DNA of 64,000 bases, taken from positions 65,201 to 129,200 of the forward strand of contig JBGUKX010000017.1 in NCBI GenBank assembly GCA_045114695.1. The letters are read 5' to 3'. The translations under genes were made by a program, and so were the position numbers. Positions within the stretch are counted from its first letter, which is position 1, and every line of letters starts with the position of its first letter. The notes below the pieces were generated by a model that worked only from the letters and a program-made list of their open reading frames with translations, was not told the origin of the DNA and did no database searches. This document shows, one piece after another, positions 1 to 64,000 of the stretch. The DNA comes from Lachnospiraceae bacterium (lineage in GTDB: Bacteria; Bacillota; Clostridia; Lachnospirales; Lachnospiraceae).

Positions 1-631
1 AGTCAAACTCGATTTTCTCCCGGATCTTCTTGATGTGGACCGTCACGGTGGCGATGTCTCCCACCGATTCCATGTTCCAGATCTCCCGGAACAGCTCCTC
101 CTTCTTATAGACCCGGTCCGGATGCTCCGCCAGGAAGGCGAGCAGGTCGAATTCCTTCGCCGTGAACTGTCTCTCCTCCCCGTTGACCCACACCCTGCGG
201 GCCGTCTTGTCGATCCGGAGGCCCCGGATCTCCAGCACGTCGTTCTTCCCGGCGCCGCCGCCCATGAGCCGGTCGTACCTCGCCAGATGGGCCTTGACCC
301 TGGCCACCAGCTCGCTCGGCGAGAAGGGCTTCGTGATATAGTCGTCCGCCCCCAGGCCCAGGCCGCGGATCTTGTCGATGTCGTCCTTTCTCGCGGAAAC
401 CATGAGGACCGGAACGTCCTTCTGCTCCCGGATCTGCCGGCAGATCTCGAAGCCGTCCGTCCCCGGCAGCATCAGATCCAGGATGTACAGATCATAGCTG
501 CCCTCAAGGGCGGCGGTCAGGCCCTTCGTCCCGTCCGTCTCGATATCGACCTCAAACCCGCTGAGCTCCAGGTAGTCCTTCTCAAGCTGGGCGATGGCTT
601 CCTCGTCCTCTATAATCAGAATTCTGCTCAT
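1..631 (-). CDS. OmpR/PhoB-family response regulator, runs off the left edge
   Basis: Manual translation from ATG at 631: MSRILIIEDEEAIA...DLYILDLMLPGTDG...GADDYITKPF...TAKEFDLL...TVTVHIKKIREKIE, i.e. receiver domain plus winged helix. Absent from the ORF track because there is no stop inside the window. Confidence 0.92.
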   Translation of the reverse strand, partial: MSRILIIEDEEAIAQLEKDYLELSGFEVDIETDGTKGLTAALEGSYDLYILDLMLPGTDGFEICRQIREQKDVPVLMVSARKDDIDKIRGLGLGADDYITKPFSPSELVARVKAHLARYDRLMGGGAGKNDVLEIRGLRIDKTARRVWVNGEERQFTAKEFDLLAFLAEHPDRVYKKEELFREIWNMESVGDIATVTVHIKKIREKIEFD

Positions 632-694
632 TTTTCCGTTCTCCTGTCCCCTGCCGCCCGGCCGTTTCCGCAGGAAGCGCGCCGGAAGGCTCTG

Positions 695-1651
695 TCACAC
701 GTAACCGAAGATGCCCCTGACCGACACCTCTCCCGCGGAGACGTACTCCACCGTGCCGTCCTCCCGCTCCACCGCGAGGCGGCCGAGCCGGTCGATGCCT
801 CTCGACACGGCGGTATAGGCGCCCGACGGATCCTCGATGCGGACCTCTCTGTCCCGGCTCACCAGAAGGGAGTCATAGGCGGCGGTCAGGCCCTCCATAT
901 CCCCGGTCTCCAGGTAGATCCCGTAATTTCTGTGAAACCTCGCCAGCACCGCTGCCGTCACCTCCGCCCGGGAGATGACGGGGGATTCCGGGGGCATCGC
1001 GGCGGGCTCCGAAGGAAGCGCCGCGGCGTTCCCGCTGCTGCTGTCCCGGCCGGGTCCGCCGTCTTCGCCGCTTCCCGAGGCGGGATTTCTCCGGCATTCC
1101 TCCAGCGCGAGACGAAGAGAGACTGCCCGGTCCCGGATCTCGGGAGCGAAGGCGGTGTTGTTTACATTGATGCCCGTCCCGATGACGATCCAGTCGATCC
1201 TGCCGTCCTCTGCCCCGGCCTCCGTGAGGATCCCGCAGATCTTCCTTCCGCGGATGACGATGTCATTGGGCCACTTGATGCCGACCTCCGGCCCGAGGGT
1301 CCCGGGAAAGAGCTCCCGCACCGCCTGGGCCACGGACAGCCCCATCACCAGCGTGAGGGCGGAGACGTGATCCGGCGCGAGGCCGGGCCTCAGCAGAAAG
1401 GAGAAATAGACCGCCTCTCCCTTCGGGCTGACCCATCTTCTGCCGCTCCGGCCCTTGCCGGCGGTCTGCTCCTCTCCCACGACGAGGAGTCCCTCCGGGG
1501 CTCCCTTCGCGGCCTCCCTCTTCACGCACTCGTTCGTCGAGTCGCACGTCCGGCAGTAGACCAGCCGGTAGAAGCCGTCGTCGCCGGACCTCTCCAGAAG
1601 TCCGGCCAGCTCCTCCGCCCACGGGGCCCCGCCGTCTCCGCAGGGCTTCAT
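695..1651 (-). CDS. birA: Biotin-[acetyl-CoA-carboxylase] ligase, no N-terminal HTH
   Basis: [36 protein letters not shown] and SAGEVSVR motifs; low-complexity internal insertion of about 40 aa. Confidence 0.9.
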
Positions 1652-2637
1652 CCGAGGGTGGCCGCCATCACGGCCTTGATCGTGTGCATCCGGTTCTCCG
1701 CCTCATCGAAGACGACGGAGCGGGGAGACTCGAACACCTCGTCCGTGACCTCCATCGCGTCGAGCCCGAAGCGCTCGTGGATATCGCGGCCGATGCCGGT
1801 TCCGAGATCGTGGAACGCCGGCAGGCAGTGCATGAAGATCGCCTGAGGCCCCGCGTTTTCCATCACGGCGGCGTTCACCTGATAGGGCAGCAGGGCGCGG
1901 ATGCGCTCCTCCCAGACCTCGGCGGGCTCTCCCATCGAGACCCACACGTCCGTGTAGATGACGTCGGCGCCCGCGGTCCCCGCCTTGACGTCCTCCGTCA
2001 GGGTAATGGTGCCGCCGCTCTCCTTCGCGTATTCCCGGCATTCCTCCACGAGGGCGGCGTCCGGGAAATAGGCCGCGGCGGTGCAGGCGGTGAAATGCAG
2101 TCCCAGCTTGGAGCACGCCACCATCAGGGAGTTGCCCATGTTGTAGCGCGCGTCGCCCATGTAGGTCAGCTTCTTTCCCTTGAGGCCTCCGAGATGCTCG
2201 CGGATCGTCAGCATGTCGGCCAGCATCTGGGTCGGATGGAACTCGTTGGTGAGGCCGTTCCAGACCGGCACGCCCGCGTATTTCGCCAGCTCCTCGACGA
2301 TCGACTGATCGAAGCCGCGGTACTCGATGCCGTCATACATTCTTCCGAGCACGCGGGCGGTGTCCGCGATGCTCTCCTTCTTTCCGATCTGGGATCCGGA
2401 GGGATCCAGATAGGTCACCTGCATGCCGCAGTCATGGGCGGCCACCTCAAAGGCGCAGCGTGTTCTCGTGCTCGTCTTCTCGAAGATCAGCGCGATATTT
2501 CTGCGGGGGATATCGTAGTCATAGATCCCCTTTTTCTTCTTCTCCTTGAGCTCCGCGGCGAGATCCAGAAGATAGGTGATCTCCTCCGGCGTAAAGTCCC
2601 TGAGCGTCAGAAATGAACGTCCCTTCAAGCTTTTCAT
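1648..2637 (-). CDS. argF: Ornithine carbamoyltransferase
   Basis: [20 protein letters not shown] and FMHCLP motifs. Confidence 0.95.
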
Positions 2638-3476
2638 CGCAAATCTCCTTCCTGTATGCTCTGCGGCTCCGGGATGTCCGGACCCGCTGTCTCCCCGTAC
2701 GTCCGGCGCTGCCGCCGGGCCTCGTACATCAGTATGCCCGCCGCCATCGCCGCGTTGAGCGACTCCACGCGGCCCATCATCGGAATGCGGATCCGGCCGC
2801 TGCAGGCGGCCGCCGTCTCCTCCGTGACGCCGCGGCTCTCATTTCCGATCACAAAGGCGGTTCCCTTGCGGTAGCCGCAGTCCGTGTACACCCGGGAGCC
2901 CTTGAGATGGGCCGCGTAGGAGGCGATCTCTCTCGCCGCCAGGGCCCTCAGCAGCTCCCTGCCGTCCGGCACGTAAAAGTGCGGAACCCGGTAGATCGAC
3001 CCCATGGTGGCGCGGGTCGTCTTCGGGCTGTAGAGGTCCACCGACCCCTCCGTCAGAAAAACCGCGTCGACCCCGGCCGCCTCCGCGGTCCGGAGAATCG
3101 TCCCCGCGTTGCCGGGGTCCTGGAGATTCTCCAGCACCACCACCAGGGGGCACACGCCGCCGAGGGCGTCCTCCGGCGAAAAGGCCGTCTGCCGCACCAC
3201 CGCCATGATCCCCTGGGGACTCCTGGTGTCCGACAGGGAGGCAAACCGGCCGTCGTCCACCGCCTGGGGCTCCGGCGCGCCGGCGCCCGGGTCGAACCAG
3301 CTCTCCACGTCTGGGTGCTCCGCCGCGAAGCTCCGGGAGACCAGCACCTGCACGACGTCCGCCGGAGGCGCCTCCCGGACCAGCTTCTCCCCTTCCGCCA
3401 CAAAAAGGCCCTGCGTATCGCGGGCCTTTTTATTCTTCATAAGAAACTTGATATCTTTTAAGGATAGCATTGCCAA
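2634..3476 (-). CDS. TrmH/SpoU-family RNA methyltransferase
   Basis: [21 protein letters not shown] and [14 protein letters not shown] motifs. Confidence 0.92.
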
Positions 3477-3521
3477 GCTCCGCCCTCTGCGCTTCCGCGC
3501 GCAAGGACCCCGGAAATCAGG

Positions 3522-4553
3522 TCACAGCGACTCGTCCATGAGCGCCTTCGTGATCGAGCCCTTGCGGTAGCCGCCCGACATCGCCGTCGCGATCTCGTAC
3601 TGGTAATCGTCGATGCCCTTGACCATCGCCAGGGCCTCGTCGATGTCGAAATCCTGGAACTGTCCGTTCCGGTAGCCGACGACGCGCTCGCTCTTGCCCT
3701 CGATCAGGAGGTCCACCGCCATGCAGCCCATGATGGACGCGTAGACGCGGTCCTTCGCCGTGGGGCTTCCGCCGCGCTGCATGTGGCCCAGGATGGTCGC
3801 CCTGGTCTCGATGCCGGTGGCGGCCTCGATCCGTCTCGCCATCGAGGCGGAGTGACCGACGCCCTCGGCGTTGATGATGATGTGGTGCTTCTTTCCCCTG
3901 TGGCGGCTGTCTATGATGTTGTCAATGATCTTCTGCTCGTCGTAGTCGTATTTCTCGGGGAGCAGGATGTCCTCCGCCCCGTTGGCGATTCCGCACCACA
4001 GCGCGAGGTAGCCCGCGTTTCTTCCCATGACCTCGATGATCGAGCATCTCTCGTGGGAGGTCGAGGTGTCGCGCACCTTGTCGATGGCCTCCATGGCGGT
4101 ATTGACCGAGGTGTCGAACCCGATGGTGTACTCCGTGCAGGAGATGTCCAGATCGATGGTCCCCGGGATCCCCACGACGTTGATGCCCTGGTGGGCGAGG
4201 CACTGGGCGCCCCGGTAGGAGCCGTCGCCGCCGATCACGACGAGGCCGTCGATCCCGTGCTTCCGGCAGGTCTCCGCGGCGTGCTTCTGGCCCTCGGGGG
4301 TGCGCATCTCGGCGCAGCGCGCCGTGTAGAGAATGGTGCCGCCCTTCTGGATGGTATCCGAGACGTCCTGGGCGGACATCTCCCGGAGGTCGTCGTCCAT
4401 CAGGCCGTCATATCCTCTGTAGATACCGAAAACTCTGAGTCCTCTGCCGAGTCCGCGTCTGACAACGGCCCGGATCGCGGCGTTCATGCCCGGCGCGTCG
4501 CCGCCGCTCGTCAGAACCCCGATGGTCTTGATTTCTTTGTTCGATTCAGCCAT
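3522..4553 (-). CDS. pfkA: ATP-dependent 6-phosphofructokinase
   Basis: TSGGDAPGMN, IGGDGS, PGTIDLD, EVMGR and LGHMQRGG motifs. Confidence 0.96.
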   Translation of the reverse strand: MAESNKEIKTIGVLTSGGDAPGMNAAIRAVVRRGLGRGLRVFGIYRGYDGLMDDDLREMSAQDVSDTIQKGGTILYTARCAEMRTPEGQKHAAETCRKHGIDGLVVIGGDGSYRGAQCLAHQGINVVGIPGTIDLDISCTEYTIGFDTSVNTAMEAIDKVRDTSTSHERCSIIEVMGRNAGYLALWCGIANGAEDILLPEKYDYDEQKIIDNIIDSRHRGKKHHIIINAEGVGHSASMARRIEAATGIETRATILGHMQRGGSPTAKDRVYASIMGCMAVDLLIEGKSERVVGYRNGQFQDFDIDEALAMVKGIDDYQYEIATAMSGGYRKGSITKALMDESL

Positions 4554-4732
4554 AGCTTTCCCTCCCGGAAACAGGCGGCCGCTGCGGGAATCCGCCCCGC
4601 GCCTTGTCCCGGGACGTCCCCCGGGCCGCGGCTGCTCCGCCGTTGCTGCGCAGACAGTTTACCAGTTCATTTTAAAGCATGCCCATCATTTTTTCAATGA
4701 ATTGTCGTTCTTTTTCGGAGCGCGCCCTCCCG

Positions 4733-7700
4733 TCAGACGGAAGCGCCCGCTCCCTTCCTGACACGGACCGTCACGTTCTCCTCCCCGAAGATGCGCCGGA
4801 AGGCGGCCACGGTCTGGTCCGAGATCAGAATCCGTCCTTTGTCGCTCAGACGGCGGTACCGCCTGGTGTCCCGAAGGAACACGCACACCTCGTCGATGCC
4901 CTCCGACTCCGCCATCAGATCCTCCATCTCCCCCTGGCGCCTGAGGAAATCGTCCACGGTGGGGAAGGCGATCCACAGCTCCCTGGGCACGTCCTCGAAG
5001 CGGCTGATTTTCTCGCAGATCAGCTTGCTCGCCCGGTCGTCCTCGCCGGAGACCCGTCCCTCGACGAACACCTTGGCGTCCTCGGTCAGAAGCTCCCTGT
5101 ACTGCTCGTACACATTCGGGAAAACCAGCACCTCCACGGTTCCCACGACGTCCTCCAGGGTGATGAAGGCCATCGTCTTGTTGTTCTTCGTGTACTTGAT
5201 GGTCTTCTGGGAGATCATTCCCCCGATGGTCTGCCGCGAGTCGGCCCGGATCTTCGCCTCCCCGGTCTCCTCGTCCAGGGCGAAGTCCGAGGACACGGCG
5301 GTAACCCGGCTCTTCCAGAGGCTCTCGTACTCCTCCAGCGGGTGTCCCGAGAGATAGATCCCCAGGACCTCCTTCTCAAAGGAGAGCCTGACCTCCTTCG
5401 TAAACTCCCCGACGTCGGGAAACGGGGCGTCGAACTCCTTCTTCTCCTCCGGATTCATGAAGTCGAAGAGGGACATCTGGCCGGTAATCATCTCCTTGCT
5501 GTCGTAGGCCGCCCGGTCGAGAATGACGGGATAGACCTGCATCAGCTGCTTCCGCGTTCCTCCGAAGCAGTCGCAGGCGCCGGCCTTGATCAGGTTCTCG
5601 ATCGCCCTGCGGTTCATGTCCTTCCCGTAGGTGCGGGTGATGAAATCCCGGAAGGACTGATAGGGTCCCCCCGCGTTCCGCTCCTCGACGAGCCGGTCGA
5701 TCACGCCCCGGCCGACGGACTTGATCGCGTACATGCCGCAGCGGATGGAGCCGCCGGAGGCGGTGAACCGTCCCTGTCCGTCGTTGACGGAGGGCGGAAG
5801 AATGCGGATGCCCGTCGCGCGGCAGTGCAGCAGGTACTCGGCGCACTTGACGGGGCTGTCGATCACGGAGGTCATGAGGGCCGCCATATATTCGACGGGG
5901 TAATAGTATTTCAGGTACGCGGTCTGCATCGAGACCACCGCGTAGGCGGCGGCGTGGGACTTGTTGAAGGCGTATTTGGCGAAATCCGTCATCTCGTCGT
6001 AGATCCGGCTCGCCACATTTTCCGGGATGCCGGCCGCGATGCAGCCGGGAACCCCCTGCTCCTCATTTCCGTAGATGAAGTTCCGCCTCTCCTCCTCCAT
6101 CACGCCGGCCTTCTTCTTGGACATCGCGCGGCGCACGAGGTCGCTCCTGCCCATGCTGTAGCCGCCGAGATCCCGGACGATCTGCATGACCTGCTCCTGG
6201 TAGACGATGCAGCCGTAGGTCGGCCTGAGGATCGGCTCCACCAGCGGCGTGTCGTAGGTCACGGATTCCGGGTGCTCCTTGCCCCGGATGTATTTCGGGA
6301 TGAAGTCCATGGGGCCCGGGCGGTAGAGGGCGATTCCGGCGATGATGTCCTCCAGGGTGTGGGGCTTCAGCTCCTTCATGAAGCTCTTCATGCCGCTGCT
6401 CTCGAGCTGGAACACGCCCTCGCAGCGGCCGTGTCCGATCATTTCCATGACCTTCGGGTCGTCGTAATCGATCTTCTCCATGTCGAGAAGGCCGCGTCCC
6501 CCGTCGGGCCGGACCGCCTCCGCCGGATCGCCGCACGCTTCCCTCAGCCCGTCGTTGACGAGACGCACCGCGTTCTGGATCACGGTCAGCGTGCGGAGCC
6601 CCAGAAAATCCATCTTGAGAAGACCCAGCTCCTCCAGCGTCGTCATCGTGTACTGCGTCGTGATCGAGCCGTCCTGGGCGCGCGAAAGCGGCACATAGTC
6701 CACCACCGGCCGCCCGCAGATCACCACGCCGGCGGCGTGCATGGAGGTGTTTCTGGGAAGCCCCTCCAGGCGCTTCGACATGTCGATCAGGTAGTGAACC
6801 TTCTCGTCCCCCTCGTACTCCCGGCGGAGATCCGGGTTCATCTCCAGCGCCCGGTTCAGCGTCATGTTGAGCTCCTGGGGGATCATCTTCGCGATGCGGT
6901 CGGTTTCCGAATAGGGGAAATCCAGCGCCCGGCCCACGTCCCGGATCACGCCCCTCGCGGCCATCGTGCCGAAGGTCACGATCTGGACGACCCGCTTGCG
7001 GCCGTATTTGCTGACCACGTAGTCGATCACCTCCTGGCGCCTCTCGAAGCAGAAGTCGACGTCGATATCCGGCATCGACACGCGCTCCGGATTCAGGAAG
7101 CGCTCGAAGAGAAGGGAGTAGCGGACGGGATCCAGCTCGGTGATCCCCAGGGCGTAGGAGACGATCGAGCCCGCCGCGGAGCCTCTGCCCGGCCCCACGA
7201 TGATATCGTGGTCCTTCGCGAAGCGCACGTAATCCCAGACGATCAGGAAGTAGTCGACGAAGCCCATGTCCCGGATCGTCGCCAGCTCGTACATGAGCCG
7301 CTCCTTAAGCTCCGGCCGACGCTCCTCGTAGTCCGCCCCGTAGTTTCTCTCCATTCCCTGACGGCAGAGGAGATTGAGGTAGTCCCAGGAGGACATGTCC
7401 CCGGGGACGTCGTAGGCGGGAATCTTCCGCTCGCCGAAGGTGATGGTCACATGGCAGCGCTCCGCGATGCGGGCGGTGTTCTCCATCGCCTCGGGGACGT
7501 ACCCGAAGAGGGCCGCCATCTCCTGCTCCGATTTGACGAAGTACTGGCCGCCCTCGTAGCGCATCCGGTCCTCGTCCGAGACTTTCTTCTGGGTCTGGAT
7601 GCACAGCAGGATGTCGTGGGATTCCGCGTCCTCCTTCAGCGTGTAGTGGACGTCGTTGGTGCACACCAGGGGAATCCCGGTCTCCTCGTGGAGGCGGATC

Positions 7701-8269
7701 AGCATCTGGTTGACGTGCTTCTGCTCCGGGATGCCGTGGTCCTGGAGCTCGAGGAAATAATTGCCCTCCCCGAAGATGTCCAGGTACTCCAGCGCCGCCT
7801 TCTTCGCCCCGGCGAAGTCGTTGTCCCCGATGCGGCGCGGCACCTCGCCCGCCAGGCACGCCGACAGAGCGATAAGGCCCTCGTGATATTCCCGGAGAAG
7901 CTCCTTGTCGATCCGGGGCCTGTAGTAGAAGCCCTCCGTGAAGCCGGCGGAGACGATCCTCATCAGATTTCCGTAGCCGGCGTCGTTCTCCGCGAGAAGC
8001 ACAAGATGATAATAGCGGTCGTCAGAAACGCCCGCCTCCTTGTCAAACCGGCTTCCCGGAGAAACATAGACCTCGCAGCCGAGGATCGGACGGATCCCCT
8101 GCGCGAGGGCTTCTTTGTAAAAATCTATGCATCCGTACATCACGCCGTGATCGGTGATTGCCGCGGCCGTCTGGCCGAGCTCCTTCACCCGGGACACATA
8201 TTCCTTTATTTTATTGGATCCGTCCAGCAGGGAGTACTCCGTGTGGACGTGCAGATGAACAAATGACAT
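4733..8269 (-). CDS. dnaE: DNA polymerase III alpha subunit
   Basis: HLHVHTEYSLLDG PHP domain, GRGSAAGS, SMPDIDVDF, KMDFLGL, FNKSHAAAY, C-terminal OB fold. Confidence 0.97.
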   Translation of the reverse strand: MSFVHLHVHTEYSLLDGSNKIKEYVSRVKELGQTAAAITDHGVMYGCIDFYKEALAQGIRPILGCEVYVSPGSRFDKEAGVSDDRYYHLVLLAENDAGYGNLMRIVSAGFTEGFYYRPRIDKELLREYHEGLIALSACLAGEVPRRIGDNDFAGAKKAALEYLDIFGEGNYFLELQDHGIPEQKHVNQMLIRLHEETGIPLVCTNDVHYTLKEDAESHDILLCIQTQKKVSDEDRMRYEGGQYFVKSEQEMAALFGYVPEAMENTARIAERCHVTITFGERKIPAYDVPGDMSSWDYLNLLCRQGMERNYGADYEERRPELKERLMYELATIRDMGFVDYFLIVWDYVRFAKDHDIIVGPGRGSAAGSIVSYALGITELDPVRYSLLFERFLNPERVSMPDIDVDFCFERRQEVIDYVVSKYGRKRVVQIVTFGTMAARGVIRDVGRALDFPYSETDRIAKMIPQELNMTLNRALEMNPDLRREYEGDEKVHYLIDMSKRLEGLPRNTSMHAAGVVICGRPVVDYVPLSRAQDGSITTQYTMTTLEELGLLKMDFLGLRTLTVIQNAVRLVNDGLREACGDPAEAVRPDGGRGLLDMEKIDYDDPKVMEMIGHGRCEGVFQLESSGMKSFMKELKPHTLEDIIAGIALYRPGPMDFIPKYIRGKEHPESVTYDTPLVEPILRPTYGCIVYQEQVMQIVRDLGGYSMGRSDLVRRAMSKKKAGVMEEERRNFIYGNEEQGVPGCIAAGIPENVASRIYDEMTDFAKYAFNKSHAAAYAVVSMQTAYLKYYYPVEYMAALMTSVIDSPVKCAEYLLHCRATGIRILPPSVNDGQGRFTASGGSIRCGMYAIKSVGRGVIDRLVEERNAGGPYQSFRDFITRTYGKDMNRRAIENLIKAGACDCFGGTRKQLMQVYPVILDRAAYDSKEMITGQMSLFDFMNPEEKKEFDAPFPDVGEFTKEVRLSFEKEVLGIYLSGHPLEEYESLWKSRVTAVSSDFALDEETGEAKIRADSRQTIGGMISQKTIKYTKNNKTMAFITLEDVVGTVEVLVFPNVYEQYRELLTEDAKVFVEGRVSGEDDRASKLICEKISRFEDVPRELWIAFPTVDDFLRRQGEMEDLMAESEGIDEVCVFLRDTRRYRRLSDKGRILISDQTVAAFRRIFGEENVTVRVRKGAGASV

Positions 8270-8371
8270 ACTTCCCTTTCCGCGGCCTGCCCTTCACGGC
8301 CGGAATCCCGCCCGGCGCGGCGCGCGGGCTCCGGTTCTGCGAAAGGGGCTCCTTCCCGGTCAAATCCTCCG

Positions 8372-8989
8372 TCAGTCCATATGCCTGGTCGACGCAAACT
8401 GGTAGACCATGCCGATCACCGCAAACAGGACAAATACGGCGAGAACGACCAGAAGCTCCAGCGACCTGCTCCATCTGATGTGGACAAGATAGGTAAAGAT
8501 CGTGCTCGAGATGGTCTGCGCTCCCATGAACGCGGAGAGCACGATCACGACGGGCTTCATGTAGATCACCGCGAGGATCGCGGCCACCAGGCCGGCGGCC
8601 AGCGCGATGATACTCATGATCAGCTGCTCCAGCGTCGTGCGGCTCTGCAGCAGGGGATAGACGATTCCGGCGACCCCCAGCAGGACGACGATGAAAACGC
8701 CCACCCTGAAGAGGAAGAATCCGAGCAGCGCGAGAAGAACCGCCAGGCCGATCACCACGATGAGGCTCACCGGCGACTGAAGGGCGAACTGTCTGACGAT
8801 CGCGCTGCCGGCGATGATTCCGATCAGCGCGCCGTAGATCGCGGCGCAGACCCGGATCGCCTTGTAGCCGAAGAAGCAGTAGACGATCCCGAACACCAGT
8901 GAAATGATCACCGCGATCATCAGGCTCTTGTCCGTGTTTAAGGCTTCGATATTCAGATACTGACTCAGCTGTCTCAGGCTTTCTTCCAT
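8372..8989 (-). CDS. Multi-pass membrane protein (DUF4203/TMEM198-like)
   Basis: About seven hydrophobic segments; YCFFGYK and SAFMGA motifs. Confidence 0.7.
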   Translation of the reverse strand: MEESLRQLSQYLNIEALNTDKSLMIAVIISLVFGIVYCFFGYKAIRVCAAIYGALIGIIAGSAIVRQFALQSPVSLIVVIGLAVLLALLGFFLFRVGVFIVVLLGVAGIVYPLLQSRTTLEQLIMSIIALAAGLVAAILAVIYMKPVVIVLSAFMGAQTISSTIFTYLVHIRWSRSLELLVVLAVFVLFAVIGMVYQFASTRHMD

Positions 8990-9150
8990 AACTATCTCCT
9001 CCCTGTCTTTCTCCCGCCCCGTTCTTCAGGGACGGTACCGCAGCCGTCTCATGGTCATGATGCTTCCGCCGCTCCGCCGGGTCCGGGTCCGACCGGACCG
9101 GCGCAGATCGTGAGCGTCCGGCCCTGTCCGGACCGGTTCCCGTCGTGAAA

Positions 9151-10032
9151 TCACTTTTCCGTCAGCCGGATCTTTCCGCCGGACAGCTCCACCAGGCGCT
9201 CCCTGTAGAGATGTCCCACCGCGCGCTTGAACGCCGCCTTCGAGAGACCGAAGACCTCGCGGATCACCTCGGGGTCGGCCTTGTCGTCGAAGGGGAGCTC
9301 TCCCGCGTAGTCCGCGCGGATCTTCTGAAGAATGCGCTCCGAGTCCTCTCCGATCTCGAGATACGCCTTGTCGCGGACCGACAGATCCAGCTTCCCGTCC
9401 TCCTTGACGCCGGTCACCCGGAACGTCAGGGTCTCTCCGACGCGGAAGCCTCTCTGGGCGTCCTTCTTCGGGACCATGCCCGAGTACTGATCGTCCACCG
9501 CGACGAAGGTGCCGAAATTCTCCGCGTTCTGGTACACCGTTCCCGAGACGCTGTCGCCCGTCTGATAGGGCGAGGCGAGCTTCAGGTAGGGGTACAGCTT
9601 CATCGTGGCGGCGAGGCGCCCGCTCTTGTCGACGTAGAGGGCCGCCAGAATCTCGTCGCCCTCACGGATCTCGCCGGTGGTCTCCCGGAAGGGAAGCAGA
9701 AGGTCCTTCTCCAGGCCCCAGGCCAGGAACGCCCCGATCTTCGTCTTCTGAAGCACCCTGAGACGCCGGACCTCGCCGAGCGTGAGGGCCGGCTGCGCCG
9801 TCGTCGCGATCAGCCGGTCGGACGAGTCGCGGTAGACGAACACCCTGACGGCGGTGCCGACGGCGGCGTCCTCCGGAAGCTGCTTCCTCGGAAGAAGCAC
9901 CTCCCCGGGAAAGCTCCCGGCGCCGGGCGCTTCCCCGCCGGCGGGGGCGGTCTCCTCCCGCTCCCTCAGATAGGCGCCCTGTTCCCTGATCCTTGCAATT
10001 TCAAGCTCCTGATATTCACCAATCCTGATCAT
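9151..10032 (-). CDS. cvfB: CvfB-family S1-domain RNA-binding protein
   Basis: GAFLAWGLEKDLLLPF and SKAAFKRAVGHLY motifs; start placed at MIRIGEYQ behind a GGAG. Confidence 0.85.
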   Translation of the reverse strand: MIRIGEYQELEIARIREQGAYLREREETAPAGGEAPGAGSFPGEVLLPRKQLPEDAAVGTAVRVFVYRDSSDRLIATTAQPALTLGEVRRLRVLQKTKIGAFLAWGLEKDLLLPFRETTGEIREGDEILAALYVDKSGRLAATMKLYPYLKLASPYQTGDSVSGTVYQNAENFGTFVAVDDQYSGMVPKKDAQRGFRVGETLTFRVTGVKEDGKLDLSVRDKAYLEIGEDSERILQKIRADYAGELPFDDKADPEVIREVFGLSKAAFKRAVGHLYRERLVELSGGKIRLTEK

Positions 10033-10080
10033 TGTATCATAGTCTCCGTATTTTCGCACCCGATTTCCGTCCCGCGGGAA

Positions 10081-10842
10081 TCACAGGAACATCACGACGG
10101 CGCAGGCCGCCCCGTCCTGTGAGCAGAGGGCCGCGTAGACGGCGTCGTCCGTCCTGTACACCCTGGGACAGATCGTTTCCCCGAGTCTGCACTGTCTGAG
10201 ATACTCCACCCGCAGCTCCTTCCACCGGAAATCCTCCGGGAGGCAGGCGCAGGCCATCTCGATGTATCTCAGATTGTTCACGTGATAGTTGGTGTCGATG
10301 AAGGTCTCCGTGACGCGCACCGGCTCCAGAAGAACCGGCTCCGTCTCCGGCAGCCGGATCCGCCTCGGGGAGCACTCCATGTCCAGCGGGGGATCCAGCG
10401 GGATATTCGCCTTTTCCTCCTCGGGGACCCGGATCGGGATCTGCCGCTCCATGTCGTAGAAGACCCAGCGGGAATTCGCGACCGCGCAGAGCACGGGCTC
10501 CTCTCCCCCCTCCCGGGCGGCGCCCGGGCCGGTTCCGGCCCTCTCCCCGCCGCAGGGCGAGGCAAAGACCTCAAAGTTCCGGTCTCCCTCAAACCCGTGG
10601 AACCGGTAGGGAATGGTTCTCGCGGTGACGAGGCTGCCGAATTCGGGAAGCTCAAAGAGCTTCACCTGCCAGGAGACGATGATCCATCCCCGTTTCTCCC
10701 GCTGCCATATCTCCGGGCCCCTGCCGACCGAATCCAGCTGGAACACACAGCAGTCCTGAAGCCTCGTGATGAGCGCGGTGATCGTCATCTTTCTGTCGGA
10801 TCCGATCTCCGAGTATCTGACTCTCGATGAAAATTCGTACAT
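10081..10842 (-). CDS. Acyl-ACP thioesterase family protein
   Basis: RVRYSEI and IDTNYHVNNLRY motifs; double hotdog size. Confidence 0.88.
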   Translation of the reverse strand: MYEFSSRVRYSEIGSDRKMTITALITRLQDCCVFQLDSVGRGPEIWQREKRGWIIVSWQVKLFELPEFGSLVTARTIPYRFHGFEGDRNFEVFASPCGGERAGTGPGAAREGGEEPVLCAVANSRWVFYDMERQIPIRVPEEEKANIPLDPPLDMECSPRRIRLPETEPVLLEPVRVTETFIDTNYHVNNLRYIEMACACLPEDFRWKELRVEYLRQCRLGETICPRVYRTDDAVYAALCSQDGAACAVVMFL

Positions 10843-10945
10843 GTCTCTTCCCTTCGTCCGGTCCGCCGCTCACCGGCGGACGTCTTCTTCTGTCACCGTT
10901 TTCCCGTCATCGTGAAAGGAAGGCCCGGGCGGGAACGCCGGCGCG

Positions 10946-11557
10946 TCATACGCCGTAAAAAACGATCCCCAGGGCGGCCGAGATCAGAATCAGCAGGATC
11001 GGCGACACCTTCTTTTTGAAGATCAGCCTCCCGCCGAACAGCACCGCCGCGACCAGGCAGGCGATGGCCAGGGCCCTGGCCTCCAGCGGCACCCCGAAGA
11101 CGGACAGCCGCGGAAGGCTGCCGGCCTCCGCCGCGGCGCCGGCCTCCTGCTGCACGGCGACGCTCTCCGCGATCATCGTGATTCCCGTCGCGAGAATCAC
11201 ACCCATGATGCAGGATTTGAAGCCGTCCAGCACCGCCTGGACGTACCGGTTCTTCAGAAGGAAGCGGAACGCGGCCAGCACGAGGAGTATGATCACAAAG
11301 GCCGGCAGCGCCACCGCGAAGGTGGCGATGAGGGCGCCCGGAATCCCCGCCTTCCGGCTTCCGATGTAGGTCGCCAGGTTGATCATGAGCGGTCCGGGCG
11401 TGCTCTCGCTCACCGCGATCATATAGGAAAGCATCTCGTCGGTGAGCCAGCCCCGGGACGAGACCACGTCCCGGATGATCGGGATCGCGGAATAGGCGCC
11501 GCCGAAGGAGAAAAAACCGACCTTCAGAAATCCGATAAACAGGTCCAGAAGCATCAC
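10946..11557 (-). CDS. Short-chain chromate transporter (CHR) subunit
   Basis: FLKVGFFSFGGAY and ESTPGP motifs. Confidence 0.9.
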   Translation of the reverse strand: MMLLDLFIGFLKVGFFSFGGAYSAIPIIRDVVSSRGWLTDEMLSYMIAVSESTPGPLMINLATYIGSRKAGIPGALIATFAVALPAFVIILLVLAAFRFLLKNRYVQAVLDGFKSCIMGVILATGITMIAESVAVQQEAGAAAEAGSLPRLSVFGVPLEARALAIACLVAAVLFGGRLIFKKKVSPILLILISAALGIVFYGV

Positions 11558-12141
11558 GGCCGGCCTCCTTCCTCCGCGCGTCCTCCCGCGCAGTAGGCCG
11601 CGAGGCTCACCGCGCCCGCGATCAGCATCATGCTGATGGAGGAGAAGTTCCAGGAGAACACGTTAATCAACAGCATCGCCGCGATGGAAACCGCCAGGAT
11701 CACCCGGCACAGCTTCCCCATGGGCATCTTTTTGATCAGGTTCAGGGCGGCGTTCACGATGAGGAAGCCCACGCCGACCTTGATGCCCCGGAAGGCGCTG
11801 GCGATAACCCGGATCTCGAGAAAGTTGTCGAGGAACATCGAGATCACGTAGATGATCACGAACGACGGGACGATGACGCCCACCGTCGCGGCGCACGCGC
11901 CGGCCATTCCTCCCTGCCGGTACCCGATATAGGTCGCGCTGTTGATGGCGACGGGACCGGGCGTGGATTCGGCGACCACGATGAGATTGAGGAATTCGTC
12001 GTGGGTGATCCATTTCTTTTTCTCCACGCAGATGTCCTCGATGATGGAGAGCATGGCGTAGCCCCCGCCGAAGGTGAACAGGCCGATCCTGAGAAACGTC
12101 AGAAACAGATCGGCACAGGTACGTATCCTGCTGTTTTTCAT
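11554..12141 (-). CDS. Short-chain chromate transporter (CHR) subunit
   Basis: GLFTFGGGY and ESTPGPVAIN motifs; 4-nt overlap with its partner gene. Confidence 0.9.
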   Translation of the reverse strand: MKNSRIRTCADLFLTFLRIGLFTFGGGYAMLSIIEDICVEKKKWITHDEFLNLIVVAESTPGPVAINSATYIGYRQGGMAGACAATVGVIVPSFVIIYVISMFLDNFLEIRVIASAFRGIKVGVGFLIVNAALNLIKKMPMGKLCRVILAVSIAAMLLINVFSWNFSSISMMLIAGAVSLAAYCAGGRAEEGGRP

Positions 12142-12226
12142 TCCGTCTCCTCTGTGCTGAAGAATATGTCTTTGGGGCCGCGCGTTTTCGCCGCGCCCCG
12201 CATAAGGTCCGCCGCCCCGCGTCTGT

Positions 12227-14008
12227 TTACCGCACCTCGCTGGCCCTGGTGTAGAAGCGGCAGTAGATCCCCTTCTTCGCCATCAGCTCCTCGTGGGTCC
12301 CTTCCTCCTCGATGCCGTCGTCGGTCAGCACCAGGATGCGGTCGGACCGGACGATGCTGCTGAGCCGGTGGGCGATAGTGATGGTCGTTCGCCCGGCGGA
12401 CAGGCCGGCCAGGGACTGCGCCACCTCGTACTCGCTCTCGTTGTCCAGGGCGGAGGTCGCCTCGTCGAGAATGATGATGGGCGGATTTTTCAGGAAGATT
12501 CTGGCGATGGACAGCCTCTGCTTCTGTCCTCCCGAGAGCTTCACGCCCCGCTCCCCGATATAGGTGTCGTACCCGTCGGGCAGCTGCCGTATGAATTCGT
12601 CCGCTCCCGCCCGGCGGGCGGCCTCCTCGACCTCCTGCCGGGACGCCTCAGGCTTCCCGTAGACGATGTTGTCATAGACCGTCCCCGAGAAGAGATAGAC
12701 GTCCTGCTGGACCATGCCGATGCTGCCCCGCAGGCTCTTCAGCGTAAAATGCCTCACGTCCGTGCCGTCCAGCAGGATCTCCCCCGAGGTCACGTCGTAG
12801 AATCTCGGTATCAGGTTGCAAAGCGTCGTCTTTCCGCCGCCCGACGGCCCGACGATCGCCACCTTCTCGCCCGGAAGGATGGAGAGGTTCAGGTTCCGCA
12901 GAACGACGTTTTCGCCGTCGTCCGGATAAGAGAACGTCACGTCGCGGAACTCGATCCTGCCCTCCGGGTTCTCCAGGGGCACCGCCCCCTCCTCGTCGAA
13001 GATCTCGATGTCGGCGTCCATGATCTGCAGAAACCGCTCGATTCCCGTCATGCCGCGCTGGAACTGCTCGGCAAACTCGATAATTCTCCGTATCGTCGCG
13101 ATCAGCGTCGTCACGTAGAGGACGTAGGCGACCAGGTCCCCGGGACGGATCATTCCCTTCAGGAGGAACAGACCGCCGCCCCCCAGCACGACCAGGTACA
13201 TGATGCCCTCGAACACCCTGACCGTGATCTGAAAGGCCGCCATGTACCGGTAGGTGTCGCGCTTCATCTGAAAGAAGGTGACGTTTTCCTTATTGAATTT
13301 CTCCTCCTCGAGCTCCTCGTTGGTGAAGGCCTTGACCACCTTCTGCCCCAGCAGGCTGTCCTCGATCCGGGCGTTGAGCTCCCCCGTGTGGTAGCGCTGT
13401 CTCGCGAAGGCCTCTTTCATCCTGAGGTTCTGCTTCATCGAGACCGCGAGCATGACCGGCAGGACAAGGAACACCAGCAGGGTGAGGGGCGCGTGGATCC
13501 GGACCAGTATCACGAAGGACACCGCGGTCTTCACGGCCGCGATGAAGAATTCCTCCGGGCAGTGATGGGCAAATTCCGTGACGTCGAAGAGGTCGTTGGT
13601 GATGCGCCCCATGATCTGCCCGATCTTGGTGCTGCTGTAGAAGGAGTTCGACAGCCGCTGCAGATGGGCGTAGGCGTCGCGCCGCATGTCCGTCTCGATG
13701 TAGGTTCCCATGACGTGGCCCTGGTAGGCCATGTAGTAGGCCGCGAGGGTATCCACGATCCGGAGGGCCAGGTACAGGAGAACCAGCCTCAGCACGACCC
13801 CGGCGGTCAGCGCCGCCAGGTTGTTCATCCCGGTGTTGGTCAGATACCGGATGATCATCGGAAGGACCAGCTCGGCCACGCAGGTGAGTCCCGCGCAGAG
13901 GAGGTCCTTTGCGACAGTGCCCAGATGCGGGCGGTAATACGGCAGAAAGCGCCCCAGGAGTTCCTTCGTCCCGTAGGAGCGGCCGCCGCTGTTCTGTTTT
14001 TCACTCAT
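12227..14008 (-). CDS. ABC exporter, fused permease and ATP-binding domains
   Basis: N-terminal TM domain, GPSGGGKT, LSGGQKQR, LDEATSALD, IAHRLS. Confidence 0.93.
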   Translation of the reverse strand: MSEKQNSGGRSYGTKELLGRFLPYYRPHLGTVAKDLLCAGLTCVAELVLPMIIRYLTNTGMNNLAALTAGVVLRLVLLYLALRIVDTLAAYYMAYQGHVMGTYIETDMRRDAYAHLQRLSNSFYSSTKIGQIMGRITNDLFDVTEFAHHCPEEFFIAAVKTAVSFVILVRIHAPLTLLVFLVLPVMLAVSMKQNLRMKEAFARQRYHTGELNARIEDSLLGQKVVKAFTNEELEEEKFNKENVTFFQMKRDTYRYMAAFQITVRVFEGIMYLVVLGGGGLFLLKGMIRPGDLVAYVLYVTTLIATIRRIIEFAEQFQRGMTGIERFLQIMDADIEIFDEEGAVPLENPEGRIEFRDVTFSYPDDGENVVLRNLNLSILPGEKVAIVGPSGGGKTTLCNLIPRFYDVTSGEILLDGTDVRHFTLKSLRGSIGMVQQDVYLFSGTVYDNIVYGKPEASRQEVEEAARRAGADEFIRQLPDGYDTYIGERGVKLSGGQKQRLSIARIFLKNPPIIILDEATSALDNESEYEVAQSLAGLSAGRTTITIAHRLSSIVRSDRILVLTDDGIEEEGTHEELMAKKGIYCRFYTRASEVR

Positions 14009-14044
14009 CTGACTGCTCGTCCTCCGTGAAGCGCGGCGGACGTC

Positions 14045-15073
14045 TCAGCCCGCCACGTATCTGTCCAGCCCGTTCGCGAGCCCGGTCACGATCTTGTCCT
14101 GGTAGGCGGGCCTCGCGAGGTTGAGATCCTCGGCGTAATTGCTCATGTAGCCCATCTCGACGATGGCGCAGGGCATTTTGGCCCAGTTGATGCCGGTCAT
14201 CTCGTTGGTGTAGAGCGTCTCCAGCCACGGCTGTCCCGTCGATTTCGCCTGGTACTGGGCCAGGAGCCTCGCGAGACGCTGTCCCCCGGAGACCACGCTG
14301 CCGCTCAGATAGCGGTTGCCGCCCGCCGCCGCCATGCCTCTGACGCCGTGCAGATACGAACCGTAATCCTGTCCGTCGCAGTGCAGGCGGATCATGACGT
14401 CGGCCTTGCTGCTGTTGGCGATCTTCGCGCGGTCGGCGTTGCTGAGGGAGACCTCGTTCCTGGTCCTCGTCATGACGACGTTGTACCCTCTCTTTTTGAG
14501 CTCGTCCCGGAGCTTGAGTCCGATCCGGCGGACGACCTCGTACTCGTTGAGCCGCGACCAGGGGCCGTAGGTTCCGCTGGAGACCTTGATCTTGTAGGTG
14601 CCGGAGCCCGGTCCGATGGGCTCCTTCGTATACATCGCGTGCAGCTGGTGCCCCGGGTCGATGCATACCGTCGTCGAGAAGATCTTTATCCCCTTCTTCG
14701 CCCTCGCGCTCCCGTCGCCCCATCTTCCGTAGAGCTGGTAGTAGAGGAAATACTTCCTGTAGCCGTTTCCGAGCACCTTGCGGAGGTTTTTGTGGGAATT
14801 GAAATATTCCTTCACGTCAAAATCGCCCCGCGCCCGGTGGCCGTAGTACATCCCGTATTTCACGAAATAGGCGAGAACCTTCTCGGGGTCCGTCCCCACC
14901 TTCCGCACGACGGCCGGATTGTTTTTGATATAGAATTTGTAGCTGTAGACGCGGTCGTACTCGACCCCCTTGTAGCAGGTCGGATAGAGCCCGGCGTGCG
15001 CGGGCGCCGCGGCGAGCCCCGTCATCAGCAGGAGGCAGGCGCCGATCAGAAACCGTGTGATCTGTTTTTTCAT
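14045..15073 (-). CDS. Secreted N-acetylmuramoyl-L-alanine amidase (Amidase_3) with Tyr/Lys-rich N-terminal module
   Basis: Signal peptide; CIDPGHQ, NEYE, RLHCDG and VEMGYMSN zinc motifs. Confidence 0.9.
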   Translation of the reverse strand: MKKQITRFLIGACLLLMTGLAAAPAHAGLYPTCYKGVEYDRVYSYKFYIKNNPAVVRKVGTDPEKVLAYFVKYGMYYGHRARGDFDVKEYFNSHKNLRKVLGNGYRKYFLYYQLYGRWGDGSARAKKGIKIFSTTVCIDPGHQLHAMYTKEPIGPGSGTYKIKVSSGTYGPWSRLNEYEVVRRIGLKLRDELKKRGYNVVMTRTRNEVSLSNADRAKIANSSKADVMIRLHCDGQDYGSYLHGVRGMAAAGGNRYLSGSVVSGGQRLARLLAQYQAKSTGQPWLETLYTNEMTGINWAKMPCAIVEMGYMSNYAEDLNLARPAYQDKIVTGLANGLDRYVAG

Positions 15074-15341
15074 CTCAAAAACCCTTGCGGCATGCTTCGT
15101 CGACTTTTCCGGCGCCGGCAGTCGGACGGCGTCTGCCGGCAGAAATATTATAATTCATAAGCACCTCACCCACCAGAGATTTTTCACATTTCCGGCGCCC
15201 CGGCGATTCGGGTCTGTCATTCTTCACGAAAACATATTATAATATGGGGAAGCGGGGCCCGGGCGGACAGATCCTCCGGACGTTCCCCGCCTCATTCCGA
15301 ACCTGAACTATTTTCTATTTCAAGGAGGACACAGGGTTATT

Positions 15342-16496
15342 ATGACCAGAAAACGCATTATCGCAGCAGCCGTCGCCGCCGTCATGGCCATTTCCGCGAT
15401 GAGCGTCTCCGCCTTTGCGGAGGAGACGTCGGGAGATACCTGCCGAAGCTATCTCACCGGAGAACTCGTTCCCACGTCCGTGGGCCGCAGTCGTCCGTTT
15501 GCGCTCATGATTGAAAATGACAAAAACGCCCTGGAGTGGCAGCGGGGCACCAGCAGCGCGTCCATCATCTACGAAGCCATGGTGGAAGGCGGCATCACCC
15601 GTATGGAAGCCTTCTTCGAGGATTTCCATGACGTGCCCATGATCATGCCGATCCGCTCCTGCCGCCCGCAGTTCGTCTATTATTCCCGCGAATTCAACGC
15701 CTACTACGGACACTACGGACAGGTCATCTACGCCGTTCCGATCCTGCAGATGCCGGACAGCTACGACATCGCCGGTATTCCCACGGGTGAAGGCGGACAG
15801 AACTACCGCCTCAACGACGGCAGCACCGCCTACCGGCGCGATCACGAAGGCGTCACCGGCATCTACACCAACTACGACATGCTCAGCTCCTTCGTCAAGA
15901 ACGCGGAATGGCCCACCGAATATCCGGCGGATTACACCGGCCACTACCAGTTCGCGGAGCCGGGCTCGGCGGTCCGTCTGGAGAACGGCGAGTCAGCCAA
16001 GGTCGTCATCCCGGGCTTCGTCAACAACCACGCCAGATTTGACTACAACGAGGAGGAAGAGGTCTACTACCGCTCCGAGTTCGACTCTCCCCAGCTTGAC
16101 CACGGCAACGGAAAGCAGCTCTCCTTCAAGAACATCATCATCCAGATCGGCCCGTCCCACATGCTGGACGACTCCTACCTGTTCACGGATCCCGCGATCC
16201 AGGGCGAGACCGGCGAGGGCTGGTACATCACCAACGGCCGTGCGGAGCGCATCACCTGGAGAAAGTCCTACTGGAGCGCCGACAACCCCATCCTGACGAC
16301 CATCACGGCCGCGAAGTACGCCTTCGACGTCCGCCGGTGCGACTTCAACGTCACCCGCTACTACGATTCCGACGGAAATGAGATCACCCTGAACAGGGGC
16401 AAGACGTTCGTGGAGATCGTCCGCTCCAACGACGCGTCGAAGGTGGTCATCTCCGACGACCGTTCCATCGACACCCACGTCATCGACGGAATGTAA
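15342..16496 (+). CDS. Secreted DUF3048-like protein
   Basis: Signal peptide ending SAFA; RPFALMIEN, YEAMVEGGITR and PIRSCR motifs. Confidence 0.8.
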   Translation: MTRKRIIAAAVAAVMAISAMSVSAFAEETSGDTCRSYLTGELVPTSVGRSRPFALMIENDKNALEWQRGTSSASIIYEAMVEGGITRMEAFFEDFHDVPMIMPIRSCRPQFVYYSREFNAYYGHYGQVIYAVPILQMPDSYDIAGIPTGEGGQNYRLNDGSTAYRRDHEGVTGIYTNYDMLSSFVKNAEWPTEYPADYTGHYQFAEPGSAVRLENGESAKVVIPGFVNNHARFDYNEEEEVYYRSEFDSPQLDHGNGKQLSFKNIIIQIGPSHMLDDSYLFTDPAIQGETGEGWYITNGRAERITWRKSYWSADNPILTTITAAKYAFDVRRCDFNVTRYYDSDGNEITLNRGKTFVEIVRSNDASKVVISDDRSIDTHVIDGM

Positions 16497-16565
16497 ACCG
16501 GACATCCCGAATAACGAACCTCCGGGCGGTTCCGGCGGCTGCGCCGCCTTCCGCCCGGACGCGCC

Positions 16566-16597
16566 AAGAGGAGGCTGCCGCGGCAGCCTCCTCTTTC
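16566..16597. terminator. Perfect 30-bp palindrome between convergent genes, probable terminator
   Basis: AAGAGGAGGCTGCCGCGGCAGCCTCCTCTT followed by a T-rich tract. Confidence 0.7.
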
Positions 16598-16764
16598 GTT
16601 TCTTTTGTTTCGTTTCTTTCGTTCCGTTTCTTCCGGGCCGTTTCTTCCGGGCCCGTTCTCCCGGGCCGCTCTTTTTATGTCCGGTCCGGTCTTTCCGGCC
16701 GTTTTTTACGTCCGGTCCGGATCCCCGGCCGCTTCCGCGCGCAAGGGTCCGGAACCCGTTCTTT

Positions 16765-18018
16765 TTATTCCATCGGCTCCGCCACGGACTCAACCTCCGC
16801 GCCGGACGCCTCCGCCACAGATTCGGCCTCCGCCACGCCCGACTCGACGGCCGCGGCCGGTTCCTTCTCCGTGATCACGGCGTTCTCGAGAAGCAGCTTA
16901 CCGACCGCGTCATACTTCAGCCTGTAGTTCACGGTGTATTCGCCGTATTCCGCGACGAGGCTCACGCCGTCCTCCATGCCGACCTCGTGGGCGAGATCGT
17001 CATAAGCCTTCTCCAGCTCGTCTCCCTCCGGAAGAAGGTGCTCCGCCTCCGCGATCGCGTCGATGGTCAGCTCCTGCTTCGCGCTGTTCTCGGCCACCTG
17101 TCTCGCGAATTCCGGGAACTGCTCCTCGGTCATTCCACCCATGGAGGAGAGGAAGGTGTTGAAGTCAACGCCGTACATATCCGCGAAGGACTTGTAGTAG
17201 TCCGTGACGTCGTCCACGGTGAACTCCACCAGATCCTCCGGCAGCTCTTCGGCCGTGCAGTTCTCCACCGCCATCTGAAGCAACTCGTTCTTCACGCTTT
17301 CATTTCTGCTGTTGAGGGCGTCCTCCTCCAGCATCGCGCGGATTCTCTCCCGGTACTCCTCCACCGTCGCGGCTTCTCCGCCCGAGAGCGAGGACGCCAG
17401 GCCGTCGTCCAGCTCCTTGTAGCGCTTCGTGGAATTGACCGTGACCGTAAACACCGTGTCCTTTCCGGCGAGATCCGCATTGCCGTAGTTCTCCGGGAAC
17501 TTCAGGTTGAGATCCAGCGTACTGCCGATCTCCGCGCCGATCAGTCCCTCCTCAAATCCCTCGATGAAGGATCCGGAGCCGATCTCGAGCTCATAGCCCT
17601 CCGCGGTGCCGCCCTCAAAGGGCTCGCCGTCCAGCATGCCGACAAAGTCGATGTTCGCGACGTCGCCTTCCGCGACGGTTCCCTCGGTAAACGTCTCGCT
17701 TCCTTCCGGCGAGTAGCGGATCTCGTTCGAGATTCTCGCGTCCACCTGGGCGTCCGTCACGTCGATCGGATCGACCTCCACCGTCAGGCCCTTGTACTGC
17801 CCGAGCGTGATAAAATCGAGACCGCGGTATTCGGGATGTACCTTCTCCGGCTCCTCGGCTTCTTCCGCGACGGATTCCGCGGCGGATTCCGCCTCCGCGT
17901 ACGCCGCCGGCTCAGCGACCGACTCAACCTCTGCCGCGCAGACGGCTCCCGTCATCAGCGCGGCGGCCGCCACGCCTGCCGCGAAAAGCGTCGATATCTC
18001 TCTGGTTCTGCGTTTCAT
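16765..18018 (-). CDS. Trigger-factor-like FKBP peptidyl-prolyl isomerase/chaperone with signal peptide
   Basis: IDFVGMLDGEPFEGG, IGSGSFIEGFEEGLIG and FPENYG...LAGK FKBP motifs plus TF C-terminal-like helices; the N-terminus is a signal peptide, not the ribosome-binding domain. Confidence 0.85.
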   Translation of the reverse strand: MKRRTREISTLFAAGVAAAALMTGAVCAAEVESVAEPAAYAEAESAAESVAEEAEEPEKVHPEYRGLDFITLGQYKGLTVEVDPIDVTDAQVDARISNEIRYSPEGSETFTEGTVAEGDVANIDFVGMLDGEPFEGGTAEGYELEIGSGSFIEGFEEGLIGAEIGSTLDLNLKFPENYGNADLAGKDTVFTVTVNSTKRYKELDDGLASSLSGGEAATVEEYRERIRAMLEEDALNSRNESVKNELLQMAVENCTAEELPEDLVEFTVDDVTDYYKSFADMYGVDFNTFLSSMGGMTEEQFPEFARQVAENSAKQELTIDAIAEAEHLLPEGDELEKAYDDLAHEVGMEDGVSLVAEYGEYTVNYRLKYDAVGKLLLENAVITEKEPAAAVESGVAEAESVAEASGAEVESVAEPME

Positions 18019-18153
18019 TCTGTCTGCCTCCTTTACACATTCTCCCTGCTGCGGACGAAGCCCGCGGTCCGCCCGCGTAACGGTTCAATTATATGCTTCT
18101 TCCATGAAGCAGGCAACTCTTTTTCCCGCGCGCGGCGGATCAGGAGCGGCCTT

Positions 18154-18293
18154 CCCGCGCGGCGGACGGGGAACGGGTTTTCCGTGCGGCAGGTCAGGAA
18201 CAGGAACGGGTTCTCCCGCGCGGCGGACCGGGAACGGGTTTTCCGTGCGGCAGGTCAGGAACAGGAACGGGTTCTCCCGCGCGGCGGACCGGG
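18154..18293. repeat. 61-bp direct tandem repeat, about 2.3 copies, intergenic
   Basis: Units start at 18154, 18215 and 18276 (CCCGCGCGGCGGAC[G/C]GGGAACGGGTTTTCCGTGCGGCAGGTCAGGAACAGGAACGGGTTCT). Confidence 0.9.
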
Positions 18294-18416
18294 CGAAATC
18301 TGTCCCGCGCCGATCTGCGCCTTTCCACCCGTTCGAAAATAGGATAAAATAGAATAGAAAGAATCAGCGATATCTTCAGCGCCACGCGCTGTCCATCGAA
18401 AAGGAGGCTGCACGCC

Positions 18417-19148
18417 ATGAAAAAACTTCTTTCCGTCTTTCTGGTTCTCACCCTTCTGCTCCTCGTTCCCGCCGCCGCTTACGCCGACGGCTCCTCTTTC
18501 ATCACCGTCGCCACCACCAATCTCCGCTACGGCCCCGGCCAGGAATATTCCATCGGCGAGACGGTGTCCAAAGGCACCTCCCTCAGCTACGCCTACGACT
18601 CGGACTACGACGGGAGAGGCGTTCTCTGGTACCGCGTGTATTACATGGGCTGCACCTACTGGGTATCCTCAAACCAGGTGACCCGCTCCTCCTACAGCGA
18701 CGAGTCCGGCAGCTTCTCCTCGGAGGATTACGTCCAGGTCGTCACGGACGCCAATCTCCGGCTGGGCGCCGGCCTGGAATACAGCATCGCGGCGACGGTG
18801 TCCGAGGGGACCTACCTGACGTTCCTCGGCGGCACCCGCACGGATTCCAGGGGCGTCTGCTGGTTCGAGGTGAGATACAGCGGCATGACCTGCTGGATCT
18901 CCTCCAACTGCTCCCGTCTCGTCTCCTCGGCGGAGCCGGAAACCCGGACCATCGTCGTGACCACCGCGGTCAACCTCCGCGAAGGCCCCGGGCTGTACTT
19001 CAACACGATCACCACCGTCCCGGAGGGCGCGTACCTGGTGTACACGGAGAATTTCGAGCGGGATTCCCGCAACGTCGTCTGGTACAACGTCGCCTACCGC
19101 GGCATCTACGGCTGGGTCTCCTCGAAATATACACACGTATTCCAGTAA
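18417..19148 (+). CDS. Secreted protein with three SH3b-like domains, no catalytic domain
   Basis: Signal peptide; three copies of NLRxGPG...V..G..L...W..V.Y....W[VI]SS. Confidence 0.85.
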   Translation: MKKLLSVFLVLTLLLLVPAAAYADGSSFITVATTNLRYGPGQEYSIGETVSKGTSLSYAYDSDYDGRGVLWYRVYYMGCTYWVSSNQVTRSSYSDESGSFSSEDYVQVVTDANLRLGAGLEYSIAATVSEGTYLTFLGGTRTDSRGVCWFEVRYSGMTCWISSNCSRLVSSAEPETRTIVVTTAVNLREGPGLYFNTITTVPEGAYLVYTENFERDSRNVVWYNVAYRGIYGWVSSKYTHVFQ

Positions 19149-19217
19149 ACGGCGGCGCGGAACCGCGCTCCTCCCGATGAAGCTGTCAGATTCGCGCACA
19201 GAAAGGAGAAAACCTTT

Positions 19218-20378
19218 ATGAAGCCCTTTATGAAGCTTAACAGGATTCTTGCCGCGGCGGCCCTTACAGCGGCCCTTACCGCGGCGCTTGGCGCCGGCGT
19301 CTGCGCGGCGGAAGAAAGCGCCGGGTCCTCGCTCCCGGCCTTTGAGTACACCGAAAACGATCCGATGCAGGCGGCCGTGACGTCGCTCATTCTCCGCCAG
19401 GCTGAGGACCTGTTCGGAGACAGCGGATCCGCCCTCATTCCCTGTGCCGTGCTGGAGTACTTCGACGAAGAGGATCCCGCGCGTCCCGTCATCTGGGGTT
19501 CCTTCGGCGTCTCGCTCTACGATCTGGAGGACGGGGTTCTGGTGGAGAAAAAGGAATACAGCAGCCGCGGAAACGTCATCCTCAACGCGCAGGAGGACGG
19601 CTCCTACTCCGTCGAATCCTGGAACAACGCGCCCGGCGGCGATGAGGTCGAGGCCCTGGAGGGCTGGAACGAGGACGTCGCCTCGGCGATGGACCACCTG
19701 GAAGCCGATACGAAATACGCAAAGACGGAATTCCTCCGGATGTACTGCCTCTCCGCCGGTCTCACGGACGTGAGCGAGGCCCTTCTGGCCGACGGCACGG
19801 AGATCGGGCTTGTCTTCGGCGAGGAGGTCGTCCCCGCCGAGGAGGAAAACAGCGCGGAGCAGTATCCGGCCTTTGAGTACACCGGCACGGACGGCATCGA
19901 GGCGGCCGTCTCGTCGGCCCTGCTTCTTCTGCCGGACGAGGAACTGGACGACCTGCGCCAGAACCTGGTCTCCATCCCCTGCCCCGTGATCAGGGTCTTC
20001 AACCAGGACGACCCCTCCCGCATCGAGCTGTGGGGAGACTTCGGCGTCAGCAACTACGCCGTCGATCAGGGCGCTCTGGTGGAAGCCGCCGGCATCAGAA
20101 GAAAAGGCAGGATCCTCCTTGAGCCCGACGGGAACGGCGGCTTCCGCGTCTCCGATCTCACTTTGGCCGCCTCCGACGAGGAGCTGGCGGAGATCGAGGG
20201 CTTCACGGAAGAGATCGCCGCGGCGCTGGAGGACGACGGAGAGGACGAGACGAACGTCCGCACCAGGTTCCTGACCATGTACTGCCGCTCCGCCGCCCCG
20301 CTTGGCATCACCTCCTGCGTCCTTCTGGACGGCACGGAGCTCGATCTGTCCGGCGCGTACGAGACGGATCTTTCGTGA
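19218..20378 (+). CDS. Secreted acidic hypothetical protein made of two copies of a domain of about 165 aa
   Basis: Signal peptide; PAFEYT...IPC...WG.FGVS.Y...FL.MYC.SA...L.DGTE occurs twice. Confidence 0.75.
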   Translation: MKPFMKLNRILAAAALTAALTAALGAGVCAAEESAGSSLPAFEYTENDPMQAAVTSLILRQAEDLFGDSGSALIPCAVLEYFDEEDPARPVIWGSFGVSLYDLEDGVLVEKKEYSSRGNVILNAQEDGSYSVESWNNAPGGDEVEALEGWNEDVASAMDHLEADTKYAKTEFLRMYCLSAGLTDVSEALLADGTEIGLVFGEEVVPAEEENSAEQYPAFEYTGTDGIEAAVSSALLLLPDEELDDLRQNLVSIPCPVIRVFNQDDPSRIELWGDFGVSNYAVDQGALVEAAGIRRKGRILLEPDGNGGFRVSDLTLAASDEELAEIEGFTEEIAAALEDDGEDETNVRTRFLTMYCRSAAPLGITSCVLLDGTELDLSGAYETDLS

Positions 20379-20632
20379 GGTCTCCGCCCGGAAACGACGG
20401 GAACGAAAACACGCGGAAGACAGGATCCCGCGGAAATGCGGAAACGGACGCGGGAAAATATGATATAATGGCGGCAGGACGCCGCCCCCGCGATACGGGG
20501 ACCGGTTTTTCAAAAATCTGTAACCGCGGTTCCGTTTTTTCTGTCACTATAGACAGGAAGCGGTTTATCCCGCAGTCACTGCAGGCAGGAAAAGATTTAT
20601 TCCATTTCCATCATTTATGAGAGGCAATTGAT

Positions 20633-21580
20633 ATGAAGAAAAGATTACTGGCAGCTGCCGCGGCTCTGTTCCTGGCAGCAGGCACGCTTTCATCTCCCGC
20701 CGTCATTCTCACGCAGACCGTCTGCGCCGAAACCTCCGGGGAAGTCTACTACGTAAATGTGAGCGACTTCCTCTCCGTCCGCGCGGCCGCCACCTCTTCC
20801 TCCTCGGAGCTCTACAGGCTCTCGGACGGAACGAAGGTGATCGTAAAGGGCTGGTCCGGGAACTGGGCCTACGCCTACGTCCCGTCCGTCGACGACAGCG
20901 GCTACGTCTACGGAGGATATCTCGTCCGCGACGCCGGCACCGGCGGAACCGTCCGCTACGTCAACGTCAGCGATTTCCTCGCCCTGAGAACGCAGGCCAC
21001 CTCGTCCTCGGCCGAGATCCGCAGGCTCTCCAACGGCACGAAGCTCCTGGTCCAGAGCAGCGGAAGCAGCTGGTCCTATGTATACGTCCCGTCGACGGGT
21101 GAGTACGGCTACGTCTACAACGCCTACATCTCCGAAACGAATCCTCTGAACTACGACGGCGCGGTGTACTACGCCGACGTCAGCGATTTCCTCGCCCTGA
21201 GAAGGGGCCCGTCCACCTCCTATTCCGAGATCACCCGGCTGGATCCCTGGACCGAGGTCCGGCTCCTCGACACCACCGGTAACTGGGCCTACGTCTACGT
21301 CCCCTCCAAGGACGCCACCGGCTACGTCTACAAGGGCTATCTGTCGACCTCGTATCCCGATCCCGATGAGCAGGGGACGCTCTACTACGTCAACGTGCGC
21401 ACCTTCCTCTCCGTGAGATCCCAGCCCTCCTCCTCCTCGAAGGAGCTCCACCGCCTGTCGCGGGGCGTCAGGGTCAGGGTGCTGAGCACCACCGGAAGCT
21501 GGGGCTACGCCTACATTCCGGCGACGGAAGATTACGGCTATGTCTACATGGGCTACCTGTCCAGGACAAGACCCGTGTGA
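20633..21580 (+). CDS. Secreted protein with four SH3b-like domains, no catalytic domain
   Basis: Signal peptide; four copies of V..FL..R..(A/P)...S.E..RL..G...W.Y.Y[VI]P....GYVY..Y. Confidence 0.85.
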   Translation: MKKRLLAAAAALFLAAGTLSSPAVILTQTVCAETSGEVYYVNVSDFLSVRAAATSSSSELYRLSDGTKVIVKGWSGNWAYAYVPSVDDSGYVYGGYLVRDAGTGGTVRYVNVSDFLALRTQATSSSAEIRRLSNGTKLLVQSSGSSWSYVYVPSTGEYGYVYNAYISETNPLNYDGAVYYADVSDFLALRRGPSTSYSEITRLDPWTEVRLLDTTGNWAYVYVPSKDATGYVYKGYLSTSYPDPDEQGTLYYVNVRTFLSVRSQPSSSSKELHRLSRGVRVRVLSTTGSWGYAYIPATEDYGYVYMGYLSRTRPV

Positions 21581-21600
21581 CGGGACACGGACGCATCACA

Positions 21601-21642
21601 AACGGGCCGGACTTCGTAAGAAGCCCGGCCCGTTCTCCTTTT
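21601..21642. terminator. Intrinsic terminator between convergent genes
   Basis: AACGGGCCGG-ACTTCGTAAGAAGC-CCGGCCCGTT hairpin followed by CTCCTTTT. Confidence 0.7.
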
Positions 21643-21750
21643 GCTTTCGGCTCGCTCTTTCTATTGTCTCTTTCTGCTTTCTCTTTCGGACTTCGCGTCA
21701 CCGGGGGGGGAGCGGAACGCCTGTCCGCGGCCCCGTCACGGATCCTGCCC

Positions 21751-23919
21751 TTACTGATCCTGCCCCTGCCTGCCGTGATATTCCAGGCACAGCATGGTCA
21801 TGTCGTCGAACTGTTCCGCGCCGTTCACAAAGGTCTCCACGGCCCTGCGCACATGGTTCAGAATCTCCTCGGGAGAAGCCCCCGGGTCCTGATTGAGCGC
21901 TTCGACCATCTTCCCGGTGCCGAACATCCGCTTCTCCTCGTCGGAGGCCTCCGGTATGCCGTCCGTGTAGACGAACAGCTTGTCGCCCGGCTTCAGGTCA
22001 ATCTCATATTCCTTATATTTCACGCCCCGGATTCCGCCGATGACCATCCCGTGCTTGTCCTTCAGCAGCGAGAATGCTCCGTCCTTCATGACGGCGGGGT
22101 ATTCATGGCCCGCGTTGGCAGCCCTGATCTTTCCCGTGCTGATCTCGAGAATGCCGAACCACACCGTGACGAACATGTCCACCTGGTTGTTGACGCACAG
22201 GGACTCATTGGTGCTCTCGAGAATCTCCGGGACGCTCTTTCCGATCCGCGCGAGGTTCTCCAGGATGACCTTCGATTCCGTCATGAACAGCGCGGCCGGC
22301 ACGCCCTTTCCGCTGACGTCCGCGATGACAAGGCACAGGTGATCGTCGTCGATCAGGAAGAAATCGTAGAAATCTCCTCCGACCTCCCTGGCGGGATCCA
22401 TCGTGGCGTACAGATCAAATTCCTTCCGGTCCGGGAAGGGAGGAAAGACGCTGGGCAGCATGCTGTTCTGGATGCGGCTTCCCATCTGGAGCTCGGTGCT
22501 GACGCGCTCCTTTTCCCTGGTGATCTCCGTGAGATCCGCGATGTACTGTCTCGTCTTCTCCGACAGGTCGCTGAACGACTCCGCCAGAACCTCGATCTCG
22601 TCGTCGGTCCTGTAGGAATCCTTCATCTCAAAGGGTTCCCCCGTCTGCTTTCTCTGCTGGATATTTTCGGTCATCTCCACGATCGGCATGATGACCTTCT
22701 GGGATCCCTCAAGAACCGCCTGGGAGCCGATGATGGAAATCATCACGATGACGATCACACAGATCAGCAGAATCTGCGCCGTACCGTCGTTGACTTTTTT
22801 CTGAATCCGGGCGTTGATCTCGTCATAGTCCGCCAGCAGGGCCTTCTCCGGAATCTCCGTCACCTCCCGGTCGACCACGGCGATCATCGCCCAGCCGATC
22901 GACGGCATCGGAGAGCCGACCATGTAGCAGTCTCTGTCGTCGATAATGAACTCCGTCAGATCCGTCTCTTCCGCCAGCGTTCTTTCCACGAACCGGTTCA
23001 GTTCTTCGACATCGGTGTTCAGCAGATAGAACTCGGTGTCCCCTTCCGGGACGAGATTGAGTTCCGGGTTTCCCGAACAGAAAATGACACGCCCCTCTTC
23101 ATTGACGACCAGCAGCGCCGCCTCGTCGTCGCCGAACGAGCTGATATTGCTCAGGCTGTCCAGCACGAAATCCACGCCCGCGACGCCGATGACCTCGCCG
23201 TTCACCTTCACCGGAACCGAGCACGTAATTCCCTGCTCCCCGGTGAACGCGTCTTCGACGATGCCGGTAAAATAGAATCCTCCCTCCTCGATGGCTCCCC
23301 TGTACCAGGGCCTGTCCCGCACGGGAAACGGAATCAGCTCCCCGTTCTCGTCGTATTTCATGGAAGGAGTCCTGTCGACACCGTAATGGGTGCCGTCCTC
23401 GAAACCGAAGTAGCAGGCGCTGATCTTGTCGGAGTTGGTGACCATCGCGATCATCGACTCCTTCAGGTTCGCGATGACGCCGAGATATTCGGAGTTCTCG
23501 TAGTCGACGCCCTCCTCGAAGAGAACCATGGCCGACCACTCGCCGTCCTTTTCCGGATCCGGCAGACTGTACTCCGCCGGCGTGACCTTCCGGTTGCTCT
23601 CGAAGAGGTTCTGAGCCATATTCCGGAGAATGGAGGCATAGTGCCTGAGGTCGGTAAAATCACCGTCTGCGATATCCGCCTGGAGATAGGTCGTGCGCAC
23701 CAGCGAATCGATCATCAAAAGGGACATGGTCTCCTCCGAGACCCTTTTGACCGACTCGTGCTGTTCCTGCTCCGCCTCTCCGCCCACGCGTTTGTACATC
23801 CAGTTCTGGGCGCCGATCAGGCCGAAAAAGATAATAAACGTCACGAAAAGAACCCTCAGCACAAGTCTGAGCATCTTATTCTGCAGGCTGCCGGTTTTTT
23901 TCTCCGGTTTCTTTTTCAA
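21751..23919 (-). CDS. Membrane PP2C/SpoIIE-family phosphatase with Cache-like sensor and HAMP domain
   Basis: Two TM segments, RDRPWY Cache motif, HAMP (DEIEVLAESF), EVGGDFYD, ADVSGKG, NAGH, YTDG and FDDMT motifs; TTG start. Confidence 0.9.
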   Translation of the reverse strand: MKKKPEKKTGSLQNKMLRLVLRVLFVTFIIFFGLIGAQNWMYKRVGGEAEQEQHESVKRVSEETMSLLMIDSLVRTTYLQADIADGDFTDLRHYASILRNMAQNLFESNRKVTPAEYSLPDPEKDGEWSAMVLFEEGVDYENSEYLGVIANLKESMIAMVTNSDKISACYFGFEDGTHYGVDRTPSMKYDENGELIPFPVRDRPWYRGAIEEGGFYFTGIVEDAFTGEQGITCSVPVKVNGEVIGVAGVDFVLDSLSNISSFGDDEAALLVVNEEGRVIFCSGNPELNLVPEGDTEFYLLNTDVEELNRFVERTLAEETDLTEFIIDDRDCYMVGSPMPSIGWAMIAVVDREVTEIPEKALLADYDEINARIQKKVNDGTAQILLICVIVIVMISIIGSQAVLEGSQKVIMPIVEMTENIQQRKQTGEPFEMKDSYRTDDEIEVLAESFSDLSEKTRQYIADLTEITREKERVSTELQMGSRIQNSMLPSVFPPFPDRKEFDLYATMDPAREVGGDFYDFFLIDDDHLCLVIADVSGKGVPAALFMTESKVILENLARIGKSVPEILESTNESLCVNNQVDMFVTVWFGILEISTGKIRAANAGHEYPAVMKDGAFSLLKDKHGMVIGGIRGVKYKEYEIDLKPGDKLFVYTDGIPEASDEEKRMFGTGKMVEALNQDPGASPEEILNHVRRAVETFVNGAEQFDDMTMLCLEYHGRQGQDQ

Positions 23920-24057
23920 ACCTGTTTCTCCCCTTCCGCCTTTTCTCGCCGGGCAGTCCCTCCGCTGTTCGTCCGCGTCCGGTATTTTTCGTCAATACAG
24001 CTGCCGCACCATCCGCTGCGGCAGCCCTGTATCACTGCGTCACTGTCTTTTCTGTCT

Positions 24058-25662
24058 TCACTGCTGTTCCAGCTTGGCGGCAATTTCATCGAGAAGGGCG
24101 CCGATCGGCTCCGCCGCCCCGTCTTCGCTGTCCATCAGGGTCTTCACGCTGTCCAGGAGGGCTTTCACCTCCGGGCGGTTCCCGCCGAGCTGGGCGGCCG
24201 CGTTCTCGATCAGGGACGCGATGGCGCCGCGGTTGCTCTCGTAGTCCGCGTCGAGAAGTGTCCTGGCGCTGGAGATGAGGGCGCTGACCGCGCTCATATC
24301 CGGCTCAGAGACCTCCTCCGACGCCTCCGCGACGCTCTCGGCGCCGTCCGCGGCCGCTTCCTCAGCGGGCGCCGCGCCGGAGCCGGTGTCATAGGAGACG
24401 GAGAAGACGGCGGACTCGTCATAATTCACGTCCGCCAGGATCAGGAGTCCGTCGCCGGAGACCGAGATCGACGTGTACTCCGCGGGAAGAACCTCCTCGC
24501 CGTGCCAGTCGATGACGCCGTACCGGTCATCCTCGCCGGTGAATCGGTAGATCAGTCCGTTGGTGTAGTTCAGCGAGTCGACGTCGCTGTGGGTCCCGTC
24601 GAGCACCGTGTCCTTGCCGTCCGCCGCGAGGATGTGGATGTTGCCCTCGAGATCCTTAAGAAGGGCCGAGGCGCCGTTGACCTCCAGAAGATCCTTGGAA
24701 TACTTCGGCTCCAAGGTGACGTTTCCTTCAAGATCCGTGAAGCCGACCTTTTCGTCCTTCACCACGGCGGCGTAGCCGGCGGCCGTCAGCGCGTTTCCTT
24801 CGCCGGTGACCGGGCCGCTGTAGTTGTTGATGATGTCGTCATATTCCGTGGGAACAAGGACGTTGCCGGAAAGATCGATCAGACCTTTCTTTCCGTCTCT
24901 TTCCACCTTGGCCACGCCGCCCCGGATGTAGTCGATGTAGCCGTAGGCGGGTTCGACGACGACGTTGCCCTCGGCGTCCTGGATGCCGTACAGATCGTTT
25001 CCGCGGAAAGAAGTATAGGGCTCCGTCTGAATGTCCCCGTCGTCATAGACGGTGTTGAGGTTCTCGGCCGCGACGCCGAAGGAACCGTCGTACATGGTCA
25101 CCGTGCCGTCGGTGCGGTTCTGGATCTTGATATAGTCTCCCGACACGCTGCTGTCCTGGTAGTTATCCCTCGTGAAGGACTGGGATCCCGTCACCTGTCC
25201 GTCCGCGAGATGATATACGTCGACGGTATCAATAAGATAATAGCTCTCGCCGATCCAGGATTCATAGTCATAGTTGTTGGCGTCCGCCTCGCTCAGCTTT
25301 ACACCGAGGATCCAGTTTTCATTGAGGATCTTGATGTCGCCGTAGGTGAAATCGATCAGGGATTCGCCGTCGAGATTCACCGCGCCCATGGTGTTGACGC
25401 CGTCCTCGGTGCTCCGGACCGCGACGTAGCCGCTGCGGTAATCAAAGGAGGATCCGAAGAGCGTGTCGGTCAGCACCGTCCCGTCCGAGGAAGCCATGCG
25501 GTAGAACCCGGTCTCGGGATCCCTGACTCTCAGCAGGTTTGTGTCGCTGATCCATCTCGCGTCGGCGACCGTACCGGTCTGCGTGACGGTCGTGTCAGCC
25601 GCCGCGCCGGCTGTCATTGCCAGTGAAATCACTGCAGCAGTGAGGAATAATCCCTTTTTCAT
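24058..25662 (-). CDS. Secreted WG-repeat (beta-propeller-like) protein
   Basis: Signal peptide; repeated YG.ID..G..V[LV]P.EY units. Confidence 0.75.
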   Translation of the reverse strand: MKKGLFLTAAVISLAMTAGAAADTTVTQTGTVADARWISDTNLLRVRDPETGFYRMASSDGTVLTDTLFGSSFDYRSGYVAVRSTEDGVNTMGAVNLDGESLIDFTYGDIKILNENWILGVKLSEADANNYDYESWIGESYYLIDTVDVYHLADGQVTGSQSFTRDNYQDSSVSGDYIKIQNRTDGTVTMYDGSFGVAAENLNTVYDDGDIQTEPYTSFRGNDLYGIQDAEGNVVVEPAYGYIDYIRGGVAKVERDGKKGLIDLSGNVLVPTEYDDIINNYSGPVTGEGNALTAAGYAAVVKDEKVGFTDLEGNVTLEPKYSKDLLEVNGASALLKDLEGNIHILAADGKDTVLDGTHSDVDSLNYTNGLIYRFTGEDDRYGVIDWHGEEVLPAEYTSISVSGDGLLILADVNYDESAVFSVSYDTGSGAAPAEEAAADGAESVAEASEEVSEPDMSAVSALISSARTLLDADYESNRGAIASLIENAAAQLGGNRPEVKALLDSVKTLMDSEDGAAEPIGALLDEIAAKLEQQ

Positions 25663-25977
25663 CGTATTAATTACCTCCCGTTTTCAATGAAGTCTGTTGA
25701 GTATCCGGCCGTCTGGGCCTCCCTCCGCGGCGCCGTCCCTTCCCTGAAACGGCCGGGGCGCGGTCCGCGGTGAAATATACTGTATTATACCATATTTATA
25801 ATAAGATGTCTCAATGCGATCAGAATCCCCGGCAGGCCAAAAAACCGGCCCCCGGCATGTCTGCCGGCGGCCGGTTTCTGATTCTCCGGTAACGCGGATA
25901 TGGCGGATATTCTGATTCCGTCCCCCTGCATGCTCACGTAACGCGGCGTGATCCGCAGGCACTTTCCGAAGGCCGCG

Positions 25978-26442
25978 TCAGCCTTCGATGGCGATCGTCT
26001 TCTTCTCCTCGACCGCTCTCTGAGTCTTCTTCGGGACGAAGAGCTTCAGCACGCCGTCCTCGAACTTCGCCCTGACGTCGTCTTCCTTCACGTGCTCGCC
26101 GACGTAGAAGCTCCGCTTCATACTGCCGCTGTAGCGCTCCTGGCGGATCACTCTGCCCGTCTTCTGATCCTTGTCGTCCTGATTCAGATTTTTGGACGCG
26201 CTGATCGTGAGGCATCCGTTCTCGAGACGGAGCTGAAGGTCTTCCTTTTTGAAGCCCGGAAGATCGATGTCGATCTCATACTGATCGTCGTGCTCCCTGA
26301 CGTCCGTCTTCATCAGCCTCTCCGGGTGTCTCCCGTAGAGCTTCCTGTCCGTCTGGTGATTCATGCGGTCAAACATCTGGTCAAAGCCGTCAAACCAGTC
26401 ATCCATCAGATTTTCTCCAAAAATACCCGGTGTGTACAACAT
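25978..26442 (-). CDS. Hsp20/alpha-crystallin small heat-shock protein
   Basis: MKTDVRE, IDLPGFKKEDL, ERYSGSMKRSF and AKFEDGVLKL motifs. Confidence 0.95.
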   Translation of the reverse strand: MLYTPGIFGENLMDDWFDGFDQMFDRMNHQTDRKLYGRHPERLMKTDVREHDDQYEIDIDLPGFKKEDLQLRLENGCLTISASKNLNQDDKDQKTGRVIRQERYSGSMKRSFYVGEHVKEDDVRAKFEDGVLKLFVPKKTQRAVEEKKTIAIEG

Positions 26443-26665
26443 ACTTCCTGCCTCCTTTCGGAATAAAGATTCCGCATGTGATTTGCTGTTTCCGGATGCG
26501 ACATATGTAACCCTCCTGCTTACCTGTTCGGGAACATACTTCCGCTCCTTTTATCTTCGGTTCAGGATGTTGTTCTGAACTGTCGGTCTGTGCCGTCTGC
26601 CGGAGGGCTTTCCCGGGGCGGTCCCTTTTCATTCGCCGCGCCCTCTTTTTCCTTCCGGCAAGTAT

Positions 26666-26707
26666 GTTATAGCACCCTTGTTAGCACTCGTCAAGCGAGA
26701 GTGCTAA
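26666..26707 (-). promoter_or_regulatory. Perfect CIRCE (HrcA operator) overlapping the sigma-A promoter of hsp20
   Basis: TTAGCACTC-N9-GAGTGCTAA at 26681-26707; on the minus strand TTGACG (26694-26689)-N17-TATAAC (26671-26666). Confidence 0.95.
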
Positions 26708-26888
26708 CATTTTTATGAACTTTTCGTTTCTTCACGGCGGATGCGGGGCTTCGCGCACGGGCTTTTGCCCGTTCCGCAAATTTGGGTGACGCATCCGGTA
26801 AAAACTCTGTATAATAGGATATAGCGGACCGGACGGTCCGCGGAATGAATCCGAGCACACATTAACGAGATTCAACGGAGGTGTAACA

Positions 26889-29162
26889 ATGAGAAAGTTC
26901 AAAGGCAGCATCAGGAAGCTGATCGGCGCGGCGGTCGCCGCCGGAATGGTCATCACCGCGGCAGCGCCTGTGCCCGTCATGGCGGATAATGAGAGGGTCG
27001 TAACGATCGGCGCGGATCTGAGCGAGGAGCGCGTCAACGCCATTCTGAAGTACTTCGGCATCCAGGGAAAGGACGTCCGGACGATCTACGTCACGAACCA
27101 GGATGAGTACGATCTTCTCAGCTCCTATATTTCCCCGGCCGAGATCGGGACCCACGCGCTCAGCTGCGCCTATATCCAGCCGACTTCCAAGGGCGGCATC
27201 CACGTGAAGACCGCCAATCTGACGTTTGTCACGTCCAATATGATCGCGTCCGCGCTCTCCACTTCGGGCGTGAAGAACTGCAACGTCATCGCGGCGTGCC
27301 CGATTCCGGTCTCCGGAACCGGCGCCCTGACAGGCGTCCTCAAGGCCTACGAGTCCTCCATGGGCGCGGCGCTGACCGACAGCAGGAAGCAGGCGGCCGC
27401 GCAGGAGATCGTGACGACCGGCCAGCTCGCCGACACCATCGGCCAGGCGGAGGCAACCAAGATCGTCAATGACATCAAGATCAAGATCATTGAAAACGAA
27501 GTATCCGCCGACGACGAGGACATGATCCACCAGATCGTGGAGGAGGTCGTCGCGGACGTCCTGGCGAACACGGTCGTCGGGGAGGAGCTCGAGTCCGGCA
27601 CCTTCTCGGACGATGAGATGGTCAGCCTCGACGCTCTCGCGGAAGTCATCGCGGAGCAGGAATACGACTACGAAGACGTCAGAGATACTCTTGAGCTGGT
27701 GGACCAGAACGTACAGGCCCAGCTCGGAACGCTCGAGGACGACATGGAGACCTACGAGGATGAGGAAGAAACCGTGGAGGCCGACAGCGTGACGGCGGAG
27801 GCCGAGGCTGAGGTGGAGCTCGCGGGCGACAACATCCTGATGGGCACGGACGACACCGCTCTCGGCACGGACGTCGTCATTGACGCCACCGACGAGGAGG
27901 CGCTGGCGGACGTCATCACCGAAGACGGAGAAGAATTTGCCTTCGGAGAAGAGACGGGCAGCGAGGATCCGTTTGAGATCGTGACGGAAAATACCGATGA
28001 GTTCGACGAGGACGGCCAGGCGGCCGGCGGCGGAGAATTCACCGAAGACGGAACCGATGAGTTCGACGGGGGAACCGAAGACGAGTTTACCGGTGAGGTC
28101 GGCGATGAGACCGCCGGAGCGGACGACGAGGGCGTCGACGAAACCGGCGCTGGCGGCGAGGCCGGATTCGATGAGTTCGGTGAGGTCATCGACGAGAACA
28201 GCGCCGGCGGCGAGGCCGGATTCGATGAGTTCGGTGAAGTCATCAACGAGAACGGCACCGGCGATGAGGCCGGCGACGCCGTCGACGAGAACGGCGCCGG
28301 CGACGAGGCCGGATTCGATGAGTTCGGTGAAGTCATCGACGAGAACGGCACCGGCGATGAGGCCGGCGACGCCGTCGACGAGAACGGTGCCGTGGAATTC
28401 GGCGAGGAGCTCGCCGGAGCGGACGACGGATTCGAAGAAACCGCCGACGAGACGGGCGCCGACGAATTCGGCGAGGATGCCGCGGAAGGCGATGCGGCGG
28501 CCGAGGAAGAAGGAGCCGGGGAAGAAGCGGCGGCAGCCGTCGAGGCGACCTTCGCTCCGCAGGGAGACACGCCGTCCTTCGGTGCTTTCTCCATGAAGCT
28601 CTACGTAAACGGCGACTATGTCCCCGCGTCCGGCACGCTCTCCGTCAAGGGCAGCGACGGCTCAGAGGCGGCCTCCATCGACCTGTCGTCCTCCTCTGCC
28701 TGGGTAGCAAGAAGCGCGGGCGACGCCGGCGTGACGGTTCCCGGCTGGGACAGCGCCAACGAGATTCAGATCTTCACAAACGGCTTCGGCCTCTGGGATG
28801 ACCTGTTCACGGTATCCGGCGACATCACGTTCGCGTCGAAGGAAGACGGAACCGAAACCGCTCCCGTGCATGTGGAATCCGACTTCTACTACGACGTGAC
28901 CGGACTTAAGGTCGTCGGGGACGGCGGATTCAAAGCGGGCACCACCGCTTCCGTGAGCGTGACGCTTCCGGAGGGAGCGGCCAGCGCCGAAGTCTACGCC
29001 GACGAGAGCGGCGCCGTCCGGATCGAGGACGGCTACGCGGACGGCGAGACCCCCGTCCAGGTCAGCCTTGAAAACAAGGGCGCTGCCAGGATCACGGCGG
29101 AATACCTCGACGAGAACGGCGAGTTCGTCGACGAGGACACCCTCACGATCACGGTCTTCTGA
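26889..29162 (+). CDS. Secreted DUF1002-like protein with a long acidic repeat region and an unknown C-terminal domain
   Basis: VVTIGADLS, VTNQDE, ALSTSGV...ACPIPVSGTGALTGV motifs, then Asp/Glu-rich repeats. Confidence 0.8.
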   Translation: MRKFKGSIRKLIGAAVAAGMVITAAAPVPVMADNERVVTIGADLSEERVNAILKYFGIQGKDVRTIYVTNQDEYDLLSSYISPAEIGTHALSCAYIQPTSKGGIHVKTANLTFVTSNMIASALSTSGVKNCNVIAACPIPVSGTGALTGVLKAYESSMGAALTDSRKQAAAQEIVTTGQLADTIGQAEATKIVNDIKIKIIENEVSADDEDMIHQIVEEVVADVLANTVVGEELESGTFSDDEMVSLDALAEVIAEQEYDYEDVRDTLELVDQNVQAQLGTLEDDMETYEDEEETVEADSVTAEAEAEVELAGDNILMGTDDTALGTDVVIDATDEEALADVITEDGEEFAFGEETGSEDPFEIVTENTDEFDEDGQAAGGGEFTEDGTDEFDGGTEDEFTGEVGDETAGADDEGVDETGAGGEAGFDEFGEVIDENSAGGEAGFDEFGEVINENGTGDEAGDAVDENGAGDEAGFDEFGEVIDENGTGDEAGDAVDENGAVEFGEELAGADDGFEETADETGADEFGEDAAEGDAAAEEEGAGEEAAAAVEATFAPQGDTPSFGAFSMKLYVNGDYVPASGTLSVKGSDGSEAASIDLSSSSAWVARSAGDAGVTVPGWDSANEIQIFTNGFGLWDDLFTVSGDITFASKEDGTETAPVHVESDFYYDVTGLKVVGDGGFKAGTTASVSVTLPEGAASAEVYADESGAVRIEDGYADGETPVQVSLENKGAARITAEYLDENGEFVDEDTLTITVF
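28146..28385 (+). repeat. In-frame coding repeats: 54-bp and 39-bp units, with a 93-bp super-unit present twice
   Basis: GAGGEAGFDEFGEVIDEN-type and GTGDEAGDAVDEN-type units starting at 28146, 28200, 28254, 28293 and 28347. Confidence 0.9.
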
Positions 29163-29190
29163 GAATGGAAGTAATACCGCAATGGATATA

Positions 29191-29226
29191 AAAATGCCGC
29201 GGCCGGTTTACCGGCCGCGGCATTTT
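29191..29226. terminator. Bidirectional intrinsic terminator
   Basis: AAAATGCCGCGGCCGG-TTTA-CCGGCCGCGGCATTTT between convergent genes. Confidence 0.85.
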
Positions 29227-29306
29227 CTTGTCTCTTGTCTCTTCCCGCGGGTTACAGGGCAAAAAGCGTTGGTCTCCCATTCCATCCTTCCCGCGCGGCG
29301 GGGCGG

Positions 29307-31121
29307 TCACTCGATGGCCTGCACGAGCTCCATCACCGCGTCCCGGATCCTGCCGTTCACCTCGAGGGCCGCTTCCCTGCTCTCCGCCTTCGAGTAGAAA
29401 TAGAACTTGATCTTCGGCTCCGTGCCGGAGGGGCGTACCGCAAACCAGCTCCCGTTTTCAAGATAGAAAATCAGGACGTTGGAGGCCGGCACGTCCTCAT
29501 AGCCGTGCTCGTAGTCGACGACCTTCACCACGGGAATCCCCGCGATTTCCGTGGGGCTGTCCGCCCGCACGGCGGCCATCATGCGGCCGATCCGCTGCGA
29601 ACCGGCGATGCCCTGCAGTACCAGGCTGGGCTCGTCCTCCGCGAAATAGCCGTACTTCCCGTAGATCTCCTGCAGCACGTTCCACAGGGTCTTCCCCTGC
29701 TTCCTGTAATAGGCGGCCGCCTCGGCCACCAGCATTCCGGCGCTGATGCCGTCCTTGTCCCGGATGTCCTCGCAGGCGGCGTAGCCGACGGACTGCTCGT
29801 ATCCGAAGAGGTAGACCAGGCCGTTCTCATGAAGGAACGGGATCCTTCCGCTGATGTTCTTGAAGCCGGTGAGCGCCTCGAACATCCTGACCCCGTAGGC
29901 CTCCGCGATGATCGTCCCCAGGGAGCTGGTCACGATGGATTTGACCATGGCGCCGTTCTCGGGGAGCGTGCCGGCCGCGCGCCGCCCCTCCAGGATATAG
30001 TTGACCAGGATATAGCCGGTCTGGTTGCCGTTCAGCGGAATGTAAGTTCCGTCCTCTCCCAGGATCTCGATCGCGAACCGGTCGCTGTCGGGGTCCGTCG
30101 CCATCAGGAGCTCGGCGCCGACCTTCCTGCCCAGCTCCTCGCTCATGGCGAAGGCCGCCGGGCTCTCGGGATTCGGATATCCCACCGTCGTGAAATCAGG
30201 ATCCGGGTCCTTCTGCTCCTCCACGATGTGCCAGTTTGTGAAGCCGCGCTCCTCCAGCATCTTCCGGAAGGGGATGGAACCCGCTCCGTTGAGGGGCGTG
30301 TAGACCAGCGGCAGGGACAGGTCCAGCTCGTCTCCGCTGTGAATCGCCAGCGCCTCGATCCGGTCGAGATAGGCGCGGTCCTCCGCCTCTCCCAGCATGG
30401 TGATCATGCCGCCTGCCAGACCCGCCTCGTAGCTTCCCCAGCGGATCCGGTTCTCCGGGCCCTCCGCGCCGGCGCCGCTTTCCGGGCCGTTGTCCGCCGT
30501 CCCGGCGTTCCCGCCGGCGGGTTCCTTCTCCGTCCCCGCTTCGGCGTATACCCAGGCGGGAATGGGAACCGCGAAGGGATCCACCGCGCAGATCTTCGCG
30601 TACATCCCGTCCGCCACGTCGCTGGCGACCTGACAGCCGTCGTCCCAGTAGGCCTTGTAGCCGTTGTATTCCTTCGGGTTGTGCGAGGCCGTGATGTTGA
30701 TGCCCGAGACGGTGTGAAGCGTCCGGATGAGATAGGCCAGCTCCGGCGTCGGACGGAGATCGGGAAATACATAGCTCCGGACGCCGTTGGCCGCGAGTAT
30801 GCCCGCGGCGAGCCGGCTGAATTCCTTTGAGAAGTGCCGCGGGTCATGGGCGATGATGACGCCCCGCTCCATGGCCTCGGGGCCGCTCTCCCGGATGTAG
30901 TCCGCGATTCCCTGCGTCGCCCTGGCCACCGTGACGAAGTTCATGCGGTTCGTGCCCGCGCCGAGCTTGCCGCGCAGTCCCGCGGTCCCGAAGACCATAT
31001 CCTGATAAAAACGGTCCTCTATCTCGGCCTCGTCATCTTTGATCGCGAGAAGCTCGCTCCGGAGCGGATCCGCCTCGTCGAGCATTCTCAGCCATTTCTC
31101 ATATTCCTCACGTGCCTTCAT
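29307..31121 (-). CDS. pgm: Phosphoglucomutase/phosphomannomutase
   Basis: FGTAGLRG, ITASHNP, DPDSDR and RPSGTEPK motifs. Confidence 0.93.
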   Translation of the reverse strand: MKAREEYEKWLRMLDEADPLRSELLAIKDDEAEIEDRFYQDMVFGTAGLRGKLGAGTNRMNFVTVARATQGIADYIRESGPEAMERGVIIAHDPRHFSKEFSRLAAGILAANGVRSYVFPDLRPTPELAYLIRTLHTVSGINITASHNPKEYNGYKAYWDDGCQVASDVADGMYAKICAVDPFAVPIPAWVYAEAGTEKEPAGGNAGTADNGPESGAGAEGPENRIRWGSYEAGLAGGMITMLGEAEDRAYLDRIEALAIHSGDELDLSLPLVYTPLNGAGSIPFRKMLEERGFTNWHIVEEQKDPDPDFTTVGYPNPESPAAFAMSEELGRKVGAELLMATDPDSDRFAIEILGEDGTYIPLNGNQTGYILVNYILEGRRAAGTLPENGAMVKSIVTSSLGTIIAEAYGVRMFEALTGFKNISGRIPFLHENGLVYLFGYEQSVGYAACEDIRDKDGISAGMLVAEAAAYYRKQGKTLWNVLQEIYGKYGYFAEDEPSLVLQGIAGSQRIGRMMAAVRADSPTEIAGIPVVKVVDYEHGYEDVPASNVLIFYLENGSWFAVRPSGTEPKIKFYFYSKAESREAALEVNGRIRDAVMELVQAIE

Positions 31122-31124
31122 GTC

Positions 31125-32249
31125 TCACGCCTCCTCCAGCTTCTCCGCAGCCTCCTTCAGGTATTCGATGATCGGGAGATGCTGCGGACACACTCCCTCA
31201 CACTGGCCGCACGCGATGCAGTCCGAGGCCTTCCCGGAATCCGCCGTCAGCCCTCCGTAGTACATCAGAGGTCTTCTGTCCGCAGGATACAGTCTCTTTG
31301 TGTTCAGCGCGCGGAAAACGTCGGGGATCCTGATCCCCATGGGACATCCCGGGGTGCAGTAGCGGCAGGAGGTGCACTGGATCTGCTCCGCCTCCGCGAC
31401 GGCGGCGGTGATCTTTCTGATGATTTCCTTTTCTCCGTCGGAGAGCGGCTCGAAATGCGTGATGGTCCGGAGGTTGTCCTCCATCTGCTCCTCTGTGGAC
31501 ATTCCCGAGAGAATCGTCATGACGCCGTCCAGCGAGGCGACGAAACGGATCGCCCAGGACGCCGCGGAGGCATCCGGCCTCGCCGCCTTCATCATCTCCT
31601 CGATCCCCGGCTGTTCAAAGGAAGCGAGGGTGCCTCCCTTCACCGGCTCCATGATGATCATGGGAATCTTTCTGGCCAGCAGAATGTCGTACAGGCGGCC
31701 GGACTGGACCAGCGGGTTGTTCCAGTCGAGATAATTGAGCTGGATCTGGACGAATTCAATCTCGGGATGGGCGTCCAGGATCTCCTCGAGAAGCTCCGGC
31801 GTCCCGTGGAACGAAAATCCGAAATGACGGATCTTTCCCTCCGCCTTCTTCTGCAGGCAGAAGTTGAAGCAGTCGTATTTCACATAGGTGTCATAGTTGC
31901 TGCCGTCCTCGACGGAATGCAGCAGATAGAAATCGAAATAGCCGGCGCCGGTGCGCTCCAGCTGCTCGTTGAAGATCCTCTCGCGGTCGGCCTCCCCATG
32001 GATGCTCCAGGCGGGGAGCTTCGTCGCGAGATAGAAGCTGTCCCGGGGATAGCGCTTCACCAGCACCTCCTTCACGGCCTCCTCTGAGTGTCCTTCGTGA
32101 TACACATAGGCGGTGTCAAAGTAATTCAGTCCGGCTTTCATGTAGGCGTCCGCCATGGTGCACACCCGTTCCAGATCGATGGCGTCCCCTTTCTTCGGAA
32201 GACGCATCAGGCCGAAACCGAGCTTCGGCATTTCACTGATGTTTATCAT
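31125..32249 (-). CDS. Aldo/keto reductase with C-terminal 4Fe-4S dicluster
   Basis: KLGFGLMRLP, YFDTAYVYH; CTSCRYC..C and CIACGQCEGVCP. Start reassigned to MINISEMP (the track's 32510 start overlaps the upstream gene). Confidence 0.9.
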   Translation of the reverse strand: MINISEMPKLGFGLMRLPKKGDAIDLERVCTMADAYMKAGLNYFDTAYVYHEGHSEEAVKEVLVKRYPRDSFYLATKLPAWSIHGEADRERIFNEQLERTGAGYFDFYLLHSVEDGSNYDTYVKYDCFNFCLQKKAEGKIRHFGFSFHGTPELLEEILDAHPEIEFVQIQLNYLDWNNPLVQSGRLYDILLARKIPMIIMEPVKGGTLASFEQPGIEEMMKAARPDASAASWAIRFVASLDGVMTILSGMSTEEQMEDNLRTITHFEPLSDGEKEIIRKITAAVAEAEQIQCTSCRYCTPGCPMGIRIPDVFRALNTKRLYPADRRPLMYYGGLTADSGKASDCIACGQCEGVCPQHLPIIEYLKEAAEKLEEA

Positions 32250-32299
32250 CGTGTCACTCCTTCCTCCCGCGATAAGGCCGAGGACGCCTTCCGGCTTTG

Positions 32300-33226
32300 T
32301 TACTTCAGGAACCCGTTGATGATCTGCTCCTCCGCCTCGCCGGCGCTGAGGCCGAGGGTCATGAGCTTGGTGAGCTGGTCTCCCGCGATCTTGCCGATCG
32401 CCGCTTCGTGCACCAGCATCGCCTCTACATTGTTTGCCTCGAGGGACGGAACCGCCAGGATTCTTCCCTCGTCCATGATGATCGAATCGCATTCGGTGTG
32501 GCCGCTGCACACGGCGTTGCCGATGATCCTGAGGTCAAGCTTCTGATACGAGCGGTCCCTCGCGACGCCCCTGGACACGATGTCCGCGCTGGAGCCGTCC
32601 CCGTCCAGGGACACCGAGTAGACGCTCCCGGCGGTCTGGGTGCCGTGGGTCATCAGCCTCTCCCTGACCACCATATGGCAGTCCTTCCCGAGCACGGCCT
32701 TCGTGGTGCGCTCCGTGGAATCGACGCCCTTGATCTGGACCATCTCCATCTCGACGGAGCTTCCTTCCTCCATATAGACCTCCGTCACCGGGTTGAGAAT
32801 CCGCTTTCCCAGTCCGTCTCCGGATCCGTAATGCTTCTCGACGTACTTCACCTTCGAATTCTTTCCCACATGGAAGGTGTGGATGCCGTCGTGCTCGGCG
32901 TCCTGGACGCCGCAGTTGTCGATGCCGCAGCCGGCGACGATCAGGACGTCGCAGTCCTCGCCCACGTAGAAGTCGTTGTAGACGGTCTCCGTGAGGCCGC
33001 TGACGCTGAGAACCACGGGAATGTGGACGCTCTGGTTCTTCGTCCCGTCCTTGATCCGGATCACGAGGCCGCTGCCGTCGGGCCTGGACTCGATGTCAAT
33101 GTCCTTTGTGCTGTTCCTCCCGACGGATTTGCCGTTGGCCCGCAGGTTGTAGGCGCCGGTGGGAACGTCATGGAGATCCGCGATCTCCTCAAGAAGTCTC
33201 TTCTGTATGTCGTCCATTTTCAGCAT
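32300..33226 (-). CDS. SufB/SufD-family Fe-S scaffold (minimal SUF-like system)
   Basis: Beta-helix-type sequence, GHTECDSII and LVHEAAIGKIA motifs. Confidence 0.88.
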   Translation of the reverse strand: MLKMDDIQKRLLEEIADLHDVPTGAYNLRANGKSVGRNSTKDIDIESRPDGSGLVIRIKDGTKNQSVHIPVVLSVSGLTETVYNDFYVGEDCDVLIVAGCGIDNCGVQDAEHDGIHTFHVGKNSKVKYVEKHYGSGDGLGKRILNPVTEVYMEEGSSVEMEMVQIKGVDSTERTTKAVLGKDCHMVVRERLMTHGTQTAGSVYSVSLDGDGSSADIVSRGVARDRSYQKLDLRIIGNAVCSGHTECDSIIMDEGRILAVPSLEANNVEAMLVHEAAIGKIAGDQLTKLMTLGLSAGEAEEQIINGFLK

Positions 33227-33230
33227 CGTC

Positions 33231-33965
33231 TCACCTCCTGAGCCTTTCGCAGGCGTCGACCGCCGCCTCGGTCCCCATGATGTCCGGGATGATCTCCTTT
33301 GCGTCGCCCTGCCGGAGGATCGTTCCGTCCTTCTGGAGAACCACGATCTCGTCGGCGATATTCAGGATCCTCTCCTGATGGGAAATGATCACAATGGAGC
33401 TGTCGTGAATCTCGCTGCGCATCTTCTCGAAGATGCTGATCAGGTTCTGGAAGCTCCAGAGGTCGATCCCCGCCTCCGGCTCGTCGAACACGGTGAGCTT
33501 CGTCTTCCGCGCCAGCACCGTCGCGATCTCGATCCTCTTCAGCTCGCCGCCGGAGAGGGAGGCGTTGACCTCGCGGTTGATGTAATCCCTGGCGCACAGC
33601 CCCACCTCGGAGAGATAGGAGCAGGCGTCGTTGACGGCGAGCTCCCTGCCGGAGGCGATCCGGAGGAGGTCGAACACCTGGATTCCCTTGAAGCGTACCG
33701 GCTGCTGGAAGGCGAAGCTGATGCCCAGCTTCGCGCGCTCGGTGATCCCCAGATCCGTAATGTCCTCGCCTTCATAATAAATCCTGCCCGCCGTGGGCTT
33801 CTCGATTCCCGCGATCAGCTTCGCCATCGTCGACTTCCCGCCGCCGTTGGGCCCGGTGATCACGACAAACTTCTGCTTCCCGATCTTCAGGTTGATGTCC
33901 CGGAGAATCTCTTTTCTTCCGTTCTCGTCGTTGGCCTCGAACGAGACTCCTTTCAGTTCAAGCAT
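33231..33965 (-). CDS. SufC-like ABC ATPase
   Basis: GPNGGGKST, FAFQQP, LSGGELKRIE and FDEPEAGIDL motifs; 4 bp from the SufB-like gene. Confidence 0.88.
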   Translation of the reverse strand: MLELKGVSFEANDENGRKEILRDINLKIGKQKFVVITGPNGGGKSTMAKLIAGIEKPTAGRIYYEGEDITDLGITERAKLGISFAFQQPVRFKGIQVFDLLRIASGRELAVNDACSYLSEVGLCARDYINREVNASLSGGELKRIEIATVLARKTKLTVFDEPEAGIDLWSFQNLISIFEKMRSEIHDSSIVIISHQERILNIADEIVVLQKDGTILRQGDAKEIIPDIMGTEAAVDACERLRR

Positions 33966-34113
33966 AGTATGCCCCTCGTTTCTGTAAGAATTGCTATTAT
34001 CATACCATCTTTTCGGAAATATTGCTCGATTATCCTGTCTGAAGCCGCAACTTCCCGGAAATCAGAGCAGAGTTTTCCCCGATATGATAATATAATAATA
34101 TTCATCCGTAATC

Positions 34114-34151
34114 TTAACCTGTTTTTAATCTTTCTTCAAAGCGCCTTTAAG
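34114..34151 (+). promoter_or_regulatory. Putative OmpR-family binding array, TTAA half-sites at 11-bp pitch
   Basis: TTAAC at 34114, TTAAT at 34125, TCAAA at 34136 and TTAAG at 34147, upstream of an operon encoding an OmpR regulator. Confidence 0.5.
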
Positions 34152-34236
34152 AGAGCGGTGATAGGATGTCACCATCGAATGAAGCCGCAGCAAAAAACAA
34201 AGGTGCGGCAATGAATGAAGAAAGAAGGAGAAAGAA

Positions 34237-35055
34237 ATGGATAATCTTGAAAAAGTCGAAAAGCTTCGTCAGCGCGCAAACGTGTCCTACGCGGAGGCAA
34301 AGGCAGCCCTCGAGGCGAACGGATGGGATCTTCTGGACGCCATGGTGGCCCTGGAAAAGCAGGGAAAGACGGAAAGCCCGTCGAAGAGCGATTTTTCCAC
34401 CAGCTACGAGCAGCAGAACCATTACGAAAAGGTTCAGGAGAAGGTCGAGATCCAGAGGAAGACCCAGGCTCACCCCGTGAGATCCATCGTCAACGCCATC
34501 CGCCGCTTCTTCCGGATCTGCCTCGACAACTCCTTCACGGTCAGCCGCCGCGGCGTCCGGATCTTCCAGATGCCGGTCATCGTCCCGGTCATCCTGCTCC
34601 TGATCAACTGGAAGGTGGTCCTCGTCGTCATGGTGGCCGCGCTGTTCTTCGGAATCCGCTACTCCTTCGAAGGAAAGGACAACCTCGAAAAGGCCAACAG
34701 CTTCATGAACTCCGCCGGCAGCTTCGCGGACTCCATGAAGGAAGGCTTCTTCGAGAAGGACCGCCGGAAGGCCGAAAAGAACGCTGAGAAGAAGGCCGAA
34801 ACGAACGCCGCGGAAGAAGCCGCGCAGAACAGAGCCTTCGAAAACACGGCCGCGGAAAGCGCCGTGAAGAACGAGCCTTTTGAAACTACCGCCGAAGAAG
34901 CCGCAAAGAACGAGCCCTTCGAAAATACCGCCGAAGAAGCCGCAAAGAGCGAGCCCTTCGAAAATACCGCCGAAGTGACGGCCGCCGCGGAACCCGCGCA
35001 GAACGTCCGGGCGGAAGCGGATCTGACACAGACCGCGGGAGAAACCCTCCAGTAA
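34237..35055 (+). CDS. UBA-like/DUF4342-like protein with repetitive acidic tail
   Basis: VEKLRQRANVSYAEAKAALEANGWDLLDA N-terminus, central hydrophobic segment, EEAAKNEPFENTA repeats. Confidence 0.75.
   Translation: MDNLEKVEKLRQRANVSYAEAKAALEANGWDLLDAMVALEKQGKTESPSKSDFSTSYEQQNHYEKVQEKVEIQRKTQAHPVRSIVNAIRRFFRICLDNSFTVSRRGVRIFQMPVIVPVILLLINWKVVLVVMVAALFFGIRYSFEGKDNLEKANSFMNSAGSFADSMKEGFFEKDRRKAEKNAEKKAETNAAEEAAQNRAFENTAAESAVKNEPFETTAEEAAKNEPFENTAEEAAKSEPFENTAEVTAAAEPAQNVRAEADLTQTAGETLQ
34807..34975 (+). repeat. In-frame 42/39-bp coding repeats, about 4 copies
   Basis: (A)AEEAAKNEPFENT-type units. Confidence 0.85.
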
Positions 35056-35088
35056 CGCCATAAACCCGTCACAAAAAAGGAGACTGCC

Positions 35089-35817
35089 TTGAACGCCAGC
35101 ATTCTGATCGTCGAAGATGAAGAAAAGCTCGCCCGTTTTGTGGAGCTGGAGCTCCAGCACGAGGGCTACCGCGTCGCGAAAGCGTCAAACGGCCGGGACG
35201 CCCTGGAGGAAGCCGTGAGAACCCAGTACGACCTCATCCTGCTGGATATCATGCTGCCCGGCCTCAACGGGCTGGAGGTCCTGAGGCGTCTCCAGAAGGA
35301 GCGTCCCACCCCGGTCATCCTCCTCACCGCGAGAGACGCGGTCATGGACAAGGTATCCGGGCTGGACGCCGGGGCGGTGGACTACGTGACAAAGCCCTTC
35401 GCCATCGAGGAGCTTCTCGCGAGGATCCGCGTAGCGCTCAAGCTTCACCCGTCCGGCGCCCCGGCGGCGGAAGGAACGTCCCGTGAGGACGACAGAGGGA
35501 CCCTGCTCACCTGGGGTCCCTTGAGCCTTGATGAGCCCCGGCACCGCGTGATGATGGAGGGCCACGAGATCTCCCTGACCAACCGCGAATTTCTGATGCT
35601 GAAGACGCTGCTCGAGAACCAGGACATCGTCCTGACCCGCGACACCCTCCTGGAGAGGGTGTGCGGTTACGACTATGTGGGCGAGACCAACGTGACGGAC
35701 GTCTATATCCGCTATCTGCGCTCGAAGATCGACGACGTCTTCGGCGTAAAGATGATCCACACGGTCCGAGGCGTCGGCTACGTGATCAAGTCCTGGGACG
35801 GCAGCGCCTCGGAGTAA
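35089..35817 (+). CDS. OmpR-family response regulator
   Basis: ILIVEDE, LDIMLPG, DYVTKPF, VYIRYLRSKID and TVRGVGY motifs; TTG start. Confidence 0.94.
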   Translation: MNASILIVEDEEKLARFVELELQHEGYRVAKASNGRDALEEAVRTQYDLILLDIMLPGLNGLEVLRRLQKERPTPVILLTARDAVMDKVSGLDAGAVDYVTKPFAIEELLARIRVALKLHPSGAPAAEGTSREDDRGTLLTWGPLSLDEPRHRVMMEGHEISLTNREFLMLKTLLENQDIVLTRDTLLERVCGYDYVGETNVTDVYIRYLRSKIDDVFGVKMIHTVRGVGYVIKSWDGSASE

Positions 35818-35844
35818 GGCGGCACCGTCCCGCGGAGGTGCGAT

Positions 35845-37158
35845 ATGGCAAAAACGCCGGACAAAAAGAAAAGACGCGCGCTGCGCGCGGCAGGCGGCGA
35901 AGAGCGGAGGGTCTCCTCCATCACCAGACGCCTGCATCTGGGGCTCGTCCGCAAGAAGCTCTGGATCTTCGTCCGCTCCGACATTCTCCTCTTCCTCTGC
36001 TCCGCCGCGGGCTACCTGGCGGGCACGGAGATCGAGGCCGCCGGAGCGCTTGTTCTCGACGCGTCCCGTACCCTGCGCACGGGAACCGCGGCGGGCGTCC
36101 TCGTCTACCGGGTGGCCGACGAGGCGGGAAAGGTGGTGCTGCAGACCGATCTGATGCCCGCCCTGAGACTCGCCCTCATCGTGCTGGCCGTCCTCTTTGT
36201 CCTCCAGCTGCTGGGGATGCTGTTCTCCTACATGCGCGAGGACAAAAAAATCCGGAACATTCTCGATCCCCTCAACGAGCTCGCGCTTCGCGCGGACGAG
36301 CTGAGCAGGATCTCCTTCTCGGAGGACAAGTACCACCTGCTCGAGGACGCCATCACCAGGATTGAGCCCGACGAGATGAAGACGCTCTCCCTCGGGGACG
36401 CTGAGCTCGCGGGCGTGGAGGCCGCGATGAACAACCTCCTGCTCCGGATGAAGGAGACGTACCGGCAGCAGGCGCGGTTCGTCAACGACGCCTCCCACGA
36501 GCTCCGGACGCCCATCGCCGTCATACAGGGCTACGCCAACATGCTCGACCGCTGGGGCAAAACGGATGAAAAGATCCTGGGCGAGTCGATCTCGGCCATA
36601 CGCAACGAGTCCGACCACATGAACCGCCTGGTGGAGCAGCTGCTCTTCCTCGCCAGAGGCGACAGCGGCAGAAATACGGTAAAAATAGAGCGGACCGATA
36701 TCCGGGATATCGTCCGCGAGGTATACGAAGAATCCTTTATGATCGATGAAAAGCATCCGTACCGGTTCCGGATCGACACGCCCGAAGGAGACGCCCCGGA
36801 CGCCCCCATCCTGGCGGACGTCGATCCGGGGCTCCTCAAACAGGCGGTCCGCATACTGACGGACAACGCGGCGAAATATACGCGCGAAGGAGACGAAATA
36901 CTGTTTTCCTGCGGCTATACGCAGGACAAGGCGCCCTATATCCAGGTCCAGGACACCGGGATCGGCATGGCAGAAGCGGACGTGGAGCACATGTTCGAGC
37001 GCTTCTACCGGTCCGACGAGGTCCGCGGCTACAAGGGCACCGGCCTCGGCCTGTCCATCGCGAAATGGATCGTGGACAAGCACCGGGGACATTTTGAGAT
37101 CCTGTCGAGGACGGGACTGGGCACCCGGATCCGGGTCGTGCTGGAGCCTGTGGAATAA
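35845..37158 (+). CDS. Sensor histidine kinase
   Basis: Two TM segments, SHELRTP, DNAAKY, DTGIG, FERFYR and GTGLGL motifs. Confidence 0.94.
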   Translation: MAKTPDKKKRRALRAAGGEERRVSSITRRLHLGLVRKKLWIFVRSDILLFLCSAAGYLAGTEIEAAGALVLDASRTLRTGTAAGVLVYRVADEAGKVVLQTDLMPALRLALIVLAVLFVLQLLGMLFSYMREDKKIRNILDPLNELALRADELSRISFSEDKYHLLEDAITRIEPDEMKTLSLGDAELAGVEAAMNNLLLRMKETYRQQARFVNDASHELRTPIAVIQGYANMLDRWGKTDEKILGESISAIRNESDHMNRLVEQLLFLARGDSGRNTVKIERTDIRDIVREVYEESFMIDEKHPYRFRIDTPEGDAPDAPILADVDPGLLKQAVRILTDNAAKYTREGDEILFSCGYTQDKAPYIQVQDTGIGMAEADVEHMFERFYRSDEVRGYKGTGLGLSIAKWIVDKHRGHFEILSRTGLGTRIRVVLEPVE

Positions 37159-37183
37159 GATTCCCGGGCTCCTTTTCCGATGC

Positions 37184-37278
37184 GGCCCTTTTCCCGCGGC
37201 TCAGCGCTTCTACGCCCGTCTGTCCCGGGCCGGCCCTGTGCCGGCCCTTTTCCCGCGGCCCTGCGCGCTTCTACGCCT
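37184..37278. repeat. Imperfect direct repeat with about 59-bp period between convergent genes
   Basis: GGCCCTTTTCCCGCGGC...GCGCTTCTACGCC at 37184 and 37243. Confidence 0.6.
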
Positions 37279-39085
37279 GAGCGCTCTCTCCCGCCTTTTC
37301 CTCCAGTTCGAAATAGCGCTCCATCTTCTGCTCGATCAGGGCGTCGGTCTCCTCCTTCTCGGCGGAGAGTCCGGCCAGCCTGCCGAAATCCGTGGCGCAG
37401 CGCTCCATCTCCTCCTCCAGCTCCGCGCTCCTCGCCTCGAGGGCCTCAATCTCCGGCATCAGGGTCTCATACTCTCTCTGCTCGCTGAAGGTCAGCTTCT
37501 TCTTCGCGGCTCTTCCCGCCGCTTTCTGAGCCCGGTACGCCTCGGCGCCGCCGGCAGGCTCCTCCCGGGTTTCCCCGGAGACCTTCTCCTCCGGGAACCA
37601 CTGCTCCCTGTGTTCAAGATATTCCGTGTAGCCGCCTTCGCTCTGGCGGACCGTCCCGTCCTCCTCGAAGGAAAAGATACGGGTCACGACCCGGTCGAGA
37701 AAATACCGGTCGTGGGAGACCGCGACGACGATCCCGGCGAAATGGTCCAGATAGTCCTCCAGCACCCGGAGCGTCGCGATGTCCAGGTCGTTGGTCGGCT
37801 CGTCGAGAACCAGCACGTTGGGCGCCTCCATGAGCACCCTGAGCAGGCAGAGTCTCCGCTTCTCCCCGCCGGAGATCCGGGAGACCGGCGTGTACTGCAT
37901 CTCGCTGTCAAAGAGAAACCTCTCGCACATCGAGGAGGCGGATACGAGGCCGTCCTTCGTCCGGATATACTCCGCCTTGTCGCGGACGGAGTCGATGACG
38001 CGGACGGACTCGTCGAGGCTCTCGTTCTCCTGGCTGAAATAGCCAAATTTCACGGTCTCTCCGATCTCCACCTTTCCGGAGTCGGGTTCCCTCTCCCCGA
38101 GAATCACCCTGAGGAGGGTGGTTTTTCCGCAGCCGTTGGGACCGATGATCCCGATTCTGTCCGTCCGGTTGAAGCTGTAGGAAAAGCCCCGGAACAGGGG
38201 CTTCCCGGGATACTCCGCGGAGACGTCCTCCAGCCGGATCACCTTTCCGCCGAGTCTCGTCGGCAGGGAGCTCAGCTCCACCTGCCGCTCCTCCACGATC
38301 TTCTCCCGGTCCCGGAGCGCCTCGAACCGCTGGATGTGGGCCTTCTGCTTGGTGGAGCGCGCCCTGGCGCCTCTCATCATCCACGCGAGGTCCTGCCGGT
38401 AGAGGGCCGCGGCCTTCCGCTCAGCGGCTCTCGCGCTGTCCATCCTGGCCTGCTTCAGCTCCAGATAGGTCGAGTAGCCGCCCTCGTAGAGATAGATCTT
38501 TCCCCGGTCCACCTCGAGGATCCTGTTGGTGACCCTGTCCAGAAAGTAGCGGTCGTGGGTGACCATCAGGATCGCGCCGCCGAAGGAACGGAGCGCGCCC
38601 TCCAGGTACCCGCTCATCCCGCTGTCGAGATGGTTGGTGGGCTCGTCCAGAATCATGAGCTCGCAGGGGGTCAGGAGCACCGCCGCCAGCGCCGCCCTCT
38701 TCTTCTGGCCGCCGGAGAGAGTCTCCGGGGAGACGTCGGGATCCGTGATCCCCAGCTTCAGCAGCATCGCCCTGGCCTCGCCCGTCACGTCCCAGTGCTC
38801 TTCGCGTCCCTTTATGCCGGAGGAGACATTTTCGAGAACGGTGCGCGCGCTGTCAAAAACCGGGTTCTGCGGCAGATAGGCGATCCTCACCTGTTTTCCC
38901 TTGACGACCTCGCCCCGGTCCGGCTCCGCCGCCCCCGCCGCGACGGAGAGCAGCGTGGATTTTCCCGTGCCGTTCACGCCGATGACGCCGATCCGGTCGC
39001 CGTCGCTGATGCCCAGGGTGACGTCGTCGAGAAGCATTCTGGAGTTGTAGGACTTGCTGACATGTTCCAGATTGAGAAGATTCAT
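37271..39085 (-). CDS. ABC-F family ATPase (Uup/YfmR-like)
   Basis: Two nucleotide-binding domains (GVNGTGKS, GPNGCGKT; LSGGQKKR, ISGGEKRR), DEPTNHLD and DEPTNDLD, C-terminal LTFSEQRE coiled coil; no TM segment. Confidence 0.93.
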   Translation of the reverse strand: MNLLNLEHVSKSYNSRMLLDDVTLGISDGDRIGVIGVNGTGKSTLLSVAAGAAEPDRGEVVKGKQVRIAYLPQNPVFDSARTVLENVSSGIKGREEHWDVTGEARAMLLKLGITDPDVSPETLSGGQKKRAALAAVLLTPCELMILDEPTNHLDSGMSGYLEGALRSFGGAILMVTHDRYFLDRVTNRILEVDRGKIYLYEGGYSTYLELKQARMDSARAAERKAAALYRQDLAWMMRGARARSTKQKAHIQRFEALRDREKIVEERQVELSSLPTRLGGKVIRLEDVSAEYPGKPLFRGFSYSFNRTDRIGIIGPNGCGKTTLLRVILGEREPDSGKVEIGETVKFGYFSQENESLDESVRVIDSVRDKAEYIRTKDGLVSASSMCERFLFDSEMQYTPVSRISGGEKRRLCLLRVLMEAPNVLVLDEPTNDLDIATLRVLEDYLDHFAGIVVAVSHDRYFLDRVVTRIFSFEEDGTVRQSEGGYTEYLEHREQWFPEEKVSGETREEPAGGAEAYRAQKAAGRAAKKKLTFSEQREYETLMPEIEALEARSAELEEEMERCATDFGRLAGLSAEKEETDALIEQKMERYFELEEKAGESAQA

Positions 39086-39089
39086 GCCG

Positions 39090-39788
39090 TCAGCCCTTCT
39101 TTTCGACCGCCTCGATCAGCTCTTCCGTCGTGATGACGTGGCAGTAGATATTGTTCAGCACCTCGAGCTCATGCTCGTGGAGACGCTGCGACCCGGCCAG
39201 GCAGCCGTCCTCGATCAGCCAGACCTTGAAGCTCTCGTCCGCGAGGTCGCGGACCGTGCAGGATACGCACTGATCCGTCATCGTCCCCGTGACGATCACG
39301 GTGTCGATGCCCATGTTGTAGAGAATCAGCCTGAGGTTCGTCCCGGTCAGGGCGCTGTCCGTCGTCTTGGTGACGACGATGTCGTCCTTCTGCGGTGCGA
39401 TTTCCGCGATGATCTCGCCGCGGTGATCTCCCTCCGTCACGAGGAACTGGTTGAAGCCGGTCATCTTCTGGTCGAGGGAGCGGTCGCGTCCGTCGCTCTT
39501 GTGTCCCTGGATCTTGGCGTAGGTGACCTCCATGCCGGTCCTTCTGCACAGGGCGATCATTTTCTGAAGATTCGGAATGATCACCGACTCGTATCTTTCG
39601 TAAAACGGCTCCCAGCGGGCCAGATTGTCCAGCTCCTCCTGTGTCGGATTCACCAGCTCGGGCCGCTTCACGCAGGCGTATTCGGCGTCGATGATGAGAA
39701 GCGCCGTCCTGGCGGGATCGATGTCGATGGTTCCGTAGTCGTTGTCATCCTCGTAGTAAAATGAGCAGTATCTGTCGTTGACTTTCAT
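39090..39788 (-). CDS. Isochorismatase-family cysteine hydrolase
   Basis: TALLIID, KTTDSAL and GTMTDQCV motifs; start reassigned to MKVNDRY behind AAGGAGG. Confidence 0.88.
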   Translation of the reverse strand: MKVNDRYCSFYYEDDNDYGTIDIDPARTALLIIDAEYACVKRPELVNPTQEELDNLARWEPFYERYESVIIPNLQKMIALCRRTGMEVTYAKIQGHKSDGRDRSLDQKMTGFNQFLVTEGDHRGEIIAEIAPQKDDIVVTKTTDSALTGTNLRLILYNMGIDTVIVTGTMTDQCVSCTVRDLADESFKVWLIEDGCLAGSQRLHEHELEVLNNIYCHVITTEELIEAVEKKG

Positions 39789-39831
39789 AGCAGCCTCCTT
39801 TTTATAACCGTTTCCGTCGTGCCTGTCAGAT

Positions 39832-40071
39832 GATTCCTTCCCGCGGCCGCTTCCGCCGCGCCTCACAGAGATTCCTTCCCGCAGCCGCTTCCGACGCGCC
39901 TCGGAGTGATTCCTTCCCGCAGCCGCTTCCGCCGCACCTCGGAGTGATTCCTTCCCGCGGCCGCTTCCACCGCGCCTCACAGAGATTCCTTCCCGCGGCC
40001 GCTTCCGCCGCGCCTCGGAGTGATTCATTCCCGCAGCAGCTTCCGCCGCACCTCGGAGAGATTCATTCCCG
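39832..40071. repeat. 38-bp tandem array, about 6.3 copies, whose last units are the 3' end of larC
   Basis: Units at 39832, 39870, 39908, 39946, 39984, 40022 and 40060; consensus GATTCCTTCCCGCRGCCGCTTCCGCCGCGCCTCRSAGW. Confidence 0.93.
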
Positions 40072-41566
40072 TCCGGTCGGCGATCTCCGCCAGATCCTCA
40101 TACTCGGCCTTCACGCGGGTCACGCCGAATCCCTCGCTCTTCTTGACGCGGACGTCCCCGAACTCGCCTGTCAGTACCGTCGCGGAACGCTCCAGGGCAT
40201 AGCGGCGCATCGCGGATTCGCGGACCCCGATGGTGGTCGTGTGGCGGAAGATCAGGGAGACCATTCTCTCCCTGTCCCCGGGACGACACAGGCAGCACAG
40301 CAGTACGGCGGGCCTGCTTTTCTTCATGCCGATGGGCTCCGTCCAGACGTCCAGGGCCCCGGCCTCCAGGAGTCTGCCGCAGGCGTAGCCCACGTCCTCC
40401 CCTGTCATGTCGTCGATATTGCAGCGGAGCTCCAGAACCTCTTCCACCTTTCCGGAGGATACTTCCGGCAGGGCGCCGGAACGGACACCCGGGCAGGCGT
40501 CCGGCTGCGTCTCCGGGCGGGTCTCCGAACGTGCCTCCGGGCAGGCGTCCGGCTGCGTCTCCGCGTGGACGCCGCTCCCGCGGACCGGCGTCTCCTCCCC
40601 GGTCTCGCCCAGAAATACTCTCACGCAGTTGGCCTGGGGGAAATCCTTTGTCCCCATGCCGTACCCGATCCGCTCGACGCTCATGGCCGGCTGGGCGCCG
40701 AAGGAATCGGCGAAATGCCTCAGAAGCGCCGCCCCGGTGGGGGTGCAGAGCTCCCCGGACACAGTGCCGCCGTAGGTAGGCACCCCGCGGAGAAGATACG
40801 CGGTGGCCGGCGCGGGAACCGGAAGGATCCCGTGGGCGCAGTGGACGTGGCCGCTGCCGACGTGAACCGGGGAGACACAGATCCGCTCCGGCGCCAGCTC
40901 CTCGATCAGCATCGAGACCGCCGTGACGTCCGCCACCGCGTCCATGGCGCCCACTTCATGAAAATGAATCTGCGTGACGGGTATTCCGTGGGCGTGGCTC
41001 TCCGCCTCCGCGATCATGGAATACACGGCGAGCAGGCTGCTTCTGACGGCTTCAGAGACATGCAACCCCGCCGCGGCCGCCTCGATATCCGCCATGCTCC
41101 GGTGCACATGGGAGTGGCCGTGCTCGTGCTCTCCGTGGGAGTGCTCGTGCTCTCCATGAGAGTGATCATGTTCTTCATGGTCGTGATTGTGCCCGCCGTG
41201 AAAATGCTCGTGCTCTCCATGAGAGTGATCATGTTCTTCGTGGCCGTGATCGTGCTCTCCGCGGAAATGCTCGTGCTCTCCATGAGAGTGATCATGTTCT
41301 TCGTGGTCGTGATCGTGCCCGCCGTGGTCGTGATCGTGCTCATACCCGTGGCCGGCGCCTTCCTCCTCCCCGTCCACAAAGACTCTCATCTTTGTGCCGC
41401 GGATCCCGCATTTCTCGGCGGCCTCCGCCTCAAATCTCACGCCGGGAATTCCGGCGGCGTTCAGCTTCTCCAGGAAAGCGGCGCGGTCCGGCAAAAGCTC
41501 CAGCAGCGCCGCGGCGAGCATATCCCCCGCCGCGCCCATGGCGCACTCGATGTATAATGTTCTCAT
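40025..41566 (-). CDS. larC: Nickel pincer cofactor nickel-insertion protein LarC with His-rich insert
   Basis: YIECAMGAAGDM, HFHEVGAMDA, HGILPVPAPA, ELCTPTGAA, NIDDMTGE and KAEYED motifs. Confidence 0.93.
   Translation of the reverse strand: MRTLYIECAMGAAGDMLAAALLELLPDRAAFLEKLNAAGIPGVRFEAEAAEKCGIRGTKMRVFVDGEEEGAGHGYEHDHDHGGHDHDHEEHDHSHGEHEHFRGEHDHGHEEHDHSHGEHEHFHGGHNHDHEEHDHSHGEHEHSHGEHEHGHSHVHRSMADIEAAAAGLHVSEAVRSSLLAVYSMIAEAESHAHGIPVTQIHFHEVGAMDAVADVTAVSMLIEELAPERICVSPVHVGSGHVHCAHGILPVPAPATAYLLRGVPTYGGTVSGELCTPTGAALLRHFADSFGAQPAMSVERIGYGMGTKDFPQANCVRVFLGETGEETPVRGSGVHAETQPDACPEARSETRPETQPDACPGVRSGALPEVSSGKVEEVLELRCNIDDMTGEDVGYACGRLLEAGALDVWTEPIGMKKSRPAVLLCCLCRPGDRERMVSLIFRHTTTIGVRESAMRRYALERSATVLTGEFGDVRVKKSEGFGVTRVKAEYEDLAEIADRTGMNLSEVRRKLLRE
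41110..41345 (-). repeat. His/Glu-rich coding repeats with 63-bp period inside larC
   Basis: HEEHDHSHGEHEH occurs three times at 21-aa spacing. Confidence 0.9.
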
Positions 41567-41570
41567 TCCC

Positions 41571-42341
41571 TTATCCCTTCACGTGATTGATCATTCCGGC
41601 CTGATATCCCGCGCCGAAACCGTTGTCGATGTTGACCACGCTGACCCCGCTGGCACAGGAATTCAGCATGGACAGAAGCGCCGAGACGCCGCCGAAGGAC
41701 GCCCCGTAGCCCACGCTGGTCGGCACGGCGATGACCGGGCAGTCCGCGAGGCCCCCGATCACGCTTGCCAGCGCGCCTTCCATTCCCGCCACCGCGATGA
41801 TCACGGACGCGGACATGATCTCGTCCAGATGCTTCATCAGGCGGTGAAGACCCGCGACGCCCACGTCGTAGAGGCGGACGACTTCATTTCCCAGAAATTC
41901 CGCCGTCAGAGCCGCTTCCTCCGCCACGGGAATGTCGCTGGTGCCTCCCGTCGCGACCACGACGCGACCGTGTCCTCCGGGAGAAGGCATCTCCCCGACG
42001 ATCCCGATCCTCGCGTCCCCGTGATAGCGGAAGACGATCCCTTCCTCCGCCCGGAAGGCCTCCGCGATCCTCGCGGCCGGCTCCGCGGACAGACGTGTGA
42101 TCAGAATTCTCTCCTGTCCCGCCGCGGTCATGGCCCGTATGATGCCGATGATCTGCTCCGTCGTTTTTCCCGCTCCGTAGATCACCTCTCCGGCTCCCTG
42201 GCGCAGCCCGCGGTGCATGTCCACCTTGGCATAGCCGAGCTCCTCAAAGGGCGCTGTCTTCAGCTTCAGCACCGCCTCCTCGGCGGTGACGTCTCCTCCC
42301 GCGACCTTCCTCAGAAGATCATAGATTTCGTTCTGGTCCAT
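41571..42341 (-). CDS. larB: Nickel pincer cofactor biosynthesis protein LarB
   Basis: AKVDMHR, EVIYGAGKT, GGTSDIPVAEEA, DVGVAGLHR, VAGMEGAL, VPTSVGYG and NIDNGFGA motifs. Confidence 0.95.
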   Translation of the reverse strand: MDQNEIYDLLRKVAGGDVTAEEAVLKLKTAPFEELGYAKVDMHRGLRQGAGEVIYGAGKTTEQIIGIIRAMTAAGQERILITRLSAEPAARIAEAFRAEEGIVFRYHGDARIGIVGEMPSPGGHGRVVVATGGTSDIPVAEEAALTAEFLGNEVVRLYDVGVAGLHRLMKHLDEIMSASVIIAVAGMEGALASVIGGLADCPVIAVPTSVGYGASFGGVSALLSMLNSCASGVSVVNIDNGFGAGYQAGMINHVKG

Positions 42342-42538
42342 TGACGTTCTCCGTTTTTATGTCCCCGCCGGCTCCGCCGCCGGGGCGGTCTTTTTGACAG
42401 TATAGCATACAAGTTCCGGCGTGATAACCGCACCGAAAAGAAAAAGATGGGATCCCGGGTCTTCCTCTTTATCAAAAAAACAGAACGCCCGCCGCCTCTT
42501 TGCGGCAGGCAGAGGCGGCGGACAGGTCAAACGAAGCA

Positions 42539-43471
42539 TCATATTTCGAACAGGGAAATCTGAGGGTCGATCCAGGAACTCTGGGGAACTTCATGCACCA
42601 CGTCGTCCTCCCGGGGCCCGCCGATCAGAAACGGCGACGCCGGGTCGTGGAGGCGGCTGTTCTCCCGCACCGCGGCCGGGCTGCTGTTGGCGTAGCAGTA
42701 GCGGCACAGGTGCCGGCAGCTGTCGTAGGCGCCGATATCGCAGGCGAGATAGCAGGCGCACTCCGCGCGGTTCGGCGCTCTCTTCGGGACGATGAGCTTT
42801 TTTCCGATGGCTCTTTCATACATTCCCACGGTCATGCAACCGGAGCAGTCAGCCCCGTAAGGCGCCAGTTCGTCTCCCTCCGCGCAGGGTCTCACCGTCA
42901 TCCCCGCGGCCTCTGCCGCCCGGATGATCTGCCTTCCCAGGAAGAGACGCTCCTCCCGCGTCACCTCCCTGGCCTCCGGAAAATTCCTTCTGACCTTCCG
43001 GTAGAGATCGATGAAGCTGATCACCACGGTCTCCGTATAGCCGGAGAGAGCTTCCGCCATCTTCTCAAACGCCCGGACGTGGTACTCCGCGGTATATTTT
43101 TCCGTGATCAGAATCGGATCGTACCGCCACCCCACCGATCGGACGCCCACCCGCCGGGAGAGCTCCCGGAAGTCCTCCAGAAGTCTGTGCTTGTCGGGCA
43201 CGTTCGGCTCGATGTCCCGCCCGTAGGGCGTGATCGTCACATACCAGAACTGGCCGTAATCCTCCAGGAGATCCATGTGCGGGAACATCGGGGCGGGATT
43301 TTTCGTGCAGAATCCTATCACGTCGACGACCGAAGGATCCAGACGGTACCTGCTGACGCTGACCGGGTTGAAGGGATTCCGCACGCAGACAAAGCCTTCC
43401 CTCAGGCGGTTGGCGAACCACCGGGAGTAGAAGGCGGGTATATCCGTGCGCTGTCCCGTGTTGATGATCAT
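42539..43471 (-). CDS. DUF1848-family protein with C-terminal Cys cluster
   Basis: RTDIPAFYSRWF, FCTKNP, WRYDPI, DIGAYDSCRHLCRYCYA. Confidence 0.85.
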   Translation of the reverse strand: MIINTGQRTDIPAFYSRWFANRLREGFVCVRNPFNPVSVSRYRLDPSVVDVIGFCTKNPAPMFPHMDLLEDYGQFWYVTITPYGRDIEPNVPDKHRLLEDFRELSRRVGVRSVGWRYDPILITEKYTAEYHVRAFEKMAEALSGYTETVVISFIDLYRKVRRNFPEAREVTREERLFLGRQIIRAAEAAGMTVRPCAEGDELAPYGADCSGCMTVGMYERAIGKKLIVPKRAPNRAECACYLACDIGAYDSCRHLCRYCYANSSPAAVRENSRLHDPASPFLIGGPREDDVVHEVPQSSWIDPQISLFEI

Positions 43472-43603
43472 GACACTCTCCTTGAAACGGCCGGCTTTCG
43501 AGCGAAAAGAAACATTCCTCCGCCCCGCCGGTCACAGGCAGGAGGCGTTCCTCGCATGGGATGGAAATCCCCGTGTATTCATGTTATGCTTTTCCCGTCT
43601 CGT

Positions 43604-43705
43604 GCCGCCTGAAGGACCGGCGGCGGAACGTAGCTTGGGCCGCCTGAAAGACCGGCGGCGGAAAGATCTCATGCCGCCTGAAACACCGGCGGCGGAACGG
43701 AGCTG
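43604..43705. repeat. Three tandem hairpin-forming 34-35-bp units directly upstream of the ThuA-like gene
   Basis: GCCGCC-TGAA(G/A)(G/C)ACC-GGCGGC-GGAA at 43604, 43639 and 43673. Confidence 0.88.
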
Positions 43706-44404
43706 ATGATGAGAGAAATAAAAGTACTGTTTCTGGCCGGAGACTACTGGCACCCTGTCGAGATCGTGAGAAGAGGCCTGGCCTCTTTCAGAGATCTTCT
43801 CTCCGGAATTCAGACAGACGTCGTGGAGGACGCAAAAGATATCCTGACGCCCGAAATGCTGCGTCAGTATGACGTCTGCGTGTGCGCGAAGGCCAATGAA
43901 ATCACTGCCGCCAACAGAAATCCCTGGTTTGAGGCCGGCGTCACGGAAGTCACGCCGCAGACCTTCCGGAGCTGGATCAGCGAAGGGCACGGTTTTCTGT
44001 CACTTCACGCGGGCAATTCCTTCTTTGCCGAGGACAAAGGGGATCCGGTATTTGACGGGCCCAACCGGGATTACATCGAACTTGTGGGAAACAGCTTCAA
44101 AAACCATCCGCCGCGCTGCCCTGTGACATACACGCCGCTCCGGGAGCACCCGGTTCTCCGGGGCGTCTCTGCCTTTACGGTAAGAGACGAGCACTATCAG
44201 CTTGAAAATCTGTCAGACGACCGGGACGTCTTTCTGGTCTCCACGTCCGATACCGGGCTGAAGCAGCCTGCGGGATATGAGCGCGTCATCGGGAAAGGGA
44301 GACTGGTCGTACTGACCCCCGGACATACGCTGGCGGTCTGGCAGAACACGGACTTTCAGCTTATGCTGAGCAATGCGCTCCGGTATCTGGCCGGTTTCCG
44401 TTGA
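43706..44404 (+). CDS. ThuA-like (GATase1-fold) protein
   Basis: GDYWHP, GHGFLSLHAG, FKNHPP, DEHY, GKGRLVVLTPGH. Confidence 0.8.
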   Translation: MMREIKVLFLAGDYWHPVEIVRRGLASFRDLLSGIQTDVVEDAKDILTPEMLRQYDVCVCAKANEITAANRNPWFEAGVTEVTPQTFRSWISEGHGFLSLHAGNSFFAEDKGDPVFDGPNRDYIELVGNSFKNHPPRCPVTYTPLREHPVLRGVSAFTVRDEHYQLENLSDDRDVFLVSTSDTGLKQPAGYERVIGKGRLVVLTPGHTLAVWQNTDFQLMLSNALRYLAGFR

Positions 44405-44452
44405 CGGGGAGCCTGTCCGCAGGGCCCGTCTGCGCTTCCGCTCCGCGCGGAT

Positions 44453-45283
44453 TTACCCGATCCTGTTCGTGAGCCTGCCGAGCCCGTCCGCCTCGCAGAC
44501 AACCACGTCTCCCTTTTTCAGATATCTGGGCGGCGTAAATCCCATGCCCACGCCGGCGGGCGTCCCCATGGAAATGATCGTGCCGGCCGTAAGGATCATG
44601 CCCGCGGAGAGATCTTCTATCACGTCCCCGATCCCGAAGATCCAGTCCGACGTGCTGCCATTCTGGCGCAGCTCGCCATTTACATAGCAGCGAATGCCGA
44701 TCTTCGGGGGATACGGGAATTCATCGGCCGTGACGATCCAGGGCCCGATCGGGGTAAAGCCGTCCAGGCTTTTTCCTAAGTAAAACTGTTTATGCCGGGT
44801 CTGGATTTCTCTGGCGGAGATATCGTTGAGGATCGTATAGCCGAAGATGTATTCCGCCGCGTCCTCCTTTCTGACCCGGCAGGCGTCCTTCCCGATAATG
44901 ACGGCGACCTCCGCCTCATAATCCACCTGAGCCGTCACTTCAGGATGGCTGTCCACGATACCGTTGTCAGGGACCGCCTCATTGACGCGTTTCGAGAAAT
45001 AGACGGCATAATTTTCCCTTACCATCGTCGGATGAAATTTCGCCGCTTCGTTCGTATGATCGGCAAAATTCATGCCGAGACAGATGACGTCGTGGGACGG
45101 CCTCGGAATCGGGGCAAGAAGCGTGACCTCACTGAGAGGAATGCCGCTGTCCGGCAGCCCGGAGGGAAGGCCTTTCCGGATCAGGTCTTCCATCGATGTG
45201 ACGCCGGGGACCGGAATGATGTCCGTGCCGGCGGCGACTCCCACCGCTTCTCTGTTTTCGTAAAGGAATGTTGCAAGTCTCAT
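44453..45283 (-). CDS. Fumarylacetoacetate hydrolase family protein
   Basis: ICLGMNFADH, VDYEAEVAVIIG, NDISARE, GKSLDGF and GTPAGVG motifs; start at MRLATF. Confidence 0.92.
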   Translation of the reverse strand: MRLATFLYENREAVGVAAGTDIIPVPGVTSMEDLIRKGLPSGLPDSGIPLSEVTLLAPIPRPSHDVICLGMNFADHTNEAAKFHPTMVRENYAVYFSKRVNEAVPDNGIVDSHPEVTAQVDYEAEVAVIIGKDACRVRKEDAAEYIFGYTILNDISAREIQTRHKQFYLGKSLDGFTPIGPWIVTADEFPYPPKIGIRCYVNGELRQNGSTSDWIFGIGDVIEDLSAGMILTAGTIISMGTPAGVGMGFTPPRYLKKGDVVVCEADGLGRLTNRIG

Positions 45284-45322
45284 ATCCGTTGATCCTTTCT
45301 GTGCCAAATCTCCTGTCTGTCA

Positions 45323-45397
45323 GTATCCGGCAGATGCTGCTTCGTGACCGGATCCCGGTTGATAATCGTATCGTAAACGTCTCTCGTAGAATTTGTC
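45323..45397 (-). repeat. Diverged 75-bp copy of an internal segment (46189-46263) of the neighbouring AAA ATPase gene
   Basis: Manual alignment gives 66/75 identity with no gaps. Confidence 0.88.
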
Positions 45398-45454
45398 AAA
45401 CGCGATAAGGCCGGCATCAGGCACCGGCCTCTCTGTGAAAAGGTAAGAGGCGGC

Positions 45455-45613
45455 TTACAGCTTCATCAGGATCTCCCGGATGTCTCCGTTGATGCAGATG
45501 GATCTGTCTAAGATTTCATCCGGCGCGTAGGCCTCGCCGTAATTCAGGCAGGCATATGTCGCGTCCGGCCACTGGTTTACGATCTTCCAGAACCGGAACT
45601 TAATGTTGCTGCC
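45455..45613 (-). pseudogene. C-terminal remnant of a Sir2-like (class M/SirTM-type) sirtuin
   Basis: Manual translation: GSNIKFRFWKIVNQWPDATYACLNYGEAYAPDEILDRSICINGDIREILMKL*; no start codon. It resembles, from memory, the IKYPFW...YACLNYGEA...SICI.GDI tail of clostridial Sir2-family proteins. Confidence 0.7.
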
Positions 45614-45614
45614 T

Positions 45615-46814
45615 TTATTCAATCTTCAGCAGCCAGTCTGATAAATTGTGAATCTTGATGCCTTCATAGTCATAGGTCTCATGTCCGGTATTGGCCAGGA
45701 TAAGTTTTGGATACGCATCCTTGATCTTGAGCAGGGGATCATACTCCCGTTCAAAGGTCTCCGGGCGTGAGATATCATCGCTGACCTGGATATACATCTT
45801 TTCATCGCCGCGGACTGCCACAAAATCCACTTCCTTCTGATACAGCTTTCCAACGTAGACTTCATAGCCTCTTCTCATCAGTTCGATACAGACAATATCC
45901 TCATACATCCGTCCGTAATCAAGATTACGTCTGCCAAGTCTGGCAAAGCGTATGCCGGTATCACTCAGATAGTATTTCACGGAAGTCTTCAGGTATTTCT
46001 TTCCGCGGATGTCATATCGGCGCACGCCATAGAAAACATACGCATCGCACAGATATTTGATATAGTTTCCGACAGTCTTGTGATTGGTCACAACCACATT
46101 TGCCGTCAGTGTATCACTGATGTTGTTGGGCGAAGTCAGATTGGATACGTTATCCATCATGAACTCTGCCAGATGCTCCAGCGTTGTCGTATCCGGCAAA
46201 TGATACTTCGTGACCAGATCCCGGTTGATGATCGTATCGTAAACGTCTCTGATATAGTTTGTCCGGTCCCGCTCCGTGCGATATTCATAAGAGCCAGCCA
46301 GACCGCCTTTGATCACATAATCATCAAAGAGCTTTGCTATATCCTGCTCATCTGCATAGTAACGGCAGAATTCCGCGAAGCTGAACGGGAACACATGGAT
46401 CTCTATATACCGCCCTGTAAACAGCGTTGTCAGATCAGAACTTAGAAGGAAAGCGTTGGAACCGGTGATATAAAGATCATATTTCCGCGAAGTATGCAGG
46501 CTGTTGATCGCCAGCTCAAATTTCTCACAAAGCTGCACTTCATCCACGAATACATAGTTCTGTTTTCCGGCAGCATAATGGCTTTCAATGTAATCATACA
46601 GAGCATGGTATTCCTTTAATCCTTCATATTTCAGATCAAAGAAGTCCACAAAGATTATATTGGCCTCCGGCTGAATCTCTCTGATTCTGCGGATATATGC
46701 CTTCATCAGTTCCGACTTGCCGCTGCGGCGCACTCCGGTAATGATCTTGATATCCGGGGTTCCCATAAGATCAAGAAGCCGCTGCATGTATTCTGGTCTT
46801 TCAATATAGTTCAT
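45615..46814 (-). CDS. AAA_14 ATPase with DUF4143 C-terminal domain
   Basis: GVRRSGKS, FVDEVQ, ITGSNA, KYYLSDTG and EVDFVA...IQV (PD-(D/E)xK-like) motifs; visibly AT-richer than the flanks. Confidence 0.9.
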   Translation of the reverse strand: MNYIERPEYMQRLLDLMGTPDIKIITGVRRSGKSELMKAYIRRIREIQPEANIIFVDFFDLKYEGLKEYHALYDYIESHYAAGKQNYVFVDEVQLCEKFELAINSLHTSRKYDLYITGSNAFLLSSDLTTLFTGRYIEIHVFPFSFAEFCRYYADEQDIAKLFDDYVIKGGLAGSYEYRTERDRTNYIRDVYDTIINRDLVTKYHLPDTTTLEHLAEFMMDNVSNLTSPNNISDTLTANVVVTNHKTVGNYIKYLCDAYVFYGVRRYDIRGKKYLKTSVKYYLSDTGIRFARLGRRNLDYGRMYEDIVCIELMRRGYEVYVGKLYQKEVDFVAVRGDEKMYIQVSDDISRPETFEREYDPLLKIKDAYPKLILANTGHETYDYEGIKIHNLSDWLLKIE

Positions 46815-46953
46815 TATATCACTTCCGAAATTGAAAATTTTTTAAAGTTTCGCACCTGTGTTCGCAGTTTACTCTGAATTGCCCTGTTTGTCAATGTGAG
46901 AAGGCTTTTCAGCCTGTTTCATATGTATGGGGCAGCATGCGCTGCCCGCCGGG

Positions 46954-47344
46954 TCAAAGCTCCGGAATATCGTATTTCGGGACCAGATCCTTTTTGTAGA
47001 ACTCGACCATGGATTTCAGCTCACGGTTGCTGACGGTCGTCTTTTCATCCTTCCAGATATTCTTGCCGTCTTCACCCTGACCGGCCAGATACGGTTTGGT
47101 AAGAGTTGTGTGGCCATCCGCAGGAATCTTAGCCCAGAGGCCTTTGCCGTACTGATTCTCATGGACAGCCTTTGCCGGAAGCACAAAGCCTGCCCAGGGA
47201 GTATGATCACTGCGGTCCGCATTCGGGATTACAATCTTCAGCATCTCGCGGCCGTCTTTTGTAGTGAAGGGTTCTACCGTTCCTTTCCCGAAATGCAGGG
47301 TGATCTCTTCGCTCTGTTCATAGTCCAGTCTTTTGGGCAGCCAT
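46954..47344 (-). pseudogene. Probably frameshifted hypothetical gene of mobile-element type
   Basis: The open frame extends upstream of the track ATG (47244) as ...RLDYEQSEEITLHFGKGTVEPFTTKDGREM; removing one A from the A4 run near 47331-47334 joins it to the ATG at 47344. Confidence 0.4.
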
Positions 47345-47388
47345 ATGAGTATGACAGAGTCATGGAACTGAACTGGTTATGAAGATCT

Positions 47389-47430
47389 CTACTGGACAAT
47401 TTTTAGATAGATAATAATATTGTCCGGTAG
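47389..47430. promoter_or_regulatory. 12-bp inverted repeat around an AT-rich 18-bp spacer (operator or recombination site)
   Basis: CTACTGGACAAT-N18-ATTGTCCGGTAG, one mismatch; a further TGGACAA follows at about 47434. Confidence 0.55.
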
Positions 47431-47912
47431 TAATGGACAAAAGCGGACCTCCAAGGCAAAATGCCCGGTAGAAAAGACCGCTTTCGGAAGACGAATGAGA
47501 TGATTAAACGTGAATTGGAGTATTACCTGAAGGTTTATGATGAAGATGTTTCGTCAAACTCGATCCGTGTCATGAATAACCGTTACGATTTAACTCACAA
47601 CTTTGAAAACATCGTATACAACGAAAGGTCAACTCACCCTGACATATAGAACTGCCGCGGGATACCGCCTCTTTTTCCCGGTGATAGACTGTCTGGTCAA
47701 CAACTCCTATTATTGCCGCGAATTCCTTTCGCTTTGTCGATGCAGGTATGCATCGGAACAAAGCAGTCCGGCATCTGCGCGTTGGCGGCGTACACGGTGT
47801 CCTCCGTGATCCCGGCAGGCGTCACGGATCTGAGTTTTTCTTCCATGGCCCTCCGCGACTCGGCGAGGCGCCGGTCCCGTACCCCGTGAATGTGGTATCC
47901 GCCTGTAGTTTT

Positions 47913-47940
47913 AATATATTTATTACATCCTGGCTGTCAA
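47913..47940 (-). promoter_or_regulatory. Sigma-A-like promoter pointing left into the islet
   Basis: TTGACA (47940-47935)-N16-TATATT (47918-47913). Confidence 0.5.
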
Positions 47941-48083
47941 CTCTTTATTTACATCTTTTGACACCGCGGCGAGGCGGAATGCGAATGCCCGCTTTACCCG
48001 CACTCCCCCGCTGTGTTAAACTGGGAAAAACGGCCGTTCCGCCTCCGGCGGTCCGGTTCTCATTATTTTAAGGAGTAAACTGT

Positions 48084-49103
48084 ATGCCCGGAAAACGAAT
48101 CAGATGGGGCCTTCTCGGGGCGGGCGCGATCCTGAACCGCTGGATGAAGGGAGCCGTCCAGGTCGGAAACATGGAGATCGCGGCGGTCTCCTCGAGGACG
48201 CCGGAAACCGCCGAAAAAATGCGCGCGAAATTCGGAATCCCGGAGGCGCTGAGCTACGACGAGCTGCTGGAAAGGGATGACATCGACGTGGTCTACGTCG
48301 CCGTTCCCCACACCGCCCACAAGGAGCTGGCGATCCGCGCGATGCGGGCGGGAAAGGCCGTGCTGGTGGAGAAGCCCGCCGCGGTGACCGCCGCGGACTG
48401 GGAGGAAATGACCGCCTGCGCGAAGGAGTGCGGCGTGTTCCTCATGGAAGCGGTGTGGACGAGGTTCTTCCCGCTGATCGCCGAGATCCGCAAGATCATC
48501 GAGGCCGGCGAGATCGGCAGCGTGAGGGCGGTGCAGTCCGCCTTTTCCTTCCGCACCATGCCGGGAACGGGAGATTCCCGTCTGCTGGATCCCGCGCGGG
48601 CGGGAGGCGGCCTGCTGGACACGGGCGTCTACAACCTGCATTTCGCCGACATCGTCTACGGAAAGGCGCCCCAAAAGCTCACGGGGCTGGCCTCCTTCGA
48701 CACGGACGAGCTTCACCTGAAGATCGACGAGCAGGCCGCCTACGTCGCGCAGTACGACCGGGGCGAGCTGGCGGTGATGGCCAGCGGCGTGCGCACGGAC
48801 ATGGACGACACGGCCTATATCTACGGGACGGAGGGACAGATCGTGGTGCCGGTCTTCTGGAAGCCCGTGACGGCCCGCGTCACGACGGCCTCCGGCACCA
48901 GGACGATCGAGTGTCCCGTCCCCCAGTGCGTGGAGGGCGTTGAGGACGAAGGCTATCAGTTCGAGATCGCCTACGTCAACGTCTGCCTCCGGGAGGGCGT
49001 CACCGAATCCCCCGTCGTGCCCTGGCACAAGACGGCGGAGGTCCTCGCCTGCTGCGACGAACTCAGGAAAAGCTGGAACTATCGATACCCGTTTGAGGTG
49101 TGA
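48084..49103 (+). CDS. Gfo/Idh/MocA-family oxidoreductase
   Basis: WGLLGAGAI, VYVAVPH, VLVEKP, FLMEAVWTRF and GGGLLDTGVY motifs. Confidence 0.92.
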   Translation: MPGKRIRWGLLGAGAILNRWMKGAVQVGNMEIAAVSSRTPETAEKMRAKFGIPEALSYDELLERDDIDVVYVAVPHTAHKELAIRAMRAGKAVLVEKPAAVTAADWEEMTACAKECGVFLMEAVWTRFFPLIAEIRKIIEAGEIGSVRAVQSAFSFRTMPGTGDSRLLDPARAGGGLLDTGVYNLHFADIVYGKAPQKLTGLASFDTDELHLKIDEQAAYVAQYDRGELAVMASGVRTDMDDTAYIYGTEGQIVVPVFWKPVTARVTTASGTRTIECPVPQCVEGVEDEGYQFEIAYVNVCLREGVTESPVVPWHKTAEVLACCDELRKSWNYRYPFEV

Positions 49104-49142
49104 CGACGCGAAGCGCGTCAGCGGCACAGAAAAGAGACTGCC

Positions 49143-49901
49143 TTGGAAGAATTGGAAATCATCGATATCGTAAATGAATCCGGCCAGCCCACCGGCCGGA
49201 CCGTCAGCCGCGAGGCGGCCCACAGAAACGGAATCCGTCACCGCACAAGCCACGTATGGCTCGTCCGGACCAGAGACGGAAAGCTGCAGGTGCTCCTCCA
49301 GAAGCGCAGCGAGACGAAGGACTCCCACCCGGGGTGCTACGACATCTCCAGCGCCGGGCACATTCCGGCTGGGGCCGGCTTTGAGGAGTCCGCCGTGCGC
49401 GAGCTCTACGAGGAGCTCGGCGTCCGGGCCGGCGAGAAGGATCTGGTGCCCTGCGGCGTCCGGCGGATTGAGTACCGGGACGTCTTTCACGGGGAGCCCT
49501 TCCACGACTCCCAGATCAGCAGGGTCTTTCTCGTCTTCTGCGACGCGGACGAGGAGGACTTCCTCCTGCAGGAGAACGAGGTCTCGGAGGTCCGCTGGTT
49601 TGATTTTGACGAGTGCGTGGCGCTTGTGGAGAAAAACGCTTTTCCCCACTGCATCTTCACGGAGGAGCTCGAGATGGTGCGGGCTGCGGCGGAGAAATGT
49701 CTCCTGAGGGAGCGCCGCTTCTCCCTGATCGACCGGGCGGCCCGCGGCGACGTCGACGCCGCCGCCGAGCTGGGATGCGCGTATTTCGACGGATCCCTCG
49801 GAGAGGCGCCTAATCCGGAGAAGGGCGCGAAATGGTGCCGCTACGCGGCGAAGCGGGGGTCGCGGAAGGCGGCCGAAGCGCTCAAAAAAGCAGGACTCTG
49901 A
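49143..49901 (+). CDS. Nudix hydrolase (Idi/YfcD-like) with a C-terminal Sel1-like repeat
   Basis: HRTSHVW, LQKRS..KDSHPG.YD.SSAGH, AVRELYEELG; tail AAAELGCAYFDG...GAKWCRYAAKRG. Confidence 0.85.
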   Translation: MEELEIIDIVNESGQPTGRTVSREAAHRNGIRHRTSHVWLVRTRDGKLQVLLQKRSETKDSHPGCYDISSAGHIPAGAGFEESAVRELYEELGVRAGEKDLVPCGVRRIEYRDVFHGEPFHDSQISRVFLVFCDADEEDFLLQENEVSEVRWFDFDECVALVEKNAFPHCIFTEELEMVRAAAEKCLLRERRFSLIDRAARGDVDAAAELGCAYFDGSLGEAPNPEKGAKWCRYAAKRGSRKAAEALKKAGL

Positions 49902-50048
49902 GAGCCCTGCTTTTTTTCTGTGCCGTCTTTCAGCGCGCCGTTCTTTCCGTGCGCTGTTCTTCTTCCATGTGCTGTTCTTCCGCGCGCCGTTCTTCCATGC
50001 GCTGGTCTTCAAGGCGTCCGTTTCAGGCGCAGCGGAGTTCTCCGCGCG

Positions 50049-53000
50049 TCAGTTCTTCTCCTCCGCCTTGTATTTCCTGTACTTCTCTCTCGAGAGGCGC
50101 GCCCCCTCCTCAAAGAGAACCTTCGCGTTCTCCGGGAACGTGCGCCGGAGAGACGTGTACCGCACCTCGCCGTCCAGGAATTCCTCGTAGGCGGCCGTCG
50201 GCTCCTTTGAGTCCAGCGTGAACTTCTGTTCCGCGGCGGGGTTAAACCGGTAGAGGAACCAGTAGCCGGTGTCCACTGCCTTTTTCATCTCGTCCTGAAC
50301 CTTCGCGGCGCCGCACCTCAGACCGTGCTCCTGGCACGGGGCGTAGGCGATGATCACGCTCGGTCCCTTGTACGCCATGGCCTCTTTGACGGCCGTGATC
50401 AGCTGGTTGTAGTCGGCCCCCATCGCCACCTGGGCGACGTAGACGTTGCCGTAGGTCATCAGCATGCTGCCGAGATCCTTCTTCGGCTGCTTCTTTCCGG
50501 ACGCCGCGAACTGGGCGACCGCGCCCACCGGCGTGGCCTTGGAGGACTGGCCTCCCGTGTTGGAGTAGACCTCCGTGTCGACGATGAGGACGTTGACGTC
50601 CTCGCCGCTGGCCACCACGTGGTCCAGGCCGCCGAAGCCGATGTCATAGGCCCAGCCGTCGCCGCCGTACATCCAGAAGGTCTTTTTGGAGAGCTGGTCC
50701 CTGTAGCGCAGGATCGTCCTGGCTCCTTCGTCGTCCCGCTTCTCCAGAGCGGCCGCGAGGGCCTCGCCGGCGGGGGCGGAGGCATCGAAGTCGTCGTAGG
50801 ACGCCAGCCAGGCGTCGATCGCGGAGAGCGTCTCCGGATCCGTGCAGCTTGCCCGGTACTCCTCGACGCGGCTCTTCTGAGCCAGTCTCTGCTGGGAGAC
50901 GGACAGCACCATGCCGAGGCTGAACTCCGCGTTGTTTTCAAACAGGGAGTTGGACCACGCCGGCCCGTGTCCCTTCTGGTTCACCGTATAGGGGATTCCC
51001 GGCATCGCGGAGCCCCAGGCCTGGGAGCATCCCGTGGCGTTGGCCCAGTAAACGCGGTCGCCGAAGAGCTGGGTCAGCAGCTTGGCGTAGGGCGTCTCGC
51101 CGCAGCCGGCGCAGGCCGCCGAGAACTCAAGCAGCGGTCTCCGGAACTGGCTTCCCTTGACGGAATACGGATCGAAGATATCCTCCTTCTGCGGGAGTGA
51201 CAGGGCGTATTCCCAGGCGGCCGACGTGTCCGCGGCCTCTCCGGCGGGTACCATCGTGAGAGCCTTCTCCTTCGCGGGACACACGTTTGCGCAGCTTCCG
51301 CATCCCGTGCAGTCCGCCTCGCTCACCTGCAGCGTGTAGTACATGCCCTTCGCCTGGGCGCCTTTTGCGACGGCGGTCTTCATGCCCTCCGGCATGCCGG
51401 CCTTCTCCTCCTCCGTCAGGAGATAGGGACGGACCACCGCGTGGGGACATACGTAGCTGCAGCGGTTGCACTGGAGGCAGAGCGCCGGATTCCACACCGG
51501 CACCCGGGCCGCGATGCCTCTCTTCTCGTAGGCCGTGAGGCCCATGTCCATGACGCCGTCCTTGTACTTCATCAGGCGGCTGACCGGGAGGTCGTCGCCC
51601 TTCTGGGCGTTGATGGGCTCGAGAATCTCCGTGACGACGGCCGGGACGTCTCTGGCCGGCGCGGGGGCGTCCTCGGCGTCCGCCCAGGAGGCCGGCACCT
51701 CGACCCTGACCCAGGCGTCGGAGCCCGCGTCGATGGCGGCGAGGTTGCGGTTCACCACGTCCTCGCCCTTCGCGAAATACGTCTTCTCCGCGGCGGCCTT
51801 CATGTAGCGCACGGAGTCCTCCACCGGGATGACCGGCATGAGGTGGAAGAAGGCGGACTGCAGCACCATGTTGAAATGGCCTCCCAGCCCGAGCTTCCGG
51901 GCGATGCCCGCTCCGTCGATGGTATAGAGGCGGATCTTGCGGCGGGCGATCTCCCGCTTCGCCTTCGCGGGAAGGCGCCGCTCCAGCTCCCCCGCGTCCC
52001 ACGGGCAGTTGATCAGCAGCGTCCCACCCGGCTTGACCTCCGAGGCGATGTCGTATTTTTCGATGTAGGTCGCGTTGTGGCACGCGATGAAGTCGGCGGA
52101 TTTCACGTAGTAGGACGACCGGATCGGCCGGTCCCCGAACCTCAGGTGGCTCTTGGTGACGCCGTAGGACTTCTTGGCGTCGTACTCAAAGTACGCCTGG
52201 GCAAACTTGTCCGTGTGGGAGTTGATGATCTCCACCGTGTTCTTGTTGGCGCCGACGGTTCCGTCCGAGCCCAGTCCCCAGAACTTGCAGCTGACCAGTC
52301 CCTCGTCCTCCGGGCGGACCGTCTCCGTCTCCTTCAGCGACAGGTGGGTCACGTCGTCGTTGATGCCGATGGTAAAGCTGTTCAGAGGCGTTTCGGCGCG
52401 GAGATTCTCAAAGACCGCGGCGATCTGGGAGGGCGTGGTGTCCTTGGAGGACAGGCCGTAGCGGCCTCCGACGACCGTCAGGTCCGCCCGTCCGCGAAGG
52501 GCCGTGCAGACGTCCTGGCAGAGGGGCTCGCCGGCGCTTCCCATCTCCTTCGCGCGGTCGAGGACCGCGACGGCGCGGCAGGTCTCCGGGATGGCTTCGA
52601 TGAAGCGGCGGACGTCGAAGGGACGAAACAGATGGACCTGGACGAAGCCGGTCTTCTCTCCCCGGGCGTTCAGGAAATCCACGGTCTCCTTCACGCAGCC
52701 CGAGACCGAGCCCATGGCGACGATGACGCGGTCTGCGTCAGGCGCGCCGTAGTAGTTGAAAATGTGATAGTCCCGGCCGGTGACGGCGTTGATGCCCTTC
52801 ATGTACTCCTCGACGACGTCGGGGAGGGCGGCGTAGTCGCCGTTGCTGGCTTCCCGGATCTGGAAGAAGATGTCGGGATTCTGCACGGTCGCCCGGATCA
52901 TCGGATGCTCGGGGTTGAGCGCCTGGGCGCGGAACGCGTCGAGGGCGTCCCGGTCGAGGAGCGCGGCGAGATCCCGGTAATCCATCTGCTCCACCTTGTT

Positions 53001-53549
53001 CAGCTCGTGGGAGGTACGGAACCCATCGAAGAAGTGCAGGAAAGGAATCCTGGCCTTGATCGCCGACAGGTGCGCCACGCCGGCGAGGTCCATCACCTCC
53101 TGGACGTCGCCGCTGGAGAGCAGGGCGAAGCCGGTCTGGCGGCAGTTGTACACGTCGGAGTGGTCCCCGAAGATCGAAAGGGCGTGTCCGCCCACCGTCC
53201 GGCTCGCGACGTGAAGGACGCCCGGGAGACGCTCGCCCGCGATGCGGTGCATCGTGGGGATCATCAGCATGAGACCCTGGGAAGACGTGAAGCTCGACGC
53301 CAGGGCGCCTGTCTCGAGGGCGCCGTGCACCGCCGCGATCGCGCCGGCCTCCGACTGCATCTCCACGAGACGCACGCTCTGCCCGAAAAGGTTCTTTTTG
53401 CCCTTCGCGGCCCACACGTCGGTCTTTCCCGCCATCGGCGACGACGGCGTAATCGGATAGATCGCCGCGATCTCGGTAAACGCGTAGGCGATATAGGCCG
53501 CCGCCTCGTTGCCGTCGACGGTCACGTACTGTTTCTTTCTCTCAGACAT
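50049..53549 (-). CDS. nifJ: NifJ-type pyruvate/2-oxoacid:ferredoxin oxidoreductase
   Basis: YPITPSS, EMQSEAGA, GSDGTVGA, two CxxCxxCxxxCP, ACAGCGE, GGDGWAYDIG and NTGGQ motifs. Confidence 0.93.
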   Translation of the reverse strand: MSERKKQYVTVDGNEAAAYIAYAFTEIAAIYPITPSSPMAGKTDVWAAKGKKNLFGQSVRLVEMQSEAGAIAAVHGALETGALASSFTSSQGLMLMIPTMHRIAGERLPGVLHVASRTVGGHALSIFGDHSDVYNCRQTGFALLSSGDVQEVMDLAGVAHLSAIKARIPFLHFFDGFRTSHELNKVEQMDYRDLAALLDRDALDAFRAQALNPEHPMIRATVQNPDIFFQIREASNGDYAALPDVVEEYMKGINAVTGRDYHIFNYYGAPDADRVIVAMGSVSGCVKETVDFLNARGEKTGFVQVHLFRPFDVRRFIEAIPETCRAVAVLDRAKEMGSAGEPLCQDVCTALRGRADLTVVGGRYGLSSKDTTPSQIAAVFENLRAETPLNSFTIGINDDVTHLSLKETETVRPEDEGLVSCKFWGLGSDGTVGANKNTVEIINSHTDKFAQAYFEYDAKKSYGVTKSHLRFGDRPIRSSYYVKSADFIACHNATYIEKYDIASEVKPGGTLLINCPWDAGELERRLPAKAKREIARRKIRLYTIDGAGIARKLGLGGHFNMVLQSAFFHLMPVIPVEDSVRYMKAAAEKTYFAKGEDVVNRNLAAIDAGSDAWVRVEVPASWADAEDAPAPARDVPAVVTEILEPINAQKGDDLPVSRLMKYKDGVMDMGLTAYEKRGIAARVPVWNPALCLQCNRCSYVCPHAVVRPYLLTEEEKAGMPEGMKTAVAKGAQAKGMYYTLQVSEADCTGCGSCANVCPAKEKALTMVPAGEAADTSAAWEYALSLPQKEDIFDPYSVKGSQFRRPLLEFSAACAGCGETPYAKLLTQLFGDRVYWANATGCSQAWGSAMPGIPYTVNQKGHGPAWSNSLFENNAEFSLGMVLSVSQQRLAQKSRVEEYRASCTDPETLSAIDAWLASYDDFDASAPAGEALAAALEKRDDEGARTILRYRDQLSKKTFWMYGGDGWAYDIGFGGLDHVVASGEDVNVLIVDTEVYSNTGGQSSKATPVGAVAQFAASGKKQPKKDLGSMLMTYGNVYVAQVAMGADYNQLITAVKEAMAYKGPSVIIAYAPCQEHGLRCGAAKVQDEMKKAVDTGYWFLYRFNPAAEQKFTLDSKEPTAAYEEFLDGEVRYTSLRRTFPENAKVLFEEGARLSREKYRKYKAEEKN

Positions 53550-53572
53550 GATAGCAGTTCCTCCCGATCCCT

Positions 53573-54385
53573 TTATTCCGTTTCAATATGATAGAGTCCG
53601 GCGCAGTTCTTCTCGAAAATCCGCCCGTACTCCTCTTCGGTAAAATTCATCTCTTCCATGAACGCCAGGTCGTCTTCCTGGAACCACATGGGATAGTCCG
53701 TCCCGAACATGACCCGCCGGGTTCCGAAGGCCCGGATGATTTCCTCCGCCCTCTCCTTCGTCAGCCACGGAAAGGACGACGAGGTGTCGACCATGATATT
53801 GGGGAAGTCCGGAAGTAGCCGGACCGCCCGGTCCCACACGCTCCAGCCTCCCAGATGCGCCCCGACGAACTTCAGGCGGGGAAACGTCCTGAGGACGTTT
53901 GCGATCCGCTCCGGATTGGAATAATCATACCTGAAATCCCCGGTGTGCACCAGTACCGGCAGGTCGTTCCTTTCGCAGAGCTCATAGATCCGGAAGGCCT
54001 CCTCGCTGTCGGCGCGGAATCTCTGGAAATCCGGGTGGAGCTTCACTCCCTTAAGCCCGAGCCGCATCAGTTCGGCGAGATCCTCCTCCGGATGCGCGGA
54101 TGCAGGATGCATCGCGCCAAGTCCCGTGAAGGCGCCTCCGGACTGTCTCACGGCGTCCGCCAGAAAAGTGTTGATGCTGTGGACCTGCTCCGGCTTCGTG
54201 GCCACCGAATGGACCACGAAATGCGATATTCCGGCCTTTTCCCCGGATTTCCGCAGGCTGTCCGCCGTCCCGTCGTGATGGCACGAGGCCGGCAGTCCGT
54301 CGTAAAACCGGTCCACCGAGGCCACCGCCTTCTCCGCGATGGCCCGTGGGTAGATGTGACAGTGGCTGTCGATGATTCTCTTCAT
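53573..54385 (-). CDS. Amidohydrolase_2-family metallo-hydrolase/decarboxylase
   Basis: IDSHCH, GVKLHP, VHTG, AHLGG and FGTDYP motifs. Confidence 0.88.
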   Translation of the reverse strand: MKRIIDSHCHIYPRAIAEKAVASVDRFYDGLPASCHHDGTADSLRKSGEKAGISHFVVHSVATKPEQVHSINTFLADAVRQSGGAFTGLGAMHPASAHPEEDLAELMRLGLKGVKLHPDFQRFRADSEEAFRIYELCERNDLPVLVHTGDFRYDYSNPERIANVLRTFPRLKFVGAHLGGWSVWDRAVRLLPDFPNIMVDTSSSFPWLTKERAEEIIRAFGTRRVMFGTDYPMWFQEDDLAFMEEMNFTEEEYGRIFEKNCAGLYHIETE

Positions 54386-54424
54386 GCTTCCGCCTGTATT
54401 CCCGCGCTCCCGAAGGACCGTATC

Positions 54425-56923
54425 TTACGCGGTTTCGATGCTGGCGGCCTTTTCCAGCCCGAGCTTCTTCACCGCTTCCTCTCTCATCTTGTACTTCTGG
54501 ATCTTTCCCGCGTCGTTCATCGGGAAATGGTCGACGAAATCGATATACTTGGGGACCTTGTGCTTGGCCATGTGGTCCATCACGAACTTCTTCATCTCCT
54601 CGACCGTCATGGTCTCGCCCTCCTTCAGGATGATGCAGGCCATGATCTCCTCGCCCATCGCCTGGTCGGGAACGCCGATGACCTGCACGTCGCTGACCTT
54701 CGGGTGGGTGTAGATGAACTCCTCGATCTCCTTGGGGTAGATGTTCTCGCCGCCGCGGATGATCATGTCCTTGAGGCGCCCGGTGATGCGGTAATTGCCC
54801 TCGGGCGTCCGGCAGGCGAGGTCCCCGGTGTGGAGCCATCCGTCCCTGTCGATGGCGGAGGCCGTGGCCTTCGGCATCTTGTAGTAGCCCTTCATGATGT
54901 TGTAGCCGCGGGCGACGAACTCGCCGATCACCTCATCCGGGCAGTCCTCGCCGGTCTCGGGATCCACAATCTTGCATTCCACCTCGGGGAACGCGCTGCC
55001 GACGGTGGAGACACGGACCTCCAGGGAATCCGTCGTCCGGCTCATGGTGCAGCCGGGGGAAGCTTCCGTCTGTCCGTAGACGATGACGATCTCCGGCATG
55101 TGCATCTTTTCGACGACGTCCTTCATCACCGCGATCGGGCAGGGGCTTCCCGCCATGATACCGGTCCTCATGTGGCTGAAATCCGTCTTCGGGAAATCCG
55201 GGTGGGACAGCATCGCGATGAACATGGTCGGAACGCCGTGGAAGGCGGTGATGTGCTCGTTGTGAATGCACGAAAGCGACGACTTCGGCGAGAAATACGG
55301 AATCGGCAGGATCGTGCCCCCGTGGGTCATGGTCGCGGTCATCGCCAGGACCATGCCGAAGCAGTGGAACATCGGCACCTGGATCATCATGCGGTCCTCC
55401 GTGGACAGATCCATGCCGTCGCCGATGCTCTTGCCGTCGTTCACCACGTTGTAGTGGGTCAGCATGACGCCCTTGGGGAAGCCCGTGGTGCCGGAGGTGT
55501 ACTGCATGTTGCAGACGTCGTTGACGCTCACCGCGGCGGCCATCCTGCGGATCTCCTCCACCGGCGTTCTGGACGCGTATTCCAGGGACTCCTCCCAGGT
55601 CAGCGCCCCCGGCATGCGGAAGCCCACGGTGATGACGTTTCTCAGGAACGGCAGGCGGCGGCTGTGAAGGGGCCGGCCCGGCCTGTTGTCGCGCAGCTCC
55701 GGGCAGAGCTCGTCGATGATCTTTTTGTAGTTGGAATCCCGGTAGCCCTCGATCATGACCAGCGTGTGGGTGTCGGACTGGCGGAGCAGGTACTCCGCCT
55801 CGTGGATCTTGTACGCCGTGTTCATGGTCACGAGGATCGCGCCGATCTTGGTGGCGGCCCAGAAGGTCAGGAACCACTGGGGGACGTTGGTCGCCCAGAT
55901 CGTCACCTTGGAGCCTGCCCTGACGCCCAGGGACACCAGCGTCCGAGCGAATTCGTCCACGTCGTCGCGGAACTCGGCGTAGGTCCTGGTGTAATCCAGC
56001 GTCGTGAAGCGGATCGCGGTCTGATCCGGAAACTCCTCCACCATCGTGTCCAGCACCTGGGGGAAGGTCTTGTCGATCAGCGTGCCCTTCTTCCAGACGT
56101 AGCGCCCCACGTGACGGCCGCTCCAGTACAGGTGCTTCTTTCCCCTCCGGGTATCCCCGTAGGGCTTCATGGCGTTCTCGAAGTGCGTCAGGATGATCTC
56201 GATGTCCTCGAGGCCCTCCGCCCAGGAGGGATCCCACTCGAGGGAGACGAAGCCGTCGTAGTTGACGGACCGCAGGGCGTTCATCAGGTCCGGTATCGGG
56301 AGGCTTCCCTCGCCGATGAGCTCCGGCGCGATCGCCCCGTCCTCCTTCCGGAAGTCGTGGATGTGGACGTGGCGGACGTAGGCGCCGAGATTGGAGATGG
56401 TGGTCTCCGCATCCTCGCCGGCCAGGACCGAGGTGGTGTACATGTCCCAGACCGCCGCGAGGCGGTCGTCCGAGAAGCGGTTCAGAAGGTCCCGCAGACG
56501 TCCCGTTTCCCCCAGCGCGCCGGCGGTCTCCACCAGGATCGTAACCGGCGTGTCCTCGACGGTCCCGAGCAGACGGCCGAGGGCCGCCCCGCAGACGTCC
56601 TGATCCGTCTCTTCCGTGTGGATGGCGATATAGTCCGACCCGAGATTGACGGCCGCCTCCAGGCACTCGGAAAATTCGTCCGGGAACGCCGGATCCGTGA
56701 AATCCCTGACCGTCCCGATGCACGGGATCGAAAGCCCCCTGCCGATCAGGTCCCTCCTCACGGAAGCCGAGCGGTCCGGGTTGACGGGGCTCGTCTTCCC
56801 CTGAAATACCGGTCCCCTGATATCAAAAAGCTCGATGCCCTGCATGCGCGTGCAGACGGCGACGTCGCAGAATTCTTCCCAGGTCTGCTGATTCCAGTTC
56901 TGCATTGAAAATGAAAGCTTCAA
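54425..56923 (-). CDS. Fusion of a xylose-isomerase-like TIM barrel (AP_endonuc_2) and an AMP-forming acyl-CoA synthetase
   Basis: N-terminal VET...WD...HVHIHD...SLEW; C-terminal QYTSGTTGFPKG, YGQTE, TGDL, RGGENIYP and GKIQK motifs. Start set at TTG 56923 behind GGAGG. Confidence 0.9.
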   Translation of the reverse strand: MKLSFSMQNWNQQTWEEFCDVAVCTRMQGIELFDIRGPVFQGKTSPVNPDRSASVRRDLIGRGLSIPCIGTVRDFTDPAFPDEFSECLEAAVNLGSDYIAIHTEETDQDVCGAALGRLLGTVEDTPVTILVETAGALGETGRLRDLLNRFSDDRLAAVWDMYTTSVLAGEDAETTISNLGAYVRHVHIHDFRKEDGAIAPELIGEGSLPIPDLMNALRSVNYDGFVSLEWDPSWAEGLEDIEIILTHFENAMKPYGDTRRGKKHLYWSGRHVGRYVWKKGTLIDKTFPQVLDTMVEEFPDQTAIRFTTLDYTRTYAEFRDDVDEFARTLVSLGVRAGSKVTIWATNVPQWFLTFWAATKIGAILVTMNTAYKIHEAEYLLRQSDTHTLVMIEGYRDSNYKKIIDELCPELRDNRPGRPLHSRRLPFLRNVITVGFRMPGALTWEESLEYASRTPVEEIRRMAAAVSVNDVCNMQYTSGTTGFPKGVMLTHYNVVNDGKSIGDGMDLSTEDRMMIQVPMFHCFGMVLAMTATMTHGGTILPIPYFSPKSSLSCIHNEHITAFHGVPTMFIAMLSHPDFPKTDFSHMRTGIMAGSPCPIAVMKDVVEKMHMPEIVIVYGQTEASPGCTMSRTTDSLEVRVSTVGSAFPEVECKIVDPETGEDCPDEVIGEFVARGYNIMKGYYKMPKATASAIDRDGWLHTGDLACRTPEGNYRITGRLKDMIIRGGENIYPKEIEEFIYTHPKVSDVQVIGVPDQAMGEEIMACIILKEGETMTVEEMKKFVMDHMAKHKVPKYIDFVDHFPMNDAGKIQKYKMREEAVKKLGLEKAASIETA

Positions 56924-57018
56924 AATAAACGTCCTCCTGTAGTGCCCTCCGGGCCGGCCGCTGCCGCGCCCCGGAGCCTTCGTCATTCGTTCCGCCCGTA
57001 GGGTCTTCCCCGCGTCCC

Positions 57019-58428
57019 TCAGGCTTCCTCGTACACAATCTTGTTGAGAGCGCTGAGATGCGCGCGGATCGACGCGCCGATGATGTCGGTGGAGATTCCG
57101 TTGCCGGAATAGACCCTTCCGCCCGCGCGGAGCTTGACGAGGGCGCTTCCCATGGCGTCCCTGCCCTCCGTCACGGTCTGGATCTGGAAATCGTCGAGCT
57201 CGTAGTGATGGCCGATGATCTGCTCGATGGCCTGGAAGGCCGCGTCGATCGGGCCGTCCCCGATTCCCACGCCGCGGATCTCCCGGCCGTCCTTCTCGAG
57301 GAGAATGTTGGCGGTGGCCGTGATCACATTTCCGCTGTTGATGACGTAATTTTTCAGTTTATAGGTCGAGGGGACCTGCATCGCGGAGCTCGCGACGATG
57401 GCGTCGAGCTCCTTCGTTCCCACGAAATGCTTCTTCTCCGCCACCGAGAGGAAGGCCTCGTAGACCCTGGCGTTGTCCTCCTCGGTGAGGTCGTAGCCGA
57501 GCTGGCGGACGACGCGGATCACGTCGCCGATCTCGTCGTTTCCGTCCAGGCAGACCCCGGAGGCGTCGCCGAGGGCGACGTTGGAAAAGCGGGAGGTTTC
57601 CTCCGGCTCCGGCTCGAGGATCCGGCCCAGCTGTCCCACGACGCGGTGGAGCTCCGTCAGGCGGACGCCGGTGGAGAGATCCAGGTCATTTCCCTTCACC
57701 TCCACGAACTTCGCCAGCTCCTCGATCGTCGGGTAGCCGTTGGGAAGCACGGTGCACTTCACGCCCGCGGCGCCTCTCTGAACCGCCGCCGCCGCGCAGG
57801 CGAGGGCCATGTTCATGGCGTCGCTGACCTCCACATAGAGCTCTATGTCGGCGAGGCCGGGGACGTTCTCCATGACGCCTCCGACAAAAGCGCCGAACTC
57901 GTCCGGCATCATGACGCCGGCGGTGTCGCAGACCGTGATCTTGTTGGCCCCGGCTTCCACCGCCGTGTTCAGGGCCTGATACAGAAACTCCGGCTCGGCG
58001 CGGGTGGCGTCGACGGCGGAGAATTCCACGAATTCGCTGTAAAAGCGGGCCTTTTTCACCTGGTCGGCGATGGCCTCCAGCATGGCGGGCGCCTTCCGGT
58101 GGCACGTGTATTCCATCTGGACGGTGGAGACGGGCGCGATGATGTTGAGCTTGGGCTTCTTCGCGGTGCGGACGCTCTCCCAGGTCTCCTCCACGTTTCC
58201 GGCGGCGATATCGACAGCGGCTGAGATCCGGGTGACCACCATGGAGGCGATGGTGCGGTTGGCGAGCTGGTCCGCCTTGCTCCCGGAGATCGGCGCCAGT
58301 TCGATCGTATCCGCCCTGAGCCGGTCAAGGCTGCGGGCGATCTCCAGCTTCTCCTTGAAGGACAGTTCCCTTCCGCGCGCGCTGCTTGCCTGTCTCAGTG
58401 TCATGTCGATGAATTTCAGTGTTCTCAT
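57019..58428 (-). CDS. LeuA/citramalate-synthase-like protein (DRE-TIM fold plus LeuA allosteric domain) lacking the catalytic metal ligands
   Basis: DMTLRQ in place of DTTLRD; VEVSD in place of VHCHND; C-terminal GDGPIDAAFQAI...AMGSALV...STDIIGAS allosteric domain. Start at MRTLKF (58428); the track's longer ORF runs into the T-box. Confidence 0.85.
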   Translation of the reverse strand: MRTLKFIDMTLRQASSARGRELSFKEKLEIARSLDRLRADTIELAPISGSKADQLANRTIASMVVTRISAAVDIAAGNVEETWESVRTAKKPKLNIIAPVSTVQMEYTCHRKAPAMLEAIADQVKKARFYSEFVEFSAVDATRAEPEFLYQALNTAVEAGANKITVCDTAGVMMPDEFGAFVGGVMENVPGLADIELYVEVSDAMNMALACAAAAVQRGAAGVKCTVLPNGYPTIEELAKFVEVKGNDLDLSTGVRLTELHRVVGQLGRILEPEPEETSRFSNVALGDASGVCLDGNDEIGDVIRVVRQLGYDLTEEDNARVYEAFLSVAEKKHFVGTKELDAIVASSAMQVPSTYKLKNYVINSGNVITATANILLEKDGREIRGVGIGDGPIDAAFQAIEQIIGHHYELDDFQIQTVTEGRDAMGSALVKLRAGGRVYSGNGISTDIIGASIRAHLSALNKIVYEEA

Positions 58429-58554
58429 GATTGCATTCCTTTCTCTCTGATGTGAACGCTCTTGAGGCCTCCCCGCCGCCGCGGGAAGAGGCAAAGATCC
58501 TGTCTGCTTCCCGCGCCGCGGCTTCTCCGACGGCTTCGCGGGAGGCTCCGGGGA

Positions 58555-58863
58555 TAAAAAACGTCCCGGAGGCTCAGACGCATATCTGACCTCCGGGACG
58601 ACTAGATGCACGATCTGATCGCGGTACCACCCGGATTGCTGCCCGAAAGCAGCCTCTCTTCGGCGCTCCATTAAGCGCCCGGCCTTGGTTACGGGGCCCT
58701 CCGGATCCCCCTACGCAGTCCGCCGCCCGCCGGTCTCTCCCGGAATAGCGTCGGTCCTTCAGGAAATCTGCTCTGGCATGAGACTGCTCGCCGCACTCAC
58801 ACCGGCTCACACCAGCCGCCGGCTCTCTGAAGTGGTGGTCAGTTCGCATAGTGCCGTCATCGC
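58555..58863 (-). ncRNA. T-box riboswitch, leucine specifier CUC
   Basis: Minus strand: stem I with AGAGAG and GGTG boxes, ACTG/CAGT and GGCA/TGCC pairings flanking CTCA (CTC at 58782-58780); T-box AATCCGGGTGGTACCGCG (58637-58620); terminator CGTCCCGGAGG...CCTCCGGGACG-TTTTTT (58600-58555). Confidence 0.93.
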
Positions 58864-59166
58864 ATTTGCTAACTGAAGAAGGATTTTAATGGATGAAAGC
58901 GCTTTTGTCAAGTCTTTCGTCCGCTCCCGGGGGCACGTCTTTCATCTGCTCCCGGAGGCGCCTCTCCTGGCAGACGTTTCTTTCCTCCCGGGCCGGAAAG
59001 CGTCCGCGCGAAAAGCGCCTTTCGCCGCAGTGTCCCTTGCCCGGCCCGTCCCTCTGCATTATACTGAAAGAGAACGGGGCAGACCCGCAGCGGACCGCAA
59101 AGAAAGCCCACTCTCCGTCCGGGGCCGAAGGGCCCGGGGACGGCCTATTTCCGGAGGTAAATATCG

Positions 59167-60579
59167 ATGAGAAAAACCAAGATTATCTGCACCATCGGAC
59201 CTGCCTGCGACACCGAGGAGATGCTGAAGGAGCTCGCCCGCGCGGGAATGAACGTGGCCAGGCTCAATTTCTCCCACGGCACCCATCCGGAGCACCAGGC
59301 GCGCATCGACAGAATCAAGAAGGTACGCGCCGAGATGAATCTCCCGATCGCCATCATGCTGGACACCAAGGGACCCGAATACCGGATCGGCACCTTCGCC
59401 AACGGCAAGGTCTCCCTCGAGGCGGGAAATCCGTTTGTGTTCACGACGGAGGACGTCACCGGCGACGAGAGCCGCGTCTCCGTCAGCTACAAGGGCCTTC
59501 CCGGCGAGCTTGAGCCGGGGGACACCATCCTCCTCAACAACGGACTCATGAACTTCCGGGTCGTCTCCGCCACCGGCACGGAGATCTGCACGGAGGTCGT
59601 CATCGGCGGCGTTCTCTCCGACCGCAAGAGCATGAGCTTCCCCGGGAAGCACATCCGCCAGACCTATCTCTCGGACCAGGACAAGGCCGACATTCTCTTC
59701 GGCATTCAGAACGACATCGACTTCATCGCCTGCTCCTTCGTCTCGGTCCGGCAGGATCTCCAGGACGTCCAGGATTTCCTCGACGCGAACGGCGGGGAAA
59801 AGATCGAGCTGATCGCCAAGATCGAGAACCAGACCGGCTACGACAACATCGAGAGCATCTGCTCGGCCTGCAGCGGCGTCATGGTCGCCCGCGGCGATCT
59901 CGGCGTCGAGGTTCCCTTCGAGAAGCTCCCCGGCATGCAGAAGCAGCTGATCTCCTCCTGCCGGATGCTGGGCAAGCGCGTCATCACGGCCACCGAGATG
60001 CTCGAGTCCATGATCCACAGTCCCCGGCCGACCCGCGCCGAAGCGTCCGACGTGGCGAACGCCGTCTACGACGGGACCAGCGCGGTGATGCTCTCCGGAG
60101 AGACGGCGGCGGGCGAGTACCCGGTGCTGGCGGTACAGACCATGGCGAAGATCGCCGAGGCGACGGAGAACAACATCCCCTACGACCGCCTCTTCCACGA
60201 CAACGAATTCCTGATCAAGAACGAGATCGACGCGATCTCCCACTCCACCTGCGGCATGGCCATCGACCTCAAGGCCAGCGTCATCGTCGCCTGCACCATC
60301 TCCGGCGTCACCGCCCGCATGGTCTCGCGCTTCCGCGCGCCGGTGGACATCATCGGTCTCACCACGGACGAACACACCTGGCGCAAGCTCGCCCTCTCCT
60401 GGGGCGTCACGCCGATGATGTGCGAGATGCTGCCCTCCACCGAGGTTCTGTTCTACACCGCGAAGAAGCTCGCGGCGGACGTCATGAACCTCAGCAAGGG
60501 CGACACCATCATCATCACCGGCGGCATCACCAACGGCCAGTCCGGCAACACCAACCTGATCAAGCTCGAGAAGATCTGA
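59167..60579 (+). CDS. pyk: Pyruvate kinase
   Basis: RKTKIICTIGP, ARLNFSHG, DTKGPE, AKIEN, MVARGDLG, ATEMLESM and PTRAE motifs. Confidence 0.96.
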   Translation: MRKTKIICTIGPACDTEEMLKELARAGMNVARLNFSHGTHPEHQARIDRIKKVRAEMNLPIAIMLDTKGPEYRIGTFANGKVSLEAGNPFVFTTEDVTGDESRVSVSYKGLPGELEPGDTILLNNGLMNFRVVSATGTEICTEVVIGGVLSDRKSMSFPGKHIRQTYLSDQDKADILFGIQNDIDFIACSFVSVRQDLQDVQDFLDANGGEKIELIAKIENQTGYDNIESICSACSGVMVARGDLGVEVPFEKLPGMQKQLISSCRMLGKRVITATEMLESMIHSPRPTRAEASDVANAVYDGTSAVMLSGETAAGEYPVLAVQTMAKIAEATENNIPYDRLFHDNEFLIKNEIDAISHSTCGMAIDLKASVIVACTISGVTARMVSRFRAPVDIIGLTTDEHTWRKLALSWGVTPMMCEMLPSTEVLFYTAKKLAADVMNLSKGDTIIITGGITNGQSGNTNLIKLEKI

Positions 60580-60583
60580 CAGG

Positions 60584-63028
60584 TCACGGCCTCGCGGCGC
60601 GCCCCATGACGAGCCGGATCTCATTTTCCTGCCGGAGGTCCGCCGCGGGGATATAGTTGTCCCTCATTTTCCTTCCGTTCAGCTCGAGGACGGCGCAGCC
60701 GGACTCGACATGGTCCGGATTTTCGACCACGATGTGAAGTACGCTTCCCCGGAATGATTTTCGGATCTCAAGTCCCTCCCATTCCGGGGGAATCGCGGGA
60801 TCAATCCGGATTCCTTCCAGATCGGGCCTCATTCCGAGAATTCCTTCCACCGACCCTACCATGACGGTCGAGGCGGTTCCCGTCAGCCAGTGCACGTGGG
60901 AACGCCCGAAGTGGGGGCTGGTCCGCCCTTCCGTGAACTGGCCGTAGCAGTAGGGCTCCATCCGGCGGATCTCCGCCTCCCCGTTCTGCGCCGCCGGACA
61001 GTTCTCCCGGTAGACGCGGTAGGCGCGCCCGCCGTGGCCGGCGAGGGCCTCCGCCAGGATCAGCCACCCCTGGGACTGGGAAAAGATTCCCCCGTTCTCC
61101 TTCACCCCCGCGTTATAGATCTGCATGAGGGCGCCGTCGAAGCCGTGCTCCCTGTAGGGCGGATCCATCAGGAGCGCCCCGTATCTGGTGTTGAGAAGGG
61201 CGTCCACGCTCCCAAGCGCCTTCTCCCTCTGTTCTTCATCCGCCAGACCGCTGATCACGGCCCAGCTCTGGGGGTTCAGCCACATGGAGGCCTCCGGATC
61301 GGTTCTCCTTCCGATCACGGCGCCGTCCTCCCGGAAGCCCCGGATGAAGCGGTCCCCATCCCAGCAGAGCCCGGCGACGAGCTCCCGCAGGTCCTTCTGC
61401 TTCGCGGCGAGGAACGCCTCGTACTCCGAATCCTTCCGGAAGGCCGCAAATTCCCTCAGAACCGTCATCGCGTAATAGTACTGGAAGGCCACGAAGGTCG
61501 ACTCGCCCGCGGCGCCCAGCCTCAGGCAGTCGTTCCAGTCGGCGTAGAGGCCGGCCGGCATCCCGTGGGGTCCCAGGTGGTTCATCGAGAACTCCAGCGC
61601 CCGCTTCAGATGGTCGTAGACGGTGTCCTCTCCCCTGTTGGCGTAGGGCACCACCTCGTCGAGGAAGGCCGTGTCCCCCGTCTCCGCCGCGTATTTCCAC
61701 ACCGTCGGGAAGAGCCACAGGGCGTCGTCCGCGCGGTAGGCGGGATGCCCCGTCTCCTTCACGTAGGAGGCGTCGTCGGGCGTGTCCTCGTGTCCCGCGT
61801 TGTGGGTGAACCGGACGAGGGGCAGGCCCGCGCCGTTGTCCGCCTGGGCGGACAGCATGAAGCGGAGCTTCTCCTTCGCCGCCTCCGGGGCGAGATGGAT
61901 CACGCCCTGGATGTCCTGCACCGTGTCGCGGTAGCCGTAGCCGTTCCTGAGCCCGCAGTAGATGAAGGAGGCCGCCCTGGACCAGGTGAAGGTCATAAAG
62001 CAGTTATAGGCGTTCCAGGTATTGATCATCGTGTCGAAGGCCGGATCCGGCGTCTTCACGCGGAACGCCCCCAGGCGCTCCTCCCACTCTTCCCGAAGCG
62101 CCCGGATCTCCTCCGATACGGTCCGGCGCAGGGCGCCGTTTTCCGCCGCCGTATAGCGCCCGATGATCTCCCGGATCTCCCCGTCGTTCTTCGCGCCGAG
62201 CAGGAAGGCCAGGTCCGCCGTCTCCCCGGGGAGAAGCCGGATCACGGCCGAGAGCGCGCCGCAGCCGTATTCGTTGTAATTCATCTCCCCGCCGAGGTCT
62301 CCCCTCTCGACGCCCGCGGGATTCGCGTAGCTCCGGTATGGTCCGAGGAAGGCGTCCCTGTCGCCGCAGAAGGATGAAACCGGCGCGCCCGCCAGCGCGA
62401 AAACGCGCTCCTCCACCTCGTTTCCGTCCTTATTCCCGGAAATGTCGACCCCGTCGAGATTTCCGTGGACGAGATGCGCGATCCTGTCGCCCCGGAAGGC
62501 CGTCCTCGTGATAAAGCGGGAGTACTGGAGGTTCACCTGGTCCTGCTCATAGTTTCTGTGGCTGGTGAACTCCGCGTATCCGGTAACGGTCAGCTCCCGC
62601 GGCCGGTCGGAATCGTTTCTCAGCGAAAGGGCCCAGACCTCATAGGTCTCTCCCTTCGGCACGTAGTAGGACGCCTCGCTCCGGATGCCGCGGTAGTCCG
62701 CGGAGATCACGGTATAGCCCAGGCCGTGCCTGCACTCGCTGCCGTAGACGGAGAGATCCTTCCCCACCGGCTGCCAGGACGCGGACCAGTAGTCGCCGTC
62801 CCCGTTGTCCCGGAGGTAGATGTACCGGCCGGGCGTATCCGAGCCGTCAAAATGATAGCGGAGAATTCTCCCGTCCGCGCCGGACTTCACAAAGCTGTAG
62901 CCGCCGGCGTTGCCGGAGATCAGGGCCCCGTAAGCCGGGGACCCCAGATAGTTCGCCCAGGGAGCGGGCGTATCCGGTCTGGTGATGACGTACTCTCTCG
63001 CTGCGTCGTCGAAATATCCGTACTGCAT
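60584..63028 (-). CDS. GH94 glycoside phosphorylase (cellodextrin/cellobiose/chitobiose type)
   Basis: YGYFDD..REYVITRP, GYRDTVQD, ADWNDCL, KENGGIF and WLTGTAS motifs. Confidence 0.92.
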   Translation of the reverse strand: MQYGYFDDAAREYVITRPDTPAPWANYLGSPAYGALISGNAGGYSFVKSGADGRILRYHFDGSDTPGRYIYLRDNGDGDYWSASWQPVGKDLSVYGSECRHGLGYTVISADYRGIRSEASYYVPKGETYEVWALSLRNDSDRPRELTVTGYAEFTSHRNYEQDQVNLQYSRFITRTAFRGDRIAHLVHGNLDGVDISGNKDGNEVEERVFALAGAPVSSFCGDRDAFLGPYRSYANPAGVERGDLGGEMNYNEYGCGALSAVIRLLPGETADLAFLLGAKNDGEIREIIGRYTAAENGALRRTVSEEIRALREEWEERLGAFRVKTPDPAFDTMINTWNAYNCFMTFTWSRAASFIYCGLRNGYGYRDTVQDIQGVIHLAPEAAKEKLRFMLSAQADNGAGLPLVRFTHNAGHEDTPDDASYVKETGHPAYRADDALWLFPTVWKYAAETGDTAFLDEVVPYANRGEDTVYDHLKRALEFSMNHLGPHGMPAGLYADWNDCLRLGAAGESTFVAFQYYYAMTVLREFAAFRKDSEYEAFLAAKQKDLRELVAGLCWDGDRFIRGFREDGAVIGRRTDPEASMWLNPQSWAVISGLADEEQREKALGSVDALLNTRYGALLMDPPYREHGFDGALMQIYNAGVKENGGIFSQSQGWLILAEALAGHGGRAYRVYRENCPAAQNGEAEIRRMEPYCYGQFTEGRTSPHFGRSHVHWLTGTASTVMVGSVEGILGMRPDLEGIRIDPAIPPEWEGLEIRKSFRGSVLHIVVENPDHVESGCAVLELNGRKMRDNYIPAADLRQENEIRLVMGRAARP

Positions 63029-63087
63029 GATCGATTTCCTCCCGAAATCCGATGGTTTCCGTTTCTGCTGCCTTTTTCCTGTTTCTT

Positions 63088-63172
63088 CCGCCGGTTTTGA
63101 AACCTGCCGCCGGTTTTAATGCCTTCCGCTGGTTTTGACGCCCTCCGCCGGCTTTGACGCCTGCCGCGGCGG
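63088..63172. repeat. 19-bp imperfect tandem repeat, about 4.3 copies, intergenic
   Basis: CCGCCGGTTTTGAAACCTG-type units at 63088, 63107, 63126, 63145 and 63164. Confidence 0.85.
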
Positions 63173-63194
63173 ACATCCGGTTTTTCCGCCGTCC

Positions 63195-63920
63195 TCAGTC
63201 TCTTCCGCCGGAGAGCGACAGCGGCAGCTCCAGCCGGTTCGCCTCCAGCAGCTTCCGGTCCGACAGGATTTCCCGGGCGGGTCCCTCCGCGGCGATCCTC
63301 CCTCCGGACAGAAGAATGACCCTGCCGCAGGTATCCAGAATCATATCCAGATCGTGGGAAGAGATCAGCTTCGTCCCGGGGATGTCCCGGATGGTCCGGA
63401 TCACGAGGCGCCTGTTGAAGGGATCCAGGGCGGAGGTGGGCTCGTCCATCAGGATCGTCTCCGGCTCCATCGCCAGCACCACGGCGATGGCGGCCATCTT
63501 CTTCTCCCCGGCGGAGATCCTGTGGTTGTGCCGGTGCTTCAGCTCCGACAGGCCCATTCTTTCCAGCACCGCGCTGACCTTCGCCTCGGCCTCCTCCCGC
63601 GGCATCCCGTAGTTCAGCGGCGCGAACATCATGTCCTCGTACACCGTCGGCATGAACATCTGGTTGTCCGAGTTCTGCAGCACAAAGCCCGTCCTTTTCC
63701 GTATCTCCGCGAGATTTTTCTTCGTCACGTCCAGGCCGCTCACCGTCACCTTGCCCCCGGCCTCCAGGAGGCCCAGAAGAACCTTCATGACGGTGGATTT
63801 GCCCGCTCCGTTGGGGCCGATAAGGCCGACGGTCTCCCCGTCCCCGATCCGGAAGGAAAGATCCTTCAGCACCGGGGCGCCCGGTTCGTAGGCGCAGGTC
63901 ACCTGCTGCAGTTCAATCAT
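63195..63920 (-). CDS. ECF transporter ATPase (CbiO/EcfA-like)
   Basis: GPNGAGKS, VLQNSDNQMF, ISAGEKK, MDEPTSALD and SHDLD motifs. Confidence 0.9.
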   Translation of the reverse strand: MIELQQVTCAYEPGAPVLKDLSFRIGDGETVGLIGPNGAGKSTVMKVLLGLLEAGGKVTVSGLDVTKKNLAEIRKRTGFVLQNSDNQMFMPTVYEDMMFAPLNYGMPREEAEAKVSAVLERMGLSELKHRHNHRISAGEKKMAAIAVVLAMEPETILMDEPTSALDPFNRRLVIRTIRDIPGTKLISSHDLDMILDTCGRVILLSGGRIAAEGPAREILSDRKLLEANRLELPLSLSGGRD

Positions 63921-64000
63921 GGAATGTCCTCTTTCCCGCTTTCTCTTTCACCATTCCCGAAAAACACAAAAAGAAAGGATGGCCCCGGCGGCCCGCCGCG

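Follow-up and report, generated by a model that had tools for sequence, protein, structure and literature searches.

What does a leucine T-box regulate when none of the usual leucine genes lies behind it? In the 64-kb stretch of a Lachnospiraceae genome analyzed here (the window), the single T-box precedes four genes on its own strand, encoding a LeuA-like protein, a TIM-barrel/acyl-CoA ligase fusion, an amidohydrolase and a NifJ-type oxidoreductase (Table 1). This layout, with a CUC specifier, had been proposed in an earlier sequence-only reading and is borne out by the RF00230 match, the specifier codon and the gene and domain calls. As that reading also held, neither leuBCD nor ilv genes were found downstream of the T-box or among the window ORFs tested. 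The gene set is widely conserved in rumen and gut Clostridia but undescribed, and it most likely turns isovalerate back into leucine. That rumen bacteria make leucine from this fermentation acid has been known as a nutritional trait since the 1960s, and the operon supplies gene candidates for it. T-boxes of the Bacillus subtilis ilv-leu and leuS type belong to the same riboswitch class, with a CUC specifier and the same terminator/antiterminator logic, but the genes downstream in the window are not leuABCD or ilv, an aminoacyl-tRNA synthetase or a transporter. No published description of the gene set was found in the literature, and the 2008 survey of T-box regulons never mentions CoA or ferredoxin and uses “ligase” only for tRNA ligases.

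Table 1. Features of the leucine T-box operon, in window coordinates
Feature	Position	Strand	Details
Promoter, sigma-70 type	58883..58911	-	TTGACA-17-TAAAAT; 11/12 consensus matches
T-box leader	58591..58869	-	RF00230, 81.5 bits, E 7.7e-18
Specifier codon CUC (Leu)	58780..58782	-	Codon position of the model; A next at 58779
T-box core GGGUGGUACCGCG	58620..58632	-	UGGU pairs with tRNA NCCA end
T-box intrinsic terminator	58556..58600	-	Hairpin 58600-58562, U6 at 58561-58556
LeuA-derived pseudoenzyme	57019..58428	-	Degenerate HMGL-like barrel, LeuA_dimer allosteric domain
TIM-barrel/AMP-binding fusion gene	54425..56923	-	TTG start at 56923
Xylose-isomerase-like TIM barrel (N-terminal in fusion)	56054..56923	-	PF01261, 60.7 bits
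AMP-forming acyl-CoA ligase domain	54425..56053	-	PF00501, 299.7 bits; proposed isovalerate-CoA ligase
Amidohydro_2 metalloenzyme	53573..54385	-	Intact HxH/H/H/H/D site; accessory
Weak promoter-like site	53588..53616	-	TCGAGA-17-TATCAT; 9/12, consensus match only
NifJ-type pyruvate:ferredoxin oxidoreductase (PFOR)	50049..53549	-	TIGR02176, 1680 bits (cutoff 911)
Bidirectional intrinsic terminator after nifJ	~49884..49910	-	A7, hairpin, U6; read from sequence

The leader contains Stem I with a K-turn and the AGAGA and GGUG distal motifs, Stems II/IIA-B and III, and an antiterminator. A default Rfam scan missed it because its score falls under the RF00230 gathering score of 93; orthologous leaders score 114-123 bits. 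A leucine codon is present in all 40 aligned leaders, from the window and 39 other loci (39 CUC and one CUG), in keeping with the specificity first assigned. In 56 of the 70 loci with enough upstream DNA, the T-box core motif precedes the LeuA-like gene, and a recognizable T-box is missing in ∼20% of loci, a NifJ-bearing subclade among them. The terminator hairpin of the T-box folds at -31.3 kcal/mol (z -5.4), a value reached by 0 of 200 shuffles, and both the -35 and -10 boxes of the promoter are kept across the leader alignment. The classical targets of T-boxes are genes that provide the cognate amino acid, and starvation induces them, so an anabolic role for the genes fits and a catabolic one does not. 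Uncharged tRNA-Leu acting on the CUC T-box can permit read-through into the operon.

The four genes are separated by gaps of 95, 39 and 23 bp. These coordinates agree with the earlier reading, and a scan of the three gaps returned no terminator-like site, matching its report that no clear U-tailed hairpin intervenes. nifJ is probably co-transcribed with the upstream genes in the window, and the terminator that follows it closes the transcription unit. The weak promoter-like site 5′ of nifJ sits within the 3′ end of the amidohydrolase gene.

When 80 related loci are compared, 74 of them with upstream DNA, a conserved core stands out from its additions. Relatives of the fusion occur in at least 592 species, represented by rumen and gut Clostridia MAGs. 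The LeuA-like gene is immediately 5′ of the fusion in 74/74 loci with upstream DNA, usually at a spacing of a few to ∼20 nt, a recurrence that argues against chance, and the fusion itself is universal within the family. The amidohydrolase gene follows the fusion in 50 of the 74 assessable loci. nifJ comes directly after the core in the window's clade alone, where ∼8 of 10 close loci retain the four-gene block despite differing flanks, and it is absent from this position in L006, L009 (numbers denote loci of the set) and most other lineages. The conserved core is thus the Leu T-box, the LeuA-like gene and the fusion, joined in most loci by the amidohydrolase; NifJ is a lineage-specific operon member outside it. 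Of the four-gene set put forward for such a survey, the two core genes recurred throughout, the amidohydrolase in about two thirds of loci and NifJ in the closest clade only, which makes the full set lineage-specific.

The LeuA-like protein is a pseudoenzyme that lacks the metal and catalytic site and has a nearly invariant allosteric domain. It shares the HMGL-like barrel and LeuA_dimer architecture of 2-isopropylmalate and citramalate synthases (LeuA/CimA), and its C-terminal domain (LeuA_dimer, 3.5e-31) is a homologue of the effector-binding domain in structures 3F6G/3F6H, with a profile resemblance to the 3F6G regulatory domain. Unlike in those enzymes, however, the R-D-G-E-Q, FSxED and HxH positions are no longer kept and differ from one orthologue to the next, and the protein, at 290 bits, stays below the equivalog cutoff of 532. 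Conservation is also inverted: mean column identity is 76% in the C-terminal domain and 56% over the whole protein, the regulatory domain being far better kept than the barrel. The proposal that this LeuA is catalytically degenerate therefore stands. Its proposed function is that of a leucine-binding regulatory partner of the ligase, with leucine binding predicted from homology only. When leucine is replete, the leucine-bound pseudoenzyme would switch off the ATP-consuming ligase.

The TTG start of the fusion gene is supported by the MKLSFS N-terminus shared among orthologues. The ANL core motifs of its ligase domain are intact and invariant, and the best NCBIfam match is PRK12583 (690 bits; cutoff 832), a generic fatty-acid-CoA ligase subfamily. 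Isovalerate is a substrate that we infer solely from the regulation and the neighbors of the gene; the ligase would convert it to isovaleryl-CoA.

Evidence for the steps beyond the ligase comes from sister operons. In other lineages, the Leu core is adjoined by paralogous MbcS-like ligases with N-terminal HTH and cupin domains, each with a T-box of its own: AUC (Ile) in L060, L034 and L040, and GUA (Val) in L040, L039, L074 and L070. Behind these Ile/Val-arm ligases lie genes for VorB (552 and 540 bits; cutoff 399) and IlvE (505 and 486 bits; cutoff 307), and no long-stem terminator was found between the ligase, VorB and IlvE genes before the end of IlvE. In L060 and L074, the ligase is co-transcribed with a VorB-type 2-oxoacid:ferredoxin oxidoreductase (OFOR), and a three-subunit VOR is the usual oxidoreductase outside the window's clade. 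IlvE also immediately follows the Leu-type ligase in L033. The ligase, oxidoreductase and transaminase logic suggested earlier is thus strongly supported. MbcS, an AMP-forming enzyme that activates branched short-chain acids, is the best curated match of the Ile/Val-arm ligases, but these score only 438-441 bits against its cutoff of 850. In Staphylococcus aureus, MbcS feeds lipid synthesis; its substrates are 2-methylbutyrate and isobutyrate, with isovalerate a very poor one (PMC10026030), which would explain why the Leu arm uses another ligase family, only 25-29% identical to the HTH-cupin paralogues.

Taken together, the Leu, Ile and Val T-box triad strongly supports a route from acid to acyl-CoA to 2-oxoacid to amino acid. 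Rumen bacteria and methanogens are known from classical labeling to make branched-chain amino acids in this way, through a VOR-type 2-oxoacid:ferredoxin oxidoreductase and a transaminase. The window is best read, with a probability of about 0.6, as the leucine arm of a T-box-controlled salvage of branched-chain amino acids from branched short-chain acids. Counting against this reading are the loci with no recognizable T-box, the sub-cutoff PRK12583 score, a TIM barrel and an amidohydrolase for which the route has no step, and the failure to find VOR or IlvE in the stretches searched in the window's clade. The oxidoreductase would reductively carboxylate isovaleryl-CoA to 2-oxoisocaproate, and IlvE would transaminate this to leucine; in most lineages, the oxidoreductase would be the adjacent three-subunit VorB-type enzyme found with IlvE behind Ile/Val T-boxes. 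The inferred reaction order, the rumen/gut habitat and the VorB-type OFOR and IlvE beside the ligases all match classical reductive carboxylation. In contrast to the classical scheme, three amino-acid-specific T-boxes here tie the steps to specific genes, and the scheme has no pseudoenzyme, TIM-barrel fusion or amidohydrolase like those of the Leu arm.

Which enzyme carboxylates isovaleryl-CoA in the window's own lineage is a separate question, as NifJ may do so itself or supply reduced ferredoxin and CO2. The window ORFs tested (64 kb) include neither VOR nor IlvE, and neither turned up within 10 kb in L008, a locus of the NifJ clade (20 kb). At roughly even odds, NifJ is an ordinary PFOR that is adjacent by inherited synteny or supplies the reductant and CO2 while another OFOR carboxylates, a view that the co-transcribed VorB-type enzyme of L060 and L074 supports. 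NifJ greatly exceeds the PFOR equivalog cutoff and aligns over its full length with the Moorella PFOR (6CIN, 1440 bits), sharing the YPITPSSPMA and HALSIFGDH substrate-site segments unchanged and a conserved Arg. Moreover, methyltransferase and GNAT genes separate nifJ from the core in L019, and in the distant L033, where NifJ neighbors the core again, it sits behind a strong terminator and a promoter-like site as its own transcription unit. The tight, terminator-free spacing in the window, L004, L007, L008, L010, L011 and L013 and the lack of a VOR in the stretches searched speak against this role.

These same observations, with the recurrence of the four-gene block despite different flanks and the renewed adjacency in L033, favor the sequence-only proposal that NifJ carboxylates isovaleryl-CoA, here extended to a dedicated carboxylase (2-oxoisocaproate synthase) that displaced VOR in this lineage. 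A PFOR-superfamily enzyme, Clostridium sporogenes PorA, is genetically required for all three branched short-chain acids, isobutyrate, 2-methylbutyrate and isovalerate (bioRxiv 10.1101/401489), although it acts oxidatively, in acid formation. The proposal has become doubtful, given the canonical PFOR features, the restriction to the closest clade, the separation from the core in L019 and L033, and the weak promoter-like site just 5′ of nifJ in the window.

It is unlikely that isovaleryl-CoA mainly primes iso-branched membrane fatty acids and thereby spares leucine. Low leucine would also drain leucine-derived primers, and MbcS-type enzymes hold exactly this role in S. aureus (PMC10026030; see also PMC11167679). 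Against it stand the IlvE that L033 co-transcribes with its Leu-type ligase, the VorB and IlvE downstream of Ile/Val T-boxes and the classical task of T-boxes in supplying the cognate amino acid; lipid and leucine fates are in any case not exclusive.

Least probable is other leucine-related chemistry whose substrate is not free isovalerate. The TIM barrel (enolization, isomerization or dehydration) and the amidohydrolase (hydrolysis, hydration or (de)carboxylation) would then catalyze steps of their own, with the ligase activating their product: the amidohydrolase metal site is invariant across orthologues, the E/D/H/E positions of the universally fused TIM barrel are mostly retained and the ligase subfamily differs from that of the Ile/Val arms, but about one third of loci lack the amidohydrolase, some orthologues differ at the putative metal ligands of the TIM barrel, the closest solved relatives of the two proteins (Art22, MJ1311, AsbF and BB4693) are uncharacterized or unrelated in pathway, and no candidate substrate emerges. 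The pathway first drawn for the salvage reading kept its order of ligase, OFOR and transaminase and fell short in giving no role to the catalytic-looking, conserved TIM barrel and intact amidohydrolase, which may point to a different or more complex substrate.

A parallel arrangement for aromatic acids lies beside the core in L040, as an IorA/IorB/PaaK-like/ACT/aminotransferase module. Such clusters, which lead from arylacetates to aromatic amino acids, follow the same logic of a ligase, an OFOR, a protein with a small amino-acid-binding domain and an aminotransferase, but act on aromatic substrates and carry a sensor-like ACT pair where the Leu arm has the LeuA-derived protein.

The conserved unit behind the leucine operon in the window consists of a leucine T-box, a gene for a LeuA-derived protein (LeuA-like) and a gene for a fusion protein in which an N-terminal xylose-isomerase-like TIM barrel is joined to an AMP-forming acyl-CoA ligase, with an amidohydrolase gene present in most loci. 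The NifJ-type gene that ends the operon in the window is a lineage-specific addition. Close relatives of the fusion number in the thousands among Lachnospiraceae and Clostridia MAGs, where they are named only "AMP-binding protein". A scan with one genome per species found a relative in at least 592 species, and the best 80 of these, chosen through the fusion, were compared as loci; percentages describe that subset. Fusion identity ranges from 63 to 87%, almost all copies are full-length, and the hosts (Lachnospiraceae, Oscillospiraceae, Acutalibacteraceae, Christensenellales, and Ruminococcus) are nearly all rumen or gut MAGs. All 74 loci with room for it have the LeuA-like gene immediately before the fusion gene, usually abutting it at a distance of a few to ∼20 nt, which makes the LeuA-derived protein and the ligase a conserved, tightly linked pair. 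An amidohydrolase gene comes next in 50 of 74 assessable loci. Only nine loci have a NifJ-type gene after the core: eight of the ten closest-clade loci (enough downstream DNA, fusion identity of at least 77%) and one distant locus, L033. The survey thus upholds the T-box, LeuA-like, and fusion part of the four-gene set proposed in the sequence-only reading, and largely the amidohydrolase, but not NifJ.

Gaps of 95, 39, and 23 bp separate the four genes in the window, and a scan found no terminator-like site within them. Gene order, spacing, and the lack of internal terminators had been described from the sequence and proved correct on rechecking, as did the absence of leuBCD and ilv genes after the T-box. 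Outside the operon, the window ORFs tested are ordinary housekeeping genes; no leu, ilv, 2-ketoisovalerate:ferredoxin oxidoreductase (VOR), or BCAT gene was found among them. Beyond the closing terminator lie convergent genes on the opposite strand for a GFO/IDH/MocA oxidoreductase and a NUDIX protein. The pyruvate kinase and GH94 neighbors on the upstream side fit a fibre- or cellodextrin-using lifestyle, that of a group classically dependent on branched-chain acids. The public gene call starts the fusion at ATG 56905 (826 aa); the alternative TTG 56923 (832 aa) is favored because of the MKLSFS N termini of orthologues and an AGGAGG box. Expression is evidenced by matches in two bovine-gut metatranscriptomes; these are short contigs, mostly from relatives (90–95% alike), and matches at 99% likeness are still concentrated on conserved segments.

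Features of the leucine operon in the window, and T-box-bearing HTH-cupin ligases at related loci (L numbers) from other genomes
Feature	Location	Strand	Remarks
Promoter-like site TTGACA-17-TAAAAT	58911-58883	minus	upstream of T-box leader
T-box leader	58869-58591	minus	RF00230, 81.5 bits, E 7.7e-18, whole model (positions 1-219)
Specifier CUC, then A	58782-58779	minus	codon position in Rfam alignment
T-box core GGGUGGUACCGCG	58632-58620	minus	conserved T-box sequence with UGGN
Terminator hairpin, followed by U6	58600-58562	minus	-31.3 kcal/mol, z -5.4, 0/200 shuffles as good
LeuA-like gene	58428-57019	minus	
Fusion gene (TIM barrel and AMP-forming ligase)	56923-54425	minus	
Amidohydro_2 gene	54385-53573	minus	
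NifJ-type PFOR gene	53549-50049	minus	
Bidirectional terminator, A7-hairpin-U6	~49910-49884		closes transcription unit
Pyruvate kinase gene and GH94 cellobiose/cellodextrin-phosphorylase-type gene	59167-63028	plus (divergent) and minus, respectively	just upstream of operon
HTH-cupin ligase with own T-box	L060:13411-15970 (ligase gene 13700-15970)		
HTH-cupin ligase with own T-box	L034:13644-13895		
HTH-cupin ligases with own T-box	L040:13346-15901, 15968-18554		
HTH-cupin ligase with own T-box	L074:1343-3933 (ligase gene 1636-3933)		
HTH-cupin ligase with own T-box	L070:1301-1543		
HTH-cupin ligase with own T-box	L039:1153-1392		

The switch ahead of the core is a leucine-specific transcription attenuator. 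The leader has a specifier loop with the codon and a following purine, a K-turn, and the distal motifs, and its core motif and U6-tailed hairpin fit a mutually exclusive antiterminator and terminator. These features confirm the leucine (CUC) T-box that had been proposed ahead of the four genes; it is the sole T-box in the 64 kb. A default Rfam scan of the window was empty because the leader scores below the gathering score of 93, whereas orthologous leaders reach 114–123 bits; the leader in the window loses score through its GC richness and through 36 nt inserted in Stem II. When 40 leaders were aligned directly, anchored on the Rfam alignment, the AGAGA and GGUG distal motifs were invariant and the −35 and −10 boxes were kept. 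The specifier column reads CUC in 39 leaders. The remaining one, from L063, has CUG, and this synonymous switch argues for selection on leucine identity. Among loci with enough upstream DNA, 56 of 70 have the T-box core motif upstream of the LeuA-like gene. About one-fifth have no recognizable motif there (including L006, L008, L010, L012, L040, L053, L058, L068, and L073), so the same core must be controlled differently in those loci. Two of the first four, L008 and L010, have NifJ. In L008, the gap upstream of the LeuA-like gene is only ∼240 nt.

The LeuA-like protein bears the signature of a pseudoenzyme retained for its allosteric domain. Alignment to solved LeuA catalytic domains shows TLRDGEQ replaced by TLRQASS and HCHND by EVSDA, so that all three metal ligands are lost. 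Catalytic positions also vary among 16 orthologues, with Arg changed to Cys, Lys, Ile, or Glu and the HxH motif to EVS, QCA, KCS, GCS, and others. Scores fall below the LeuA equivalog cutoffs (290 bits versus 532 for NF002086, the best match, and 277 versus 599 for TIGR00973). The allosteric domain is complete (LeuA_dimer, PF08502, 108 bits, E 3.5e-31, model positions 5–130 of 131), and the protein is almost invariant from about residue 340 on in the 16 orthologues; mean column identity is 76% over the last 144 residues versus 56% over the whole protein. It is this combination of lost, variable catalytic positions and a near-invariant LeuA_dimer region that suggests a pseudoenzyme, in keeping with the catalytic degeneracy proposed earlier. 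A profile of the C-terminal domain matches 3F6G/3F6H, in which the effector-binding domain of Leptospira citramalate synthase was solved in isolation (E 0.0016); as a single sequence the domain had no match among solved structures, and only the profile reached 3F6G. The allosteric domain is predicted to bind leucine. That the protein is instead the organism's real LeuA is ruled out by the lost catalytic residues.

The ligase half of the fusion has the features of an ANL AMP-forming acyl-CoA synthetase, with matches to PF00501 (299.7 bits) and PF13193 (62.5 bits) and invariant core motifs YTSGTTGFPKG, VYGQTE, HTGDLA, and AGKIQK. Its best curated match, PRK12583, is a generic fatty-acid-CoA ligase subfamily reached at 690 bits versus a cutoff of 832; MbcS (NF047394, cutoff 850) is absent from the 25 best families listed for it. 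Isovalerate is the predicted substrate, because the gene is under a leucine T-box and has sister operons for isoleucine and valine.

These sister operons appear where the core lies within a larger cluster, in lineages without NifJ. In L060, the T-box(Leu), LeuA-like, fusion, and amidohydrolase order is followed by a second promoter and T-box operon encoding an HTH-cupin AMP-ligase, a CbiA/ParA-like P-loop protein, the alpha, beta, and gamma subunits of a 2-oxoacid:ferredoxin oxidoreductase (OFOR), and a class IV aminotransferase, closed by a strong terminator. L074 has the same second operon upstream of the leucine unit. Curated models identify the OFOR alpha subunit as VorB (552 and 540 bits in L060 and L074, cutoff 399) and the aminotransferase as IlvE (505 and 486 bits, cutoff 307), so that the sister isoleucine and valine units carry VorB and IlvE. 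Read at the same model position as the leucine codon, the extra T-boxes specify AUC (Ile) in L060, L034, and L040 and GUA (Val) in L040, L039, L074, and L070; the first extra T-box in L040 has C rather than a purine after the codon and is less certain. IlvE is also found directly after the leucine-type ligase in L033 (469 bits).

The ligases under isoleucine and valine T-boxes (∼760–800 aa) combine an XRE-type HTH, a cupin, and an MbcS-like AMP-ligase, and may be combined regulator-enzymes. MbcS is their best curated match (438–441 bits, under the cutoff of 850), and they share 25–29% identity with the leucine-arm ligase. Staphylococcus aureus MbcS has KM values below 10 μM for 2-methylbutyrate and isobutyrate but above 500 μM for isovalerate (PMC10026030). 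The first two acids correspond in carbon skeleton to isoleucine and valine, and the poor fit of MbcS-type enzymes to isovalerate gives a reason for a different ligase family in the leucine arm. From the isoleucine or valine T-box to the end of IlvE, the intergenic regions hold terminator-like stems of at most 5 pairs on the plus strand; a longer one, of 11 pairs and with a weak T tail, occurs within the ligase gene of L060. With no strong terminator between these genes, starvation can raise ligase, VOR, and IlvE together, and such joint induction fits synthesis, not breakdown. A small CbiA/ParA/NUBPL-like P-loop protein always lies between the isoleucine/valine ligase and VOR genes (L060:16033–16695, L074:3946–4605) and may carry Fe-S clusters to maturing OFOR.

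An aromatic counterpart occurs directly upstream of the leucine core in L040 (38–8286), where genes for a sodium:solute symporter, an AMP-ligase, IorA (716 bits versus a cutoff of 651), IorB, a PaaK-like ligase, an ACT-pair protein, and a class I/II aminotransferase repeat the same logic of ligase, OFOR, sensor, and transaminase, including a small protein with amino-acid-binding domains.

Isovalerate, 2-methylbutyrate, and isobutyrate, which are used as feed additives, are required by many fibre-degrading rumen bacteria or stimulate them, and decades-old labeling showed these acids to be carboxylated into leucine, isoleucine, and valine. To our knowledge, and judging from the papers searched, the genes responsible have not been pinned down so far. 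In the leucine arm, the ligase would make isovaleryl-CoA, an OFOR would carboxylate it reductively to 2-oxoisocaproate, and IlvE would turn this 2-oxoacid into leucine. The pseudoenzyme would sense leucine and restrain the ligase, adding fast feedback to transcriptional control; the HTH-cupin domains may restrain the isoleucine and valine ligases likewise, as may the ACT protein in the aromatic module. Synthesis of leucine from isovalerate by CoA activation and reductive carboxylation under a leucine T-box, the central proposal of the sequence-only reading, is strongly supported by independent comparative evidence, and we give this salvage reading of the leucine arm a probability of roughly 0.6. 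A catabolic role, from leucine to isovalerate, is ruled out, as genes under a T-box are induced by scarcity of the amino acid.

The weakest link is the assignment of the carboxylation to NifJ. There is about an even chance that NifJ is the cell's ordinary pyruvate:ferredoxin oxidoreductase (PFOR), a neighbor by synteny or a supplier of reduced ferredoxin and CO2. The protein is a canonical PFOR in scores and motifs: a single chain with all domains present, it matches TIGR02176 at 1680 bits (cutoff 911, model positions 2–1163 of 1167) and the Moorella PFOR 6CIN at 1440 bits, with identical N-terminal substrate and TPP-site segments. Most lineages have no such gene after the core, nor do L006 and L009. 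Where NifJ is present, unrelated methyltransferase and GNAT genes may intervene, as in L019, or a strong terminator (10 GC-rich pairs and T7) and a promoter-like site may precede it, as in L033; the window, too, has a weak promoter-like site immediately ahead of nifJ. That NifJ is itself the carboxylase of the leucine pathway seems unlikely by comparison, although the 23-bp gap contains no terminator, the four genes stay together in roughly 8 of 10 close-clade loci despite differing flanks, and NifJ is again a neighbor of the core in the distant L033. Clostridium sporogenes PorA, a member of the PFOR superfamily that handles branched 2-oxoacids, provides a precedent (bioRxiv 10.1101/401489). 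A VorB-type VOR was not found among the window ORFs tested.

The salvage reading can be carried a step further, with more reserve: LeuA may have been recycled as a stand-alone leucine-sensing subunit that allosterically gates an isovalerate-CoA ligase, forming with the HTH-cupin ligases under isoleucine and valine T-boxes a triply regulated system by which branched-chain amino acids are made from fermentation acids in uncultured Clostridia of rumen and gut, hundreds of species in all. We advance this tentatively; the T-box specifiers would then be built-in labels of each ligase's substrate. The type of pathway is known; what appears to be new is the gene set, its three-fold control by T-boxes, and the sensor derived from LeuA. 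Literature searches, of incomplete coverage, yielded no account of acyl-CoA ligases under T-box control or of these genes as a set. Because the three switches name the amino acid served by each ligase, an old physiological observation becomes a short, testable gene list, comprising ligases for the leucine, isoleucine, and valine skeletons, a VorB-type oxidoreductase, and IlvE, reported here for at least 592 species, as counted through the fusion. Metabolic models of uncultured gut and rumen Clostridia would benefit, as would predictions of their auxotrophies, and the LeuA-like protein is probably a new example of an enzyme that has become a regulatory pseudoenzyme.

Two further conserved catalytic domains, the TIM barrel and the amidohydrolase, fall outside the proposed steps. 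The TIM-barrel half of the fusion (PF01261, 60.7 bits versus a cutoff of 31.1) is less conserved, at 41–57% identity. The E/D/H/E positions expected of metal ligands are kept in large part: E132, H185, and H187 are near-invariant, and D160 and E229 are replaced in 3–4 of 13 orthologues. The closest solved structures are Art22 (8z1i), MJ1311, and AsbF, and the domain family is small; a literature search for Art22 by name gave unrelated papers only, and a family-wide search with the barrel gave mostly fragments and no lead to function. The amidohydrolase matches PF04909 (Amidohydro_2, 130.9 bits) and has the metal ligands of the family, with H8, H10, H117, H147, H177, and D230 invariant in 11 orthologues. 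Its closest solved relative is the uncharacterized BB4693, followed by reversible decarboxylases of the family.

Several minor features accompany these loci. In L005, a perfect 20-nt inverted repeat (aacagttcagacaggctgca / tgcagcctgtctgaactgtt, at 12505–12524 and 12773–12792, with ∼250 nt between) lies exactly at the expected amidohydrolase position and resembles the scar of a deletion or an insertion. In L074, the gene directly after the amidohydrolase gene (13343–14275) encodes an AEC-family (Mem_trans) membrane transporter, a candidate importer of the acid substrate. In the window, the interval from the nifJ stop codon to the terminator contains a degenerate tandem repeat (49922–50010; period 15–18 nt, several copies, ∼77–88% matches). 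Farther along, at the end of an AAA_14/DUF4143 ATPase gene (45615–46814, minus strand), near-identical metatranscriptome contigs from two runs both stop at 45606 and run into two different unrelated sequences, which suggests that this gene occurs in differing contexts among related strains.

What the first reader, a model, noticed from the sequence alone, without database searches (positions are those of the whole stretch)
54425..56923. Xylose-isomerase-like TIM barrel fused to an acyl-CoA synthetase
About 280 aa of AP_endonuc_2-type barrel, with candidate metal ligands E (VET), D (VWD), H (HVHIHD) and E (SLEW), is fused in frame to a complete adenylating enzyme with the QYTSGTTGFPKGVMLTH loop. 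That loop resembles, from memory, the ACSF2/B. subtilis YngI group linked to leucine metabolism. The fusion implies a coupled isomerase, epimerase or dehydratase step on the acid or acyl-CoA, or a ligand-sensing domain. Neither role is known to me.
Basis: partly seen in the sequence, partly recalled or inferred. Interest (0 to 1): 0.62.

Follow-up and report, generated by a model that had tools for sequence, protein, structure and literature searches.

The report
Leucine-switched acid-CoA ligase with decayed barrel
The fused gene is real and common in gut and rumen Clostridia: it most likely activates the fermentation acid isovalerate so that cells lacking the normal leucine pathway can rebuild leucine, while its sugar-isomerase-like front domain has lost most of its enzyme signature and probably serves as a binding or regulatory module.

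Summary
One 832-aa ORF (54425-56923, minus strand, TTG start behind AGGAGG) joins a xylose-isomerase-like TIM barrel to a complete AMP-forming acyl-CoA ligase. The same architecture occurs in over 1,400 protein clusters and at least 80 species genomes, so it is not an assembly artefact.

The gene sits in a leucine (CUC) T-box operon: dead LeuA-like protein, fusion, Amidohydro_2, NifJ-type PFOR. In other species this unit lies next to VorB-type oxidoreductase genes, IlvE, and MbcS-like ligases under Ile or Val T-boxes. In this genus, genomes carry either the operon or leuA/leuCD, almost never both. The window's genome has neither leuA nor leuCD.

The best reading is an isovalerate-CoA ligase feeding reductive carboxylation to leucine (inferred, not assayed).

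The barrel descends from a strictly conserved stand-alone enzyme family that also occurs split, as T-box(Leu)-ligase-TIM-amidohydrolase. In the LeuA-associated fusions it keeps only 20-37 of that family's 54 conserved positions (25 here). Its metal tetrad changed state at least 10 times. It remains under purifying selection and has gained new conserved residues. A coupled isomerase step is therefore unlikely here; a non-catalytic role is more likely. No paper on it was found.

The parts
58591..58869 (-). T-box leader with a CUC (Leu) specifier, followed by a terminator hairpin and T-run ending near 58545
   Evidence: RF00230 scores 81.5 bits, E 6.3e-18, below the gathering score of 93. Orthologous leaders score 98-106 bits. 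The specifier CUC is invariant in the stem I alignment. The sequence was read.
57019..58428 (-). LeuA-like protein (469 aa): an HMGL-like barrel lacking the IPMS catalytic motifs, plus a LeuA_dimer (leucine-binding) domain
   Evidence: Pfam matches. All IPMS models score far below their cut-offs. It reads DMTLRQASS where, from memory, IPMS has DTTLRDGEQ (sequence). It lies directly upstream of the fusion in 68 of 70 loci.
54425..56923 (-). The finding: an 832-aa TIM-barrel::acyl-CoA ligase fusion with a TTG start and an AGGAGG ribosome-binding site
56159..56923 (-). N-terminal xylose-isomerase-like TIM barrel (residues 1 to about 255 of 832). Tetrad codons: E132 at 56528-56530, D160 at 56444-56446, H187 at 56363-56365, E229 at 56237-56239. 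H189 (56357-56359) replaces the Lys that is invariant in the enzyme family.
   Evidence: Pfam PF01261; AlphaFold model; Foldseek; codons checked; 25 of 54 family positions kept
56072..56158 (-). Linker of about 29 residues, low confidence in both models
   Evidence: pLDDT below 50 at residues 252-278 of the model and at the end of the TIM-only model
54428..56071 (-). AMP-forming acyl-CoA ligase, PRK12583-like, with the core motifs intact: YTSGTTGFPKG at 55469-55501, YGQTE at 55064-55078, HTGD at 54821-54832, GRLKDMIIRGGENIYP at 54734-54781, GKIQK at 54494-54508
   Evidence: Pfam; NCBIfam NF009233 at 690 bits; motif coordinates
53573..54385 (-). Amidohydro_2 protein (270 aa). HCH, KLHPD, VHTGD and FGTDYP are present in the sequence. 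Its role is unknown.
   Evidence: Pfam PF04909, E 1e-37. Directly downstream of the fusion in 46 of 71 loci, and also present in the split form. The nearest solved structure is the uncharacterised BB4693.
50049..53549 (-). NifJ-type 2-oxoacid:ferredoxin oxidoreductase paralogue (1166 aa), the proposed carboxylating step
   Evidence: Adjacent in same-genus loci and in 6 of 80 species loci. A second copy at 55% identity lies on contig C14 of the same genome.

Best explanation
The gene encodes the acid-activating enzyme of a leucine-starvation operon. When tRNA-Leu is uncharged, the CUC T-box lets transcription run through four genes: the LeuA-like gene, the fusion, the amidohydrolase and the PFOR paralogue. 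The C-terminal ligase most likely converts isovalerate, ATP and CoA to isovaleryl-CoA. The adjacent PFOR (a VorB-type enzyme in other species) would then reductively carboxylate isovaleryl-CoA to 4-methyl-2-oxopentanoate. An IlvE-type transaminase, encoded elsewhere in this genome, would turn that into leucine. This route would replace the isopropylmalate pathway, which this genome lacks. The N-terminal barrel descends from a strictly conserved stand-alone enzyme that was already linked to this ligase. In the lineage that acquired the dead LeuA partner, the barrel's catalytic face has decayed and a new set of residues became conserved. It is therefore most likely a non-catalytic module. It may hold the ligase in a complex, possibly with the leucine-binding LeuA-like protein, so that leucine can brake the first ATP-consuming step. 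What is shown: the fusion, its context, its regulation, the gene-content complementarity, and the decay together with continued constraint of the barrel. What is inferred: the substrate, the direction of the oxidoreductase, and any role of the barrel.
For: Regulation. The window has a T-box at E 6e-18. Orthologues score above the gathering score. The specifier is CUC (rarely CUG) ahead of the LeuA-like gene in more than 50 species loci.

Context. The LeuA-like gene is directly upstream in 68 of 70 loci and Amidohydro_2 is directly downstream in 46 of 71. About 33-35 of the 80 loci also hold VorB alpha (548 bits, cut-off 399), beta and gamma subunits, and IlvE (480 bits, cut-off 307). A PFOR is adjacent in this genus.

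Sister systems. MbcS-like ligases in the same clusters sit behind AUC (Ile) or GUA (Val) T-boxes. Purified MbcS activates 2-methylbutyrate and isobutyrate but handles isovalerate poorly (PMC10026030). A separate ligase for the leucine branch is therefore expected.

Complementarity. In the genus, 0 of 11 fusion-bearing genomes have LeuC and 1 of 11 has a genuine LeuA. Among genomes without the fusion, 12 of 14 have LeuC and 11 of 14 have LeuA (Fisher p = 2e-5 and 1e-3). At order level, 0 of 6 genomes with the operon type have LeuC over the cut-off, against 124 of 195 others. The own genome lacks LeuA, LeuC and LeuD but has IlvBNC, IlvE and two PFORs.

Barrel. The stand-alone family keeps E-D-H-K-E in 120 of 120 clusters and 51-54 of its 54 conserved positions. 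LeuA-associated fusions keep 20-37, and this protein keeps 25. The tetrad state changed at least 16 times on the ligase tree, with at least 10 changes forced by well-supported branches. dN/dS of the barrel is 0.04-0.19 in both intact and degenerate lineages. The lost positions follow beta strands; the newly conserved ones lie mostly in helix-to-strand loops.

Split form. T-box(CUC)-ligase-TIM-Amidohydro_2 occurs as separate genes.
Against: No enzyme activity, substrate or interaction has been measured, and the substrate is inferred from context only. This protein itself still has all four canonical metal ligands, so residual or altered catalysis cannot be excluded. The conserved Amidohydro_2 partner and the ancestral, clearly enzymatic barrel have no place in a simple three-step isovalerate route; something about the pathway is still missing. 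The full-length model gave no usable domain packing, and the distance-correlation test did not single out the LeuA-like protein. The ligase scores below the curated cut-off of its nearest family. The gene-content complementarity rests on MAGs and on related genomes, which are not independent observations.
Confidence: 0.6

Rival explanations
1. The barrel is still an enzyme. It would carry out an isomerase, epimerase, dehydratase or hydratase step on the acid, its precursor or the acyl-CoA, coupled to the ligase and perhaps to the amidohydrolase. The operon would then encode a longer, unknown salvage route to leucine.
For: This protein keeps E132, D160, H187 and E229. The barrel is under purifying selection. 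Its ancestors are strictly conserved enzymes found right beside the same ligase and amidohydrolase under a Leu T-box. The amidohydrolase looks intact and is widely kept.
Against: The tetrad is broken in most orthologues with the same context. The invariant Lys is His in this whole clade. R27, H156, H157, R160, K226 and R227 of the enzyme family are F, Y, T, V, P and S here. Loss of the tetrad shows no link to loss of the amidohydrolase (p = 0.6).
Confidence: 0.2
2. The ligase activates a different acid, or makes isovaleryl-CoA mainly as a primer for iso-branched membrane fatty acids (as MbcS does in Staphylococcus) rather than for leucine synthesis.
For: The substrate has not been tested. The nearest family, PRK12583, is annotated only as a fatty-acid CoA ligase family. 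MbcS-type enzymes serve lipid synthesis. Leucine shortage would also deplete leucine-derived primers.
Against: The T-box senses tRNA-Leu charging. The operon replaces leuA/leuCD in gene content. It is clustered with an oxidoreductase and IlvE, which a primer supply route would not need.
Confidence: 0.12
3. The gene acts in leucine or isovalerate breakdown, by analogy with the Bacillus subtilis yng genes (that association is recalled from memory, not tested here).
For: Sequence resemblance of the ligase to PRK12583.
Against: Induction by uncharged tRNA-Leu is the opposite of what a catabolic gene needs. No acyl-CoA dehydrogenase, carboxylase or HMG-CoA lyase genes are in the cluster.
Confidence: 0.03
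4. The fusion is an assembly or gene-calling artefact that joins two separate genes.
For: None found. Reads could not be examined.
Against: The same uninterrupted architecture occurs in over 1,400 clusters from independent assemblies and sources and in 80 of 80 species genomes. The linker region contains several nearly invariant residues.
Confidence: 0.01

Closest known systems
PRK12583 / NF009233 'fatty acid CoA ligase family protein' (from memory, the group holding ACSF2 and B. subtilis YngI), in the ANL superfamily
   Same: It is the best family match, covering the whole ligase (profile positions 13-556 of 558, 690 bits). All the adenylation and thioester-forming core motifs are present.
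   Different: The score is below the curated cut-off of 832. This protein carries a roughly 255-residue N-terminal barrel, is controlled by a Leu T-box, and is paired with a dead LeuA. No solved structure is close; the best PDB hit is a feruloyl/fatty-acyl-CoA synthetase at E 4.5e-77 covering only part of the ligase.
MbcS, the methylbutyryl-CoA synthetase of Staphylococcus aureus (PMC10026030)
   Same: It is an ATP-dependent activation of an exogenous branched short-chain acid. MbcS-like ligases sit in the same gene clusters under Ile and Val T-boxes.
   Different: It belongs to a different ligase family (the two are only about 25% identical). MbcS serves lipid primers and handles isovalerate poorly. 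The MbcS-like paralogues carry an HTH-cupin N-terminus rather than a barrel.
Stand-alone Clostridial 'sugar phosphate isomerase/epimerase' barrels of about 268 aa (for example P0376), and solved xylose-isomerase-like barrels (Art22 8z1i, UlaE 3cqj, D-psicose 3-epimerase 3vni, AsbF 3dx5, IolI 1i60)
   Same: The fold is the same (TM about 0.7). This is the closest sequence family, and it has the same genomic partners, the ligase and Amidohydro_2, under a Leu T-box.
   Different: Only 25 of the family's 54 conserved positions are kept, and the catalytic Lys is lost. The function of the stand-alone family is itself unknown.
Isovalerate carboxylation route to leucine in rumen bacteria (labelling work of Allison, Bryant and co-workers in the 1960s; cited from my own knowledge)
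   Same: The gene set present (ligase, 2-oxoacid:ferredoxin oxidoreductase, branched-chain transaminase), the host taxa (rumen and gut Ruminococcus-like Clostridia), and the absence of the isopropylmalate route in carriers all match.
   Different: That work defined a labelling pattern, not genes. No open paper assigning genes was found here. The barrel, the dead LeuA and the amidohydrolase have no counterpart in the classical scheme.

Membership tests
ANL superfamily, AMP-forming acyl-CoA synthetase | AMP-binding and AMP-binding_C domains over Pfam thresholds | tested here: met
   299.7 bits (cut-off 29.9) and 62.5 bits (cut-off 24.5)
ANL superfamily, AMP-forming acyl-CoA synthetase | Core motifs: the phosphate loop T/SSGTTGxPKG, GQTE, TGD, the hinge GRxKD, and the C-terminal catalytic Lys (motif definitions from my own knowledge) | tested here: met
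   YTSGTTGFPKG, YGQTE, HTGD, GRLKDMIIRGGENIYP and GKIQK are all present and invariant in 66 orthologues
ANL superfamily, AMP-forming acyl-CoA synthetase | ATP- and CoA-dependent formation of an acyl-CoA; substrate identity | not testable with these tools
   Needs an enzyme assay
NCBIfam NF009233 (PRK12583) | Whole-protein score at or above the curated cut-off of 832 bits | tested here: not met
   689.7 to 691.2 bits. It is the best match, but the protein is a relative rather than a curated member.
Xylose isomerase-like TIM barrel (Pfam PF01261) | Profile match over threshold and a barrel fold | tested here: met
   60.7 bits against a cut-off of 31.1. Model pLDDT 88.8. Foldseek probability 1.00 and TM 0.63-0.76 to UlaE, Art22, DPEase and IolI.
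Xylose isomerase-like TIM barrel (Pfam PF01261) | Glu-Asp-His-Glu metal site conserved among orthologues | tested here: not met
   The site is present in this protein. It is intact in only 33 of 139 close orthologues and 35 of 83 wider sequences, with at least 10 independent changes.
Stand-alone Clostridial barrel enzyme family (P0292-P0411) | The 54 positions conserved at 95% or more, including E-D-H-K-E, R27, H156, H157, R160, K226 and R227 | tested here: not met
   The window protein keeps 25 of 54. Family members keep 51-54 and lone fusions keep 38-49.
T-box leader (Rfam RF00230), leucine class | Covariance-model match, specifier codon, and terminator/antiterminator | tested here: met
   81.5 bits, E 6e-18, under the gathering score of 93 in the window. 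Orthologues score 98-114 bits. The CUC specifier is conserved. A terminator hairpin with a T-run is visible in the sequence.
Branched acid to branched-chain amino acid route by reductive carboxylation | Ligase, 2-oxoacid:ferredoxin oxidoreductase and branched-chain transaminase encoded together, or at least in the same genome | tested here: met
   A PFOR is adjacent in the window. IlvE is on contig C4 of the same genome. Vor and IlvE lie in the same cluster in 33-35 related loci.
Branched acid to branched-chain amino acid route by reductive carboxylation | Carbon flow from isovalerate into leucine | not testable with these tools
   Needs isotope labelling or complementation

The most novel reading that the evidence does not exclude
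Two former enzymes act together as a sensor. The decayed barrel on the ligase docks the catalytically dead LeuA copy through its newly conserved face. Leucine bound to the LeuA regulatory domain then switches off isovalerate activation. The pathway would thus have allosteric feedback built entirely from pseudoenzymes, layered on T-box control. A second, less likely novelty is that the still-enzymatic ancestral trio (ligase, barrel, amidohydrolase under a Leu T-box) marks an unknown chemical route into leucine.
Probability: 0.3. Interest if true: 0.8.

Novelty: new variant of a known kind. Interest (0 to 1): 0.62.

Why it matters
Rumen and gut anaerobes have been known from labelling studies since the 1960s to build leucine from isovalerate (my own knowledge), and isoacids are used as ruminant feed additives. 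In the searches made here I found no gene assigned to the activation step. This protein is a concrete, widely distributed candidate for that step, and it can be tested with a simple assay. Its presence predicts which uncultured species depend on isovalerate rather than on the isopropylmalate pathway. That matters for cross-feeding models and for cultivation media. The barrel is also a clean natural example of an enzyme domain turning into a conserved non-catalytic module after fusion, with its intact ancestors still available for comparison.

Tried and rejected
- The Rfam scan at gathering threshold found nothing in 47000-60000. The T-box appeared only with the E-value threshold.
- The full-length AlphaFold model was poor (pLDDT 65, pTM 0.42, ligase core below 50). 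The 66-sequence alignment may be too uniform. No statement about domain packing is made.
- The mirror-tree test gave barrel distances that track the LeuA-like protein (r 0.72; partial r 0.66 given the ligase). They track the amidohydrolase equally well (r 0.76), so the signal probably reflects fast-evolving proteins in general and is not evidence of contact.
- I first took the amidohydrolase for a window-specific insertion, because it is missing in several same-genus loci. The 80-species survey showed the opposite.
- The PDB sequence searches gave no informative relative. The barrel's best hit was the uncharacterised MJ1311 (E 6e-5) and the amidohydrolase's was the uncharacterised BB4693.
- An aromatic-acid route of the AsbF/AsbC type was considered because AsbF is among the fold matches. 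It was rejected because of the Leu T-box and the gene context.
- Seven literature searches found no paper on the fusion, the operon or a bacterial isovalerate-CoA ligase.
- The control genomes do not say which one holds a PRK12583 member, so whether YngI belongs to that family remains untested.
Full report
**1. What is there**

The minus strand carries one uninterrupted frame from 56986 to 54425. The longest ATG form (853 aa) is an artefact of ORF listing. A TTG at 56923 sits 9 nt behind AGGAGG. It gives an 832-aa protein, MKLSFSMQNW..., with the same N-terminus and length as its relatives.

Pfam finds a xylose-isomerase-like barrel, an AMP-binding domain and its C-terminal domain, all over threshold. 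The ligase's best curated family is PRK12583, matched end to end at 690 bits, below the cut-off of 832. All ligase core motifs are present. No close solved structure exists for either half.

**2. The fusion is real and common**

- The best 120 hits of a whole-protein search all carry the three domains on one chain of 820-843 aa.
- A search scored on the barrel alone finds 1,480 clusters among candidates of 0.55 to 1.75 times the query's length.
- A scan of one genome per species returned more than 581 encoding stretches. The best 80 are all full-length fusions, from uncultured rumen and gut Clostridia of cattle, goat, sheep, deer, buffalo, rabbit and human.
- All names given by public sources are generic: 'AMP-binding protein' or 'fatty-acyl-CoA synthase'.

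Recurrence across independent assemblies still excludes an artefact.

**3. Regulation and neighbours**

The gene order on the minus strand, with short gaps, is as follows:

| Feature | Coordinates |
|---|---|
| T-box leader | 58591-58869 |
| LeuA-like protein | 57019-58428 |
| Fusion | 54425-56923 |
| Amidohydro_2 | 53573-54385 |
| NifJ-type PFOR | 50049-53549 |

The T-box scores 81.5 bits (E 6e-18), under Rfam's gathering score. Its orthologues score 98-106 bits. A stem I model built from six leaders found the leader ahead of the LeuA-like gene in more than 50 species loci. The specifier is CUC, rarely CUG, and both code for leucine.

Across the 80 species loci:

- The LeuA-like gene is directly upstream in 68 of 70 loci with enough sequence.
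- Amidohydro_2 is directly downstream in 46 of 71.
- About 33-35 loci also hold a block of VorB-type 2-oxoacid:ferredoxin oxidoreductase subunits and an IlvE transaminase, both over their curated cut-offs. That block also holds 751-aa HTH-cupin ligases whose best family is MbcS.
- Those ligases sit behind T-boxes with AUC (Ile) or GUA (Val) specifiers.

Purified MbcS activates 2-methylbutyrate and isobutyrate but handles isovalerate poorly (PMC10026030). The three branched acids would thus be served by three T-box-gated ligases, and the barrel-bearing one serves the leucine branch.

**4. The operon stands in for the isopropylmalate pathway**

*Genus level (25 genomes).* Eleven genomes carry the fusion.

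| | LeuC (TIGR02083) | Genuine LeuA (NF002991 over cut-off) |
|---|---|---|
| Fusion present (11) | 0 | 1 |
| Fusion absent (14) | 12 | 11 |
| Fisher p | 2e-5 | 1e-3 |

A fusion-free congener has the usual ilvBN-ilvC-leuCD-leuA cluster.

*Order level (201 genomes at least 90% complete).* The six genomes with this type of fusion have no LeuC over the cut-off, against 124 of 195 others. All 21 listed genomes of other genera in the same family have a strong LeuC match (18 of them over the curated cut-off), and none of the 20 listed in the fusion search has the fusion.

*The window's own genome.* It lacks LeuA, LeuC, LeuD, multi-subunit Vor and MbcS-like ligases. It has IlvB, IlvN, IlvC, an IlvE, and a second PFOR at 55% identity. 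It can therefore reach 2-oxoisovalerate by itself but not leucine. Its only leucine-gated genes are this operon.

These are MAGs and related genomes, so the counts are not independent events. The pattern is nonetheless consistent at two taxonomic depths.

**5. The barrel**

They are not conserved:

- Only 33 of 139 close orthologues (ligase about 92% identical) keep all four. Across species genomes the figure is 35 of 83 sequences.
- D-to-N, K-to-N/S/T and E-to-V changes travel together.
- On a ligase-domain tree the state changes at least 16 times, with at least 10 changes forced by well-supported branches. The outgroup fusions are intact.
- The barrel is still under purifying selection. Its dN/dS is 0.04-0.19 in both intact and degenerate lineages, about two to four times that of the ligase. 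Many of these pairs have saturated dS.

The closest relatives of the barrel are a large family of stand-alone proteins of about 268 aa (638 clusters). In that family E-D-H-K-E is invariant in 120 of 120 clusters, and 54 positions are at least 95% conserved.

| Group | Conserved positions kept (of 54) |
|---|---|
| Stand-alone family members | 51-54 |
| Three fusions that lack a LeuA-like neighbour or whose context is unknown | 38-49 |
| 81 LeuA-associated fusions | 20-37 |
| This protein | 25 |

In this protein, F, Y, T, V, H, P and S stand where the enzyme family has R27, H156, H157, R160, K183, K226 and R227.

By the secondary structure of the confident TIM-only model, the lost positions follow the beta strands. 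That is the catalytic face of a TIM barrel. The positions newly conserved only in the LeuA-associated clade are R51, L137, L141, F144, D147, A151, I170, N172, G174, A175, L196, E199, A210, S213, N215 and M246. Most of these lie in helix-to-strand loops, which is the opposite face. This placement is my inference from the secondary-structure string, not from coordinates.

**6. Fused and split forms**

In Acetivibrionales-labelled genomes the same parts are separate genes. The order is a T-box (114 bits, CUC specifier), a 554-aa ligase 58% identical to this one, an intact 270-aa barrel, and an Amidohydro_2. Two other genomes have T-box(CUC)-ligase-PrkC-barrel. One has ligase-barrel. Four sampled stand-alone barrels have no ligase nearby.

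The halves are thus functionally linked beyond the fusion, and the ligase belongs to a leucine regulon well outside this clade. This also means the ancestral barrel and the amidohydrolase probably had enzymatic roles tied to the ligase. I cannot name those roles, and the simple isovalerate scheme does not need them.

**7. Reading**

- *Most likely:* an isovalerate-CoA ligase that starts a T-box-gated route to leucine by reductive carboxylation. Its former enzyme domain is now kept for a non-catalytic purpose. Docking the leucine-binding dead LeuA is the most attractive idea but is untested.
- *Main rival:* the barrel still catalyses something. This is kept alive by the intact tetrad in this particular protein and by the unexplained amidohydrolase.
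- *Lesser rivals:* supply of lipid primers, another substrate, or a catabolic role. Each fits the regulation and gene content worse.

**8. Comparison with what is known, and with earlier notes of this scan**

The nearest known families are PRK12583-type ligases, MbcS, xylose-isomerase-like barrels, and the classical isovalerate carboxylation route. The protein fails the curated cut-off of the first and the conserved-site test of the third. It is therefore a relative of these families and cannot be filed as a member of them.

Earlier AI notes from this scan, on this genome and on more than 80 others, reach the same pathway reading. They guided me to the T-box early. They are not independent evidence; I re-derived each point used here.

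- the complementarity counts at genus and order level;
- the contrast between the intact stand-alone family and the decayed fused barrels, with numbers;
- the repeated independent loss of the tetrad under continued purifying selection;
- the split trio under a Leu T-box.

I found no paper describing the fusion or the operon in the searchable library. That library does not cover subscription journals.

Noticed in passing
L017:11229-13496 and 13652-15964; L068:977-3229; about 31 of loci L024-L103: Proteins of about 750 aa join an XRE-type HTH, a cupin and an MbcS-like acyl-CoA ligase. They sit behind T-boxes with AUC (Ile) or GUA (Val) specifiers and next to VorB-type oxidoreductase genes and IlvE. 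A DNA-binding and cupin head on a ligase is itself an odd, undescribed fusion.
   Followed up: partly
L066:634-1293 (family present in 33 loci): A 220-aa P-loop protein (MTYKRLTILCGHYGSGKTN...) lies between the HTH-cupin ligase and VorB in most of the clusters that hold both. It has no NCBIfam match. A relative in L017 has a weak CbiA/ParA-type Pfam hit. It may be a maturation or assembly factor for the oxidoreductase.
   Followed up: no
window 53573-54385 and related loci: An Amidohydro_2 protein with HCH, KLHPD, VHTGD and FGTDYP motifs follows the ligase in 46 of 71 loci, and also in the split Acetivibrionales form. It has no role in the simple isovalerate scheme. Its nearest solved relative is the uncharacterised BB4693.
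   Followed up: partly
own genome, contig C28:64832-65689 and C28:70616-72082: A second Amidohydro_2 (35% identical) and a second AMP-binding ligase (29% identical) lie about 5 kb apart elsewhere in the same genome. This may be a related pair.
   Followed up: no
window 48063-50012: A 649-aa ORF lies 36 nt behind the PFOR on the same strand. It has no Pfam match and no counterpart in the related loci examined, so it is probably not part of the conserved unit.
   Followed up: partly
own genus versus its family; ligase tree: The operon is found only in the window's genus among the genera sampled from its family. All other listed genomes of the family have a strong LeuC match, most of them over the curated cut-off. 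The window's ligase clade nests among sequences from MAGs labelled Oscillospiraceae or Acutalibacteraceae. This suggests horizontal acquisition followed by loss of leuA/leuCD.
   Followed up: partly
L109:2197-6813 and L111:2469-6810; L017:2041-8329: The Leu-gated ligase and the barrel repeatedly lie beside the PASTA Ser/Thr kinase gene prkC and its rsgA-rpe-thiN neighbours. Part of the ligase-barrel adjacency may therefore be inherited synteny.
   Followed up: no
window 40025-42341: Adjacent Ni_insertion (LarC-like, 513 aa) and AIRC (LarB-like, 256 aa) genes, next to an isochorismatase-domain gene and a DUF1848 gene. The set looks like one for maturing a nickel-pincer cofactor.
   Followed up: no

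Follow-up and report, generated by a model that had tools for sequence, protein, structure and literature searches.

Organization of the locus

The window analyzed here, a stretch of 64,000 nucleotides from a Lachnospiraceae bacterium (contig JBGUKX010000017.1), carries on its minus strand a T-box leader followed by a gene for a LeuA-like protein, a gene for a TIM barrel fused to an acyl-CoA synthetase, an Amidohydro_2 family gene and, as the last gene of the operon, a single-chain 2-oxoacid oxidoreductase (Table 1). The LeuA-like gene starts with an ATG at position 58428 and ends with a stop codon at 57019-57021. A first-pass annotation, made from the sequence, had described an intact frame of 469 amino acids; the frame was confirmed and the strand had to be corrected to minus. 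A longer ORF of 550 amino acids (57019..58671) in the mechanical ORF list is an artefact that extends into the leader, since every homologue begins with the motif M[RKN]T.K.ID. For the synthetase, the likely start is a TTG at 56923 with an AGGAGG 9 nt upstream, and the mechanical ORF extends to 56986. The synthetase and the NifJ-type oxidoreductase, both named in that annotation, were recovered with domain profiles.

Table 1. Features of the LeuA-like locus (coordinates refer to the window)
Feature	Position	Strand	Basis
Promoter-like site TTGACA-17-TAAAAT, 11/12 consensus matches, 14 nt upstream of the T-box leader	58883..58911	-	Consensus match only
T-box leader RF00230; CUC (Leu) specifier 58782..58780, followed by A; core GGGUGGUACCGCG 58632..58620	58591..58869	-	Covariance model, sequence
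Intrinsic terminator of the T-box, GUCCCGGAGGUCAGA...UCUGAGCCUCCGGGAC, followed by U6	58556..58599	-	Sequence, folding
LeuA-like gene, 469 aa, predicted catalytically inactive	57019..58428	-	Frame, Pfam, NCBIfam, alignment, model
HMGL-like TIM barrel, N-terminal, residues 1-265	57634..58428	-	Pfam, alignment, fold match
Shortened linker, residues 266-338, accessory subdomain I deleted	57415..57633	-	Alignment, model
LeuA_dimer regulatory domain, residues 339-464, most conserved part of the protein	57037..57414	-	Pfam, alignments
Xylose-isomerase-like TIM barrel + AMP-forming acyl-CoA synthetase fusion, 832 aa	54425..56923	-	Domain profiles, synteny
Amidohydro_2 family protein, 270 aa (in about 40% of related operons)	53573..54385	-	Pfam
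Single-chain pyruvate/2-oxoacid:ferredoxin oxidoreductase (NifJ/PFOR type), 1166 aa, last gene of the operon	50049..53549	-	Pfam, synteny

The LeuA-like protein combines an HMGL-like domain (PF00682, E 2.4e-36) with a C-terminal LeuA_dimer domain (PF08502, E 3.5e-31), the latter match spanning 126 of the 131 profile positions. All motifs quoted in the first-pass annotation were located, namely TLRQASS at residues 10-16, EVS at 200-202, LPNGYPT at 228-234, GPIDAAF at 392-398 and STDIIGAS at 446-453. In an AlphaFold2 model (pLDDT 86, with low confidence at residues 276-290) the barrel superposes on the catalytic domains of the LeuA structures 3ewb, 3eeg and 3rmj at 1.7-2.2 Å (Foldseek), and the full-length model matches LeuA of Mycobacterium tuberculosis. 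As judged from this model, the protein retains the LeuA fold, a TIM barrel together with a LeuA_dimer domain. It misses every NCBIfam equivalog cut-off by a wide margin, both for LeuA (best score 290 bits vs. a cut-off of 532; the LeuA cut-offs range from 517 to 748) and for CimA (66-72 bits vs. cut-offs of 450-950). In NCBI records the family is labelled 'hypothetical protein', and JGI uses the generic term isopropylmalate/homocitrate/citramalate synthase.

A leucine T-box leader precedes the gene

The leader upstream of the LeuA-like gene matches the T-box model RF00230 with 81.5 bits (E 7e-18), which is below the Rfam gathering score of 93 because of an insertion of about 50 nt in the leader. 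A search at the gathering threshold returned no T-box in the window, and the leader was recovered in a search by E-value. Core, specifier and terminator are all present, in agreement with the leucine T-box that the first-pass annotation had placed here. A 93-nt terminator stretch folds at -45.6 kcal/mol (z = -5.6 vs. shuffled sequences). Promoter-like sites such as the one ahead of the leader were found six times, vs. 1.1 expected from shuffles.

The leader is conserved in related loci: its core occurs in 59 of the 75 loci of the GTDB set (window included) and in 53 of 73 metagenome loci, i.e. in about three quarters. The specifier reads CUC in 33 loci and CUG in 7, both of which are leucine codons, and the flanking stem exhibits compensatory changes. 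About a quarter of the loci lack a T-box directly upstream, and none was found in L021 or L031, two loci without the core motif; a minority of loci is therefore regulated differently.

An intact family under purifying selection

Relatives of the LeuA-like gene are present in at least 588 GTDB species genomes, nearly all of them from rumen or gut Clostridia, and form about 115 full-length clusters at 50% identity (453-497 amino acids). All full-length homologues recovered (155 loci and the clusters) carry an uninterrupted frame. For close pairs, the dN/dS of the barrel is 0.02-0.12. The analysis was restricted to pairs with small dN, as distant pairs give spuriously high values (0.6-0.8); these most likely reflect a dS compressed by the extreme GC3 bias, which was measured for the window, together with saturation. 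Contigs from four bovine metatranscriptome runs match the gene with one or two mismatches, and the gene is transcribed in the rumen.

These data bear on the possibility that the gene is a functionless remnant of a decaying leuA. Lost catalytic motifs would be expected of such a pseudogene, but frames kept open in 155 loci and about 115 clusters, a close-pair dN/dS well below 1, an extremely conserved C-terminal domain, conserved synteny, T-box control and transcription in the rumen all oppose it. The conservation data already refute neutral decay, whose probability we regard as negligible, and the earlier expectation that an intact protein at this position is hardly debris holds.

Catalytic motifs are lost family-wide

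Residue correspondences were taken from an alignment with Escherichia coli LeuA and three LeuA crystal-structure sequences. The metal ligands are replaced (E. coli D14 by Q13, H202/H204 by E200/S202), as is the glutamate of the GEQ motif (E. coli E16 by S15; A, G, N or S at this position throughout the family). Moreover, the GERAGN loop after strand 8 is four residues shorter, and about 27-40 residues of accessory subdomain I (E. coli AFAHSSGIHQDGVLK...YE..PE..G, with the HxxGIHxDG motif) are deleted in all family members. The first-pass annotation had listed the losses in TLRD(G)EQ, HxH and GERAGN correctly; the deletion of subdomain I had been missed, so that the catalytic loss is larger than described. 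The accessory domain is described as essential in LeuA, and its residues His379 and Tyr410 as needed for the allosteric response (PMC9860122).

All of these losses are family-wide, down to 28% identity, and the family that shares them is under purifying selection. Among 75 sequences, position 13 is E in 44 and Q in 22, with A, D, N, W, L or V in the others; position 200 is E in 39 and Q in 31, and position 202 is S in 55 and N in 7. The former ligand positions interchange E and Q, with an occasional A, W, L, V, K or R, and are non-conserved in distant members as well. The annotation's view that the metal site is gone is borne out by these replacements.

Other residues of the barrel pocket are kept: R12 (68 of 75), E43, S101, E135 (67 of 75), D140, R143 and D168 (each 75 of 75) and position 169, which is T or S. 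One residue was gained, K224, near-invariant (72 of 75) where LeuA has Glu. The signature of DRE-TIM metallolyases consists of Asp and Arg on strand 1 and Glu on strand 2. It is incomplete in the present family: the Arg (R12) and the strand-2 Glu (E43, invariant in one family alignment and conserved in at least 90% of 109 close homologues) are kept, but the Asp is replaced (Q13 in our protein; E, Q or others elsewhere). This superfamily has been treated by Casey et al. (2014), and for the M. tuberculosis isopropylmalate synthase substitutions of R80 and E218 are listed among those that destroy activity (PMC10464499).

Alignment and motif analysis provide good support for the LeuA-like protein being a pseudoenzyme that has lost catalysis. 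A working isopropylmalate or citramalate synthase with alternative ligands would be in line with the LeuA fold, with the retention of R12, E135 and T169 and with the leucine T-box, which often precedes real leuA genes (PMC2494555). It would, however, have to operate lacking the metal ligands, the GEQ glutamate, the GERAGN loop and subdomain I, with non-conserved residues in place of the ligands, with a score far under every NCBIfam LeuA/CimA cut-off and with no leuBCD alongside in the window. Based on the lost motifs and the NCBIfam scores, we rejected this explanation as highly improbable.

Selection is concentrated on the regulatory domain

Family members share on average 77% pairwise identity in the regulatory domain, compared with 49% in the barrel. 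Canonical LeuA shows the opposite order (37% vs. 49%, in a small sample of five motif-positive sequences). As far as these alignments can tell, selection is shifted towards the regulatory domain and away from the barrel. The preservation of the allosteric domain claimed in the first-pass annotation is even more striking than stated there.

The domain carries the motifs GDGPIDAAF, YELDDFQIQ, DAMG(427)SA and STDIIGASIRA. Three invariant elements, GDGPIDA, G427 and STDI..AS, are shared with ligand-binding LeuA domains, and YELDDFQIQ is an invariant motif of surface type specific to this family. G427 is equivalent to G462 of E. coli LeuA and invariant among 109 close homologues and in a divergent alignment of 15 sequences; the E. 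coli change G462D is listed with LeuA feedback in published work. For CimA it is described that the isolated LeuA_dimer ('LA') domain acts alone as a ligand sensor and responds to isoleucine (PMC13381585).

The conservation pattern also has to be weighed against a re-purposed enzyme, whose barrel would catalyze without the classical metal site, e.g. via K224 together with R12, E135 and D168. It might perform an extra step of a leucine-linked pathway on 2-oxoisocaproate or an isovaleryl thioester, with the regulatory domain keeping its feedback job. The purifying selection on the barrel, the retained LeuA pocket residues and the gain of K224 in place of Glu would be explained in this way; nearly all members have E or Q at positions 13 and 200, which leaves the former metal site polar, and two further barrel-type domains in the operon (xylose-isomerase-like and Amidohydro_2) hint at chemistry beyond three steps. 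On the other hand, the conversion of isovalerate to leucine requires no additional step, the barrel is less conserved than the regulatory domain, contrary to what the small sample of active LeuA shows, the former ligand positions swap E for Q and sometimes for A, W, L, V, K or R, and the acetyl-CoA-binding, catalytic subdomain I is absent. We consider a re-purposed enzyme unlikely.

An invariable acyl-CoA synthetase neighbour

The TIM-synthetase gene lies directly 3' of the LeuA-like gene in every GTDB locus with enough contig beyond it and in all 64 metagenome loci that offer 600 nt or more of downstream sequence. The median gap between the two genes is 3 nt; 104 of 133 loci have a gap of no more than 20 nt, and in 34 the genes overlap by 4 nt. 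A reverse search with the N-terminal TIM domain of the synthetase, which gave mostly contig-end or frameshift fragments, led back to a LeuA-like gene directly upstream in two of two look-ups. The 150 best-scoring representatives, which cover the roughly 115 full-length clusters, include no natural fusion of the two proteins. The closest solved relatives of the synthetase act on fatty, feruloyl or malonyl substrates.

The remainder of the operon is more variable. An oxidoreductase occurs in 33 of the 47 loci with at least 5 kb downstream, in 24 as the PFOR type and in 9 as an unrelated three-subunit type, and is often not adjacent to the pair; a class IV aminotransferase (IlvE-like by Pfam) occurs in 8 of these 47. 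One or both of these genes lie on the same strand in most loci. Some operons consist of the gene pair alone, with no oxidoreductase nearby, and in L102, L121, L123, L127 and L146 the gene order is shuffled with the gene set kept. The first-pass annotation had suggested interaction tests with both the synthetase and NifJ; of the two, the synthetase stands as the invariable neighbour and NifJ does not, being present in only about half of the loci. Neither a canonical leuA nor leuBCD was detected among the ORFs scanned in the window, and leuBCD never adjoins the gene in the loci examined.

The obligate and tightly spaced pairing with the synthetase backs two suggestions of the first-pass annotation, that the protein may act as a regulatory subunit that binds leucine or as an acyl-CoA/2-oxoacid scaffold, here read as one for the synthetase. 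In the latter case, the subunit would be purely structural and sense no ligand, acting either as a dimerizing scaffold for two synthetase chains or as a tether between synthetase and oxidoreductase that channels isovaleryl-CoA towards reductive carboxylation, an unfavourable reaction. Besides the constant adjacency, several observations are compatible with this: LeuA_dimer is a dimerization module (Pfam PF08502), an interface to another protein could be built from invariant surface-type motifs, YELDDFQIQ for example, and DRE-TIM proteins form channelling complexes with CoA-dependent partners, structures of the DmpG/DmpF type being among the fold matches. Yet the motifs common to ligand-binding LeuA domains are invariant too, and an oxidoreductase of two unrelated types that is often non-adjacent fits poorly to a fixed tether. 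To us, a structural role without ligand sensing seems rather improbable. A point against the sensor model set out below is that the conserved pocket residues of the barrel (R12, E135, D140, R143, D168, T/S169 and K224) are more than mere scaffolding calls for; this surplus would also fit a ligand-binding or a catalytic role.

A putative leucine sensor of the isovalerate route

The carboxylation of isovalerate to leucine is a known pathway of the rumen (PMC7356843; Allison et al., 1966, as cited in PMC10701908), and acid activation, oxidoreductase, aminotransferase and leucine control co-locate by homology, with putative substrate specificities. The LeuA-like protein is probably a regulatory partner of the synthetase in a leucine-from-isovalerate route. 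More specifically, we propose, with a probability of about one half, that it is not catalytic and senses leucine as a subunit of a synthetase that activates isovalerate in the rumen carboxylation route from this acid to leucine.

In this model, a paralogue of 2-isopropylmalate synthase would have lost the Claisen condensation and survived as a non-catalytic protein. It would be made from the first gene of an operon that the leucine T-box turns on when tRNA-Leu is uncharged. The TIM-fused acyl-CoA synthetase would convert isovalerate to isovaleryl-CoA, which a ferredoxin-dependent 2-oxoacid oxidoreductase would reductively carboxylate to 2-oxoisocaproate, and a branched-chain aminotransferase would finally yield leucine. 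The LeuA-like protein would bind the synthetase in roughly equal amounts, detect leucine through the LeuA_dimer domain and hold back the first step, which consumes ATP. The physical complex, leucine binding, feedback control and isovalerate as the substrate are inferred. As subdomain I, which harbours the residues of the allosteric response in LeuA, is deleted, the leucine signal would need a new path. The lack of a natural fusion, the loci with no T-box directly upstream, the operons reduced to the gene pair and the substrates of the synthetase's solved relatives likewise count against the model.

Tentatively, we extend this proposal to the whole module: the LeuA-derived pseudoenzyme may be a dedicated leucine sensor of a hitherto unassigned isovalerate-CoA synthetase which, together with the oxidoreductase, IlvE and the T-box, could form the genetic basis of isovalerate carboxylation in rumen and gut Clostridia. 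Our literature search found no description of the family or the operon, nor a paper assigning genes or a LeuA-like subunit to the isovalerate route.

Comparison with known systems

With LeuA/IPMS (EC 2.3.3.13) of the Firmicute or E. coli type, the protein shares the two-domain plan with a closely superposable barrel, the residues R12, E43, S101, E135, D140, R143 and D168-T169, a MEY motif, the regulatory motifs GDGP(I/V)DA and STDI..AS..AY..A.N and the leucine link by a T-box. In contrast to these enzymes, the family lacks the metal triad, the GEQ glutamate and subdomain I, and four residues of the GERAGN loop; the protein is about 40-50 residues shorter, is more conserved in the regulatory domain than in the barrel, and its gene always adjoins an acyl-CoA synthetase gene and, in the loci examined, never leuBCD. 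CimA has a regulatory domain of the same family (PF08502), and its LA domain is described as a stand-alone sensor (PMC13381585), but CimA itself has the complete set of catalytic motifs and is enzymatically active. For the present domain, leucine as the ligand is suggested by the T-box.

Methylthioalkylmalate synthases (MAM) and plant IPMS isoforms are likewise derived from LeuA by domain loss, and BjuMAM1 (6e1j) is the best fold match; however, they keep catalysis and lose regulation, the opposite of what is seen here. DmpG/DmpF resembles our gene pair in that a DRE-TIM barrel is encoded beside an enzyme of acyl-CoA chemistry (1nvm, 4jn6 and 4lrs are among the fold matches), whereas DmpG is an active metalloenzyme without a LeuA_dimer domain. 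HisZ is a catalytically dead HisRS paralogue that acts as the regulatory subunit of the short-form ATP-phosphoribosyltransferase; it keeps its amino-acid binding site and confers histidine feedback on the enzyme that starts the pathway. The LeuA-like protein appears similar in having lost catalytic residues and retained a ligand-binding module, but fold and partner are unrelated, and complex and feedback, demonstrated for HisZ/HisG, are proposed here. In comparison to the described isovalerate carboxylation (PMC7356843), the module offers acid activation, an oxidoreductase, an aminotransferase, control by leucine starvation and the rumen habitat, with the functions assigned by homology.

Significance

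The analysis defines a large family whose members automated reconstructions could score as leuA, with the result that de novo leucine synthesis would be falsely attributed to rumen and gut Clostridia. It also provides concrete candidate genes for the conversion of isovalerate to leucine in a habitat where branched-chain volatile fatty acids are growth factors of bacteria (Allison et al., 1958), and the conserved LeuA_dimer module could serve as a natural stand-alone leucine-sensing part. If the proposed role is true, the family would clearly illustrate how a biosynthetic enzyme can become a regulatory pseudoenzyme, whereas the known LeuA derivatives lost regulation instead. A salvage pathway would then use as its feedback device an enzyme of the de novo pathway that has been stripped of its chemistry, and the sixty-year-old isovalerate carboxylation route would gain a genetic basis.

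A family of LeuA-like proteins in rumen and gut Clostridia

The LeuA-like protein has at least 120 related protein-database clusters at 68-90% identity, nearly all of about 469 aa and named 'hypothetical protein' by NCBI. At least 588 genomes encode a relative (GTDB, one genome per species), and the carriers are almost all rumen or gut Clostridia (Lachnospiraceae, Blautia, Oscillospiraceae, Acutalibacteraceae, Christensenellales). When 1.84 billion representatives were searched with a profile, about 115 clusters (50% identity) proved to be full-length members of 453-497 aa; canonical LeuA (497-516 aa) ranked beneath them from about 309 bits. The NCBIfam models for LeuA, CimA and homocitrate synthase all scored far under their cut-offs (top score 290 bits vs 532). 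The AlphaFold2 model (pLDDT 86) matches full-length M. tuberculosis LeuA, and LeuA catalytic domains superpose on it at 1.7-2.2 A. A 550-aa version of the gene in the automatic ORF list, extending into the leader, was rejected because all homologues begin at the same Met, immediately preceded in the window by a purine-rich GAAAGGA. Neither this family nor any LeuA pseudoenzyme nor the operon was found described in the literature searched.

Features of the window
Feature	Position	Strand	Details
LeuA-like gene	57019-58428	minus	ATG 58428, stop 57019-57021; 469 aa, N-terminus MRTLKFIDMTLRQASS
HMGL-like barrel	residues 4-263		Pfam E 2.4e-36
LeuA_dimer domain	residues 339-464		Pfam E 3.5e-31
Promoter-like TTGACA-17-TAAAAT	5' of LeuA-like gene
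T-box leader RF00230	5' of LeuA-like gene		81.5 bits, E 7e-18, under gathering score
Terminator	5' of LeuA-like gene		strong, with U-run
TIM-synthetase fusion	likely start TTG 56923	minus	832 aa, AGGAGG 9 nt upstream; next after LeuA-like gene
Its N-terminal ~280 residues	56075-56923	minus	xylose-isomerase-like barrel
Amidohydro_2 protein	after TIM-synthetase	minus
NifJ-type PFOR	after Amidohydro_2	minus
Antisense ORF, spurious	53855-56908	plus	1017 aa
Pyruvate kinase, GH94 phosphorylase	59167-63028
AAA_14/DUF4143 ATPase	45615-46814
FAA-hydrolase gene	44453-45307
DUF1848 gene	42539-43471
AIR-carboxylase-like protein	41571-42341	minus	Pfam
Ni_insertion	40025-41566	minus	Pfam
Isochorismatase-domain protein	39090-40028	minus	Pfam

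Catalytic motifs are lost while the regulatory domain is kept

We aligned the protein with three LeuA crystal-structure sequences and E. coli LeuA (MG1655). The E. coli metal ligands D14, H202 and H204 are replaced by Q13, E200 and S202, as the first-pass annotation had proposed, and E16 by S15. E. coli VEGAMNGIGERAGN reads VKCTVLP----NGY, with a 4-residue deletion. The annotation had named the damaged motifs correctly and yet understated the loss, since it missed a second deletion of about 27 residues in subdomain I (AFAHSSGIHQDGVLK..YE..PE..G). The accessory domain of IPMS is essential to catalysis, and its His379 and Tyr410 are required in the allosteric response (PMC9860122); R80 and E218 substitutions are listed among activity-abolishing changes (PMC10464499). 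Kept are D8, T10, R12, E43, S101, E135, D140, R143, D168 and T169, and a new near-invariant Lys, K224, stands in place of E. coli E226. An alternative metal site may exist, yet among 75 family sequences the former ligand positions vary: 13 (E 44, Q 22, also A, D, N, W, L, V), 200 (E 39, Q 31, others) and 202 (S 55, N 7, others).

Even at 28% identity, members have both deletions and lack the triad, a pattern that indicates a single origin. Barrel dN/dS is 0.02-0.12 in close pairs; distant pairs give unreliable values, most likely a result of GC3 bias and saturation, and were set aside. Contigs of four bovine metatranscriptome runs align to the gene with 1-2 mismatches. Thus the earlier view that this is an intact pseudoenzyme and not debris holds: the losses are shared family-wide under purifying selection. 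On sequence and evolutionary grounds, the protein very probably lacks IPMS/CMS activity.

Averaged over pairs of the 75 members, the C-terminal domain is 77% identical, against 49% for the barrel and 50% for the linker, whereas the regulatory domain of canonical LeuA reaches only 37% at equal barrel divergence (49%; five motif-positive sequences). Selection has shifted to the regulatory domain, which the first-pass annotation had rightly called well preserved. The motifs in common with real LeuA, GDGP(I/V)DA, DA.G and STDI..AS..AY..A.N, hardly vary at all, and YELDDFQIQ.VTEG is particular to the family. G427, invariant in both alignments listing invariant columns, aligns with E. coli G462; G462D is named alongside LeuA feedback in the literature. 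The isolated LeuA_dimer domain of CimA acts alone as a ligand sensor (PMC13381585).

The LeuA derivatives MAM and some plant isoforms retain catalysis but have shed the regulatory domain; the present family is the reverse. Three full-length LeuA homologues from the profile search (503-516 aa, accessory domain length kept) have damaged motifs: P0255 (TLCEGER / HSQND), P0263 (TLCDGEQ / IRAYND / GIGKRAGC) and P0244, without GIHQDG. Further, independent catalytically compromised LeuA lineages may exist.

A leucine T-box precedes the gene

The predicted leucine T-box was recovered by Rfam, its score lowered by an insertion of about 50 nt. The specifier reads CUC and the next base is A; according to a passage in PMC2494555 citing Marta et al. 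(1996), a CUC triplet places the ilv-leu operon of B. subtilis under leucine control. The T-box core occurs in 59/75 GTDB-set and 53/73 metagenome loci and was not found in a minority. The specifiers that an automatic rule could resolve were CUC (33 loci) or CUG (7), both of them codons for leucine, with compensatory changes in the flanking stem. In related loci L016, L018, L020-L023 and L025 (e.g. L021 8352-9755) a Xan_ur_permease-family transporter gene ends about 240 nt upstream of the LeuA-like gene. The core motif is missing from most of this subgroup, with no T-box detectable by Rfam search in L021, and regulation differs there.

The gene is paired with an acyl-CoA synthetase

The TIM-synthetase, a xylose-isomerase-like TIM barrel fused to an AMP-forming acyl-CoA synthetase, follows directly in every locus with enough contig among 80 GTDB loci and in 64/64 loci with room from an independent set of 80 metagenome loci. 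From the synthetase side, the LeuA-like gene lay directly upstream in 2/2 look-ups. The median gap is 3 nt (20 nt or less in 104/133 loci; a 4-nt overlap in 34), and such short gaps are typical of translationally coupled subunits. Where the contig ran on for 5 kb or more (47 loci), Pfam assigned a PFOR-type oxidoreductase in 24, an unrelated three-subunit 2-oxoacid:ferredoxin oxidoreductase in 9, a class IV (IlvE-like) aminotransferase in 8 and Amidohydro_2 in 18. Some metagenome loci have the same gene set in a permuted order (e.g. oxidoreductase-IlvE-LeuA-like-synthetase). These data show that the gene belongs to a Leu-controlled synthetase/oxidoreductase module.

The N-terminal part of the synthetase is diverging far more quickly than the AMP-binding portion. 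Its canonical metal ligands are variably kept in 57 orthologues (E153 47/57, D181 D24/N30, H208 51/57, E250 32/57), and this may be a further non-catalytic barrel in the module. Behind the pair, L066 (14190-20590) carries an HTH + cupin + AMP-binding fusion (802 aa), an unknown small ORF, a P-loop protein like ParA/NUBPL and the three-subunit oxidoreductase. This layout, which resembles a more extensive operon for branched-chain acid assimilation, recurs in L055, L063-L069 and L075 (mostly labelled Acutalibacteraceae or Clostridia), several with IlvE.

The remainder of the window

The genes elsewhere in the window are ordinary housekeeping genes of Clostridia, and no leuBCD or ilv genes were among the ORFs scanned. 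The closest genome loci are from ruminant Lachnospiraceae MAGs (81% identity). Pyruvate kinase is transcribed away from the T-box operon and followed by a GH94 phosphorylase (cellobiose/cellodextrin phosphorylase family), which fits a fibre-degrading rumen or gut Clostridium. An island of low GC3 (43700-47400; 0.54-0.71 vs about 0.85 elsewhere), which includes two small ORFs, was probably acquired horizontally. The run at 39090-42341, adjoined by the DUF1848 gene, has Pfam matches suggesting nickel-pincer cofactor (Lar-type) functions. The ORF antisense to the synthetase is one of several very long spurious ones caused by high GC content; these cluster between loci as seemingly 'conserved', a trap in automated calling.

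A possible leucine sensor for acid activation

As judged by homology, the module brings together candidates for the isovalerate carboxylation route to leucine known from the rumen (Allison et al. 1966, cited in PMC10701908; PMC7356843): an enzyme for acid activation, a 2-oxoacid oxidoreductase that depends on ferredoxin and comes in one of two non-homologous forms, and a branched-chain aminotransferase. A switch responding to leucine starvation and a rumen host range go with them. Isovalerate is the best-supported candidate substrate and probably the actual one. Its conversion through isovaleryl-CoA and 2-oxoisocaproate to leucine needs just those three enzymes, which leaves no obvious catalytic step for the LeuA-like protein. 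Motif loss, extreme conservation of the ligand-binding/dimerisation domain, obligate synthetase pairing and close spacing all favour a non-catalytic role. Conserved barrel residues leave room for a barrel re-purposed for ligand binding or novel catalysis, or for a subunit that serves purely as a scaffold or in channelling.

Three points count against a leucine sensor: more pocket residues are conserved than a scaffold would call for, subdomain I, through which real LeuA passes on part of the leucine signal, is deleted, and no fusion to the synthetase was found among the best 150 profile-search representatives. The best-supported reading, to which we assign a probability of about 0.5, is still that the LeuA-like protein would act as the leucine-sensing regulatory subunit of the synthetase, the first, ATP-consuming step, following the same logic as HisZ with HisG.
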